A stretch of 64,000 bases of DNA, from the NCBI GenBank assembly GCA_973895155.1, contig OZ316896.1, forward strand, positions 248,001-312,000, written 5' to 3'. Position 1 is the stretch's first letter. Every line of letters begins with the position of its first letter. Made by a program: the position numbers and the translations under genes. Of this stretch, positions 1 through 64,000 are shown in pieces. Source of the DNA: Marsupella aquatica. Lineage: Eukaryota; Plantae; Marchantiophyta. Under the pieces are notes generated by a model. The model ran no database searches and was not told the DNA's origin. It was given only the letters and a program-made list of their open reading frames with translations.

Positions 1-1230
1 AGAAGTCGATCATCTCTCCTATGTGCGGGTTGGTGCAGGTGTTCCGGAAGAAGCCATTCTTCGTTGATGGCCCGGGGAACGACCGGAACTCCTTGTCAGG
101 CAAGGTCTTCCTGGTATCAACTTTGGTCTTATTGCCTATCGGCAAGCCAAACACTTCGGCAATTACCTTGGGAGTAAGATAGAAATCCTTCCCTATATCC
201 TCGTGCAATTGGTCTCGGGTTCCCATGACCCCACGAATTCTAATAGGTCTGACTCCGGTACCTCCGGCTTCAGCCATGGTAATCTTACAAAGGCCTCCAA
301 GCCGGATCCGGCCATGAAGCCTTGGTACTTCTTGGTCTGCATGGCCGTAAAGCATGCATCCTCCTCCCGTGCAAAATGTAGTTGCACCTCCACCGGTAGG
401 GTTGCCGCCCAGCCCTTCCAGGTGTCATCCCTGGTTGGAATGGCCTTGATGGGATCGACCTCCTCCTCTTCGGCTTCTCCCTGCCTCCTGCTCTGCTGCT
501 CGGCTGGCCTCTTTGGTGCCGCCGACCTCGTTCTTTTTGCCGGGGTGGCTTCATCGTTGACGGCCCCCTTCTTCTTCATCTCTGCTGCCGTGGAGGTTTC
601 TCCTAGCACCGTTGCCCGGGTCCACCTTTCCGTGCTACCCTTTAATTCCCAGTGTATGTCGTTGCAGTTCTTGATGGCCTCTCGGATGCCGACGACGCTG
701 TCTTTGCAAAACAGAAGATCGTCGAGTTGATTGGAAGTAGGCGTCCACAGGAACTCGTCCTTGATGAGTTTGCCTCCTAAGAAAGCCGTCTTGTGCAGCT
801 CCCACAATCGAGCGAGCTCCTGCCGTTCTCAAGCTGCCCTTTCTGACTCCTCGTCCTCGTAAGTCTTGATGTACTCAGTTGCCCGTTCGAACAGGCATCC
901 CCAAAAATGTGCCGCTTGATTGACGTTGCTCATACCCTCCTTAGGTCGATCGTCGGTATCTACTCTCTCCCCGAGTGCTTGCCTAAGCAGCTGACAGTAG
1001 TTGGCCTCCCGTAGTCGTCTGCCTAGTTCGTGCTCGCAAATGAGCCACCATCTCCTGCAAGCGCTCCTTACCCCTCTCCTCTGCCGGTCCTTCTTCCCGT
1101 TGATCCTTCCTAGCCGCCGACGCTTAACGCGCCCTAACCCTAATCGGGTTTTCACCCTCAGCCTTACCTCCGGCCTCTGCCCGGGTTCCATGGTTGCCCC
1201 TAATTGTTTATATTTTCCTTGTTTTGTCAC
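1..1230 (-). pseudogene. Disabled second copy of the LTR-encoded ORF
   Basis: ORFs 829..1230 and 193..807 match the N-terminus of 8441..12079; CGA>TGA stop at 829-831 and 1-bp deletion near 193. Confidence 0.9.
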
Positions 1231-1306
1231 TATACTAAGGTGTTCCTAGGGTGCCTTCCTGCTTTACCCACTTAACCGGCCGAGTGATTCCTGTCTAGGC
1301 ATCACA
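1..1306 (-). repeat. 3' LTR (partial, first 1306 bp)
   Basis: Near-identical to 10849-12155 (roughly ten differences by eye); starts TGTGATGC on minus strand immediately after the PPT. Confidence 0.93.
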
Positions 1307-4300
1307 TAGCTCCCCACTTAATTGTGAAGCGTCCTCGCGAACAACTTCATCTTCGTCCATATAGTATTTCTTGAGGCGGTCATAATGGATGCGAACTGGA
1401 TATACTTCTCCCGTAATGTTGGCCAATTGTACGGAGCCATTGGGGAACATCATGGTTACTCTAAAGGGTCCTAACCAGCGAGTGTAAAGCTTTCCTGGAA
1501 ACCTACTATACCTACTGTCATAAAGTAGCACAAGATCACCGGTATGAATACTAACTACTTTTAACCTTTTATCATACTGCTGCTTCATGATATTGTCTAT
1601 ATTCTACTCTCTCGGCTGAAATCATTCTCGCTTCCTCTAAAGCTTCTAACCTATATTCTCGCTCCTTTAGGCTCTCCTCCGCTGAGGCTCTTTCCTCAAT
1701 TGTAACTTGAAATGTCGGTATCTCAAGTTGCATGGGTACCAGGGCTTCTTGTCCAAAGGTTAAGAAGAAGGGTGTATGACCGGTAGTGGATTTATAGGCA
1801 AGATTGTAAGCAAAAACAGCAGCAAACAATTTATCATCCCAATCGAGTTTGTTCTGAGCTACTGTCTTGTTCAATATCTTTCCTATGATTCCGTTTGCTC
1901 GTTCTGTCAACCCGTTTGCCTTTGGATGGTAGGGAGTAGTAGGCCTATGTTTAACTAAATACTGCTCATTTAAACGACTAATTATATCATTCAAAAAATG
2001 GGTTCCTCTATCACTAACTAATTCTAGGGGTGCTCCATACCTGGTGAAGATCTGCTCATACATGAATCTAGCCGTCGTAATTGCATCATCCTTCGTTGTT
2101 GGTCTGGCCTCTACCCATTTAGTTGCATAATCCGTAGCCAGGATTATGTACTTGTTCCGTCGAGGGTGGGTCAGTGGTTTCAGAGGTCCAATGTAATCAA
2201 TACCCCACTTCTCGAATGGTGCCAGAGGTAGAATAGGGTGCAGTGGATGCCTGGTGGACGCCCTTGGTCCTCCCGCTCGTTGACAAGGATCGCATTGTTT
2301 GATAAACTGATAGACATCTTTGTGCAAGGTGGGCCACCAGTAACCGACATTTAATATCTTCTTAGACGTGGTTACTGGGGCAAAATGTCCTCCGGCCTCC
2401 TCTCCATGCATGGCCCGTAGGACTCGTTTTACCTCTCTCTTTTCCAAACACCTTTGAATCGTGCCGTTGATTCCATGCTTGTGCAGTATGCCTTTAATGC
2501 ACTGATACTGTCTGACCTTCCGCACAAAGACTGCGGCTTGCTCTCGGCTTAATCCTGGCTGTAATCTGGAAGTGCTGAGAAATTGTAAAATCTCAGGGTA
2601 CCATGTATCAGCTATTTCCACAACGAATAGCTCCTCGTCGGGGAATCGATCATCGATGCAATCCGTGGCAGGTTTACCTGTGATCCTTGAAAAGAAGTCG
2701 GCATTGGCATGTAACTTTCCCGGCTTGATCCTCAGCTCATAGTCAAACTCCTGTAATAGCAAAATCCATCTTGCTACTCTGCCTGTAAGGTCCGGCTTAT
2801 TGACTAGGTACTTCAAACTTTCATGATCAGTATGAAAGATTACCTTGTACCCTAGTAAATAATGCCTAAACTTTTTACAAGAATAAATGACTCCTAATGC
2901 TTCTCTTTCTGTGGTAGAGTAGTTCCGTTCGGCATCGGCAAGCTGACGGCTTGCGAAGTATATGGGATGGTCCCTTCCTTTCTCATCCAACTGACTTAGT
3001 ACTGAGCCAATACAGAAGCCCGAGACATCTACAAAAACATGAAAATCTTTGTTCCAATCCGGTGCTATCATGACTGGGGCCTCTACTAACATCTGCTTCA
3101 ATTCTACCACCGCTGTGACTCGTTCGGGTGTGGGTTCGAAGTCTGCTCCTGCCTTGAGCATGTTGGTTAATGGTAAAGCCAGCTTGGCAAAATCCTTGAT
3201 GAACCGGCGATAGTAACCAATGCATCCCAAGAAGGATCTTACATCCTTTATGTTCTTAGGTTGCATGATATCTAGCCATACTGCTAGCTTACCTTTGTCA
3301 ATCTCAATGCCCTTCCTTGATACCTTGTGACCTAGTAGCACCCCCTCGGTTACTGCAAAAAAACATTTATCTGGGTGTAACTTGAGACCCACCTCTCTAC
3401 ATCTCATGAAGGTTTTCCTGAGGTATTTAGCATGTTTCGATGCCTTCCCGAATACTGCAAAGTCATCAATGAAGATTTCCATGAACTTTCTCAAGTAATC
3501 ATGAAAAATGTTCACCATTAATCGTTGGAACATAGCTGGTGCGTTGCAGAGTCCAAACGACATACGATTGAAGACATAGATCCCCCATTCCGTGATGAAG
3601 GCCGTCTTGATTTGGTCTTCCTGCCGAATCCTGATTTGGTTATAACCAGAGTATCCATCCATGAATGAATATAGTTCATGACTGGCTACCATGTCTAGTA
3701 CCATATCAGTAAACGGTAAAGGAAAATGGTCTTTTAATGTCGCTTCATTCAGCTTCCTGTAATCCTGACAAACCCGGATCTTGGGTTTACCATCGGGTCC
3801 AGCTTTCTTGGGAACTATCACAATTGGAGACACCCAGTCTGAATGCAGGACTGGAGTGATGAATCCAGCTTCCACTAGTTTGTCGATTTCTGTTTTGACC
3901 AGCAGGGAATACTTCGGGTTCATCCTTCGAATTGGTTGTCGAAATGATTTGGCTCCTAACATGAGATCAATTCGATGTTCCCCTAGTGTTGGATCTACTC
4001 CCTTTAGATCTTGGTGACTCCATGCAAACACATCTTGAAATTCAATCAATAAGTCACTGATCTCTTTCTCGAGCTCAGGTGCTAGGTTTCTCCCTAAGTT
4101 CAGTTCTCTTCCCTCTCCTAAGTCGAGCTTCCGATATTGCCGTGCTTGGATCATATTAATCTGCTTCTTCAAATTCGGGTCCAGTTCGGCTTCCAGTCTC
4201 TCTAATCTCATACCTCCATAAACTGGGATCTCGGCTGGACTAGCCGAGTCGGTCCCTTCCTTGGTGTCCATAGATTGTCCCCTTACCGGTCTATTCGGTT

Positions 4301-4535
4301 TTGAATTAGTGGTCGGCTCCCCTTCCTGCCTTGGCTCTGGATCGTGTCTGTCCATCTCATCCACTTCTTGCTCCTGAGAGTTAGGCCGTTGTGCTCTCTC
4401 GGCTTCTAATAGGGCCTCAATTTGTTCTGCCCTCGTAATCGGCTTGTATGCCGATCCCTTGGTATTTAATTCCTTGCCGATGATCGATGGCGTTGTGGAC
4501 CCCGTCGGCTCTGCCACAACGCCTGCAGAAAATCC
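1295..4535 (-). CDS. pol: Pol (RT, RNase H, integrase) with a frameshift near 1580 separating the GPF C-terminal domain
   Basis: RT motifs FMDGYSGYNQI and FIDD; RNase H DVSGFCIGSVL..YSTTEREALG..DH; IN HHCC (H..GHF..CDPC) and D,D,E (DYIG, SDRGTHF, ERAN); ORF 1295..1588 has WLGPFRV motif. Confidence 0.95.
1307..1320 (-). other. Polypurine tract (TAAGTGGGGAGCTA) abutting 3' LTR
   Basis: Purine-rich run directly before the TG start of the repeat; lies inside the integrase C-terminal coding frame. Confidence 0.75.
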
Positions 4536-7459
4536 ACTGTCCCTGCTACTGCTCCCCACTTAGCCGTTTCATCCAATTGGTCTACATCCTTTACTTCCTC
4601 CGGAATTGCAGCTAAAAAGGTGGATTCTATTGTAAAGCAGTCCTCGACCTCTTCGTCTTCTTCTTCCAAGTCACCTTCCATTGGTTCTTGCCATAATCCG
4701 CTGGGGGGTACCTCTGGTCCAAAGACACCTTCTTCGGTTAGGTTAGTGAGGCATTCTAACCAACGTACTTCATCGGCTGACTCCAGTCCACTATCGTACC
4801 CGTCTACTTCCCTTATGCTTTTCCTACGGTCATCCTTAGTGTCCCAGGATACCGTGATAGAGGGGGTCCCGAAAGTGAACTGCTTTTTACCCCAATCTTC
4901 TATTACCTCGGCTAGGTACAGCCATGGCCTACCAATCAATAGCCGGAATGACGTAGGATTTACCGGCTTCATTACTACATAGTTAATGCTAAAGAAGATA
5001 CCTCCTATCTCTGTCTTGATGCCGGTTAACACTCCCGTCGGAATGACCTGATATCCATTGGCCATGTTCAACACTCTTCCAGTCATCTCCGGTGTTAGAC
5101 CCCACCCTTTTGCTGTTGAATCAATCATAATACATACCCCTGATCCTCCATCGATGGGTACCCGTAGTAATAATTCTCCTTGAATCATTAATGGTAATGC
5201 TGGAGCTCCTTGATCTTCTTCTATCATTAGTACGTCGGATCTGGTTGCTACCTTGGGTAATCTCGGCTTGCCGAGAATAGCCTTCCTTAATTGCTTCCGG
5301 AAGTACGGGCTATTTTTCAATAGTTGACCTACTGTTGCCGAGACTCTAGATTCTAGTACATCTTTAGCCAGGTCATAGGGAACAATCGGCTTCTCTTCTG
5401 GTGGTGTTTCCGTCTTGGGTTCGACCAGTTTTGCCACGCTAGTCTCCACAGCTGTTGGGTCTTCCGAAGCAAACAATGCTTTTGCTCGTTTTACATCCTT
5501 GGCAATGGCTTCGGTATTCTCCAGGGTTTCTAATTCTCTTAGTTGTTCCTTAACACTAGCCGTAACAGAGGGGTAGAACAACTTAGGATGATCTCGATTG
5601 AAGTCGCTATCTTGTGAAGGATTGGTTTCACTGGTGGGCTCATGGCTTACCTGTATTGCCGGAGCCCTCCCTTCTCCTTCTGTTGATGTTGACGAAGAGT
5701 CAATCCTTTCCTCCGTAACCTTCCCTTTATTTTTGGCCAGCCCATCCCACCTTTCCTTCCTTCTGGTAGATCGAGTAGAGACCCGGTAGCAATCATGATC
5801 TAAATCCTCCTCTGAGAAGGTTGATAGGGCTTCGGCCTCATCATCAGATGGTACGAACTCTGCCTCGGCATCCTCTTGCCATCCTAGTTCGATGTGGTTG
5901 ATTTGAACTCCTCCGGGGGTAGTACCTGGCGGTAAGATCTTGATCGGCAAAAGCTTATGATTTGCGGCCAGGCCTGCCAACCAAGTAGGACATTGCCCTA
6001 GCATATGACCTTCCTGTCGGCATCCCATACATAGCTGAGCTGGTTGTCCATCACCCTGTTTGCGTGCATTCGGGCATTCTCTAGCAAAATGGCCAGGTTG
6101 ACCACAATTATAGCACGCCGCAAATCTTTGCACATTCGGCCTAGGAGGTACTGACGGGTTCTGAATAATCCGAGGATACATCTCTCCTGGATTGTTCCTT
6201 AACCCTGACCACAGAGATGCAGGTCTGTTGGATAGGTCTCGTGCTCCAATCTCACTGATGCCGAAAACACTATCAGCGGCATCTCCCAAAAAGTACTCTA
6301 CTTCTCCCTGACATGGTCTGATCTCGGCCACATGCCGAACATGATTAGTATTAAGCTTAGGACACGCATCTTTATGGTGTCCGGTTTTATAACATAAGGC
6401 ACACCATACAAAGCTATCCTCCTGTACTACCTTCTTCTTTGGTTTTACCTCTGCAATGATAGCCTTAAGTTGCTCGGTAAGGGCTACGATGTTATCTGGT
6501 GGCTTAGCCTCCATCTTGACTTTCGTCTTCCCTCTCCTTCTGCCCTTCCTTTTCCTAGTTTTTTCTTCTTCAGAACTAGAAGATGACTCACTCTTGCTAC
6601 TCCCACTATCCGAGCTTGACTTATCACTTCTAGACTTCTTGGGATGTTTCTTCTTCTTATCTTTTTTCTTATGGGGTGATCCCTCCTCTGATGAGGAACT
6701 CTCAGACTTAAGCTGTTTCTTCCGGCTTGTGATATCTGCATTAATGTATAATTGAATATCCTTAATTGCTTCGGCTAAAGTCTCCGGGTTCTCCTTCCTA
6801 ATTGCAAAACTCATCTTCTGTGGCAAAGCATTCACCAACCATTGAAGTTGCATACCTTCAGATGCATTGGTCTTTGTACGTCTTACCAGTTTCTGAAAGC
6901 GTTGCAAGAACTTCCTGAAGGATTTGTTCTCCTTGAACCGAAGTTGTCCCAACTTCAGCACTGCTAGTTCTGAAGTTCCAATGGGTCGAAACTCCTTAAC
7001 AAAGAGTGTTTTGAAGATATCCCAGATGGCTTGATCTTCCACATCTAATGCTCTGTACCAAGGCCTAGCCTCACCCTTGAACAGGCCGGGAAGAATCTAC
7101 ATCTTGATGGCCGATTCTCCATTTGCTGTAGCAGTTCCCTCGAAATCATCCAACCATTCGTCCGGATCCTCATCTCCTCTCCCATGAAATGCCTTGTAAT
7201 GTATGCGCGACCGCTGGCTCAATCTGGTCCCTGGCCTCTCGTCTAGCCGTGCCTCTGGTTCCCCCATGTCGGTTGGAGACTCACTTCTCCTTACCGACTC
7301 TTCTTCTGGTATGTCTTCTTTGACGCCACTTCCAATTTCGGAGCTACCAGCTCTTTCTGCCCCTCTCAGTCGCTGTGTATCATGCCACCCGGCGAGCTGC
7401 TGCAGTCGAGCTCTCTCCCGTTGAATCACTCTTTCTTCCCTCGGCGTAAGGTCAGTCAT
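4466..7459 (-). CDS. gag: Gag-protease (one in-frame TAG at 7097-7099)
   Basis: 7097..7459 and 4466..7042 are the same frame; FHGRGDEDPDEWL gag-like start, three CX2CX4HX4C knuckles, aspartic protease IDGGSGVCIM..LLIGRPWL. Confidence 0.92.
4476..4535 (-). promoter_or_regulatory. Probable programmed -1 ribosomal frameshift signal (GGAUUUU + pseudoknot)
   Basis: G_GAU_UUU in gag frame at 4535-4529, 5-nt spacer, perfect 10-bp stem GGCGUUGUGG/CCACAACGCC, loop GCCGA pairs with downstream UCGGC; -1 frame is the pol ORF. Confidence 0.8.
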
Positions 7460-7506
7460 TACCTACGCTTCCGTTCTAACTTCATATCTCACGGCTTAAA
7501 AAATGC

Positions 7507-7524
7507 CCCCTCCATCTAGCGCCA
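7507..7524 (-). other. Primer binding site, tRNA-Asn-type (TGGCGCTAGATGGAGGGG)
   Basis: Follows LTR end CA + TTTT; matches complement of plant tRNA-Asn 3' end (CCCCUCCUUCUAGCG-CCA, from recall) with one mismatch. Confidence 0.75.
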
Positions 7525-7723
7525 AAAATGTGGTGCGTCCCATGGCTCCCTAAACCCAAGAAACCCCCCAGCTCAAGCCGATTCCCGCAGGTTTCGTGCT
7601 TGGCGAGGCCGTTTCCGCGGCTTAGCGGCATGGGACGTTGCTAACCTTCTACTACTACTATTAACATTTTACACACATATACTGGACAGATCCTTCATCG
7701 GGTCATGAGATACGTAGCCGGCC

Positions 7724-7730
7724 TAATATA
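7724..7730 (-). promoter_or_regulatory. Candidate LTR TATA box (TATATTA)
   Basis: TATA-like motif ~200 bp before LTR end, downstream of the LTR ORF stop; flanked by GGCC inverted repeat. Confidence 0.3.
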
Positions 7731-8440
7731 GGCCTTCCCCTGTCTTCCCCTGTCTTCTTGTTAGGTATGTTTGGATTCCGCCGCCGGAATGATCCCCAAT
7801 AGGCTTGGTTAAGCCGCTAAGACCTCTCTCAGCTCGACACATCCAACTCTCACTCCCCTGCTTACTTTCCTTCCTTCTGTTGATGTGGGCACTCTTCACA
7901 CAAGTTAATGCGACACACAAATAGCAAAATGACTCATTCTGACTGAGTCATACCATGCACTTGCCATACAAACAGTACATCTCATACACAAGTTCTGCGA
8001 ACTAAGCTGTGAGGCCAACTCTATTCAGCTCTTAGGCATGAGGAAACATGAATATACACAAGGGTCACTGTATGACTAACCGAGAGCTTCTCGTACTACT
8101 TGATCCCAGCCCGGCTGGTGCAAACTAAAAACTTGCTAAAGAAGAGGCCCTGAGCTCCCCGCTGCCCAGGTACTTATCCTGGTAGTGGATCCGCCATTCT
8201 TTGCATCGTAAGCCTAAACTACTTAACAGTAATCTACTTGCCCGAATCTACCTATGTACAGCAAGGCAGGAGCACAAGTGTTGCTCCTACCAGTGGGACC
8301 GCAATCCCACTAAGCTAAGTGTCAGGGCCGCTCCTGGTTCTGATCCTAATCCTAAACGTGGAGATCCGCGCCCGCCCTGCCCACTCACGCCTCCTCCCTC
8401 CACGTCCGCCCTCCCCAAAAGGAACGGCGCCCTTGCACCG

Positions 8441-11400
8441 TCACGACACCGGTGGTGGATCCTCAATGGACGCCCCCAACACTTCCTCCTCAGCCACTGC
8501 CGTTGGTCCGCCTACTGACAGATTACCTGCCCTTGACCGAGTCAACTCTCCATCGCCCTGACTGGGTCCACCTTCGGCTTCAGCCTCGACACCGGCCTCG
8601 GCAATACCCACGGCTTTGGCCTCAGCCACTCCCACGGCTTCGGCCTCCCCTTCCCCTAGGGTAGTTGGATCCTTAGCCGTGACCCTGTCTGGGGTCGGTG
8701 CTAGGTCTACCTCCTTGATCACCACGGCCTGTGAAGTCGTATTACTCCTTGACCCTGAAGGTTTCCACTTCTTCTTCATTGGTGGCTCGGCAGCTGGTCC
8801 CTTCCCCTTCCCACTTACTTCCGGCACTGGTGCAGTTGACGCGGCTTGTCCTTCGGCAATTACCACCCCTGGTAACTGGTTTGTCCCAACGGGAGATGGA
8901 CCTGCTGCAGCTAAGCTTTTAAATACTGCGGCTTGTTTCTTCAGCCGCTCTGTTTGGTTGTCGGCCCGCCGCTGTAGGTTCTCCATCTTCCTCGTGATTT
9001 CCTCCAACTCCTCTTGGGTTTCATCCAGGTCCTTACGTGCCCCCTCCAGCTCGTTTTTGGCCTCCTCCTGCTCCCTGTGGGCTTCCTCCAATTCCTTCTT
9101 CAAGGTAGCCCTCTCCTCCTGGGTTGCTCTTAGCTCCTTGTCGAGCTCTGCAATGATGACAGACTCCATCTGGTTCATCTTGGCGTAAGTCTGTTCGAGC
9201 ATCTCGTCCTTCTCCCTTAGGTCGGCCTTGAAGCTGGCCGTCAGGGACGCAAGCTCCTGCTGCAGCGCCATAATCCCTTGATAGGATTTCCCTAACTCGA
9301 CCTCCTTCTGCTCAAGGGCTCCGCGGATTTTCTCGAGCTCCCCTTTCAACGCCCATTCCTTTCTTTGGGTCTCCGCCATGGCCCGGCTGTTGGCTATTAT
9401 GTGGGCCTCCTCTGTATTCTTCAGCTCTTGCTTCCACTTCTCCCTCTCTTTGATCGTGTTGGCCAACTCTTCCTGCGTCTGAGTTAGTTTATCCTTGATA
9501 TTCTGATTATCAGCCTGCGCGGTGTCCAACTGCCCCTGCATGATGTTCAGCTCATGTCGTTTAATCCGCAGTTCATCTTGGGCTTTCTTGGCCGCCCTTA
9601 GATCTTCAATCTCGGCTTCCATCCTCCTAAGCCGCCGAATGAGCTCGTCCTTCTTGCTTCTCTCTAAAGCCACCGCTTCTTCTAATTGGTGCTTCTCCAA
9701 CTGCTCCCTATGGAAAAAGGGTCCTACCTCCAACTCCTCTCCAAAGATGCCGAGCGCAAGTTCCCCACACATCTCACCATACTCCATGGCTCTATTCTTA
9801 GCGTAGGTGGAGTAAGTAGAAGTGATCGGCATCGCCCATCGTGGCCTCTGCTCCCAAGCCGTCCTGCGGATCTCTTCAATCGTGGCTAGAGGTTTGCTTC
9901 CTTTTTCGGCTAGCCGCCTGATGTCCTCCGGCCAATCTCCTCCTGGTAAATCCTTTTCCTTAGCCAGGGCGGCCTCTTCCTCCTGCTTGATTCGCTCCTG
10001 AACTTCCTGCACCGTCTGTTTTATGCCGTCGAAGCTCGGGGGAGCAACATCTGGTGGGGGAGACTCAGGGCTACTCTGCTGGTTGGGGTCCCCTCGCACT
10101 ACCCTTGGAAGTGTGGGGACAAACCGGCCACAGGTCCTTACTCCTGGAACGTGATGGTCCGACCCATAGCCGGAATTATCATGGCTGCAGTCCTCCACTG
10201 CCTCCTCTACCTCTTGGGTTTCCGGCTTCTCCCTCTCCTCTTCGTCGGTAGGAGCTTCAGGCAATTCTGCCTCAGATTCGGAGCTTGAGGTTCCCACGTA
10301 CATTCGAACACCTGGCTTGGATTCCGGCCTGATTCTCTCCTTGTCTCCAGCAAAGGGGTTTTCTCTTGTGAGCCGGTGTAGGCCTACCTCTGTAGTAGTG
10401 TCCTGCATTGTTGCCGTTGCCGTTGTTGTTGCCAATGCCGATTTCTTTTCTTTCTCCAGTAGTTTCAGCAGACTCTGCATGCCTGGTTGCTGCATCGGCA
10501 AGTCCTCCTTCCCGGGCCTAAACACCTGCTCGATCGTAGGACTAACAGGTGGTTGAGGCTTCTCAGCCAACGGCCTCGGCGTTGGAGCTTCCTCGGGTGC
10601 CCTTACCTGCAGGGGAAGTACCGGGGCAAAAGTCTGACCTCTGGCATACCGACACAACAGCGGCATGTGATAGCCAAGCCGCGACACGCTCCCCATGCCG
10701 ATTACCTGCTGCTCCTCCTTTAAGATCTTCTTCAATTGGTTGAGGAGGTACCCGTTGTAGTCCCGGCTTGGGTCTGGCCTTTCTGCCAGATAGACCTGTG
10801 CCTTGCCGATCTCTGCCCTCGGCAAGTTACAATGCATGGTCACCCGCAAGAAGTCGATCATCTCTCCTATGTGCGGGTTGGTGCAGGTGTTCCGGAAGAA
10901 GCCATTCTTCGTTGATGGCCCGGGGAACGACCGGAACTCCTTGTCAGGCAAGGTCTTCCTGGTATCAACTTTGGTCTTATTGCCTATCGGCAAGCCAAAC
11001 ACTTCGGCAATTACCTTGGGAGTAAGATAGAAATCCTTCCCATATATCCTCGTGCAATTGGTCTCGGGTTCCCATGACCCCATGAATTCTAATAGGTCTG
11101 ACTCCGGTACCTCCGGCTTCAGCCATGGTAATCTTACAAAGGCCTCCAAGCCGGATCCGGCCATGAAGCCTTGGTACTTCTTGGTTTGCATGGCCGTAAA
11201 GCATGCATCCTCCTCCCGTGCAAAATGTAGTTGCACCTCCACCGGTAGGGTTGCCGCCCAGCCATTCCAGGTGTCATCCCTGGTTGGAATGGCCTTGATG
11301 GGATCGACCTCCTCCTCTTCGGCTTCTCCCTGCCTCCTGCTCTGCTGCTCGGCTGGCCTCTTTGGTGCCGCCGACCTCGTTCTTTTTGTCGGGGTGGCTT

Positions 11401-12079
11401 CATCGTTGACGGCCCCCTTCCTCTTCATCTCTGCTGCCGTGGAGGTTTCTCCTAGCACCGTTGCCCGGGTCCACCTTTCCGTGCTACCCTTTAATTCCCA
11501 GTGTATGTCGTTGCAGTTCTTGATGGCCTCTCGGATGCCGACGACGCTGTCTTTGCAAAACAGAAGATCGTCGAGTTGATTGGAAGTAGGCGTCCACAGG
11601 AACTCGTCCTTGATGAGTTTGCCTCCTAAGAAAGCCGTCTTGTGCAGCTCCCACAATCGAGCGAGCTCCTGCCATTCTCGAGCTGCCCTTTCTGACTCCT
11701 CGTCCTCGTAAGTCTTGATGTACTCAGTTGCCCGTTCGAACAGGCATCCCCAGAAATGTGCCGCTTGATTGACGTTGCTCATACCCTCCTTAGGTCGATC
11801 ATCGGTATCTACTCTCTCCCCGAGTGCTTGCCTAAGCAGCTGACAGTAGTTGGCCTCCCGTAGTCGTCTGCCTAGTTCGTGCTCGCAAATGAGCCACCAT
11901 CTCCTGCAAGCGCTCCTTACCCCTCTCCTCTGCCGGTCCTTCTTCCCGTTGATCCTTCCTAGCCGCCGACGCTTAACGCGCCCTAACCCTAATCGGGTTT
12001 TCACCCTCAGCCTTACCTCCGGCCTCTGCCCGGGTTCCATGGTTGCCCCTAATTGTTTATATTTTCCTTGTTTTGTCAC
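8441..12079 (-). CDS. LTR-encoded accessory protein (~1200 aa; basic N-terminus, PMD/plant-transposon-protein-like region, long coiled coil)
   Basis: Uninterrupted 1212-codon ORF; first ATG at 12040 in strong context GCAACCATGG; motif IYGKDFYLTPKVIAEVFGLP resembles PMD/Athila-ORF domains; E/K/Q/L-rich heptad region in the C-terminal third; no obvious transmembrane segment. Confidence 0.85.
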   Translation of the reverse strand: MTKQGKYKQLGATMEPGQRPEVRLRVKTRLGLGRVKRRRLGRINGKKDRQRRGVRSACRRWWLICEHELGRRLREANYCQLLRQALGERVDTDDRPKEGMSNVNQAAHFWGCLFERATEYIKTYEDEESERAAREWQELARLWELHKTAFLGGKLIKDEFLWTPTSNQLDDLLFCKDSVVGIREAIKNCNDIHWELKGSTERWTRATVLGETSTAAEMKRKGAVNDEATPTKRTRSAAPKRPAEQQSRRQGEAEEEEVDPIKAIPTRDDTWNGWAATLPVEVQLHFAREEDACFTAMQTKKYQGFMAGSGLEAFVRLPWLKPEVPESDLLEFMGSWEPETNCTRIYGKDFYLTPKVIAEVFGLPIGNKTKVDTRKTLPDKEFRSFPGPSTKNGFFRNTCTNPHIGEMIDFLRVTMHCNLPRAEIGKAQVYLAERPDPSRDYNGYLLNQLKKILKEEQQVIGMGSVSRLGYHMPLLCRYARGQTFAPVLPLQVRAPEEAPTPRPLAEKPQPPVSPTIEQVFRPGKEDLPMQQPGMQSLLKLLEKEKKSALATTTATATMQDTTTEVGLHRLTRENPFAGDKERIRPESKPGVRMYVGTSSSESEAELPEAPTDEEEREKPETQEVEEAVEDCSHDNSGYGSDHHVPGVRTCGRFVPTLPRVVRGDPNQQSSPESPPPDVAPPSFDGIKQTVQEVQERIKQEEEAALAKEKDLPGGDWPEDIRRLAEKGSKPLATIEEIRRTAWEQRPRWAMPITSTYSTYAKNRAMEYGEMCGELALGIFGEELEVGPFFHREQLEKHQLEEAVALERSKKDELIRRLRRMEAEIEDLRAAKKAQDELRIKRHELNIMQGQLDTAQADNQNIKDKLTQTQEELANTIKEREKWKQELKNTEEAHIIANSRAMAETQRKEWALKGELEKIRGALEQKEVELGKSYQGIMALQQELASLTASFKADLREKDEMLEQTYAKMNQMESVIIAELDKELRATQEERATLKKELEEAHREQEEAKNELEGARKDLDETQEELEEITRKMENLQRRADNQTERLKKQAAVFKSLAAAGPSPVGTNQLPGVVIAEGQAASTAPVPEVSGKGKGPAAEPPMKKKWKPSGSRSNTTSQAVVIKEVDLAPTPDRVTAKDPTTLGEGEAEAVGVAEAKAVGIAEAGVEAEAEGGPSQGDGELTRSRAGNLSVGGPTAVAEEEVLGASIEDPPPVS

Positions 12080-12155
12080 TATACTAAGGTGTTCCTAGGG
12101 TGCCTTCCTGCTTTACCCACTTAACCGGCCGAGTGATTCCTGTCTAGGCATCACA

Positions 12156-12659
12156 GACATAAACGAGGCAGCTGCACATGTGACTTGCCAAACTCTGGCT
12201 GCACATGGAGTGGAGGCAGATGTCGTGGTAACAAATTTGGTGGCAGGGTTGGAGAAGAGAGTTAGTGGGACTATAGATGTGCTAGTTTTCAACCCACCTT
12301 ATGTTCCAACCTCGGAAGATGAGGTGGGTATGGCAGGTATAATATCATCATGGGCAGGTGGACACCGCGGACGAACTGTGATAAATCGCATGTTGGCTAT
12401 TGTTGACGAGCTTTTGTCAAGTAAAGGTTTGTTTTACCTCCTTACTCTCACCGCCAACAATCCTGGTGAGATCTGCCAGATCATGAAGAAGAAAGGGTTC
12501 GCTTCACGTATAGTTATTCAGAGGTCAACAGAGGAGGAGAGCTTGCATGTCTTGAAATTTTGGAGAGAAAACCTAGATGACCTGCCTGAGAATGGTTCCC
12601 CGCCCACTCTTCAAACATCTTTGTCTGCCAAGCTAGCCCGCCTTGCTTTTTGGAGATAA
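12156..12659 (+). CDS. HEMK2: HemK2/N6AMT1 (MTQ2-like) methyltransferase, 3' portion, interrupted by the Gypsy insertion
   Basis: Frame reads DINEAAAHVT..DVLVFNPPYVPT..SWAGGHRGRTVI..FYLLTLTANNP directly from the LTR boundary; NPPY motif. Confidence 0.88.
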   Translation, partial: DINEAAAHVTCQTLAAHGVEADVVVTNLVAGLEKRVSGTIDVLVFNPPYVPTSEDEVGMAGIISSWAGGHRGRTVINRMLAIVDELLSSKGLFYLLTLTANNPGEICQIMKKKGFASRIVIQRSTEEESLHVLKFWRENLDDLPENGSPPTLQTSLSAKLARLAFWR

Positions 12660-15443
12660 TGGGGGTGTCTCAGATTACGACTTGGGCTTTGGACACTGGT
12701 GATGACTTTGAAAGCCACACATTTCTTCGAAGCACCACCGCTGACCTGTGCTTGGACCTCTCATGTACTTGATGGAGCAACATGCCTTAAGGTCGGCATC
12801 TGTCCGACTTTGGTGCAGCTCAAAGGTCAAGGTAATCACAGTCACAGCCCCGCCCTTCCTCTCCGTGATATCAATGATGCGTCGATAAGTAGCTCTGACA
12901 AAGATAGCCTCTTTTTTGTAATATATTCTTGTACAGTTGCTCTAGCGGTTGTAAGACTGACAGCTGCTGCTGTGATCATATGTCTATACTTGATTCAGTG
13001 GCGGATTCTAGGCATCACCGATGAAAACAGAACATTTAACCATTAGCGCTGGAATCCTTGGCTCAACACAACCCTTTCTTAAGTAAGACTGTTAGGCATG
13101 TGTATTTTTTAAGTCTGATGGTTGAATTCCAAACTCACACGAAGAATTCAAGGCACTGCTGGGTCGAAATGTGAAAACCTATGGAGGATAAAAATATGAT
13201 AGTCCAATACATTGTACCTCACCTATTGTGTTGACCGTTACAAACAGGGTTTCGCTTCCAAGGGTGGCTATTCTATTTGTATTTACTCACAAGGACGTGC
13301 AGCAATGTAGAAGAGGCGGGTTGTCATCCTTTGCAAGTAGTCAAAGAATGATTTGAGAACGGCAAGCTGGGAGATCGTCAATCAAATGAATGTCTGCGAT
13401 TGCTGCATATACATTGCCTCGTTATTTTTAGCTGTGTCTCATACGGATTGCAGTATGCCAGAGCTGTAGCACTACCTAAACGTATATTAAGAGATCTTGT
13501 GAGAAATCAGAAACAATTGAAGAAACACTCACCCGCCATAAAAAGAAAATAACCGGAAGAAAATAAACTTTACAGGTGGCCTTGCGTTGCATCCTTGCCA
13601 ATGATGTATGTTTGTTGTTCAAACCGCTAGTACGACCACAGTCCTGTTCCCAGCCTACAATTTCATAGCGTCCTTCCCCCACGAGAGTCGTGCATCATGT
13701 GTAAGGAAGTGCTTGCTGCAGTCTATGCATAGCTTCGATAGTTCCTCACGCAGGTTTAAACCGTTTTCACAACTACATACTTTTGTGATCCCCTCCCTCT
13801 CTGCAGAGGGCTGGTTGTGCTTGGGGAATAAATGTAGCTGGGAAATAGGGACCTCAAATGTAGTGGCGTAGATAAGTAACCTGGATAAAGGGTAACCCTG
13901 TAGAGTTTTCCATGACATGCCGTCAGAGAAAACCAGAAGATGGCAAGGAATGATCAAGGGATGGTTGGCCTATTGCTTCTGGTGTTCTTTCTTTGTCTTT
14001 GGAAAGAGCAGGCTGATCGACCAGAAGCTTCATCCCACTGGGCCAACGAGGTTTTCTGTTAGTTGCCCTTGTTTCATGCTCTCGTACTGACCATGCAATG
14101 ATACAGGGAAAGACTGTACAAGAGGGACGACTCTATATCACTAGGGTAAGTCATCCAGGGTCCCATACTGTATTTTTATGCTTTCTATATGGTCCGTCGA
14201 GGAGGCGAATCTGCTGTCTAAGCACCGTATTGACCAGTTAGAGGATAATGGTTACTCTCTGCACAAGCACCTTCGTTCCTTTCGCGTACTTCATGTCGTA
14301 ATCCACAATTGCGTACAACACTGATTTCATCTGCTATGTAAGGAGCATATACTTGCTTACAAGTCATAATGCACGAGTGCGTACAACACGATTTCATGTG
14401 CTATGGAAGGGGCATATACTTCTATAAAAGTCTTAACTAGATAAGCTTTATTGCATGCTTGTACTCGACTAGATGTATCCTTTTCCGCAGTACATGGAAT
14501 CAAATGACGAGTATACGTCTCTCTAAGTTCACACCAGGGCAACCAAGAGACGTCTGCCTGCCACGGAGAATTTACCGTCTGTGATGTGACTGCAGAGCGG
14601 GCAGTAGACTGGGATTTTTGGGTGTTCCAAGATCTTCAGAACCTACCGTTCAGAAACATGTTCTTTAATTTTACGAGATTCATCTTATTGTCAATGGTTT
14701 TTACCATCACACTGGGGTACATGTTTTCAGGACACAGATTCCTTTGGTATGTCCTCTTTTCGGAGGTTGTACTGAGTGTTTGTCAGGCACTTTGACAAGC
14801 AAGGGGGTACGAAGCTCATGTCCTGGCTGTGACATACCTCCTAGAAAACTACGAAGGAGCCTCCTAGATTGGCATCTGTCATAAAACCGAACGAGTGTTA
14901 GAGTATGAAATCTGTGCCAACCATCCTGGCTGTAGAACTGAAAGCTGGCTGGCAGTTGCGCAGTTGCTTGCATGATCGGAACAAAGGCCACGGCAAAGTA
15001 TCTCCCAAATAGATTTAGAGTTATCGTCGTCAGTGGGTTTGAGGTGTGTAGGCAACATTTTCAACCGGAGAAGGTCATTATGTGGGCAGCCACCTGACTA
15101 GTTTACATAAACCTCGATCACACACCTGGCTTGCCTAGATGTTCTTATCAAAGATGGAAATTGTTTCTCAATAGATAGGCAGCTGATTATAAACAACCAT
15201 ACAAACCTTTATCAAATTTGTGTGAGTAGTGTCTCGTCGGATATGAAAGCTCCCTCATTAGTCGATTCTGAGCCTTGTCTACACTTGGGTACCCGAGCCA
15301 TGTCCCTGTGTATGTACTTAAAGTTGATGTGTCTTCAGATGGAGGAGAGCTCTGAGATGAGAAAATGCTGAAAGAAAGTACCCAGAAGCATCAACGACAG
15401 AGATGCACCACTTAAGCACTGAGGTGAAGAACAGAGGGGGTGG

Positions 15444-15911
15444 ATGAAGATGGGTTACGTGGGGGAGTTGACCGATATTTGGGTGTTGAATTATGGTAAC
15501 ACAAGTGTCCCAGTGATATTGATGAAGGGATCATGGGTGAAATCAGAGTGGCAGAGACCAAGGGCCACCATGAAGCGTGATCATGATGGGTTCTTGTTGG
15601 CCAATTTTAGGTCCAGAGTACCAGAATGGTCTGAGCCTTTTGTTTTCCCTAGCCAAGTTGAACAGGCTTTCTTTGCAGATGTGGAGGAGTCACATGGCTG
15701 GAGGGTGGTATGCCATAGCCAAGCACGGAACAGGCGGATGGATGGAAGTAAAGTAGAGTTCAGTTTGGATGACCATGCTGCATTCGAGCATCCTAGTCAT
15801 GAGATTGTACTTCCAACTCGGGCAGGGACTGACTACATCCCCTTAACATTGAGAGAGACATATGATGAACCTGGGCAAATGGAATATGATGAGGTTGATG
15901 ATTTGCAATAG
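15444..15911 (+). CDS. CACTA transposase C-terminal (DUF4216-like) fragment
   Basis: YVGELTDIWVLNY..DHDGF..EPFVFPSQVEQAFF..GWRVV. Confidence 0.8.
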   Translation: MKMGYVGELTDIWVLNYGNTSVPVILMKGSWVKSEWQRPRATMKRDHDGFLLANFRSRVPEWSEPFVFPSQVEQAFFADVEESHGWRVVCHSQARNRRMDGSKVEFSLDDHAAFEHPSHEIVLPTRAGTDYIPLTLRETYDEPGQMEYDEVDDLQ

Positions 15912-16088
15912 GCAACAGCTGGCGATTGGCAAGTATGAGGTTGAGGATGACTACCTGCATAGAGTCACAGAACGGGAATTGCTGCCTGGAATGATGTTTA
16001 GGATAGTTGGATATGCATGAAATTGATTGATACTTTGAATTTAGTGTGCTGATTCTCCCTGTTTGGTTGTGGGTGCTGTGCAGAAGCT

Positions 16089-19000
16089 ATGGGGGAAGAG
16101 AGTGATGACATGGAGACAGACATGGGGCTTGGAGAGTGGGGTGAAGAGGAAAGATTGGATATGGATGGAGACCCAGATGCAGGGGGCTCACAGAAAAATG
16201 CACCTGTGCAGGATGCACAGGGCCCTCATCAAGTCCCAGGTAGGTGGGCAGCTAGAGAGAAATCACATAATCCATACCCTAGAAGGAGCCAGAGTTATTG
16301 GCAAGGGACGCCTGATAATTATGATGATGACTATGATGGAGCAGAAGATGGATGGGATGAATATGAACACCCAGAGCGTGATAGAGACGGGTACAGAGGG
16401 CAATGGAAAGGTGAGGAGGATGATTGGACAAGTAAGTGCCTTGTGCTAGTGATTTTGTGATGGTAGTAGAGATTTAGCTCAATATGGACTTATCTGATGT
16501 GTAGCTAGGGCAAAGAGTTTATCTTACAGGTCCATGAGTGTGGCATGTACCTGTTGGTATGCAGACTCTGATTGGGACAATCACGAAAACAACAAAGGCC
16601 ATCCACGTTCAGATAGGCGGCAATCATTCACAGGCGGGAGAAACGGCCCTAATTCATCAAGACAAAGCAATAGGACAGGTGGTCCAGAACCATCTATGCG
16701 CCAAGGGAGAGGTAACTTGGTCATTGCAGAATTGCTCTGAAGTCCAGTGTATATTTGGCAGCAGGATTTATGATTCATACTTACCTAATGTAAGTGACTG
16801 TAAATGTGCAGGGACTCCAGGGAGGTTTGGACAATGCAATCCAGGCCGTGGGTGGAGATCAGGCCGTGGAGGGACCCCAGGCCGTGGGGGGACACCAGGC
16901 CGTGGAGGGACACCTAGTAGCGCTTCAGGGAATACCAAGGCAGGAGACAGTAACAAATTTGGTAAAGTAGAAGTGAATTCCGAAGGTTGGATAACTCCCA
17001 CATGTGATGGTAAGAACCGTTGGCATTCTGACCTAAAAGGAGAAGTATTGCGTTGGTTAGATTTGAGCATTACAAAGTTTAGGAGTCAGAACAAAGCTGA
17101 TTGGGCTGCTATCTGCAAGGACATTCTTGAACGGTGGGACTATGTTGGTAATGATGGTAAGGGCCCAGTTGAAGATTGCATATCAGATTATGCAATGAGG
17201 ATTTTGAAACAAGAGAGACATAGGTTGAAAAGGATGTGGATAGACAATGGTTCTAACAGGAGAATGCCACCACCCCCATCATTGGAACTGGATCAATGGA
17301 CACGGTTAATCAAAGGGTTCATGTCGAAGGCTGGACAGAGCAAGAGTGAACTGATGTCAAATGCTCGAGGCAAAGTGAAACACCTTTCACAGGCTGGGAG
17401 AGGAAGTTATGCTCCAGTGAAAGAACAATTGGTAAGGCAGTGACATGCCTGATAGTAAGCCTCAAACTTATCATCTTGCTACCATTATTACATTTTCATT
17501 GACAATCAACACTTGGTTTCATTCATATGTATGTTGATGTGGACTGCAGAAGAAATTGACAGGTGAAGAACCATCAGCACAAGAAGTGAGAGAGGAGTTC
17601 ATGAAACAAAGGAGTGAGGTGACAAGTGACTTCCAAACAGGTGATTATGTTGTAATTATGTATGTTCTGTGACTATTTGGCCTTGAGCATCAGAAAGAAA
17701 TATAGTAGGAAATAAACAACCAGTTCTTGGGGACAATTATCTGAGATATGTAAGCTGTGTTATGACAGGGAACTGTTACAACTCTCACAGAGATGTGTGA
17801 ACGGTTGAAGTCATTAGAGTGTGGACTCCCTCGAGTGGAAAGTAAATTGGCTGATCGTTTGGATATTGTGGAGGCATCTGTAGCGAACCTTCTTGTATCA
17901 GTGGAATCTAATTTCAAGCTTGTGATTGAAAAATTGGGTGGTTCCCAACCAAACAATGAGGGCAACATTGTACAAAGTGTGCCCTTGTTAACAAAAAAGG
18001 GAATTGGCAAATCTGACACAGGTATGGAAATGACACCGGCCCATTGTTCATTGTGTCCTATGTTCAAATGTTAGAAGTAAGTTTTCATGAATTGAGTGAA
18101 TGGTTTGAATGCAGGAAGAGTGGAGGCAGAGAAGGACCCTGTAATCAGTAAGCAGAAGGGCAAGAAGGTTGCTGAGACAGGTAACCTGCTATGATCCAGT
18201 ACATTACATTTGAAAAGTGCATGGAGTTTTGTGAAGCTTAAGCCGGTTGGAGGTAATCTTTTCTGTAAGAACTGGTTGGATGAACTGGGATCTGAAGTGA
18301 CATCATGATTGATGTATCAGGTGATTCAAAGAGCAATAATGAAGAAGATGTGCCCAGTGCCTCAGTGACCATAGCCAAGGAGGTATCAGGTAAGCTGATG
18401 CTTTAAATTCCTCTATATGAATGTTGAGCAACAATTCAGTGGTTAATAGATTCAACCTGAATATTGTGGTGTATTTATTGATCAACAGAAGCAGACATGG
18501 AGCATATGGCAATGGCAAAGAAGGGGAAGAAGGCTGTTCATAATGGTAAGGAGATAGTGACGACTTTGTGGTTGGTGACATGTACATTTAGCACATGTGA
18601 TGAGTGATTGACTTATGTTGGACATGACACTGAATTGTAGTTGATGCAGAGTTGACAGACTCTCAACCAAGTGGGAGTAGGGTGAAGCGACGTCGAAACT
18701 TGGGAGCAACATTGGATGCAAGTAAGATTGTAGATGCTTCAATTGAAGCAAGTACAATGTTGGCAGATATTGAGATGATGTCGCAGGGAAATCCTGCTAC
18801 ACAATCAAAAGTGTCAAATATGGATGCAGATTCTTTGAAGAAGAGTGTAGCCAATTCTCGATCACCAGCACAAAACACTCGTGCCAAAGTCATGACTCGC
18901 AACCAAGGTATGAATAATGTCATGTATAAGCCACCCAGGAAAGCCAAGAAAAACAGCCAGGGTAAGGTGGAGGTGATAGCCACAGCAGAGCCAGTCCATA

Positions 19001-19245
19001 ATCTTCTATCATGGGAGGATGACTCGCAGGTATGTGTGGGTACAGGCATTTTGCGACCGGATCATGCAAAATTCCATGGCAAAGTGGTCCCGGATGACCA
19101 TGTAGTAGTGTTGTTGACTACAGTGATTGTATCTGATTGTAATTTGCCATTTCCGAATAGAGACGATGATCCACCTCAGGAAATAATTGCAGATGCAGTA
19201 GGATCTCTTGTGCTCTGGCCATCAGAGTGTGTTAGTCTGCAGTGA
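16089..19245 (+). CDS. Spliced CACTA TnpA/ORF2-like gene (~9 exons)
   Basis: GT-AG bounded exons near 16084-16430, 16565-16711, 16812-17431, 17550-17640, 17769-18021, 18115-18180, 18321-18389, 18489-18545, 18641-19245; Ptta/En-Spm-like WTRLIKGF..SELMSNARGK..GRGSY and C-terminal HGK..LPFP..AVGSLVLWP. Confidence 0.7.
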
Positions 19246-20169
19246 CTGAATGCAAGTGTAGATAGAATCATGTGAATTGTGTCACATTTTGACATTGCCT
19301 TGGAAAGATCCAAGAAATATCTGTACCAATTTTTCCATTTGGTAAAGAGGATGAAGGAGACGTTGTGTGACATTGATATTTCTGAATTCTGTATGTATGA
19401 AACAAGTGATTGATGTCAAACTATGGCTCTATGGTGATTGTCTATGATACTTGAATCTATTTTATCATTTCAGTATTAGTGTGTATGGTATAGAGGAATA
19501 CTTTGTGACCTTCTTTGTAGTCTATGAAGTTTGAATCTGTGAATTCATATTAGTGTACATGGTATAGAAGATGGCTTTCTGAAACTATGTATTCTAATGT
19601 TAACATGATGAATGGTGAACTTATAGAGTGAGTTCATTCCAAGTACACAATAAAACATGAATGCAATATGTTATTTGTGCACAAGAGTGGGTTCATTCCA
19701 AGTAGTATAGTGGGGTTTTCATCACTCATATCCAGTTGACATGAAAGACTTATACATACCCCACAAAGTATATTTAAAGACTACCCTCCATAACCTTTTT
19801 AGTCGTTCCCAACGACTCATCATCGCAGCCCATAAAAGACTGAAAACGACTCACCAAAGCTACCCACACAAAGACTAAAATAGACTGAAAATCCAGTCTA
19901 TTAAACGACTTATAAACCAGTTCTATAAAGGACTCAGTTGATTATAGTAACAAAACATACGACTCGCAGTCCTATAAAGGACTAGAGTCCTTCCCAGTCG
20001 TTTCCAAGTCCTATACGGTACTGAATAGTCGTTTAATGGGGTCTAAATACCCCCCGATTTCTACTAGTGTTACTTTGTATTTTCATGGCACGACGGTTTT
20101 TTTAGGAGTCGTAGAACTCGACTACCTTAACACTTAGCTCCGGCATCACTGACTCCGACGCCGAGCTCC

Positions 20170-22480
20170 CTTATGGTCCAGGCCCGGATAGGCCATCCGG
20201 GGAGGACTTAGCATGGGGAGACTTGTGAGCAAAGGGACGTGCCACTCGCGAAGGCAAGGAGCCAAGCTGGCGACAGACACTAAGGACTTGGGCTAGCTGA
20301 GAGCTGGTCGGGTCAAGGGGAAATGGGCCGGGCTCAAGGCCGACCGTCCAGACCTCCGGATGGACTCTGAGTTCTGAGGGCTTGAGGGTGAGCTCCTCTT
20401 GGGCCCAAGGCCCATGGAGTTGACGCCATGGGCAACGGACCCTTGGGCGCAAGTTGTGGCCCGATCCGGGTTGGGCCGATCGGGGGCCCCAAGCGGCGAT
20501 GAGACCTGAGGACCTAGGCATGAGCACTGGGTCAGCTCAATCACAATGGGCTAAGGCACTCCGCTTGCGGATGCCTAACAAGAGAGTTATGGGCGTTGCC
20601 AGTTGGTGGCGCGCCCGTTATGCGCGATAGGATCCGGGTTGGAGGCCAAATGTTTAGGGACCAAAGTTGGTCCGGGGGTGGCAGGTCTCCAGAAGCATAT
20701 ATGAGGGGAGTGGTGTCTCCCTGGGGGCTAAGGGCGAGCCGAAGTCGTGAGCCGCGGCGGTCGCGACACTAAGGGAAACCGCCAAACGGAAGTGACGATA
20801 TCTTCCCAACGGGAAGTCCGTTGGAGGACTTCTTGGGTGCATTGGAAAGCTCTTCTTGAGCTCAGCTGGGTCTGGGGGCACCATGGGTTCTCAGGGTTTG
20901 CGGGTGTTAACTTGTCCGCTTGCCAAATCCCACCGAACAGCAGCCAAGCAGCGTTCAATCTCCCAAGGGAGCTTGCGTTGGGGAGGCAAGGCCAAGTAGG
21001 TGTGGAGGTTGAGTTCCAAGAGTTCTCGGTCCCTAGGCCATTAGTGAGGCAAATCGGGAGTTGGTTGCTAGAGTCGGGGCCATTCTGGTCCCGGCGTGTT
21101 GGGACAAGCTATGCTATTTGGGCCATGAGCATGTCTTGGGGTCAGGGCGGTCAGTTGGTGATGGATAGGTACGAGGGGGAACCCGACCGCACCCAAAGAA
21201 GTAGCTGTTCTGGACGAACAGTGGGCGTGGGTTCTGGTTCCGGCTTATGGCATCGGGAGGACCTATCGCTGACCTATTTACCAATGTCTGTTGAGCTTGA
21301 GTTAGGATGTTGGGCTTGGCGAGTTCTAGATCCTGAAGGGTTACTTACCGAGGTGCTTGGTTGCTTGTGCAGATAGTGAGGACCGTTGAGTAGCGGTCGT
21401 GTAGGTGAGCAAGTGCGGCTTTGTATGGGAGGGGCCGCTGGTGGTGCAAGAGGCACTAGGGTGCTTGCTCGAGGTATTCCGTGGAGGCGTTCGGGCACCA
21501 GGGGCACTTAGGCGTGAGTGTTGGGATTGGTGAGGGCGCTGGGTGGCAAGGTCCACCACTTTTGGGCACTCGTGGCAAGAAGAGCACAAAACTAGGGTAA
21601 ACCCTAAACCCTAAACGGTAAACCCTAAACGGTAAAGCCTGAACCCTAAACCCTAAACTCCTGATGGTCACACTACTAAAGGGAAACACCAAATGGAAGT
21701 AACAATAATTTCTCAATGAGAAGTCTGTTGGAGGGACTTCTTGGATGCATTGGAAAGTTCTCAAGAAGGACTATATCCTCTTCAGCTCAACTTGGTCTAG
21801 GGGTGCCTGATTCTTGAGGTTTATAGGGGCTATCTCACCCACTTGCCAATCTTGCCAAAATAGCAGTCACACAATGTTCAGTTTCCTATAGGAGCTTGCG
21901 TTGGGGAGGCAATGCAGAGTAGGCATGAGTGTTAAGGTCCAAGTGCCCCTAGAATATCAGTTGAGTTGAAGCCTTAGAGATGGTTGCTAGAGTCGAAGCT
22001 GAACTGATCCTGGCGTTTGGAACAAGCTAACTATTTGGGCCATGAACCTGTCCTGGAGGCAGGGCGGTCAGCCAGTGACAGATAGAAAGTGGAGAAGCTT
22101 GGGCGACACCTAGTAGAGGGGTTGTTCTAGAAGAACAATGGGTGCTGGTCTTAGCTTCAACATAATATGGCAAGGACACATGGGCCCGAGAGGTTCTATT
22201 CGTTGGCCTACTTATTAAAGATTGTTGAACTTGAGACAAGACAATGATCTTGGAAATCATGATGAGTTACTTACTAATGTGTTTGGTTGCCTATGCAGAC
22301 AATAAGGACCATTGAACGATGGTGGTGTTAAGGAGCAAGTGCGGCTTCGTATGGAAGCTGTCATATGCGGTGATAGATGCACCGAGTTGCTTGCTCGTGG
22401 AGTTTTGTGTGAGCGTTTGGACACCAAAGGTACTTAGAGTACTAGGATTGGTGAGGGCGTTTGGTGACAAGGTCCACCAC
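20170..22480. repeat. Non-coding dispersed repeat with an ~800-bp diverged direct duplication (about 20765-21560 vs 21670-22480)
   Basis: Colinear similarity from aagggaaac..ggaagt through caaggtccaccact; 20270-20770 also matches 49870-49954 plus 56938-57367. Confidence 0.75.
21589..21658 (+). repeat. Interstitial degenerate plant telomeric repeats (AAACCCT)n
   Basis: taaaccctaaaccctaaacggtaaaccctaaacgg..aaccctaaaccctaaac. Confidence 0.85.
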
Positions 22481-22510
22481 TGCAACTCTAAGTTTTGTTT
22501 GCGATTTATT

Positions 22511-22663
22511 AGTAACTCACTCTCATTTATGAAAATTTCCCCACTCCTTGCACCCCCACTTCCATGCACCCAAAAGTTAAGTGACTCACTCTCATTTATG
22601 AATTGTTCCCCACTCCTTCCACTCGTTGCACTCCCACTTCCATGCACCCAAGAGTTAAGTGAC
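22511..22663. repeat. Tandem duplication, ~70-80 bp unit
   Basis: ctcactctcatttatgaa..ccacttccatgcaccca..gttaagtgac occurs twice. Confidence 0.8.
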
Positions 22664-24200
22664 AGTAGAGGGAGTGTCTAGAGGCTTCACTCTAGACCTA
22701 GGCCATCCGAGTAGGTTTGGATCGTGAATTATTAGTAAGACTGTTCTTTTCGAGTAATTGTTTCCTTAGAACAAATTTCTGCACAACACTGGTGTGCCAG
22801 ATGGCTAACTCAGGGGTAAACCCTACACATTTCCACGTAACCCCCTTTTGCCTGTTACCCACAATTACATCCCACGACAAGTTTTCCTGTGCGTGACAGC
22901 GCTATTACAGTCGACAGACTTTGCCCACTAAAGTAGATATTAGAAAGATAGAATCTGAGTCATATCTTTTGCTTATCGGTGCCTGTAGTCTGTCGAGAGC
23001 TAACTACTACTGTATCCGAGCTTAAACTTGACAAATAAAATCTTGTTATAAGTTAAAGTTAACCCTAGGTAAAGGGGTTAAGGAGTAGTTACACAACTAC
23101 CTCCCCATAACCCCACATGTGTACCAAACATTCATTATCATTAACAATGTTGGAGGTTGGAGTATCTTCTGGCTATAGTGTCCTCAATCTAACGTGTTAT
23201 CAGCACGTCTCTTCGAGCAATTTACACAGGCCGGTCATACAAGCATGAGAGCGGAGAACCATCTATCCATAGACAATTTTTTTTTCCTCGTCAATGAACA
23301 GGACCCCAGTTCAATATGAAAGTGCCAGAAATTGAATTTCAGAATCCGCCATAGATTACATATGATAAAGGTAGAATTGACAATCTGTCCTTTTAAGTCT
23401 TCTTGTTTACTTTTCGGTGTCCGTCGGAAGCTAACTACTGCCGTATCCATATCTTAAACTCGATAATGTCCAATCACCAAGTTTATCCAGCGAAACACCT
23501 ATTTCTATCCAATTCATGTCAATGAGGGCCCAACACTCCTCCCAAGAGCAATATTGATCTCTAAATGACATGGCTAGAAGGCGCATATGAAACTCAAGCA
23601 CAGCTGGAACGGGAGTCCACCAAGTCAATGGTCGACTGTGCTTCCGGACAAGTGCATCAGGCCTACCTTTCTTGTAGAACTTGGACACCACCATTCTTAA
23701 CTCTTCCAGTCATAGGTCAGTGACAGTTCAGAAAGCCAGCCTTGTTGCTTTACTAATCTGTCCACTAATTGTTGCTTCTATGCTATCACCTTCAGGAGAG
23801 AAAGAAGGTGATAAAATTGAAGGATACAGGCATTCATTCACCGATCTCGAGAATTGAGGATTAAGCCAGCTGCTATTGAGTTCAATACCTCCTACCTGTT
23901 TGCCAGATATTAGCGCTAATGATTGCTATTTACGGTGAGCTGCACGGTGATAGCAAAAAATGGAGTATGGGTGAAACAGTTTTTCAGCCTGCTAAGGGCT
24001 AGTTACAACGCCACATCGCATAATCTCACAGTTCCTGCCACAAAACTGCCATCGTCGAGGGCTGCAATAAAAACCGGCCAACAGTAATGCTTTTTCCATG
24101 TATGCCCTTCATCTAGCAACCAACGAAGTATGTTATATCTCGGCTGCCAATTAGTACTGCTATGAATTTGCTTTCGCGCCAGCGCAACAAATCAATCTGG

Positions 24201-26192
24201 TCACCAGTAATCACCACAAGAACACACGCCATCTGAAAAATGGTGAAAGCGATTTGCATCCCTCGCTATAATCTTGCGCCCTGTCACCTTAGAGATCAAC
24301 TTCGTTGCTGTATGGCAATCTGGACACACCCTAAGGTTCTTCGTTACACGAATTGGTTCTCCTCGAGGTATGTGAATCAGTCCGTAAGCAATAGCCAACT
24401 TCTCACTATGAGAGCAAATAGCTAGTTCTTTATCCTCCTCATTCATATCATGCAACACAAGCCGTGTATCAGGAATGTAGCCTTCGGCTTTCAGTTTTTT
24501 AATCAATTTATTGAGCTCAATATATATCGCCTTCGCTTCCGGATGAGATGTATCCCCTACCACAAATTCATGGGTCTTGTTATCAACTTCAATCCAGCTA
24601 CGCCCTGGCTCCTTCCGAACACCTCTCGTTCGCATCATATTGCGCACCAAAGACACGTCCTCCCACTTGCCAGCTGCAGCATAGATGTTGGAGAGAAGCA
24701 CATATGGAGCGGCATTACTGGGTTCCAACTTGAAAAGCTCGTTAGCAGCAAGTTCGCCCAGCTCCACGTTACCGTCAGATCTACAAGCTCCAAGCAAGGC
24801 TCTCCAAGTTACTACCGTTGGCTCAATTGGCATGTCATGAATGAAGTCCTTTGCTTCCTCCAAGTGCCCCGCCCGCCCAAGAAGATCCACCATGCAGGTA
24901 TAATGCAAAATGTTAGGCTCTATGCCATAATCTTGCGTCATAGCTGAAAAGAGTCTATGACCGTCATCAACAAGGCCTCCGTGACAACAGGCTGATAACA
25001 GTGCCACGAATGAATGACTGTCGGGCTTCACACCGTCTGCGGTCATTTCTCTGAAGAGTTCCAGGGCTTCATTCCCGCATCCATGTTGCGCAAGTCCACC
25101 GATCATTACAGTCCAGGCGACTACATCGCGTTTCTCCATTTTGTCAAAAACTTGTCGGGCGTCAACTATACTGCCACTCTCCGCATACATGTGAACCAGT
25201 GCCGTGCCCACACGTAAATCCGACTCCAGTCCCGCTTTCGTAGCATGGCCATGAACGTCCTTCACCCACTCCAAAGCACCCACACTTGCAGATGCATTCA
25301 GGATGCCCAGATAAGTGATTACATCTGGTTCGAAGCCTTCCCGTCTCATTTGGAGGAACAGCCGATATGCTTCCATACCATCACCACGTTCTGCATATGC
25401 TCGAATGATAACACTCCAGGTAATGACATTTCGATTGGTCAACTTTTCAAAAACTTTCCTTGCCTCAGTGATGCGTCCACATTTTGCATACATCTGTAGG
25501 AGGGCAGTCCCTACACGCACATTTGATTCAAACCCAGCATCTCGAATATGCACATGAACTTCCTTCCCCCATTTTAGAGCTAATGGGTTGGAACACGCCT
25601 TAAGGATGCTCAGATATGTGATCTCATTAGGCTGCACACCTTCTTGGCGCATTTGATTGAAAAGTTCTAGTGCAAATTCCGCATGGTGACTCTTAGCATA
25701 TCCCGCAATCATGTTGGTCCAAGTAATAACACTTTTCTTGTCAAGTTGATCAAAAACTTGACGTGCATCCAACAATCCTCCGCATTTGATATACACATTC
25801 AAGAGCGTTGTTGCCACAAATGGATTCTTATCAATTCCACTCTGGGTGATGCAATCGTGGACCTGCTTGGCCGCTGAGAGGTCTTTCTTTTGTAAGCACA
25901 TTTGCAGAACTTTAGCATAAGTGTGCCAGTCTATAGTAATGCCTCGTTGTAAATGTGCCTTCAAAACAGCAATTGTTTCACTTGTGGTACCAGCATCATG
26001 CATGTGCCGACTGCCATTCCCTTGTGCAGTGACTTGAGACCAATCTCGCGTCCCATGTTTAACTTGCGATTGTAATCTGGATTCAGTAATTAAATTCGCA
26101 CTTCCCTTAACCCATGCCGGAGTTGACCATGCATCCACCAAAAGTGCTTTTCTTGTCGTCTTATGAATGAACTCAGGTGCTCTGGGCTTCCT
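24201..26192 (-). CDS. PLS-class PPR-E-DYW organellar C-to-U RNA editing factor (main exon; true start probably in upstream exons)
   Basis: PLS repeats, PG box PGRSWIE, HSEKLA and CPDCH zinc-deaminase motifs, terminal CSCGDYW; in-frame CAG acceptor at 26195-26193. Confidence 0.96.
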   Translation of the reverse strand, partial: RKPRAPEFIHKTTRKALLVDAWSTPAWVKGSANLITESRLQSQVKHGTRDWSQVTAQGNGSRHMHDAGTTSETIAVLKAHLQRGITIDWHTYAKVLQMCLQKKDLSAAKQVHDCITQSGIDKNPFVATTLLNVYIKCGGLLDARQVFDQLDKKSVITWTNMIAGYAKSHHAEFALELFNQMRQEGVQPNEITYLSILKACSNPLALKWGKEVHVHIRDAGFESNVRVGTALLQMYAKCGRITEARKVFEKLTNRNVITWSVIIRAYAERGDGMEAYRLFLQMRREGFEPDVITYLGILNASASVGALEWVKDVHGHATKAGLESDLRVGTALVHMYAESGSIVDARQVFDKMEKRDVVAWTVMIGGLAQHGCGNEALELFREMTADGVKPDSHSFVALLSACCHGGLVDDGHRLFSAMTQDYGIEPNILHYTCMVDLLGRAGHLEEAKDFIHDMPIEPTVVTWRALLGACRSDGNVELGELAANELFKLEPSNAAPYVLLSNIYAAAGKWEDVSLVRNMMRTRGVRKEPGRSWIEVDNKTHEFVVGDTSHPEAKAIYIELNKLIKKLKAEGYIPDTRLVLHDMNEEDKELAICSHSEKLAIAYGLIHIPRGEPIRVTKNLRVCPDCHTATKLISKVTGRKIIARDANRFHHFSDGVCSCGDYW

Positions 26193-26485
26193 CTGTCAGC
26201 ATCACAACCCACGCTCAGATCTGGAAAGCCTGACTGATACAGAATAAAATCTAGGAGATTGCACGTGGTGCAACGTGCTTGTTTTTATTTCTTAAGGATT
26301 ATAATTTACAGCGAGATTTCTACGATGAAGTTCAGAAATAGATAGCAGGCCGGTAAGTCTCTTGAGTCTTACAGGTCGGATGCATGCCTACCTCCGTCCA
26401 AAGATGTATTTTCTTTTCTCCCTTGCTCTGCTGTGATCTTTGGTAACTTATAAAAGTTGTATGAATCCTTTCAGAGTAATGGCCT

Positions 26486-26950
26486 TTCCCTTCTGAAGTG
26501 ACTTGAGACCGATCTCCCGTGCAATAACTAAGATGAGATTGAAATCTGCCTTGCGGAGTCAAACTCGCCCTTGCCTTAACCCGTGCTGGGGTTGACCATC
26601 CATCCACCCAAAGTGCTTCTCTTGTCATCTTCTGATTGAACTGAGGTGATCTGGGCTTCCTCTGTCAGCACCACAACCCACGATGAGATCTGGTACCCGG
26701 ATAAAATCCAGGGGATTCCACGACGTGCAATAAAGTTTTGCTTATTTCTCGAGAACTATGTTTCCCAATGATCTTTCTACAATAAATGTTCAGACATAGA
26801 TAGCAGACCGGTAAGTCTCTCGAGTTCTAGGTTGCATTTCCCACCTCCGTCCAGAGATGTATTTCCTTGTCGCCTTTGCTCTGCTGTGATCTTTGGTACA
26901 GATAACTTGCAAAAGTTAAATGACTCCTTTTCAGCTGAGAGTAACGGCTA
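26486..26950 (-). repeat. Tandem diverged copy of the PPR gene's intron end and first ~60 codons (matches ~26010-26485)
   Basis: ORF 26332..26628 WVDGWSTPARVK..DRSQVTSEGKG parallels VDAWSTPAWVK..DWSQVTAQGNG; intronic flank also duplicated. Confidence 0.85.
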
Positions 26951-28526
26951 TCTGTCAAGAATAGAGTACAGAAACAACTGTGAAAGGCATATCCAGGTAG
27001 GTCAAGTATCAATAAGCGCATTCATACTCCGGTATTTCACTGTAACCATCGAACGAACGGGGTCAAGAGCCTCCTGAATAGGCACTAAAAACCTTCAGCC
27101 AGAGGTCCAATGTTATCCTTGGGTTGTGTACAGGATAGACTCGTAGGGCACCTTGACAGGCGTTCATTTGTAAGTTGTCTACACTGTCCTTTCTATGCTA
27201 TACACAAACCAGAATCTCAGGTTTTGGAAAAGAGACTATTTAGAATTGACTAGCCAGCATCTATAGATTGGCTCTAGACAATCCATCGTGATTAGGCACA
27301 GATGACATGAATGTGAGAGGCCTCCTCCGCCCCCCGCCTTCCCCGCCCCGATCCCTTTGCTTCCTTGGAGATGAAACAGAATCAAACTTGAAGTTAAGTC
27401 AAGTCTTCTTCGTATAGGCCTCATAGCAGAAAATTCACGCAACTGTAAATGTCACACCGTGGTGCTGGAACAAGAGTTTTTGTTTACAAGTAGGTACTCA
27501 CAACGTGGAAATCGCTCGTCAGTCCCATTACCTGAAGGCCTTGTACAAGAAGGATGGCTGATGCCAATACCAATCATACCGGAGGATGGACTCTGCAAAT
27601 CCAACGTGTTTGTTGAGAATGTATTCAAGGTCGTTTAGTCACATCAATCCAACAAAATGACATGCATACAAAATTAATCATACCTGGCTGTAGAGTGTTG
27701 CCTAAAGCGGTCCATATCCAAAATTTCCATCGAGTCAGCTCCGTTTCTGTGCCGGGAATTGAGAACTTAGTGGCACGGGAATAGAGAGCTTAATGGTACA
27801 GTTGAGAACAATATGATACCTGTTTGACAAACGTTCAAATCAGTCTAAGTAGTGCAATCTTGCAAACCCCTCAGATAAGGAAAGAAAATTCACTTGGCGA
27901 AGGCTCGGTCCGGGCAGAGGAATCTCAGCTCAACGTAACAGTTGGAAAAACCCCTAGAAACATAGGAGTAGCAGGACCTTCTCCAGGATCACTTCGTCCT
28001 GCATCAGGAATTGCTCTACTCTTTTAAGAAACATCCCAGCTTTGCCATCCAAACTTGAGAATCAAAACTACAAGTTTTTAGAGTAAAAAGTAAGAGAATG
28101 TCTTCCTTCCAAATCCCAAAGCAACCACCGTCATACCTGCACATTGCCCTCTGAAAAACGATGGCGCATGTGCTCTTGTTTATCGCCCTCCAAGACAGAA
28201 CCCTTCCAATCGAACTGTCCTGCATATCAAACGAAAAATTGACGACATTTCTTCAAAGGACTTGTGAACAAGTGATATGCAGACCGTGTAAGTAGCAGAT
28301 TGGGCAGGCTCGACAATTTCAGAACAACAAGTTGGAGCAAGTGGTACAAAATTGATCTAGATTGTGATGGGCAATAAAAGAAGCTCATAAACGGAGATAT
28401 CCTCTTAAGTTTGACGTGCGTTCAAAAAAAGGGAAATGCACATAATTGCAGGCACCAGGAGACGTGGTCCAAGAATTGAGGAGGACTTGAACCAGGATGG
28501 GGGACGAAATGTATCCCGGGCTGGAA

Positions 28527-28680
28527 AAGAGATTCTGTCCCGCTTCCTTGGGCACTGAGAGTTAAGAAGTATTGTTACCCAGCAATTTAGGGTCGAAACG
28601 CAGAAGAGATTCTGTCCCGCTTCCTTGGGCACTGAGAGTTAAGAAGTATTGTTACCCAGCAATTTAGGGTCGAAACGCAG
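28527..28680. repeat. Perfect 77-bp tandem duplication
   Basis: aagagattctgtcccgc..gggtcgaaacgcag repeated at 28527 and 28604. Confidence 0.9.
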
Positions 28681-29426
28681 AAGAACATCGAGTATAGCTA
28701 GGGCCTTACTAGGAATTCTCTGTCCGAATCCATTCAATCCCCCCTCCACGTGCGGGGTTGTGGAGGGTGAGTGTGTGTGTGGGTGGGAGTCCTGGTTTCT
28801 CCTCACCCCTCCCCGCTAGTTTGCTTTGGGGCTCTGGTCCAACCCTATCTCCCTCCTGGTACTGGGTACGATCCCCCTTGTGCGCTACCCTACATAGGTG
28901 CATGCTCCGGAGTTGATAGTCGTGTGTTGGATAGGTCAGCTTTCAACATTCAAGGCAAAAAAAAGATTCTCTGGTAGTTTTGGAGAATACAATCCACAGT
29001 TCTCGACTCATATCCCCATGGCAACCCATTTAAAACTTAATGAGGAAAGCCCTAGGAAATAACTGAATAGTGTTTTGACTGATAAAGTTAAAAAGTGCCC
29101 TTGCTATTTTGTCATCTCCAACCCTGGTGGATAGTGGTGGTTTAAAAGACATCCAGGACACATTGCCTTCTTTTCACATCCTATTCCCTTCCTCTAAGGT
29201 TAAATCTATCACATGTAATGAGTGGAGATTTATAAGTGTAATGAGTGGAAACGGCTGTAGTCAGCTTTGCAAGAACTTGGGGGGCTAATCAGGTGAAGTG
29301 TCTACCAATCCTACATGGCAAGGAGTGGGCCCAAGTACCCTAAACCCTAAACCCTAAACCAAGGAATTTGCATTTACTGAAGTTCATTTCAAAAGATTTG
29401 TGGTATCAAGTCTATGGTTAGAACAA

Positions 29427-31856
29427 CTAGCTTCGACTACCCGTTCTTTGAACGTCAATAGAGGTGAGCACAAAAAAGTGCCAAAGACAAAATGACTTAG
29501 TACAATAATAAGAGTAGTGTATGAAAAGAAAAAGGGAAACCCCACTTGAGAAAGTTTTCCATCAAGTGACAAAACTTGATGGAAAATGGTTCGTGGGGGA
29601 AAATCCTAAATTTTCTTCAAATGGTCCGTGGAAATTTGAACATAAGGTATGCTATATGGCTTGTACATGTCAACATGACATACAACAACAATACCATATG
29701 ACAACCACCATGAAGTAATTCATTGTAGAGTACATTCTCCTTGAATATGTAGAAGTGCACCCATGCGTCGTATTGCAAGTAGAATGATGGAATGTAAATA
29801 GAGTGGACTAAGCAATATAAAGCTCTTCAAATAATTCCAAGTACTAAGAAGGTTCACGTCATTGAAAGATCTAGGGTCAAGTTAGCATTGAATTGAAATG
29901 AATGAAGATATTTACTTGTTAAATGTTAAAAGAATTGATTATTAAAACTCGGAGTAGAGAAGTCGTTATGTCAATGCATGGGCTGATGCTAGTGTAATGG
30001 ATAGGCACCCTCCCATCATCATGCAATCATCTCAAAATCTCGTGGTACACAACATTCCTTGTGTAAAGGTCATCCTTATCAGGATATCCATTCCTTGCTA
30101 TCATAATGCGAATGCCATTCTGAGCACCAACCCTAGACAATGCCACATATAATTGACCATGCGAGAAAATTGGGTTTGGTAGAAATATCCCAATCTTTGA
30201 GAAGGTTTGACCTTGAGACTTATTGATGGTCACACCAAAGGCAGCATAGATAGGAAACTAAAAAATCATTGAATAGTAACCCTGAGTTGGAGGCAATAAG
30301 AGGAATGTGTGGAATAAAACACTATCTCCGATGTCTTCCCTGTGATAATTTCTGCATCTATGACATGACGCCCAAAACCACGAACTATCAAGTGAGTGTC
30401 ATAGGCTTGTCCTTTTGACCCATTCATGTTTCTCAAAAGCATGATGGGTGCAGCACCAATCTTAAAAGTCAACTTATGTAGAGGTAACCCTGATGATAAC
30501 AATGTATTGAGGAACTCTGTGGGATACATGAAGGCAGTTGCTTCATTGGGAATTGAATCTGCACTTAAAAACTCATGTTCCTGCAAAAACTCATTGATGA
30601 AAATGGTAAAGAAGTTACTAACTTTTATTGAAAGAAGTACTTTCAAGGACAACATTGAAAGTTCTTCATGTTGCTAGTGGTAAGGGATTTAGCTCTCGAG
30701 GAAAGCCACACATTACCTCCTCATTGACCTTATAGACGTCTTTGTTTGTGGTGGTCAAGATAGCTCTATCTTTTAAAAAGTTAGCATTGTTGAGGTTCAC
30801 TGGATCTGAGCCACAGATCTCCACGATAAGGTCACTAAGATGATCAATTTGTATTATCAGGTCATGCGGCAAACAAATGACATCATCACCCAAATCAGGC
30901 TCTAAAGTATAGGCAAAGTTCCCTCTCCAATTGCTAGTAACCAATCGCTAAAGCCTTGTTGCTCAAGCACCTCTTGTCCTATATATAAGAGAATCCAAAA
31001 ATGTTGTCACAAGTTTTGAATTCCAGCATTGATAATTAACTTCTTACTTGCAATTAACTTATAATTAATTGAAGTTTTGAATTCCAACATTGAGAAGTTA
31101 GTGCTAAAATAAATTAACATTTCAAAAGCTAAGGAGTGAAAATGTGATTCTAGAAGTATTATAATTATAACACACTAAGTAAGTATAAAGTATACATCTG
31201 AAACAATGATTGATAAACATACCTTCTAGTGTTTTAACTCTCATGTTCTCACTTAGCCTCATCATTTTCATCTTTGACCATATAGAAGACCTTTTGAAGG
31301 TGGCTCAAATGATGGTCGCTTGATCTCCATGCCGAACAACAAGAAGCACTTGGAAAAAATCGCCACCAAAGATCATCAATTTTCCTTCAAAATGGCAAGT
31401 TACACTTCATGATAACAGCCTCAAAGACATGTCTATGAGTCATGGGTGCTTCATCCATATGATCAATAATGTGGATTGGATCACACATGTTGTTTCACTC
31501 TCCATTACTATGCTGCACACAATCATCACAAAAATAATTATGAAAAACCAAAATTCATATAATATCCTCCAAACCAATAGCCATAAATTCCACATATTAG
31601 TATTTTTCAGGAAATCAATCTCACTATCAACACAATTTTAACTTCTTACTTGCAAGTAGAGCTTTCGTGAACAATGAGTGGAATCTTGAAATGCGAATGT
31701 GCCGTGCGACCTCCCTGTAATAAGAAGGCTGCAATCCTCGATGATGTCACGACAAGAGCGATGTGTGCCTTACATCTGACCCTTGCTAGTAAAAGATTAT
31801 ACAAAAATGTCTTTCCATTTCCACCTGGTCCATCAATAAAGAATAGATGCTCCTAG
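29427..31856 (-). mobile_element. Helitron remnant: degenerate intron-containing PIF1 helicase and candidate 3' end
   Basis: Walker A IDGPGGNGKTFLY (~31840), GDF.Q motif (~31360), YPTEFLNTL..LLRNM, TINKSQGQT..FSHGQLYVALSRV; CGTTC-AAA-GAACG hairpin 11 nt before CTAG|T at 29430-29427. Confidence 0.85.
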
Positions 31857-34800
31857 ATGAATTAAAAACCATGAATTAGATGGGAATTATTGATAGTATG
31901 AAAAAGGCAGCCCTTGAGTTTGCTTTGGTGAAAAATGTAAGTTCACAAGTGCCCACAAAGTCTTGTTGAGACCTTCAAAATGAGGACCCAAAGTTCTGTA
32001 CACTTGGCCAAGTAGAATGACTTCCCACTCAAATGGGCCTTTGCAAAAGTTCAGGCTGGTACCCAAAGTGGACATTGGGTTGGTTTTACTTTGGCTAAAA
32101 GTGTGTGTCATTGTGTAAAGTGCCTTTGAAGAGGGTAGGATAACTGATGAGCTACAACTCATCACAAAGCCACTGCATGAGAGCCTCATTGGGTCCCTGA
32201 GCAATGGCCGGTCTTGAGGAGGTGCGACTTCCTGCGAGCATGCAAGCATAGATGAAAGTGTTGTAAATCCCCATTGTGAATTTTTGATGGTTAGTCTGAG
32301 TAGATTTCTGAGGCATTAATACCCAACAGGTGAGCCCACGTAACCCCTATGCCAGCCTGGCATGGAGATTTTCAAATTTGAGTCAGGCTTTAGGGTTTGC
32401 ATCATTTTCAGTGTAAAATTTGGGATGTCATGCCATCAAAACAGTCTATAAATTTTTTTTAATACAAAGAACTAAATGACTAAACATTTCAGTTATAATT
32501 GTTTTAGTTGCAATTGTAATTTCAGCAAAAGAAAAGAATCAATCCTAGAAATGATGTGATCACAAACATTTCACCAAAAGTAATAAAAGTAACTGCTGAC
32601 CTGAGCTACACTAGTTTGCAATCTATTCGTCCTTGAGTTTCTCTTGCTCTCTTGCTAAAGCAGCGCACCATTGAAACTCATAGAATTAGACTTTTGCAAT
32701 TTTCAACTACTAGCTTTGTGGCTTAGAGCAGCCATGAAAACACATCAGCCACCTACCAGGAGAACATAGTGGTGCTGAATAAGCAGCTGTGATGTATGCT
32801 TACAAGAAAGGCTCTAAAAACAGGGGGAGGTAGGTTCTAAATTTAGCTCTCTGATAATTCAGATGTACATTTCCAATTCAAGTAGCAGTAAGAGCAGTGC
32901 TACTATATGGCAGGACACACTTCTTTGAAGTTGCTATATGGTAAATGCAACTTTCAGTATTTTGTCTTATTCAAACTTCTTTTGTTATGCATTTTTATTT
33001 CAATGTGTCTTACCAAGGTGCATCCCTTGTATAGTTTAGATTTCCAATTTATTCTGGCACCTCTCTAATTTCTTTTAAATCTTTGCTATATTTTAAGATC
33101 ATCCACCCTGTAACAAAGCTCGTTGAATTTCTAGCCCTTATTCTCATGAGGACAGAAGAAATGATCTAAATAATGTGCACACCTTATGTCTTTAACTACT
33201 ACTCATGGTTTTGTGTCCTAAATTTATGGTTTTAATTATTTTGAGTGTCATTACCTAAAGCAAGTACATAAATATCTTTACTCATGTACATTATGTGCAC
33301 ATCCCAATACCATAAACTTAAACTTTTCTGTTCATTATTATTTTTCTTTACATGTGTACTTTTATTTTTGTACCTTATGTGGCACTAGTTTCAATATCAT
33401 ATACTGTAGGTCTTCCTAGTCAATGTACTGTTTATATTTTAATTAGAACACCTGTATATCACTAAAAAACCAAAAAAATGAAGCATGTTCCGGGATGAGC
33501 ATGCTATATGGCAGGACACACTTCAGATATCTTCTCTTATTAGATTGCTTCTTACATATTTTTATGTTAATCTGGTCTATTCTATGCTTTTACTTTGTAT
33601 TTTGCTGAATTAAGTAATTTCTTCCAACCCCTTTAATTTTTTCAATTTTTTTATAGATATGCTAAACATCTACTAATTTTTTTATTATGACACCTTATCT
33701 CTTATTCCTCCATTCATAATTCATAATTCATTTATATTAAATGCACTCCTTTTTTCTCATTATAAATTTCTTGATAAGGTTATCGTGCGGACACACATCC
33801 ATACACAACTCACATCGCAACACACCATGTAAACAAGAAAAAGATACTCACATGCAAAACAACACATGTACGCCAAAATCCATAACAATCTTGTCGTATG
33901 GTCGAAAGAAAACAAAGTAACAATATAACCTTAAAAACTTGGAATTCAATCCCTTTAAGAACAGATTGGAAATAGATTGAATGAATTAACAAATTTGGAT
34001 GGATTAGAGCTCTTGCTCTAAAACTTTCAATCTCAAACAAAGAGTAAAATTAACAAAACACAAGGAAAAGATAACTCTTGAGTTATAAATCCAAAAGGAA
34101 GAAGAAATCTATGATTAGATTGGTTTTAACGTGCTACTACCACTCCTTTAGAAAGGACTTAGACTCAATATAGACAAAATTAAAACTATCAAGTCAGATC
34201 CTCTGTTTTCTTCTGGAATTATAAAGATGAAAAATAGAAGGATTCTCTTGCTCACCAAATCCACAATACATTTGTGGCTGATTTACTGAGATATGTATTA
34301 AAATGCCGTCAACATGGTTTGATTGTCAACGATATGCAATTCAAACCAAACTCTAATACATATGCCAAAGTAAAACAATGGTACTATGATACTCTGAAGA
34401 TGAAATTTTTCTCCTTCAATTCAAACATTTATCCTTGAATTAGCTAACGAATCTTGACACAACAAGCAAGCTTAGCGGTGAATTTGATAAGAATCTCAAA
34501 AGGTTATGATTAAAAATTTAGTCTCCACAAGGAATCTCCTAAATTCATTCACAATTGATAATACGTGCGTTACTTCCATACAAGACATCCTTGTTAAAAT
34601 GGAAGGTGGAAAACTTATTCATAATCTTTCTAAATAAAGTTTGTCCCCCTTGGCAATGGATAAACTGAGGGGTCTTATAGGTGTAGACTTCTAACAAAAG
34701 GGAACTGAAGGGATATAACTTTTCAAATCTCAAATATCTAAAAGGGCAGCCTCAGAAAAGATGAAGTGAGTGTGAAAAATGCAATGGACACTTCAGAAAG

Positions 34801-35096
34801 AGTCATGTTTGAGGCAGACGCTTTGCAAAGCATCGGTGTTTTTGGTAAAACAAATAAACAGTGATCTTAATCTAATTTAACTTTTAAACTAAAGTTAGAA
34901 TGAGGTTAAACTTTCCTAGGGTACTCTACTACATATAGTCTTTATGCTAGCAAAGTTTTAGATTTTTTTGAGACCTCTAAGTGCCTCAAATAAATTGGTA
35001 AAAGTGTCAAGTGTTATACAAATGGAAAACCAAAATTTTTCTAAGTGTCAGGATTTGGTGGATGCTTCACAAGGCATCGGGAATACAAAGGAACTT

Positions 35097-35700
35097 TGTC
35101 GTGCGCATACACATCGCTACACAACATACATTGCTTGTCACACATATCCAAGCATAGTCACAATCTAACGACACAAACCTAAGAGAACGATCTACAAATG
35201 GAACCCATGTCCATACATGCCCAAAACCCACAATAATCTTCTTCAATAGTGCAAATCAAACAACGATCGGTGCTAATCCAACAACGATCCCATCCGACGC
35301 GATCACACATGTATGTCAAGCCCAACGCACCTTGTGCTTCAAGGAATCCACGTTACATGCACACAACCTGGTCAGCCACACCATAGCCACCAAGCTCATG
35401 CTCAAAGGCTCAACATTGAAAGATGAGGCCTTTGAGCCAACACAAGGGGATAACTATCCCTCACACCAACTCAAACTAAACATAGTGCTCATATAACACA
35501 CATACAAAACCTCTATACCTAGATAGTACGATATACTTTACTACCACTCTAAATGGTGTCACAGATGTCGTGCGCATATACATCGCTACACAACATACAT
35601 CGCTTGTCACACATATCCAAGCATAGTCACAATCTAACGACACAAACCTAAGAGAATGATCTACAAATGGAACCCATGTCCATACATGCCAAAACCCACA
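35097..35700 (-). repeat. LTR region with ~135-bp TG..CA direct repeats (35097-35232 and 35566-35700)
   Basis: Two near-identical copies tgtcgtgcgcat..aaaacccaca separated by ~330 bp. Confidence 0.8.
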
Positions 35701-35886
35701 ATCGCCCCCCTAGCTGGGAGTGAGGTCCCCTAACTCTAGCTAGCCATGAGTTCTACAAGGTTGATGTAGGGTTTAGGGTTTAGGGTTTAGGGTGAAGATC
35801 AAGAGGCCGGGTGTGAAGTGAGCCCCATCGATCACCTACCTGCAATCTATATCTTCCACGAGAACACAAATGATAACTAGTCGGCA

Positions 35887-36489
35887 TCACTGACATTGAG
35901 GACACAACCATGATCCACTAGGAATCATGTGCAAGGGTGGTGTCAAACACGACATGTGCCATCCTCTAGAACACCGATCACAAATCAACATAGAAGCTAC
36001 TCCTTGAGCAGACCCACACAACATACACTTCAAGCCAGCACGAACATGTGCCAAGCTTGGATCCACAGTACCATCAATGTTTGGAAGATGACATGGCGCA
36101 CAATTATGTACATGATCCTTCCAAACCATACCATCACGTCCTTCCAACATAAGGACTCCAAAAGGCAACACTTCACGCACACGTAAGATTGTCCGCCCTG
36201 CGGTCACATCAAGCGTCGTTGGTGCTGTCTGCTGCAAATAAACATAATCGCCAGGATGAAATCTTCTAATCCTCGTGCGATAACCTCCTCCATGAATAGT
36301 AGCATACCGCAAAGTATCACGATGTTGGGCAATAGCAAGGTTGTCAAAGGCCATGGGCATGACTCTCTCAAAACCTTGTGCCCTCTTTGAACAAACCTTG
36401 ACCCAAACATCTGGATCATCCAAATCCACAACAGTTGCAACATCATGACGAATAGCTGTTGGCAAATGTGGCTCTCTACCATAGAGCAA
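35887..36489 (-). CDS. Integrase C-terminal region ending in a C4HC3 PHD finger
   Basis: CMLC..MLICDRC..GWHMSC..PSGSWLCPQC at ORF end, continuous with integrase LYGREPHLP. Confidence 0.88.
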   Translation of the reverse strand: MLYGREPHLPTAIRHDVATVVDLDDPDVWVKVCSKRAQGFERVMPMAFDNLAIAQHRDTLRYATIHGGGYRTRIRRFHPGDYVYLQQTAPTTLDVTAGRTILRVREVLPFGVLMLEGRDGMVWKDHVHNCAPCHLPNIDGTVDPSLAHVRAGLKCMLCGSAQGVASMLICDRCSRGWHMSCLTPPLHMIPSGSWLCPQCQ

Positions 36490-37852
36490 GAAATAAGGTG
36501 AGAAGGATGCAAGTGATGCTTATCGACTGAAATGGTAGCCCATAGCTAACCAAGGTAGTTGGAGATCTCAGTCTCCCAAATGACCAACCTGCAAGCCATA
36601 CTTATGCAATCCTCTCTTTACAGTTTGTACAACTCTCTCTGCCAATCCAACTGCCTCAGGATGATCACGAGAATTAGTACGATGATCAATCAGAGCTTGC
36701 TCACACAAACCCTCAAAATCTCCATAGAATTCCGTGCCCTGATCAGTCAACACCTCAGTTGGTGCTCCAAAGTGACTGAGTACTCGATCCAAAAATGTGG
36801 TAGCCACTCCTCCACTAGCTTTATCTAGCAATGCCACTAGTTCAATCCACTTGGAGAAGTGCTCCACCATTATAACCAAAACATACCGATTATGACGTTG
36901 GGTAAGAGGCAATGGACCAGCAAAGTCCAAACTCCATCGATATCCCAAACCCATGATCGACAACGGATGCAACTGGGGAGTGGGAGCATTGAACAATGCT
37001 CACACTCAATCACAAACCACACACTTAGCTATCAATTGTTGGACATCAGTGTGCATACCACGCCACCAATACTGTGTCTGCAGCAAGCTATATTAAGTGC
37101 GCTTCACACCAAAGTGCCCTACTCTTCGTGCGCATGTCGCACCAAATGTACTCGTTGTGACGGTTTTGGTACAACCAACACCTTCCCATCACGGAGTACC
37201 CTCAAAAGATGATTTCCTTCCCATCGAAATCTCTTGGCTCGTTGTAGAACCCTATCACGCTCCTTAGCATCAACATTGCCACCAACGGAGCCCCCACGTA
37301 GATATTCCAACACTCTCACATCGTTGTGAATATCTTGCTGTCCAAAAACTATATCACCAACATCCAGATCTGAAGACTCATCGGCTACTCCATCCAATGA
37401 AGTAGAGTCTACAGATCCACTGCATGTTGGCACCCAACAAAGGAAAGCAGATGCATGCCATTCTGGCACCATCTCCTTATCTGTCTCGTCATGCCATCGG
37501 GCTCCAGTCTCATCCTCTTGACTGGTACATGGATTGTGGCTCAACCCATCTGCATCCAAATTCACTTTTCCAGGTCTATGCACAACCTGAAAATCATACT
37601 CCTACAACAACAATGCCCATCGTGCAAGCTTCCCTCTAAGCTTGTTAGACTCCATTAACCACTTGAGAGGTTGATGATCAGTGATCAAGGTGAATAAATT
37701 ACCAAACAAATAGCAACGGAAATGTGCCACAGCCCACACTGTTGCCAAACACTCTCCCTCATAAGAGCTGTACTTAGCCTCTGCTAAATTGTTGGATCTA
37801 CTAGCATACGCCACAACAAACTCATTCCCCTCATCATCCTTCTGAGTCCCAA

Positions 37853-39570
37853 ATGGTGCTACACGAGTCGTGTCTATCCGATAGAACCCACACTCATCTT
37901 TCACCATGGGCGCTCAGCAGGGAGTTCTTATGGGGATATAATGCCACAAGAGGGCGGAAGATCCCACTGGTGGCTTGGGACAGGATGGCGCTGCCACGGG
38001 TAGAGGGGGGATTGGGATTTTGTGATTTCCGCAGTCATTCTGATGCGCTTCTCTCTCAATGGTTTACTAAGGCACTCAACTCACCGGAGCTTGAATGGTC
38101 TAAGATGCTGGCGGCCAATCTGGCTCTGATGGGTTGGATGAATTACAAGGTCATCAGGCGCAATGGATACTCCTTTCAAGACCAGCTTCTCTTGTGCTCT
38201 CCTCGATCATTTAGCGGACTCCCTTACACGACGGGTCTCTAGCAAACCTGGGAGCTTGTGAGAGCGCATTTATCCTTTGTGCCTGGGAGAGTAGGGCCGC
38301 CGGCCAGGTGGAGCATTACTGACACACTTAGATGCATGGTGGGCTTTAATGCTCTCCCGATTATGGTCATCACGGAGATTGCAGCAATTTGTGGCAGGTT
38401 GGGAATGAGATCTATTGGGGATGGATGGTCTGTGGAAGATGGATGCTGGAAAGACCTCCCGCTAAGATGGCACAACCTGTAGGGCTTCTCAGACGACAAT
38501 CGAGCGCTGGCAAGGGCATTTCTGGAGGGCCTTTGGTGCACGAACAACTGTCGTGCTGAGTATTATCTATATGCCAAGCAGTGGAGATGGACAGATAAAA
38601 CAGAACCACTGAAGGACTTTAGAATTGCAAATTGCCGGGTGTATGACTTCCTGAGGCCTAAGACCTCCAACCATGAACGTCTTAATAGAATTTGGTCTCT
38701 TTCCCGTGCTGAGCTGGGATGGAATGTGCTCTGGACCAGGATCTGGGGATCTGATTTACCTATCAGGGGAAAGACATTTATCTGGCGGATCATCGTTGGG
38801 GGCCTATTCACTGGAGCCCGTGCGCTGCGAATTGGAGTCAGTAATGGAGACTGTAAGCTCTGCAGTGGGAGCCTCGAATCTATCCCTCACCTTTTTTTCC
38901 TGTGTCCACATGCTGTTCGCTGTTGGGACCTTTGTCAGGTGTCGCTGAGCTCTTTAGATTTGCCAATTGGTCTCGGACTGATTGCCCTGCTTGACTCGGC
39001 ATGTGGGAAGGAGCCTGTCCAGGTGGCTAGGATGTTTATCTTACATCAGATTCTCTGGCGGCTCTGGTTGGGGCGGAACACGCATCTGTTTCAGACGAGG
39101 GCAAGACGGGTGTTTGATCTGGGGCTTGCTTTGTCTGAGACGGCAGACAACTTATTTGCGGTTAATAGGCGTTGCCCCCTAGGCAGGAAGAGCACAAGAC
39201 TTCTACAAGCCAAATCCTGGATTGACAGCCTTCGTAGAAGTTGGCTAGGCGGTGGTGGGAGATTTATCTCTTCTGGGTGATGGGCCACTTGTTGGCTGCC
39301 TTTTGTTGCTTTCTTGGCTGTGCTCTCCAAATTTGGACTGGCTGTGTGATGTGTTTCTTTGTGTATGTAGGGGTGCCCTCCTTGTTGTGCTCTGTCCGGG
39401 CGCAGGGGCGTTGGGTTGAGGCGGAAGCCTGGCCCTTTGTTGTGTCGGTGTGATTGGGCTGCTGCCCTGCTGGATGTTGCCTTCTTGGCCTTGCTGCCTG
39501 TTTGTGTGCCCTTCCCGTGGGGCTTTTCGCCGGGGAAAAAATTTATTTCTTGGCTACCATTCAATGAAAA
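37853..39570 (+). mobile_element. 5'-truncated LINE (ORF2 C-terminus, zf-RVT) abutting the Gypsy RNase H
   Basis: VAWDRMALPRVEGGLG and WTRIW..KTFIWR..CKLC..ESIPHLFFLCPHA..W..LWRLWLGRN; internal stops; GT-rich 3' UTR. Confidence 0.88.
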
Positions 39571-39572
39571 TT

Positions 39573-40311
39573 CCCAAACCATCCCCGGCCCGGTCGCAAA
39601 CTCTCCCGACCCCTCCCGGCCGGGTGACTGTCCGAACCCTCCTGGCCTGGTCCCGACCCCTCCTGGCCCCTTCCCGGCCCAGCTGCCTCTTCCTGGTCCG
39701 GCCCCTTCCCGGTCCAGCTGCCTCATCCCGGGCCGCCACCCCTTCCCAGCCTGGCGCTCAAAGGCAGCAGAGCCCCCAACCGGCCCTCCCGGCCCTCCCC
39801 GCCCTCCCGGCTCTGCCTGCCCAACTCCCGGCCAGCCCGACCCCCGACTAACCCCCCAGGCCCTCCCTCGGCCGATCCTCCGGCCTGACTCGCCAACCCC
39901 CCGACCCTTCTCCTGGCCCAGCTCCACACCCTCCCGCCCGGGATCAACCGGGGTGACATATGTCATTGTCGCCCCAAATAACCCTATTTGTCCGACAAGT
40001 CCAAACCAGGCACAAAATATAGTACCTTGTAGGTACACTGATTTGTACATTCAACTTAATGTACTTTGTCTTTCACCCAGAGAGTACTGTACATCTCTTT
40101 ACACTTTAATGCCAGGTTTGAAGTGCCTCGGTGGGCTAAGCTCATCCATTCTTGCCGAGTTGCCGGGCAAGTAAACTCATCATTTGCCGGGAAAAAAACA
40201 GGCCGGGACAGGGAAGGGGCGGGGTGTGAGCCGGCTGGGGCCGGGAGGTCATGGCCGGGCTGAGCTGGGAAGGGCCGGGAAGTCAAGATCAGGCGGCTGG
40301 GATGGTCTGGG
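39573..40311. mobile_element. Fold-back-like element with C-rich left arm and G-rich right arm
   Basis: cccaaaccatccc / gggatggtctggg inverted ends (12/13); many ccttcccggcc motifs mirrored as ggccgggaagg. Confidence 0.45.
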
Positions 40312-43300
40312 TGACGAGTTGCCAGTTGACGGACTCTAAAGCCTCTATTTGCCGGGCAAGTCCAAACCCGGCTTTAATGATATGTTTTTTCCCCTTTATT
40401 CTCTTATAATTATTGTTTCAATATTTTTGAATAGGATATGATAGCTTGTACGTCTTACATTAACTAGTTACATTAATCAATACCCTACATAAGATAGACT
40501 AGACTTTATTTTAGAACTAACCAGCTATAATGAAGATTTGACTTCTCATTGGAAGTCAATTCTTACAAGGTCACATTTACCTCTCACTATATATGTTGCA
40601 TTCTATCAGTGGCTCCTGGCTATAGACATACTAGTCAATGTGAATTCTTCTGATGTTTCCTTACATTGTTACAGAGAAAAAGTTGTTCAAATGTTGCAAC
40701 CTAATGCCCATTTTATTAGTCTATGATCAAAGAAGGGCTGTAATTGTTAACAGTCTTAGTTTGTCAACAATGGATTCTACTTGAATGCTGGTCAAATAAT
40801 GAGGATGCACTAGATTAGAGATGTATCATTGGGCACTTCAGCTAGCGTACAGCTTGTGTGGAAAGCATATCTGCCCATTTTTATCACAGTCCGGTGTAAG
40901 CATTCCATCTTGCTTGCTTTCATACCCTGATTAAATCTCAACGATTTCTTTTGCGATGATCAGTTCAGTCTGAAATTTGATGTCTCCGTCAAATCATACT
41001 AGATGTCTAGCATGATTTTTCTTACCTATTCACTAAAGTTCCGCAACATTTTGATAACTGGCAGCAATGTCTCTTAAAGAAACAGCTATTGTAGGTTGTT
41101 AGATGGCTTCTTTTGAAATTTCCTACTCATGTATATTCACAAATTGAATTTGTGTAAGGTTTCTTGTCTGGAAACCGAGTGCTAAAGAAGTCCCTTCAAG
41201 CCCAGATCTAGAATAATTTTGCTCAAACTTGTAGAATGAATGTACATACTCAAAAAACTTGCTTATGGCAGTGCTTTGACACACTCTGATAGGGTATGTC
41301 AAAACAGAGCCATGAGGATATGACCAATGAAATAAAATAGTTGTATGGCCAGGATAGAAACCTTCCAGATTATTTATTTATGTGCCCTCTAAGGATCAGA
41401 TGTCCAAAACATCACTCCCATAAGATTTTAACATCTTGCTTGTCGGCAGTGCTTTGACACTCTCTATATATAGGTTTAGCTGCCTCTTTTGTCTAATTGG
41501 CTTGCAGGCTTGGGTTCTGCCAGTCCGGCCTGACCGGTCTTTTCTGCACTCCTACCTGGCCTGCGTTGTATGTTGTTTCTTGGAATGTAAGTCTTGAAAT
41601 TGTTTTGGGGCAAAATAGGAATGGGTGGTGTGGGGGGACAGCCTGAGCCAGCCAGGAAACTGGCATGACAAGGGGAATTGGGGGTGTGGGTCAGGAGTGG
41701 AAGGGGAGTTGAGGTATAGGGTAATGACGGCTAGGTCTGGGGTTACTGGTTTGTAACCTTGTGACCAGAAAGTGAGGAAATGCTGACTAGCAACAACCGA
41801 GAAGTTTTTTTGAGCTTTGTGGGAACAGATTACAGACAATAACCCCAGCCCAAACAATCATTATCATTCGTACTATTTAACTCTAAAATAATTAGTGGGC
41901 AAAATTTTATAGGCAAAGGGTTAGGAAAATGGTGACACCTAATAGAAAAAAATACACACTCTAACCTTTCTTTATAAGAGTAATTACATGGGGACCGGCG
42001 TGCACAGACTTTGAGAAAGCTACTCTAGTAGTGTACTATAGTAATAGTAATAATAATAATAACTTGCCTTTCCTGTTTCCTCTCCACACGGCCGAAGAGC
42101 TTTTTGAAAGTGTCATGCCATCGTCTACAGTACTGTACCCTCGACCGGCCTTCTGGCTTGGCTGGTGGATTGCTATGGTGTCCTACTATGGTCCTCCGCT
42201 CTAGACTTGCCTCCACTCTACTCCTGTAGACGGCGAGCCCTTGAATCCCCACTGCTGCAACGGGAAGGAAGGTCGAGGACCTCAATCGGGGGGAGAGGGA
42301 GGGAGACGGAGAGCCATCAACAAGGGTTTGAAGCTCGAACGTGGTCTCGCTCTGTTCCTCATTTTTCAATTCGAGGAGACCGGGAGCAATATCTGTTGCT
42401 GAAGCAGAACGTGCACGCCGCTGAGGATTGCTGCGCCATTTCCTAGTCGTCGGACACTACCACCATGGTTCTCTCCTGGAATGAGAGCAGTCGCGAGCGA
42501 ATACTGGAAGAGTGTTGTCTCATCATCACGACAGAGTGGGGAATTCTGAGAAACAAGATGCTTGTAGCCGTTCAATGCTGATGAGCTCTGGCGTGTCGTT
42601 CCTATCATCGTCATGCTGCCTAGAAGACAGACGTTCGAGCCTGCTACACATCATTGACCGGTACTAATCCTTGTGCGGTCCGGGCATATCTGCGCCTGCT
42701 TTCCCTAGGTTGCCTTTGTTTGGAGTCGCGCGCCTTTTCGCCTCACTACACATTACCCTTAGATGTTGCTTGGCACAAATATATGGCCGTTCAGACGAGA
42801 TAGCCACATGACTATGAATGGTGCCTGGGCTTGTTGTCTCGCCAGGCGGTCCTCGTAGGTAGTAATCGAGGTTAGAGAGAGGAGGAGGTCATCATATCGT
42901 TTGGTCCTCTTTTTTGTATAAGCCATGGCATGTGGTTAATGGCCACCGCAACAGAGAGAAGAGCGGAAGTGGGCTGGAAGAGAAGAAATATAGCGAATTG
43001 ACGAGGAAATTATAGACGAACTGAAAGGTTTGGAAGAGGAAAAGGAAGAAAAGAAGAGGCGAAGACATAGTTGTAGAAGTTGGGAGAAAAGATCAACAAT
43101 CAGAGCAAATAGGGGAATATGCGCTGATTGATTCTATTGATGTCTTTTGTCTGTGATAGTTCGACACACCAGCAGCACAGATATAGGGGACAATCGACGA
43201 TTGATCGTTGTCAAGCCGAACTAGTTGCAGTGCTTTTGTGGGTTCCTCGTCTGGAAAGCTGCAAGGCTCTTCCGACGGGAGACTTGCTCGATTCTGCTGT

Positions 43301-43425
43301 GACTTCCGTGGTATCGAGGAAGAAGTTTGCCGAGGGGTGTTGAAGGTCATCGAGATCCGTGTCAGGGCACCCCCCGTCTGGAAGAAGGTCAGCAGCAGCA
43401 CGGTCATAGTCACCAGCTATTTGAT

Positions 43426-46349
43426 ATGGTAAGGACTCGTTCTGCTACTGTACCTCAACATGGCTGGCGTTTCCATTCCTGAGGTCGGGCTCGAATGTTC
43501 GAGACTGGTTTGTGTTCTGTCTGCTCCATCATTTTCTCGGGTCTGTGTATCGGCCATTGGTTGTCGAAGTCCTTCATTTCGTCGCATTTCTTCGTCATTA
43601 TCTGTCGGGAAGGCAATCTACTAGGATAAGGAGTACCACAATCGCCGTTCAGGGCTCCCCTTCCTACGGCAGTAAAAGAACCCGTCGCAGATTGAACTAC
43701 ATCGGTAGGTTCTGTGGGAATAGAACTGCAGTAAGTAGCTTGGTAAGGGAGAATTAGTGGGACGGGTTTCCAACATTTGAACCTGGTTATCAAGTAGATG
43801 GTGGCATAGCTCACTGCCTTATATTTATGGGCTCAACGTTCAAGACATGGGCAGATGTGGGACATAGGCAGATGTGGAGGATGAAGATCAGTGCAGCCAA
43901 TTATTGATTAAGTGGTGTTCCTTCGTGGACACATCTTACTAGCTCGTTTACTAATTTGCACTTCTACGCCTTGGAGAATGGACGACCTCTATCTTCGGAG
44001 CTCTTCTTCGCAAGTCGTCTCATGTCTGCGAATGTCATGTACAGGCGTAGGGAGTTATGACTTTTTTGAATTTGAATGCGTGGCTTCCTGTTGGATAGGT
44101 GTGAAAACTTGATCTGGAGTTTTAGGTTTTTAGAGGAGAAGATTGGGTGTGGTGTCAATTTCAAATAGTTTTTAGGTTTTTAGAGAAGAAGATTTTGTGT
44201 GGTATCAGTTTCAAATAGTTTCGAGTAGTTCATTGCCCTCGGAGAAACGACGCAGATTAGTTTTGGAGTACTGTAATTCCTTCGGTGATTCTCGCAGGAT
44301 GTGTCTTTCGAGTCCTACACTACCTATTTATACCTGGTTTTGATCTGCTATAAGTGGGCTTGATACTGTATGTGCAGGCGACCAATGAAAACTTGCCTCC
44401 AAAAGTGATTAAAGAGCTCGCTAGAGAGTTGAAGAGTTTGGATGAAAGTCCACCCGAGGACATTCGAGTTTTGGTGAACGAGGACAATTTCTCTAATATT
44501 TATGCCGACATTGAAGGCCCATGTAAGTTTCTGCAAGACCCATTCTTGAGGAGTATTTCATGTCGTCACTAGAAACCTAAGCGAAGAATATATCGATGAT
44601 GGAATGGATTGATCCCCGTCAACGAGTCAAATTGTAGAGACGTAGGTGGATATGACCTCTGCGTGTCCACTTTGTCAATAGGAGCGTTGCAGCAGTCACT
44701 CCTGTGGTTGGTTTGCTGTAGCTTCTTATTTCTGTGTATGGTAACTTAACAACCTCTCAAGCCCAAGCGTGCCTCAATATATCTCAGATGCTCAGGCTGT
44801 CGGTTCCACTCAACCGGTCTTGAACTGATCGTCCGTATACGATATCCGCTGGGTGACGGTCCTCAGTCAATGAAACAGAGGACCATATAACACTATGCTG
44901 GCTGTACAGGCTAGTACCGAGTGAAGAAATAGTTTGGTGGACAGGAAATATGACAGAGGGTGTCATTGGGCACCTACTTGTTTCTTTATAGGAGGGGAGG
45001 CACCTGTTTTCAAGATGATGACACTGGACTCCATTTCTACTTAGCTGTACTGACTTCTGAATGACGCCATGTTTGTGGCATCAGTTGGAACACCCTACGA
45101 AGGTGGCGTTTTTCGCATGAAGCTGATTCTTAATCAGGACTTCCCCCAGACACCTCCTAAAGGTACTAAGCCAATTAACGATGGTAGTGATCACTGTGAT
45201 TGGAGCTGGGGACATTATTAATGGTGCATTAGATACGGGTTGTTCGATCTCTTGCCTGACTTATAGGGTGGATCTATTACGACTTACAAAATTTGGTAAT
45301 TGTGTTCGACTTTGGCCGCAGGTTACTTTGTTACCAGAATATTTCATCCAAATATTGCCAAGAACGGAGAAATCTGTGTCAATACTCTGAAGAAAGACTG
45401 GAAGCCAACTCTTGGTCTTCGACATGTTTTACTTGTAGGGTTCTCAGACTAAAGGTTTTTGTGATATTTTTGGCCAGCTAAATATTTGGCCCGATGAGCT
45501 TGTCTGACGCAGCTTTCTCGATTACCATCCTAAGTCTCATGACCGGTGTGCCACATTGTGCAGGTTGTAAGGTGTCTCCTGATAGAGCCTTTCCCCGAGT
45601 CCGCCCTAAATGAGGAAGCTGGGAAAATGTTGATGGAGGACTACGAGGGCTATGCAAAGCATGCGAGGTAAAGTCATCGAAGACCTATGAAATATGTGCT
45701 TTTTGTTGATCTATGGTCTTTCTGACACGGAGGTACACTACAAAATAATTTCGAACGGACGATTGGGACGTGTCTTTGAATGGCCTGTTTTGGCCGGTGC
45801 AGTTAATCTTTTGAGAGGATGCGAAGCCAAGTATCGTGCCGCTCGTACTGTGCATATTCCAGATATCCCTCTGGATCTGTCTGTTATGGGGTTTTAATGA
45901 AAACTGGCTTTCTGGATTCACTCTAGACTTGGCGTTGGAAAGAGTTGAAATGAAAAACTGACGATAGATATGTTGCCTAAGATCGCCTTGGAGAGCTGGA
46001 ATGAAGATGGTTTCTCACGTTACTAGGATGGATGTGGTATTGCAGGCTAATGACTAGCATTCATGCGATGAAGCCAAAGCAAAAGAGCAAGGTAGCCATT
46101 GCGGAGTCAACAAGTGTCAACGCTGCTGCCCCCTTTGACCCAGAAACAACTGGGCATACCCCACTGACCCACAACACTGCTAACAAAGACCATACAGGAG
46201 ACGGTGGGCCAAATACTGGAGGCATTGACGCTGTGCCTCTCTGTACTTCACCAACTGCCAAGAAGCCTAAAGGAGAGCTTGGGTCAGCAAAAGTAGTTGT
46301 GGACAAGAAAAAGATGGATGTACGGAAAAAAAGCCTGAAGAGGTTGTAG
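43426..46349 (+). CDS. UBC22: Ubiquitin-conjugating enzyme E2 UBC22/UBE2S, six exons
   Basis: Exons 43426-43428 (ATG only), 44378-44522, 45085-45162, 45322-45434, 45564-45667, 46046-46349 splice in frame: [50 protein letters not shown]. Confidence 0.95.
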
Positions 46350-46823
46350 AAACAAATGATTATTATTCTATTTATCTGCCTTTGAGTTCACATCAGAGTC
46401 TGTACGTTATGCTTGCTGTTGGGTCGAGTAAGGGCTTCCCATCGTGAGTTAACAGTACGGCTATGTATGGGATTGTGAGTGTTGAAGTTGAATGACGATG
46501 AGGTGGTGAGTGCCAGGAGTTGCAACTCTATTTTTCAGTGATTCCTGTGTTTTGAGTCAGTCGCGTGGTCGTGGATGAAAATTGACCCTTTTCAGATATC
46601 ATTGTATCCTCATCCCCAGCTACGGTTTCATGTGTGACCTTTTCCCGGAGGTTTGCTGGTCGCCCTCACATCTACAAATATTCCTGTAAAAGTATTGACG
46701 TATCTGATGCCTCTATTTGGGGCCCTTTTGCAGCGTTGTGGTTTCAATACTCTGATATACTTGGGGTTTACAGAGCAGAGCAGTTGTACACTATCCCAGT
46801 TTTAAATCTACAAAATTAGCGGT

Positions 46824-46901
46824 GGCACTTGGCTTCAGCAAATTCTACAACACTGGGCGGAAGGCACTTGGCTTCAGCAAATTCTACAACACTGGGGGGA
46901 A
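46824..46901. repeat. 39-bp tandem duplication
   Basis: ggcacttggcttcagcaaattctacaacactggg twice. Confidence 0.85.
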
Positions 46902-47380
46902 GTACTGTCCGACTAGATCCCTCTTTGCTGGGTTGACACCAATTGATCAAAAACCATAAACATTGCAAACCAACAGGATGTCAAATGCTTGCTGTGAGGG
47001 AAGGTGATTCATGTGCTGGAAGCTCTGTAATCACTGGGAAAAAGTGAAGAATCACCTTGGTTTACTAAAACACACTAAAAATTCTTTAAATATTCCCCGG
47101 AGTAGCAAGGACTGACCATTAAAAAAAGTGATTTTAGTTAAAGGAATGAAATCTATTATTTTTGTGATTGGTCAGCTGAAGAGTGTGACCTTAACTCTTT
47201 GGGCAACTCTCCCATGGAAGTAGATCTAACGTTTTGGGAATTGGAATTGGGATTCAAGTTTTGACACGGGTCACAAATAAGCAAAAGTGAGCAGGAGGGT
47301 AGGAGCTTTGGCTTCACTAACACTCACTCAAGTAGCCCTCGTTGTCCTATTGCTCCACTCCTTCCATCATCGAAGCTCAT

Positions 47381-48230
47381 CACCTGAGTTAATGTTCCCC
47401 CATTTTCCTGGGGCCCCGTACACTGCCCATCCCAGTCCCCCATGTCACTTCTTGCTCTGGCCTGAGTTTGCAAGAAATAAACCATGACTCCGCTTTGTCA
47501 CCCGCTCCGGCCCAATCAACTTTGTGCCATCGACTTGAGGTTTCTGTTCTGGCACGCTTCACTTTTGTCACCCGTTTTGGCCAGATCAACTTTGAGCCAT
47601 GGTTTCCTTGTGAGGTCGTGGTTTATGTTTTGGCAACACTTCTTTCCAACGGAGTCATGCTTGTTTTGTAACATAGTCTAAGTATTCAAGCGGAGCCTAG
47701 TACTTTGGTTAAGAGTCATGATTGACAGAGTCTTGGTTGATGTTCTACCAAATGCTTCTTAATTCTCTATGGAGTCGTGGTTTATGTTGTGGCAACACTT
47801 AGACATATAGTAGAGCTACTCTACTACACTTAGACATACAGTAGAGTAGTCGTGGTTTATGTCGAGAACTTCCCAATGGAGTCATGTCTGCTTAGAATAG
47901 AGTAAGTGTTCAGGCAAAGCCTAGTAGTACTTTGGATAAGAGGCTCGTGATTCATTAATGATAGATTCTTGGTTTACGTTCTGGCAAACTTGGGTCAGAG
48001 CGGGCAACAGCATCGAGGACTTGGTCTAGAGCCGGGAACAAAAAGTGAGGGGCACCAGAACATAAACCCAAATTCAATGGCACAAAGGTTGATCGGGTCG
48101 GAGAGGGTGACAAAATGGTAGAGTCTTGGTTTATGTTTTGTTAAACTGGGGCCGGAGCGGGCAGCAGTGTTGGGGACTGGGATGGGTAGCTTACTGGGCT
48201 CCAGGAAAATGGGGGAACATTAACTCGGTG
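47381..48230. mobile_element. Non-autonomous long-TIR element (MITE/MULE-like fold-back)
   Basis: gagttaatgttcccccattttcctgg / ccaggaaaatgggggaacattaactc ends, similarity extends ~200 bp; internal repeats of gagtcRtggtttatgtt. Confidence 0.8.
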
Positions 48231-49954
48231 TAGATTTAATGCACGGTTGAGTTCATATCTCAAGCTAGATATAGTCATCTCACTAGTGTAGCCCTATCAA
48301 CATCATACGTGGGCTTGTCCAAATTGAACTTTGTGCTTATAATTATAAATTACCTGGAGATGCATCAATTGATTTCATGTACAGGTAAGCAAAAAAACTT
48401 GCTTCAAATCACACATAAAAATACTCATTGAAGGACACATGGGTGAGAAAATATGATGTGAGAAAATATGATGTTGACATGATTGTTTAATCATGCCCTA
48501 ACCCCAAAGATTTTACCTTTGACTATGTCCCCTCATTATTGATCATCTCAAAACTTGATACCCATTACTAACTTTATATGTATATACAACTACCAATAAT
48601 TGAATTCACCTATTTTCTACAAAAAAATTAATATATTTATTTACATATTTTTCTATATTTATTTAATTACCTTGTGTCTTTCTTACTTGAATCTACAAAT
48701 TGTTTATTTACCATAAAATAGTATGTTGGTACTTAGTTGTGGCACCTGGTTGAGGGTTTCTGGGGTTAGACTAGTAGAGAGAGGGTTTAGGGTTTAAACC
48801 CTAACTTGTGAGAGCACTTCATTGTGCTCATACTTAGATATTAGTTTCACGAGTGGAATACTTAGATATTAGTTTCACGAGTGGAAACTAAGAGGGAGAG
48901 AAGAGGATTGTAGTAGAGTAGCTCTCGAACTTACTAGGCTAAGTATGGCAAATGTATTTATTATGCATCATAATTCTTCTCTTGGATGTAGCCTAGACAG
49001 AGAAAATTGAAATCATGCCGTGTTTCAGCCAGACAGCCAAACCCCTGCCAAAACAACTTTACATAATTGGGCGTTACAAAACTTTTGTTGTGTACTAGGT
49101 GCCCTCTAACACCTTTGTGTCAAATGTTCTTGAATGTGACATTTCCTATAAGGTGTTAGATCAATTTTTAACATATAAGCAATCCAAAGTGAGTGCTCTT
49201 TTCCTCATGACCACTACAGTAAAATTTACAAGGCAGATTGACTGTTCATTGAAGTAACAGTATATGACAAATAATCCAAGCAAGACAATGTAAAGAATGC
49301 TTTCCCATTAGGCACATACGAGAGTCATGGGGCATAGATATACCTTTGTAGTCCTTCACAATAAATTTGATACTTAGGGAATGAAGGTTACTGCTGTGTA
49401 ACCATTTTTGCATGGAGGTTTCCATAGGCTCCTATCTGAGAATTCATGATTGTTAATTATTTGTAGACCATATTTACAATGACAGTCTGGTTTGACTGGG
49501 ATTCTAAGGCCCAACTTGTATGTTGGGTTCGCAGAAATGCAGCCCTTAAGAGACCGCAAAATGTTAGGGAAAAAGAAACAACGGTTCTTATCAGGTGTGA
49601 AGTGGCCAGTGGTCCCTTTTTGTCGGTTTGGAAGCATGGGTTATATAGGGTACAGTTTGCAGGGTCACTTGCGTAGGATTCACTATACCTGCAAATATCG
49701 GCACTACCAAACTACCCTAAAAGCTGTCTCACTTCCATGGCAAGTGAGTCGACAAACTGACAGTGCGGGGTTCAATCTTGAGAATATTTAAGTGTCCACA
49801 AAAAATCATTCCATAACTAGTGGGCAATGAAGAGGTGTAGTAGCAAAGACAATGTTGAGCTGGTGACGCACACTAAGGACTTAGACTAGCATTGGGAGCT
49901 AGTCGGGCCATGGGAAGGGCCGAGCTTAGGGTGGACTATCCATAACCCCGGACG

Positions 49955-50297
49955 TGTTAGGTATTTACTCAAGGTCTAGGGTTACGGCATGTAACCGTAG
50001 TTAGACTAACCGTAGTCGGAGACGTGGTTAGGTTAACTAGGATGCACACTATATGCCAAGCGGTGTTTGCTTGGATAAATGGAACTTAGGCTCATTGTTA
50101 CGGAGCCACTTGAGAGATGAGGAGAACTTACACTGTGGAGACTTGGTTTAGCCGACGGGCTTAGAATTCAATAAAGCTCTCTTGTGTGTTCCCGTGGACG
50201 TAGCCTTGAGGAGGTGAACCACGTATCTCTTGTGTCAACTACTAGCGCGTTGGATGTGTCATGTGCTTACCGTTACGAGTGTCGTCTATGCTCAACA
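49955..50297 (+). repeat. Copia 5' LTR
   Basis: TG..CA, about 14 differences (by eye) from 56595-56937; followed by PBS TGGTATCAGAGC (tRNA-iMet) at 50300-50311. Confidence 0.96.
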
Positions 50298-52256
50298 ATT
50301 GGTATCAGAGCATGCTTGGGAGGTGACATTGTTCGTGACGGGATTTTGTGATGGTTTTTTCCAGCATTGAGTGTCGGTGGATTTTCCGGAGTTCCGTTGC
50401 ATGGAACTTGGAGTTTATGGGCTCAACGAATAGATCGGGGTAAGGGCTTTCTAACGGTGCAAAGAAATCGCTGAACGGAGATCATGGTGCGGAGAGATCT
50501 AAGTTTTCGTCGTTCTGGAATTTGTGAAGAAAGTTGGCAACATTCGTGTTCAACGGTTTTTCGAAGGAGGGACCAGAGTTTGTTTTCCCGACAGTGTGAG
50601 CTCTACGGTGAAGGAGGCGTTGCATGCTGTAGCTCTGCTTGTAGATCGGGACGAGCTGATCGTTTTGGTAGATGGTTTGTTGCCGAGTGTGTAACAAGTG
50701 CGTCACAACGAGCAAAAGAAGCATTCTGATTTTCTGACCGGCTATGGAGTCCTCTTTTGCCTGAGCGGGGTTTCTCGTCATTGCGCTCGACTCGGAGGGA
50801 GAGACGTGAAGTGCTTGGGCTGAACGGATAGATCACGAAGAGGTGATCGTTTTGAGTCCAAGATTGACGATTTCGCCCACGGGAGGAAGGAGTTCTGAGT
50901 TTTTGCCACTGATTGACCAGCAAACGGTGCGGGTGCGCAAATCTTTCCAACCCACCGACATCGGTTTCTGATTCCTCACCATAATCCGAACGTTACAAGG
51001 TGCAAGCTCTTTTTGTTTGATGTCCACAAGCATTTTTGGATTTCTTACGGGCCAATTTTTTGTTCGAAAAATACTCCATTTACGCCTCTCTCTCTCTCTC
51101 TAGAGACCTCCATCGCACATTGGAAGGAAATTTTTCTTTGGGGCCCCTTGCCGGTGATGAGTGTGAATTCGGCTTCTTTCGTGGTTATTTCCTTTGTATT
51201 TTCAGGGGTCAACCCCCTTTTGTGTGTTTATACACACACATTTGTGTGTGCACACACACAAACGTGTGTGTATACACACGTCTTTACCCCCACCCCACCC
51301 CCTCATCGACACGCGTCCCTCCCTGCACCCCGGATACGCGAGCTGCAGCCGCGACTGCATTCACGACCAAAGCGCCGGCCGACTGCTTCTTTGCCCCCAT
51401 GTCAGCGCCGGTCCTCCCTCACCCTCTCGCAGGTTGCCACTCCATCGCGGCCCTTCACGCAGTCGACGACTGCTTCCTGCAGCCGTTTTGCGGCTGCTCC
51501 TCCCGACAGCCCCGTGCGACCCCGCCCTGTACGCGCCCATCCACACGACCCCCACCCCCCTTTTTTTAAAGCCCGATTTAATAAAGGGGATTTAAACCCC
51601 CTTTAGCCCCTATCTTTTACTCTTTTTCCTGGTTTCTGATTGGTAGTCGCATCTCGGGACCTGCCGCCCTCCACTTTAACTGCTTGGACAGGGGGAACTG
51701 CCCCCTGTGAGCCCTGCTGTTCTATGCGAGAATATTCCTAAAAAATAGAGAGCGTGCTTTTGGCCGTCCGTCGAAGATTCTGTCCGCCGAATGGTAACTT
51801 TTTTGGTTCATCTTCGGCAAGTTGCTAGCCATCAGAGTTGGCAACGCGGTGCACAAAATGAATTGCATTTCCAACGTCGGGTACTAGTTCACATTTTGGT
51901 TATTCCCCGAGGTGGTCAAAACGGGGGAGAATTCCAAGTTTTACCCACCCCGACCAAAAAGTGAATAACTTTTACGTCGGAGTTTGGTTTTGATTCTGGT
52001 TTTCAACATTGGAGAGCTAGGTTTGTGGGCTACACAGCGGTGATAAGTTTTGAGTTTTTTTGAAGAAGTTGAAAAATATTATTTTTTCTTGCATTCTCAC
52101 ATGAATGATTTGGAGGAGATTTTCGAAGAAATGGATCTTGAAGCACGAGGATCACCACGACGGTTTGAGGAGGAGTGAGAGGAGCAGGAGGAAGCGCACA
52201 TGACACCGGTACAATCACCGGTGCAGCGCGTAGAGGGGATTGTGAAGGAAAAACAT

Positions 52257-55200
52257 ATGGCATCCAGTTTTGGAGGTGTCAAGTTTGAGGTGGAGAAGTA
52301 TGATGGGCGTACGGACTACTTGCTCTAGGAGAAGCAAGTGAAAGGAGTTCTTCGCGCTATGGGCCTAGATCATCTTCTCTCTACACGAGAGATGTACGAT
52401 GATGAGGAGGAGATTCCACTCAAGAGGTGGAGGCAAGAACAAGTAATTGCAGTGAATGCGGTGATGCTTTATCTGAAACCGCATATCATCAAGAAGTTGG
52501 ATGACTACGCGGATTGTGCATCTCTGTTCAAAGCCCTAAGGGAAAAGTACTATCGGGAGGATGCATCAGATCGATTGTATAAGAAGTCTCTCTTGATGAG
52601 GCTTAGGCTCAAAGAGGGGAACAAACTCCAGGATCACTTGGATGAATTTGACAGCCTAGCTGTTGATTTGTCTAATCTTGGTAAGGGCGTTGAAGAAGAG
52701 GACAAGGGCTTGCTTCTTCTCAGCTTCTTACCCCCATCTTATCAGGGTTTGAAGCAGGTTCTCTTGTATAGAGACTTGAAGTCTATTTCATACGATGAGG
52801 TGGTAAGCTCTTTGCTGTCAGATGATGCACAGAAGAAGTTGGGTCAAGCCCAGACAGCATCGTCTGAATCTGGTGCTGCCTTGAATGTGAATCGTGGGAG
52901 GTCACAGCGGCGTCCTGAGCAGCGCACGAATGGCAAGGGACGAAGTAAATCTAGGACAAGATTTGCTTCAAGGGGGAAGTCCCAAGAGAGAAAGCCAGTA
53001 GTCTGCTAGAAGTGTCACAAGGTTGGTCACGTTAAGAGGGATTGTAAGGGTAAGATAGCTGAATCTTCATTAGCCATGTGGCTAGTGCTGATGGAGAAGT
53101 TGATTTACTCAATGATGAGTATGTTTTATGAAGTTAGGAGTATGCCCTGTGCACATCATCTAGGAGAGCAAATGATGTGTGGATTCTTGATTGTGCTTGC
53201 TCTTTTCACATTTGTTACATTTGCGAGTATTTCAATTCTTATTCTGTGTCAAACGGTTCAGTTTTGATGGGAAATGATCACTCCTGTCGAGTTGAGGGTA
53301 TTGGGTCTGTAAAGATTCAAATGTTTGATGGCATTGTGCGCACAGTGTTCGGAGTCAAGTTTGTACCTGGCATGCGTAAGAATTTGATTTCACTCGGTGT
53401 GTTGGATACAAATGGTCATCAATGGCGAGTAATTGATGGTGACCTTCAAGTCATGTCGGGAGAGACAATGATTTTGAAGGGGAGCAGACAAAAGAATCTG
53501 TATGTGTTGCAGGGCAATACAGTATGTGGAGAGGCCAATGTAACCAAGTCTCACAAGGAAATGACTCAACTGTGACATTCACGGCTAGGCCACATGAGTG
53601 AGAAGGGTTTGGCTATCTTGCGGAAGAATAGGCTCATTTCTGATTTGCAGTCTTGTAAATTGGATTTCTGTGAGCATTGCATTTTTGGAAAGTAGCATCA
53701 TCGTGCTTTCGGTGTTGGAACTCATCGTTTCAAAGCGGTTCTTGAGTACATACATAGTGACGTGTGGGGACCATCCCCAACTTCCTCACATTCTGGAAAA
53801 TTGTACTATGTATCCTTCATTGATGATTACTCAAGATTTGTATGGATTTATTTCATGACGCATAAGTCTGATGTCTTGTCCATTTTTACAAACTGAAAGG
53901 CCCAAGTGGAGAATCAGACAGGAAACACTGTTAAGTGTTTGGATACAAGGGTGACGAGTCTAAGGTCAGACAACGGCGGGGAGTACACTTCAATAGAATT
54001 TGAAGAGTATTGTGCAGAATAGGGGATAACTCGCCATCTCACCACAGTTTATACTCCGTAGCAGAATGGTGTCGCTGAGAGGCTCAATCGAACACTATTG
54101 GAGTGGTCACGGAGTATGCTGAGCCAATCAGGTTTATCACAGGAATTTTGGGTAGAAGTTGTCAATACTGCAACTTATTTGGTAAATCTTTCTCCTTCTA
54201 GTGCAATCAATTTCAAAACGCCGTTTGAAATGCGTTATAAGCGGCAAGAAGACTATCATGGCTTGGTAGTTTTTGGAAGTGATGCATATGCTCTCACACC
54301 AAAGTAGAATAGGACCAAGTTGGATCCTACGTCCAAGAAATGTATTTTTCTTGGGTATCAGAGTGGTGTGAAGGCCTACGGGCTATGGAATCCTATTGCC
54401 TGTAAGCTCGTTGTCAGTAGGGATATTTTTCTTCAATGAATCCAGATTATTGAAGGAGGGGAAGAATACTCAGATCTCCCGTACTGACAAAGGAAAATCT
54501 CCTATCCCGGATCTCGTTGAGGGGGAGATTGATCATGAGGTACATGATCGGAGAGAAGAAGGTCCTCCAAGCATGGAACTGGTTCCTGTGCCAGAGGAAC
54601 AAGAGGAGTTTGTTGATGCTGGTGAGCAACAAGTGGATGCTGCTGAGCTTCAAATTGTACCAGTAGACGCAATTCAACCGGAGTCATCGACTAGAAGAAC
54701 ATCTGGTCGCACTGTATGCGCTCCTCCTAGGTATGGACAGTGGGTTGATTTATCTCAATTGCAAGAGGACGATTTTGCAGTTGATGATGAGGGTGATGCG
54801 TTGGTTTTGGAAGAAGGGGAGCCTTCTTCATTTCATGAGGCAAGTGCTTCTAAGGAGAATCAGGAGTGGACTGCAGCAATGCAAACGGAGATGCAGTCAC
54901 TGAAGGACAACAAAACTTGGGAGCTTGTTAAGCTACCTAAGGGTCAGCAAGTGGTGGACAACAAGTGGATTTACAAGCTGAAGGATAATTCCGTAGGAGG
55001 TGGATCGAAGGTCTACAAGGCTAGGTTGGTAGCAAAGGGATTCACACAAGAGAAAGGTGTGGATTACAATGAGGTCTTCTCACCAGTTGTTAAGTACTCT
55101 ACAATACGGCTATTGTGTGTGCTTGTTGTAATGTTTGGTCTGCTGCTAGATTAGATGGATGTTGTCATAGCTTTCCTCTATGGCACCTTGGAAGAGGTGA

Positions 55201-56402
55201 TCTTCATGAGATAGCCGCTAGGTTTTGTGAAGAGAGGACAGGAGGAATTGGTTTGCAGATTGCTGAAATCCTTGTATGGGTTGAAACAGTCACCAAGACA
55301 GTGGAACAAGCGGTTTGACGATTGGATTCGGTCACAAAGTTTTCACAGGAATGTGTTTGACCCTTGTGTATATTTGAAACCGGTGAAGAATGTTGTCTTT
55401 GGGTTCATTGTTTTAGTACTTTATGTGGATGACATGCTTATTGCGGCCAAGGATAGGTCTGAGATTGTTAAGCTTAAGGCACTGCTAAGTGCAGAGTTTA
55501 AGATGAAGGACCTAGGGCCAGCTAAGAGGATTTTGGGTATGGAGATCACTAGGGACTTGGAGGCTGGTACTATGGTTGACACAGAGCAGTTATGCGAGGA
55601 AGGTAATTGCTAGGTTCAACATGGGGGATAGTAAGCCAGTAAGTACCCCTTTGGCTGCACACTTCAAATTGTCATCAGCTTTTTGTCCCACAGATGCGAT
55701 AGAGAAGGGGCTGATGTCAAAGGTTCCTTATGATAAGGCAGTGGGAAGTCTCATGTATTTGATGACTTGCACTAGACCTGATCTTGCCATGGCTATGGGC
55801 AAGGTGAGCAGGTACATGTCGAATCTAGGGAAGGTACACTGGGAAGCAGTGAAGTGGATTATCAGGTACTTGAAGGGTACCGTGGATCATGGTCTTTTAT
55901 TTGATGCAAATGCAAAGAATGCGAGATCATTTATTGGCTATGTAGATTTTGACTATGGACAAGATCTGGACCGAAGGAGATCAACATAGGGTACGTGTTC
56001 ACACTTGACGGTGGATGCATAAGTTGGAGGTCTACTTTGCAAAAGTGTATTGCTCAATCTACTACAGAAGCGGAGTATATTGCAGCAGCGGAAGCAGCAA
56101 AGGAAGCGATTTGGTTGGTTAAACTTATCACTGAAATGGGATTGCCACAGGGGAATGTGAAGCTCCATTGTGATAGTCAAAGTGCGCTCCACCTTGCTGT
56201 GAACCAGGTGATGGACAGTAAAGTGAAGCACATAGACGTTAGGTACCATTTTATCAGGCAGGCTGTGTCTGATAATTTGTTTGAGCTAGTCAAGATAAAC
56301 GGTAAACTCAACCCAGCTGACACATTTACCAAAATGATTCCTTCGGAAAGTTTCTCTAGACATCGTGATGTGCTGCAGGTTTTGCAATTGCGTCACAAGT
56401 AA
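52257..56402 (+). pseudogene. Copia gag-pol with many stops and frameshifts
   Basis: KFEVEKYDG gag, WILDCACSFH protease, HSDVWG/SDNGGE integrase, [10 protein letters not shown] and YVDD RT, STTEAEY..HIDVRYHF RNase H. Confidence 0.95.
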
Positions 56403-56594
56403 GGGTTTTTCTTAACATTCGCTGTAATTACTGATATATGCTCTTTTTCACTCCTAGTAATAGGCTATGACTTAGTTCTGGTTTGCTCTAGTTAGAGAGG
56501 GGAAACCATGTTGGTTTTCGTCCAAAACTTCCCGCTGAGGAATCATATAGGTTAGCAGTATTACCCTCCCCTAGACCAGAGTCAAGGGGGAGAT

Positions 56595-56937
56595 TGTCAG
56601 GTATTTACTCAAGGTCTAGGGTTACGGCATGTAACCGTAGTTAGACTAACCGTAGTTGGAGACGTGGTTAGGTTTACTAGGATGCACACTATATGCCAAG
56701 CGATGTTTGCTTGGATAAGTGGAACTTAGGCTCATTGTTACGGAGCCACTTGAGAGATGATGAGAGCTTACACTGTGGAGACTTGGTTTAGCCGATGGGC
56801 TTAGAGTTCAGTAAAGCTCTCTTGTGTGTTCCCGTGGACGTAGCCTCGAGGAGGTGAACCACGTATCTCTTGTGTCAACTACTTGCGCGTTGGATGTGTC
56901 ATGTGCTTACCATTATGAGTGTCGTCTATGCTCAACA
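56595..56937 (+). repeat. Copia 3' LTR
   Basis: Preceded by PPT AAGGGGGAGAT (56584-56594); followed by TSD GGACG. Confidence 0.96.
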
Positions 56938-57367
56938 GGACGGACTTTGAGTTTAATATGAGGGTTTGAGTGAGAGCTCCTCTTGGACCCAAGGCCAAAG
57001 AAGTTTATTTCATGCGCAATAGATGTTTGACGCATGGGTTAAAGCACGGCGCAGGTGTAACCGTCTGAGACCCTCGACTGGCGACGGAATTTGAGGGCCT
57101 AGGCATGAGCACCATGTTGGCCCAATCACCACGGGCTAAGACATTTTACTTATGTATGTCTACTTAACTAGAAAGTTATGGGCATAGCAAGTTAGTTATG
57201 TGCTCGGTTATGTGTCAATGCGATCAGGTGAGAGTCCTGGTTGAGGGCCAAATATAAGGGACCAAAGTTGGTCCAATTAATAGGTTTTCAGAAGCATATA
57301 TGAAGAGTGATGTCCCCTAGGGGCCAAGGGCAAACCCAAGCTGTGAGCTACGACGATCTCAACACTA

Positions 57368-57651
57368 TGTGTTAGTTGACTCAAGTTCCCAACTTTAGTT
57401 AGTTTGGCCTTACTAGGGTTAGTTAACCCTTGGGTTACATTTAGATAAGATTCATTTAGATTAGGCCCACACATGCAGGCCCCCTTGCGGAGTATAGGTT
57501 GGAGGGAGAGTAATGTTCACATGTACTTTCTCATGAACTATGGTTCCTTCATTAGTTTATCCATTGTGGTGTCTTGTTTATGTAGTGAGATTAAGTGTTC
57601 CGCATTGTTGTCTAGTCTAGAGACAAAAGTGTTTTACAAGTGGTATTAGAG
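57368..57651 (+). mobile_element. Orphan LTR plus Met-type PBS of another, truncated LTR element
   Basis: TG at 57368 where similarity to the 20.7-kb repeat stops; CA at 57637-57638 then AG-TGGTATTAGAG. Confidence 0.6.
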
Positions 57652-60600
57652 TTTCTTGTTAGTGGTTCAGTGGCGTGGGCAGTTGTGAGATCTGAGCGTT
57701 CATTTGTGTTGGATTGTGGTGAAAGATTAAATTGTCATTGACAATTGCGTGATCATCATTTCAGTGGCCATTTTACATTGAATGTTTTTGTGGTTGCAAG
57801 AGGTGAAGATTTCCCAATTGAAACTTTGTTGAAGGATTGGAGTACCTTGTTAGTGCGGTTCCAAAAGGTACCATTGGGAGGACAGTCCAGCGGACACTTT
57901 GTATGGGTGAAAGTTTCACAGTTTGTTATCCGTTGAGTGCAAAGCGGGGGAGCATTATCTCTCGTCTGAGTTTTTATCGTGGAGCAGCACTTCGATGTAC
58001 TTGTCTGTCAAAGTTACCGGTGTCGTAGAACCAAAGTTGAAAGTTACCGGTCTTAGAACCAAAGTTACCTGTCTGTAAGGATTTCTGCAGGTCTCTGCTA
58101 TATCTCCTAAATCTCATGCCCAGAAATAATCTCATACCGTAAACTGCTTCTGCATAAACTGAAGCACAATACAGCATGTTTTGGGATCAATCTATTTGTT
58201 TTTACTACAATGATATTTGGAGATTGGCTGTGATTGCCTCGGACACTGTCAAAAACTGTTTCCTGCGAATGATATTTGTCTTTTCGGTCCTTCGGTTCTA
58301 AAAAGAGACCATGAGAGTTTATTCGTCGAATTCGCTAAAGATGTGATGTTATTGCGCTTAGTCACTGACCAGCAACTGAAATCAAAGAACCTGTATTATG
58401 AACATGGATATACATATATGAGTGGATTTCATAGTATGCCCATTTCAACAGCAAGAAGGAATCAAGATGGAGTCCGGCTGGAAATTGCCGAGGTACGCAT
58501 GTAGAGCTAAGTTTGTCCTCTGAATGTTCGTGCAAGATCTAGCACTTTGAGACGCTCAATATCCTAATAATTTCATTTCAAGCACGTATTCCAGATTGAT
58601 GTCTCTGTTTGTGATCATGACTGGAAAATAAGGTTCTGAGCATTACAGTTCTTCTGAATTTGAGTTCTCCATCAGAGTAGCCATATGAGTGTAAGACCCT
58701 TGCTGCCTCGAATCATCTCGAAATTCTGATTACTCACGTCGGCCAACGATTCAGAAAGTGGAACTTGTTAGCCCCTCGGATGCGGTTATTTATGCTGTCT
58801 GCTCAATTCGAGAATTGGAATTGGACGATGCACACTCGGTAAGAGGCAGACGTGCACATTACGAGTCTCTTTCTCGGACGTTCTCTCCTCAGGATTGAAC
58901 CAACTCGCTTGGCTTAAACTTGTGGACCTTAAAAAGCTGACTTCAACTTCCTAGTAGACATAAGACAAATTTCTCTTACAATGTTAAAATTTTGCAACGC
59001 GTTAATTGCGTTTTAGTCTTGACAAGACAGCTTCGCATGCAGCTACTCTACAATATAGGATCCCTGGAAGCAATATCGCAAGTGACGGCGGAACCTTTCG
59101 CATGAAAGGCCACTGCTGTCGTGGCATGGAGTTTTTCAGGAATGACACCCACAACCGGAGATCAGACCTCACTCGAGTAAGCAGACATAAATAATGCACT
59201 GCCCACACCTTTCAAAGTACTCTTACTTCGTGATTGATTGTTCATTGTGATACGCGAAGATCAGAGCTGTACAGCTCTGACCTTGCCACACACAGCTCCT
59301 TACAATTCGCCCTAAATGGTGGCAGATATTCGAGCAGACATTGTGCCGCAGAAATAACAAAGTCATCAAGGTTCGTCATAAAGTGTCTTACCAAGAAATC
59401 CCCGCAATGATGAGGCGGGGGACCCCTGTCAAAGTATATTTAAATTCTTCATCTTCTTCATGTTAATCTTTCAGCTGACAACGAAGCGGGCGATGTGGCA
59501 GTGTGCAAGTTAAGTCCTTGGGCTCACATCACGAGCAATAAGTCCAAAGCTAAAGAGTTCACATTCAGGACCTGTGATGGGATTATCATGTTGCAATCCA
59601 GAATCTGGCAGCAACCACGGTTTTGTTGCGAATCGCACCTACCCACAAATAAACGGGAAGATCTTTGTCACTGACAAAACTCGCGCGATGTGTTAGAAGG
59701 GCGTTCACTCTGAATCTACAGACTGCTCATTAAAAAAGATACAACAAATTTTAATCATGAGCGGAGGCCCTCCGCCACCTTGCCTTAACGTTTATTGTGG
59801 AAACGGTTTTTGGGGTACTTGATTGAAGATGCTAGTGTACTTCAAAAACGTAAGTAAACAGTTTGCGGTTTACGCGGGATATACCTGCGTTAACTCAAGT
59901 CCAAGGATTGATTCAATTCACGAACGGGCTCGTAATGAAGATTTGAGTCAATACTTGAATATGAATATCGACGTGCTCTTGTCGACAGGCCAGATTCAGG
60001 GCTTAGTTTGAAAACAATGCTCACATGTCAGAACCTTCCCGGTATGGTTGAGCATGTTCCCGAAATCGGAGGGGAACACATCTAAAACTTAAATGCATAG
60101 GAAACCGAATTTGTTAAGATCTCTCGTAGGGAGAACAACTCACTAGGGCATCGTCGCTGGTCATTGGTTCTGGTCGTCATGGTTTGATAACAATTTATCC
60201 ATACTGTCACAAGAGAGGTGATGGAATCGAGCGCTTATGACATAGGAGCACAAAGTACCTAGGGAATTGCAACACATTGAAGAACCATGAGTAGACGCAG
60301 CGAGTTGTAGAAAAGATTAGTAACCAATAACAAGCCTTAGCAAAATCAGTCTTCAATCAAATAAGACTGAAGACTAAAGTGGAGTGAGTCACAAATTTTG
60401 ATAAAGAATATTTCGGGGCAACGTAAAAGAGATTCGAAGTAATTGAGGTGTCTGAATTGTGAATACTTTTACATGAGCTTGGGTCAACTGGACTGAAGAT
60501 TTGCATTGGGAAAATTCAGGTACATTGAAAAGATCAATTGTGCATCATCACGAAACTGAGCTGTATATGTATTTGACATAAGCTGGACTAGTACATGGTT

Positions 60601-63588
60601 TCTTCGTCAATTCTATGAGTGTAGTGGACAATCATTTTGTATCAAACTGATTAATATGCTAAATTGATATTGGTTGTATGTAATTCTGATGTAAATTGGA
60701 TATGGAGTTTCCAAATTGCTGTTGCCCCTACATTAAATGTACCCTCTTGATTCAACTTGACAAAGCTTTCGATAGCTAATCTGTCTTGAAAATTCTCCTT
60801 GCTCTTGATTCAGCCAGTTTAGCAGAGCTGGGTTGTTCGTGTGGAAAGCAGTGAGCCTTCCCCTCTCCCAAAGCTTGTAGCTGAGATGGGTGGTCACGTG
60901 TAGCAAGAGCCAAATTGGGAGAGCTTGCAACTGAGTCAGGTGGTCAGGTGTAGCAAGAGCCAGTTGCTACAAGGAGAACGAACTGTTGTGTGCTTAGCAC
61001 CTTTGCTACCGATCTCCAAGATTCTCAAGTGATGCTTTGAGGATTAATGAATGATATGTTTTCCTGGCCATCTCCTCATCCCACAATAATATTTGGTTGG
61101 AGTTAATTTTGGAAGGATTGAGTAAATCGAGGGAGAAATAAAACGAAATTCCTCTAGAGTTGTAAAACAAGGGGTTAACGAAACTTGGGACAATGTTGGA
61201 CTTCCCTAAATAAGGTATCTGGTGACTTGTCTCTATCAGATGAGGCTATAAGCATAGAGTTTGAAGATAGACACTCATTCCCTTCAACTTAGCAATGTGA
61301 AGTCAATGCTAGCTGGCAAATATATATTTTAGACGAATGATTAGCAAGATTCCAAAAATATGGTCTAGCTCCCAAAGATCTACCCTCTAATAGACATGGA
61401 ACCTTGTTTGATTGCTTTCCAGATAGTGCTGATAGGTTGATAATTCAAAGAATTGAGTTTGACACTTTTAGCAGTATAATCTGGGATTCTTCATGAGGAG
61501 AGCATGTGCAAGGTGATTGTCCATTGCCAACCGAGCTGAATAAGCTTTGCAACTGGCAATCCATAGGACAAGTTGTGGTTGCTTAGTACACTACCCTGAA
61601 TGCTCGAGCTTTGCTTGTAAAACGATGGTGAGTTATGCCCGCTTCCAGTTCCAAGCCCAACTCTAGCTATGCCCTTACCCTAGCTTTAGTTTGCCCTTTA
61701 TTACATAGAGACAGGAGTAGATAAGCTTTCTCCCGGGGTAAGTCAACCATGCCTCCGTCAAACTTTGTAGGTCTCAGCAAGACTTGCGTAACTTGAGGTA
61801 ATGTGTCCAGATGGTGACGGAAAGCACTCAGTGTTTTTTTACCTGGTTTTCCTTGGCTGTTAGTGTATTACTTTGATTGTACGATATGCAGCGATGACCC
61901 GTTCCAGTACCACGGAGTACTTTCCAGATTTTCTCACAGAATTACTGTTTGAAAAGTTTCGGGTGTTCCAGTTGTTCTCGAAAACATGCCAATGCGGCGG
62001 GGAGACAGAAAAGGCTTTCGCACTTGATTAAAAAAAATTGTAGTGTACGAAAATAAGAGAAACGGAAATAGTCTCCATGGAAATGTATTTTAAGAAGACA
62101 GTTAAAGAGAACTGCTGCTTGACGTCAGGAGGAGTCTCGGACAATTCCTCGAGGTTTCCCAGTTCTTTATCTGGTACGAAAGAGTCGATAGAGACTACAA
62201 AGTGTTGTTTCTCGTAGAACACCCTGCTTTGGAAGCCCAACATCTACAGCTCTTAAGTCTCCACTGCAAAAAGCAATGACTATCCATGTCATCGTAGCCC
62301 TCACCTGCTGCAAACAGTTCTCTCGTGAGCAACTCTCATATGATTTACAGAGAACACGTGAATGGTATTCGAGTAAATAGTCTAAGACGTGAGAAATTTG
62401 CTACTTGTTCGACAAATACGAGGCCGTGCCATGTGGGGGTTACAATATCAGCCCCTAAATAGCTACATCTAGCTACATCTCCCACCTGTAGACTAGAGGT
62501 TGATTTGGGAAACACATAGGCAGACAGCCCGACCTAGAGATATCTTTCTCCCATCTTAGACGTTTGAAATCATAAATAGTATAATAAATCACAGACAGCC
62601 AACCTAATCAGGTCAAAGTTAGACCCAGAGAACAACTCTCCTCGAATGCAGATCTCCGTCTACGGCTGTCCCTCCGACATGTAAAATAGCAATTAATAAG
62701 AGCGAGCACTAATATATAATGAGGGAACCCGGTGAAGGTGAATTGTCACGTGTCTATTGTCACATCTATTGAGCGCCATTGCTTGAAGACGGTAATGTAT
62801 CACTGTTGTGAAATTTTACTACTAAAACATCCATTTGACACCTTTCCAGTCGGAGACTCTTGCAGTCGATGAGCCAGAGTACCTGTCCCCAAGATCTCTG
62901 CCTGAAGGTTGGGTTTAACTTGCTGATGGTCACTTGACTAAGAGATCTCATTTGCTGCAAGAATTCATAACAGTAAATATTTTATAGTTCTCCATTTACA
63001 TGCTGAGCTTGACCTCTGAAGAGGTTCACTTCGGAATGTACCTCACCGAGCTTTTTCTTTAACCGAATTAGCTGCTGGTGGGACAAAGCGAACAGGGATA
63101 GTCATTCCCAGACAGAGGATGTCTCAGTGTGTACTCAGGAATGAGGAATAAGAAAATTAATTAGGCAAACCTCACTCGTATTCTTTCCCACGATGCCGGT
63201 TCGACCCTCGGAAGCAATAAGTTATAAAGAGCCAAAGGGAACTTGCGGGGCTTGCAAGCACTCTGCACATATGATTCTTTCAAATCATGAAGCACCTGCA
63301 GCATCACAAAACCATACGGCTGTGATGGTCCTCATCCACACCAAAGACGCAAAATCTCGTCTAGGGCGACTCCTCGCTGGACTGTATGTTTTGCTGTTTT
63401 CATGACTTTAGACAAGACACAACGTAGCAGCGCTCCATGGTCCATGACCTCCTCTTGTTTGAGACCCAAAAGTTACGAACAGCAAATTTGTCTCAGAATG
63501 AGTGTGAGGTGCGATATACGGAGAAGAGGAATTATCCGCAGTAATAAGCAACAATTCCTCTCTGTTTCCCAGTCGTTCTTGAGTTATC

Positions 63589-64000
63589 TCAAAGCCTTGG
63601 GATTCCCTGCTTTTCTCTCTCTTTCCAAAGTGCCTGAGCTCTCTCAGAACCTCGACGAGGCCCCTGCTTTTGATATCGCTTAAAGTTCCGTTTGGCTCTT
63701 TGAGGATTTTTCCTCTTCAACCGTTGACGACCCTCTGGATCCTGGCCAGCGTTGGCTTTCTTGTCGTTTTCGAGCTTCTCTGCATATTTTGCGTCCAGGA
63801 TGAATCTCATTTTCCCATGAATTGTTGGCTCTGGCGTTAACCCTTTCTCTAGCATTTCTTTGTGATACTTAAAAGCATTGGTAAACTCACGGCGCCTGAT
63901 GAAAGCATATATGATGGTGCAATATGTGAAGGAGTCAGGCTGACAACCTGTAGCTCGCATCTCTAACAATACTTTTCGCAGTTTTGTGCATACACCACCT
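63589..64000 (-). CDS. P-type PPR protein C-terminus (resembles Arabidopsis At5g50280/EMB1006), runs off window
   Basis: EMRATGCQPDSFTYCTIIYAFIRRREFTNAFKYHKEMLEKGLTPE..KMRFIL; PPR consensus; orthology from recall only. Confidence 0.8.
   Translation of the reverse strand, partial: GGVCTKLRKVLLEMRATGCQPDSFTYCTIIYAFIRRREFTNAFKYHKEMLEKGLTPEPTIHGKMRFILDAKYAEKLENDKKANAGQDPEGRQRLKRKNPQRAKRNFKRYQKQGPRRGSERAQALWKEREKQGIPRL

Follow-up and report, generated by a model that had tools for sequence, protein, structure and literature searches.

The Ty3/gypsy retrotransposon of Marsupella aquatica described here possesses an LTR of 4,627 bp, 78% of which is occupied by one sense ORF. The ORF sits within the LTR, flanked by the LTR start (PPT-TG) on one side and the LTR end (CA-PBS) on the other, as a complete accessory gene, and its product could well counteract silencing of its own element family in a sequence-specific manner. 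The initial annotation knew of no described plant element with this layout, and a literature search found none either. In plants, LTRs are regarded as non-coding, and the formation of a solo LTR is seen as the host's removal of element genes; if our reading is true, the leftover solo LTR would retain a gene of 1,200 codons. New here are the match of one domain of the protein (domain II) to the anti-silencer VANC21, the enrichment of the short motif TCGGCW in the ORF, gag and pol, and an own CG motif in each of two relatives (loci L001 and L019).

Organization of the element

The features found in the window (the whole 64,000-nucleotide stretch of DNA analyzed) are listed in Table 1. The PBS, the inverted ends and the PPT, by which the LTR boundaries had been fixed in the initial annotation, were all found again: read on the minus strand, the 5' LTR starts with TGTGATGC at 12155 and ends with GCACCACA at 7529 (the ends are inverted in 7 of 8 positions), TTTT and then the PBS (7524-7507) follow downstream, and a PPT-type tract (~1320-1308) is located directly upstream of TGTGATGC at 1307. 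As far as the window extends, the two LTRs share 99.2% identity (1307..1 versus 12155..10849; 9 substitutions and one 1-nt gap).

The frame is open from 12094 to 8441 (1,217 codons from stop to stop), and the remaining five frames contain 23-61 stops each; the composition-based chance of such an open frame is ~3e-23. The earlier claim of an uninterrupted ORF filling ~80% of the LTR thus stands, but the 1,212 codons given for it presuppose an upstream GTG start, whereas translation from the first ATG (at 12040) gives 1,199 aa. The start of the ORF is indeed repeated in the second LTR; this 3' copy is, however, broken by a stop at codon 121 (window position 831) and, at window position 194, by the loss of one nucleotide. 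A phmmer search with the protein resulted in 22 matches, one of them spurious. The first ~86 codons are Arg/Lys-rich, as had been noted, but may be untranslated, because the homologs start at residues 89-91, a TATA-like box is located just ~20 nt upstream of the first ATG and 7 of the 9 segregating changes listed for codons 56-83 alter the protein. Altogether, 6 of the 15 listed segregating changes of the ORF are synonymous (four of the six from codon 86 on), as counted in the 25 ORF matches among the 40 listed of 221. The non-coding tail of the LTR, about as long as the entire LTR of the relative L001 (~1 kb), likely holds the poly(A) region together with the ordinary promoter/R/U5.

The domain order gag-PR-RT-RH-INT is that of a Ty3/gypsy non-chromovirus, and neither a chromodomain nor a second RNase H was matched by Pfam in pol. 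The frame downstream of the shift in pol closes ~90 codons on, at the PPT. Because of the stop in gag and the frameshift in the integrase region, this copy is defective.

Table 1. Positions of the element's features and of the adjoining host sequence in the window.
Feature	Position	Strand	Basis or remark
3' LTR	1..1307	-	leaves the window; ORF copy broken
Conserved PPT/attachment motif	1308..1345	-	immediately 3' of pol
Sites CGGCW (98), consensus (T)CGGCW(T/A)	1308..12155	both (45 and 53)	candidate binding motif
pol (RT, RNase H, integrase)	1340..4559	-	Pfam; frameshift near 1593 at the integrase end
gag-protease frame	4466..7460	-	Pfam matches to Retrotrans_gag and zf-CCHC; in-frame stop 7099-7097
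PBS TGGCGCTAGATGGAGGGG	7507..7524	-	sequence reading
5' LTR	7529..12155	-	4,627 bp, TGTGATGC...GCACCACA
Non-coding LTR tail	7529..8440	-	912 bp, 3' of the ORF
PPT-like G tract	8405..8432	-	just 3' of the ORF stop; possible relic, not above shuffles
ORF in the LTR (P0001), 1,199 aa	8441..12040	-	open frame, homologs
Predicted long coiled coil (~aa 781-1045)	8906..9700	-	lacks proline; 42% of the residues charged
Conserved domain II (aa 248-480), predicted VANC21/PMD-type fold	10601..11299	-	structure model
Conserved domain I (~aa 89-246)	11303..11776	-	covered by 4 homologs
TATA-like box	12056..12063	-	pattern scan; putative ORF promoter
Host flank, 3' half of N6AMT1/HEMK2-like coding exon	12156..12659	+	E 1e-34 to N6AMT1

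Related elements

The closest named RT relatives come from the liverwort Calypogeia fissa. In an RT-RH tree (FastTree, midpoint root, 101 sequences, without named REXdb references) the element belongs to a bryophyte/fern group that is sister to a seed-plant group containing elements with ATHILA and Transposase_32 ORFs. A domain profile of 23 rows (the domain plus its direct matches) recognized an ORF in L001 (E 7.8e-9, 20.6 bits; best shuffle 0.4 bits) and in L019 (E 1.8e-7, 16.2 bits; best shuffle 1.4 bits), alongside an hhalign probability of 95.4%. With the ATHILA/Transposase_32 ORFs of six loci, the domain profile gave no score above shuffles, and the hhalign values were 16% (E 0.0016) and 0.4%; leads from the ESM Atlas (0.87-0.88) pointed to the ATHILA/Transposase_32 families. 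In the RT-RH tree, L001 branches outside the group formed by the window element and L019 (support 0.91-0.97).

L001 is organized in the order pol, homologous ORF, PPT, ~1-kb LTR, PBS. In the window element, unlike the pol-ORF-PPT arrangement of Athila, the PPT immediately follows pol and the ORF lies beyond it. The PBS of L001 is of the tRNA-Asp type (TGGCGCCGTTGCC) typical of Athila; that of the window element, TGGCGCTAGATGGAGGGG, is not of that type and is presumably of the tRNA-Arg type. The element shares the single RNase H region with Athila, and the additional RNase H of the Tat clade is absent. Phygy and Selgy are characterized by their RT clade and as short elements with an interior made up almost wholly of polyprotein; in the window element, gag-pol takes up nearly the entire interior, but the whole element would measure ~15.5 kb.

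The nearest known counterparts by position are the 3' extra ORFs of Athila-type elements (aORF-3S/eORF-3'F, "env-like"): these too are sense ORFs 3' of pol in non-chromoviruses with one RNase H, the RT of our element adjoins that of elements carrying them, and in L001 a homolog occupies the classic place between pol and PPT. In contrast, the ORF studied here lies in the LTR past the PPT, is about twice as long, carries an additional domain at the N-terminus as well as a coiled coil of 260 residues, and matches neither the PF03078 nor the PF20167 profile, and the PBS is not of the tRNA-Asp type. Retrosat2/RIRE3 (with ORF0), Ogre and Retand (with TRP28) are known for LTRs of 3-5 kb and for extra ORFs, but in the descriptions available to us their LTRs are taken as non-coding, and the extra ORFs either precede gag-pol or are placed between pol and 3' LTR. 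Genes encoded in U3 are known from retroviruses, i.e. sag of MMTV and the overlapping part of lentiviral nef; there, the LTR likewise codes for protein and is duplicated in each replication, but the proteins, from animal retroviruses, are far smaller and unrelated.

The protein encoded in the LTR

For domain I, the ESM Atlas gave no usable match; a bipartite basic stretch resembling an NLS (aa 206-222, pattern only) is present at the end of its region. Domain II was modeled with a pLDDT of 83.4 and a pTM of 0.82. Using VIA-align, the model could be superposed on VANC21 of the VANDAL (MuDR) transposons (PDB 9lnj, 9lnk), with Z 8.8 (209 residues aligned, rmsd 4.2) and, for VANC21-DNA, Z 8.7 (204/233 aligned, rmsd 4.1), the latter value barely exceeding the tool's usual best chance Z of 7-8. 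VANC21-DNA was the sole chain with Z of at least 2 among 48,161 PDB representatives. The identity to VANC21 is 7-8%, and the Foldseek E-value is 8.9. Judging from this model, the predicted fold of domain II is very probably related to VANC/PMD. The VANC fold is linked in the literature to the plant mobile domain, and PMD-C is described there as resembling the DUF1985 domain of VANC and as opposing Polycomb. The long coiled coil reported earlier is predicted here as well, with a weak match to the ATG16 coiled coil (E 0.008); coiled-coil pentamers are predicted in the literature for VANC and Athila domains.

No match of the protein to PF10536, PF20167, PF03078 or DUF1985 was found in Pfam at E ≤ 1. 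The PMD-like segment proposed in the initial annotation gains support from the predicted VANC21 fold but not from a PF10536 match. The guess of a PMD-like, nuclear, anti-silencing protein rather than Env gains support from the lack of a transmembrane helix, the predicted VANC21 fold and the link to PMD in the literature, although neither PF20167 nor PF03078 is matched. Besides the fold, the protein has in common with VANC a long coiled coil, variable low-complexity regions and an element enriched in a short motif specific to its family. The predicted anti-silencer differs in being encoded by a liverwort retrotransposon, whereas VANC is described as belonging to DNA transposons and as dicot-specific. 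PMD proteins (PF10536; PMD-A of gypsy elements, MAIN/MAIL1/MAIL2 of the host) are reported to resemble the VANC domain in structure, and PMD-A is reported to be gypsy-encoded, but it is described from angiosperm elements, and the literature search found no PMD-A within an LTR.

A CG motif dispersed through the element

The ORF, gag and pol, analyzed singly, each yielded TCGGCW as the top motif. They contain 48, 22 and 22 sites, respectively, versus means of 20.6, 8.5 and 11.6 after synonymous shuffling, and in each of them the count was attained by none of 1000 shuffles. The element has 0.23 sites per CpG; the host DNA has 0.06, and the median over 49 other loci is 0.043. When 31 loci were ranked by their own top CG motifs, the two with a homologous ORF took the first two places (CCGGAA, z 13.7, and AGCGC, z 11.9; next-ranked locus z 6.9). 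By itself, the window ORF reaches z 6.0, less than the best unrelated locus (6.9). The three motif-rich elements were the sole bryophyte-clade DNA loci tested, and clade and ORF are thus confounded in this ranking.

VANC21 is reported to bind a short family-specific motif, the density of which matters. However, VANC motifs are described as same-orientation arrays in non-coding DNA, whereas the CGGCW sites are dispersed on both strands, mainly within coding sequence, and the three non-coding parts of the element showed neither an enriched k-mer nor a motif array.

Proposed function

The functions of the extra ORFs of plant retrotransposons are stated as unknown in the literature available to us. 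For this old question the element provides a structural link to a proven anti-silencer. We suggest that the accessory gene, originally situated in the 3' internal region, came to lie in U3 once the plus-strand start (PPT and attachment site) directly followed pol. The TATA-like box and the 3' tail would make each LTR, solo LTRs included, a stand-alone gene acting in trans; the protein would oligomerize by its coiled coil and bind TCGGCW sites across family members, which would stay unmethylated or free of Polycomb marks. Such binding would also account for the retention of CG dinucleotides in the TCGGCW context alone, even at synonymous positions. Anti-silencing through the TCGGCW motif may well occur. 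More tentatively, each LTR, including solo LTRs derived by recombination, may be a self-contained gene for a VANC-type anti-silencer whose target motif is embedded at synonymous positions throughout the element. In that case, the Athila-type 3' "env-like" ORFs would have been sequence-specific anti-silencers since early land plants, each family having its own CG motif, readable from the sequence by itself. If true, VANC-type counter-defence, described for DNA transposons of dicots, would extend to retrotransposons and to bryophytes as well. A candidate target motif is named here, and two relatives predict other motifs; therefore, the idea is directly testable by binding assays and methylomes.

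With layout and fold as described, the protein could instead bind element DNA or RNA to activate transcription, to target chromatin, to select integration sites or to chaperone particles; the motif would then have a different origin, for instance context-dependent methylation or the binding of a host factor. A common fold does not show function, PMD proteins are reported both to promote and to oppose silencing, the motif layout is unlike VANC arrays, and the stated lack of known functions for extra ORFs leaves room for such roles. Nevertheless, we regard this as less likely: a host mutational bias would also mark the flanking DNA, where sites are as rare as given above, and the three elements with the domain each have a differing motif, as expected for a co-evolving protein-motif pair.

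Position of the ORF within the LTR

The anti-silencer reading places the ORF in U3, which is probable. If the TATA-like box started the genomic RNA, the ORF would lie in R or U5 as the first cistron, and gag-pol would be expressed from a spliced or downstream-started RNA; the placement would change, the protein would not. The box is the sole TATAAA of the LTR and lies ~95 nt from its start, and in L019 a clear TATA box precedes the ORF as well. This arrangement is nonetheless unlikely, as the homologous ORF of L001 is 3'-internal and most simply converted into a U3 gene, the 912-bp tail is about the size of the whole LTR of L001, and an R or U5 of ~4 kb would presumably demand a very long first strong-stop DNA or read-through of the poly(A) region of the ORF.

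Another reading, in which the true LTR is the short tail (~8400-7529) and the ORF ordinary 3' internal sequence, the window copy being rearranged, tandem or mis-assembled, is very improbable. It would fit a second copy whose end lies outside the window, a 4-nt ambiguity at the junction caused by CACA common to host target and LTR end, and the PPT-like tract 3' of the ORF stop; this tract is the LTR site scoring best for both PPT-type motifs of L001, yet shuffles scored equal or better in 42/200 and 87/200 cases. In four public runs, however, the summed contig depth (which is not copy number) of ORF bins was 3.55, 3.92, 2.34 and 3.56 times that of gag bins, and the tail/ORF ratios were 0.95, 1.3, 1.77 and 1.03, i.e. 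the ORF resembles the tail and well exceeds gag. The left end of the element coincides, to the base, with the first position after the PPT of the other copy, and the motif upstream of 1307 corresponds to the true PPT-LTR junction of L001 (87% over 45 nt, E 5e-8). Furthermore, a contig of run X6 matches over 11886-12155 and continues with 106 dissimilar letters, and thus represents an independent insertion in another organism with the identical end base, and among the rows listed no loose end marks a terminus near 8400. In run X2, two contigs join other LTR sequence to 7529. The far end of the 3' LTR and its TSD lie beyond the window; for the full second copy, the public runs are the evidence.

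An Env-like fusion or movement protein, to which the pol-PPT position of the homologs (home of env-like ORFs) and the long coiled coil could point, is hardly credible given the lack of a hydrophobic helix (19-residue hydropathy peaks at 0.96, in line with the initial annotation), the NLS-like basic stretches, the predicted fold of a DNA-binding protein and the absence of any match in a viral structure library at E ≤ 0.001.

The insertion of the element has split an N6AMT1/HEMK2-like coding exon, and contigs of the empty site were found in runs X1, X2, X6 and X7, with the breakpoint at 12152.

An open reading frame inside a long terminal repeat

The element, a Ty3/gypsy retrotransposon on the minus strand, opens with a repeat whose first letters are TGTGATGC at 12155 and whose last letters are GCACCACA at 7529. 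Downstream of the primer binding site (PBS) follow gag-protease and then pol (Pfam: Retrotrans_gag, zf-CCHC, RT, RNase H, integrase), and after pol a purine tract and a second TGTGATGC start at 1307. Up to the window end, 1307..1 is 99.2% identical to 12155..10849 (9 substitutions and one 1-nt gap). The initial annotation had described an LTR with PBS and polypurine tract (PPT) boundaries, and the ends at 12155 and 7529, the PBS and the purine tract before 1307 bear this out. In the first repeat one frame runs without a stop from 12094 to 8441, whereas each of the five remaining frames contains 23-61 stops. This ORF (P0001) occupies 78% of the 4,627-bp repeat, so that the complete gene of ~1200 aa filling ~80% of the LTR stands as an open frame of that share; its length, however, is 1,199 aa counted from the first ATG, not 1212 codons. 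The ORF start is repeated in the second LTR, as had been noticed, though that copy is broken: its codon 121 is a stop, and 1 nt is deleted. With an in-frame stop in gag and a frameshifted integrase end as well, the element copy in the window is young but defective.

Features of the element, of the related loci L001 and L019, and of the host flank
Feature	Sequence	Position	Strand	Remark
TATA-like box	window	12063-12056	-	proposed start of LTR transcription unit
Primer binding site	window	7524-7507	-	TTTT between repeat end and PBS
PLS-type PPR gene, intact	window	24201-26195	-	E, E+ and DYW deaminase domains
Degenerate RNase H-integrase remnant of a different gypsy element	window	36451-37847	-	31-36% identity to the element's pol
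ORF region	L019	2352-4978		PPT-TG after pol, CGGAA/ACGCGT-rich spacer, TATA box, homologous ORF
AGCGCTA(CA) clusters (four)	L001	637-686, 5069-5125, 6748-6797, 7992-8025		coding and non-coding

Placement of the LTR ends

Sixteen public sequencing runs were listed, none of them recorded as RNA; 14 contain all or part of the stretch, 6 of these at least half of it. Contigs of 6 different runs were aligned to the window, and depth was compared over 1-13000. Since summed contig depth is no copy number, only its pattern was used: the median in ORF bins relative to gag bins was 3.55 (X1), 3.92 (X2), 2.34 (X5) and 3.56 (X6), and in the same four runs ORF-bin depth was close to that of the non-coding LTR tail. 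Contigs of X1, X2, X6 and X7 span the right flank, end at 12152 and continue with other sequence, i.e., they represent empty sites, and one X6 contig matches 11886-12155 and then runs into 106 letters unlike the window, which marks a separate insertion sharing the 12155 end. Position 7529 is joined to other LTR sequence in two X2 contigs, and the PPT-LTR junction of L001, a related locus carrying a homologous ORF, aligns with the motif preceding 1307 (87% over 45 nt, E 5e-8). The depth pattern, the empty sites, the X6 insertion, the X2 joins and the L001 junction thus place both LTR ends, and the ORF lies inside the LTR.

The empty-site contigs extend 4 nt into the LTR end (12152-12155, CACA), a 4-nt match between target and LTR terminus that could reflect chance, target preference or repair-mediated insertion. 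At window 1300-1345, X5 contigs have the PPT and the first 6-8 nt of the LTR in common and then diverge, representing sister families with other LTRs. At 9869, 11154, 11415 and 11951, several contigs join different LTR places to these positions, with short sides.

Lineage and origin of the gene

The RT is closest to proteins of Calypogeia fissa (71% and 69%), and three ORF homologs come from the same species, which makes a leafy liverwort a likely host. In an RT-RH tree (FastTree, midpoint root; 101 sequences aligning over at least 280 residues, from 80 loci and 30 of the 120 listed proteins) the window element groups with Calypogeia (0.999), nested in a group with L001 and the related locus L019 (0.966); seed-plant elements with ATHILA or Transposase_32 ORFs form the sister group of this larger bryophyte/fern group. 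The element has neither a second RNase H nor a chromodomain, and its PBS is not of the Asp type. It is Athila-like and is assigned to none of Athila, Tat and Phygy.

L001, a collapsed contig with 56% pol identity, has the order pol, PPT-like tract, 742-aa sense ORF, PPT, ~1 kb LTR, Asp PBS and gag, which is the ordinary layout in the accessible portions of two reviews (PMC7264820, PMC6317226). In L019, a PPT-TG motif resembling that of the window directly follows pol, and then come a TATA box and an ORF of ~600 aa. The contig ends 215 nt past this ORF, which may thus be another gene inside an LTR. Neither the ORF nor the L019 family yielded a confirmed relative when loci were scanned. The L019 protein family comprises 46 clusters.

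A word-index protein search with aa 60-520 of P0001 returned zero matches. HMMER with aa 61-490 against 1.84 billion representatives gave 22 matches, which mark two conserved domains at about 89-246 (domain I) and 248-471 (domain II). One of the 22, P0186, a repetitive bacterial adhesin, was judged spurious and removed before alignment. P0001 is linked to the ORFs of L001 and L019 by profiles only, pairwise BLAST against both being not significant: a profile of domain II and its direct matches recovered the L001 ORF with E 7.8e-9 and the L019 ORF with E 1.8e-7, in both cases well clear of 200 shuffles; hhalign gave 95.4%. The ATHILA/Transposase_32 ORFs of six other loci were not scored by the same profile; the link to these families comes from ESM Atlas leads (0.87-0.88) and a weak hhalign result (16%).

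In the simplest history, a 3' internal accessory gene would have become part of U3 once the plus-strand start came directly after pol. In Athila elements a second PPT may follow pol; the accessible portions of PMC1142308 and PMC2844528 do not confirm it. In the window, the G tract directly 3' of the ORF stop is the LTR's best site for both L001 tracts; as a relic PPT, its score is not above chance, and at position 8416 within it the window letter differs from most copies in the public-run contigs.

Among the 40 listed of 221 differences between the public runs and the window, 25 are in the ORF. Ten of these are private to the window copy (3 synonymous), as would be expected following insertion; the other 15 segregate, 6 of them synonymously: 4 among the 6 at or after codon 86, and 2 among the 9 preceding it. 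Translation may leave out the first 86 codons. The stronger evidence for a gene is the open frame together with homologs at 25-57% identity.

Predicted fold of domain II

A model of domain II (aa 248-480) built with a 57-row alignment reached pLDDT 83.4 and pTM 0.82, compared with pLDDT 34.5 for a model made without alignment. Among the Foldseek rows listed, DNA-bound VANC21 was the outlier (TM 0.42 vs at most 0.18 for the rest). VIA-align superimposed domain II on VANC21 with Z 8.8 (209 residues, rmsd 4.2), and a separate search, independent of this and run over 48,161 representatives, returned VANC21 as the sole chain with Z of at least 2 (Z 8.7, 204 residues, rmsd 4.1); these Z values barely exceed the usual best chance value, at 7-8% identity, and the match spans domain II without a competing chain. 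VANC21 is described in the accessible text of PMC5735166 as a sequence-specific anti-silencing protein of VANDAL transposons. According to bioRxiv 2024.09.27.615353 and PMC13547354, the domain of this protein resembles the plant mobile domain (PMD) of MAIN/MAIL1, which gypsy elements encode as well (PMC5418596). The PMD-like segment proposed earlier therefore gains support from the predicted VANC21 fold, although no structure of the PDB or the viral library reached E <= 0.001 in Foldseek.

Sequence searches of the PDB returned coiled-coil or chance matches only, and ESM Atlas gave no usable match for domain I. Besides domains I and II, P0001 contains acidic and proline-rich linkers and a coiled coil extending over ~260 residues, as well as NLS-like stretches of basic residues.

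A candidate target motif

Since a VANC protein evolves in step with a short motif of the element that encodes it, the retrotransposon was searched for such a motif. Its most over-represented 6-mers are CGGCTT (31 vs 7.7 expected) and TCGGCA (26 vs 6.9 expected). The candidate motif CGGCW occurs 48 times in the ORF, 22 in gag and 22 in pol; synonymous-codon shuffling leaves 20.6, 8.5 and 11.6, and 0/1000 shuffles reached the observed count in each region. As the motif had initially been picked from the whole element, the search was repeated region by region, and ORF, gag and pol each gave the same top 5-mers. Per CpG, CGGCW amounts to 0.23 in the element and 0.06 in the host flank (51 kb); the 49 other loci have a median of 0.043 and reach 0.147 at most.

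When 31 loci with enough coding sequence were ranked by their own top CG motif, L019 came first (CCGGAA, z 13.7) and L001 second (AGCGC, z 11.9), the next value being 6.9; the window motif has z 8.2 in gag and pol together and 6.0 in the ORF alone. L019 and L001 both carry a homologous ORF, and their motifs differ. All three motif-rich elements belong to one clade, so that clade and ORF are confounded in this comparison. In contrast to VANC targets, the window sites are dispersed over both strands and mostly coding, with no tandem array in the element's non-coding parts; the clusters of L001 come nearer to VANC-type arrays.

Possible function and precedents

Expression, U3 placement, binding and anti-silencing are proposed on top of the observed layout, homology, predicted fold and motif. 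On the most likely reading, each LTR would be a transcription unit (TATA-like box, ORF, U-rich tail) encoding a nuclear, oligomeric, VANC-like protein, which would bind TCGGCW on family members and thereby counter silencing. We give this mechanism as a whole an even chance of being correct. Another nucleic-acid-binding role of the protein deserves consideration but seems rather doubtful. An R/U5 placement of the ORF, compatible with anti-silencing as well as with other nucleic-acid binding, is unlikely. With both LTR ends placed, it is very improbable that we are dealing with a rearranged element with a short LTR. No transmembrane helix was found in P0001, as had been guessed initially, and an Env protein hardly comes into question.

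MMTV sag and nef are the comparison cases of LTR-coded genes. The initial annotation knew of no described plant element with such a layout; likewise, our search of the literature, covering main texts mostly available without subscription, turned up no plant LTR that carries a gene, which does not prove absence from print. The accessible portions of PMC1142308, PMC2844528, PMC12885004, PMC1560396 and PMC6673714 contain no precedent, and in the literature searched, no retrotransposon ORF was described as pairing a VANC-like fold and a cognate motif. Extra ORFs, long LTRs and PMD-type domains are already known in gypsy elements, according to the accessible parts of PMC3485330, PMC11728184, PMC12844716 and PMC11963269.

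Host flank

The host sequence at window 12156-12659 (plus strand) belongs to a coding exon, split by the insertion, of an N6AMT1/HEMK2-like methyltransferase gene (E 1e-34). The empty site of this gene is present in X1, X2, X6 and X7, with third-position differences in X6 and X7. A second gene copy or polyploidy might explain why the insertion is tolerated.
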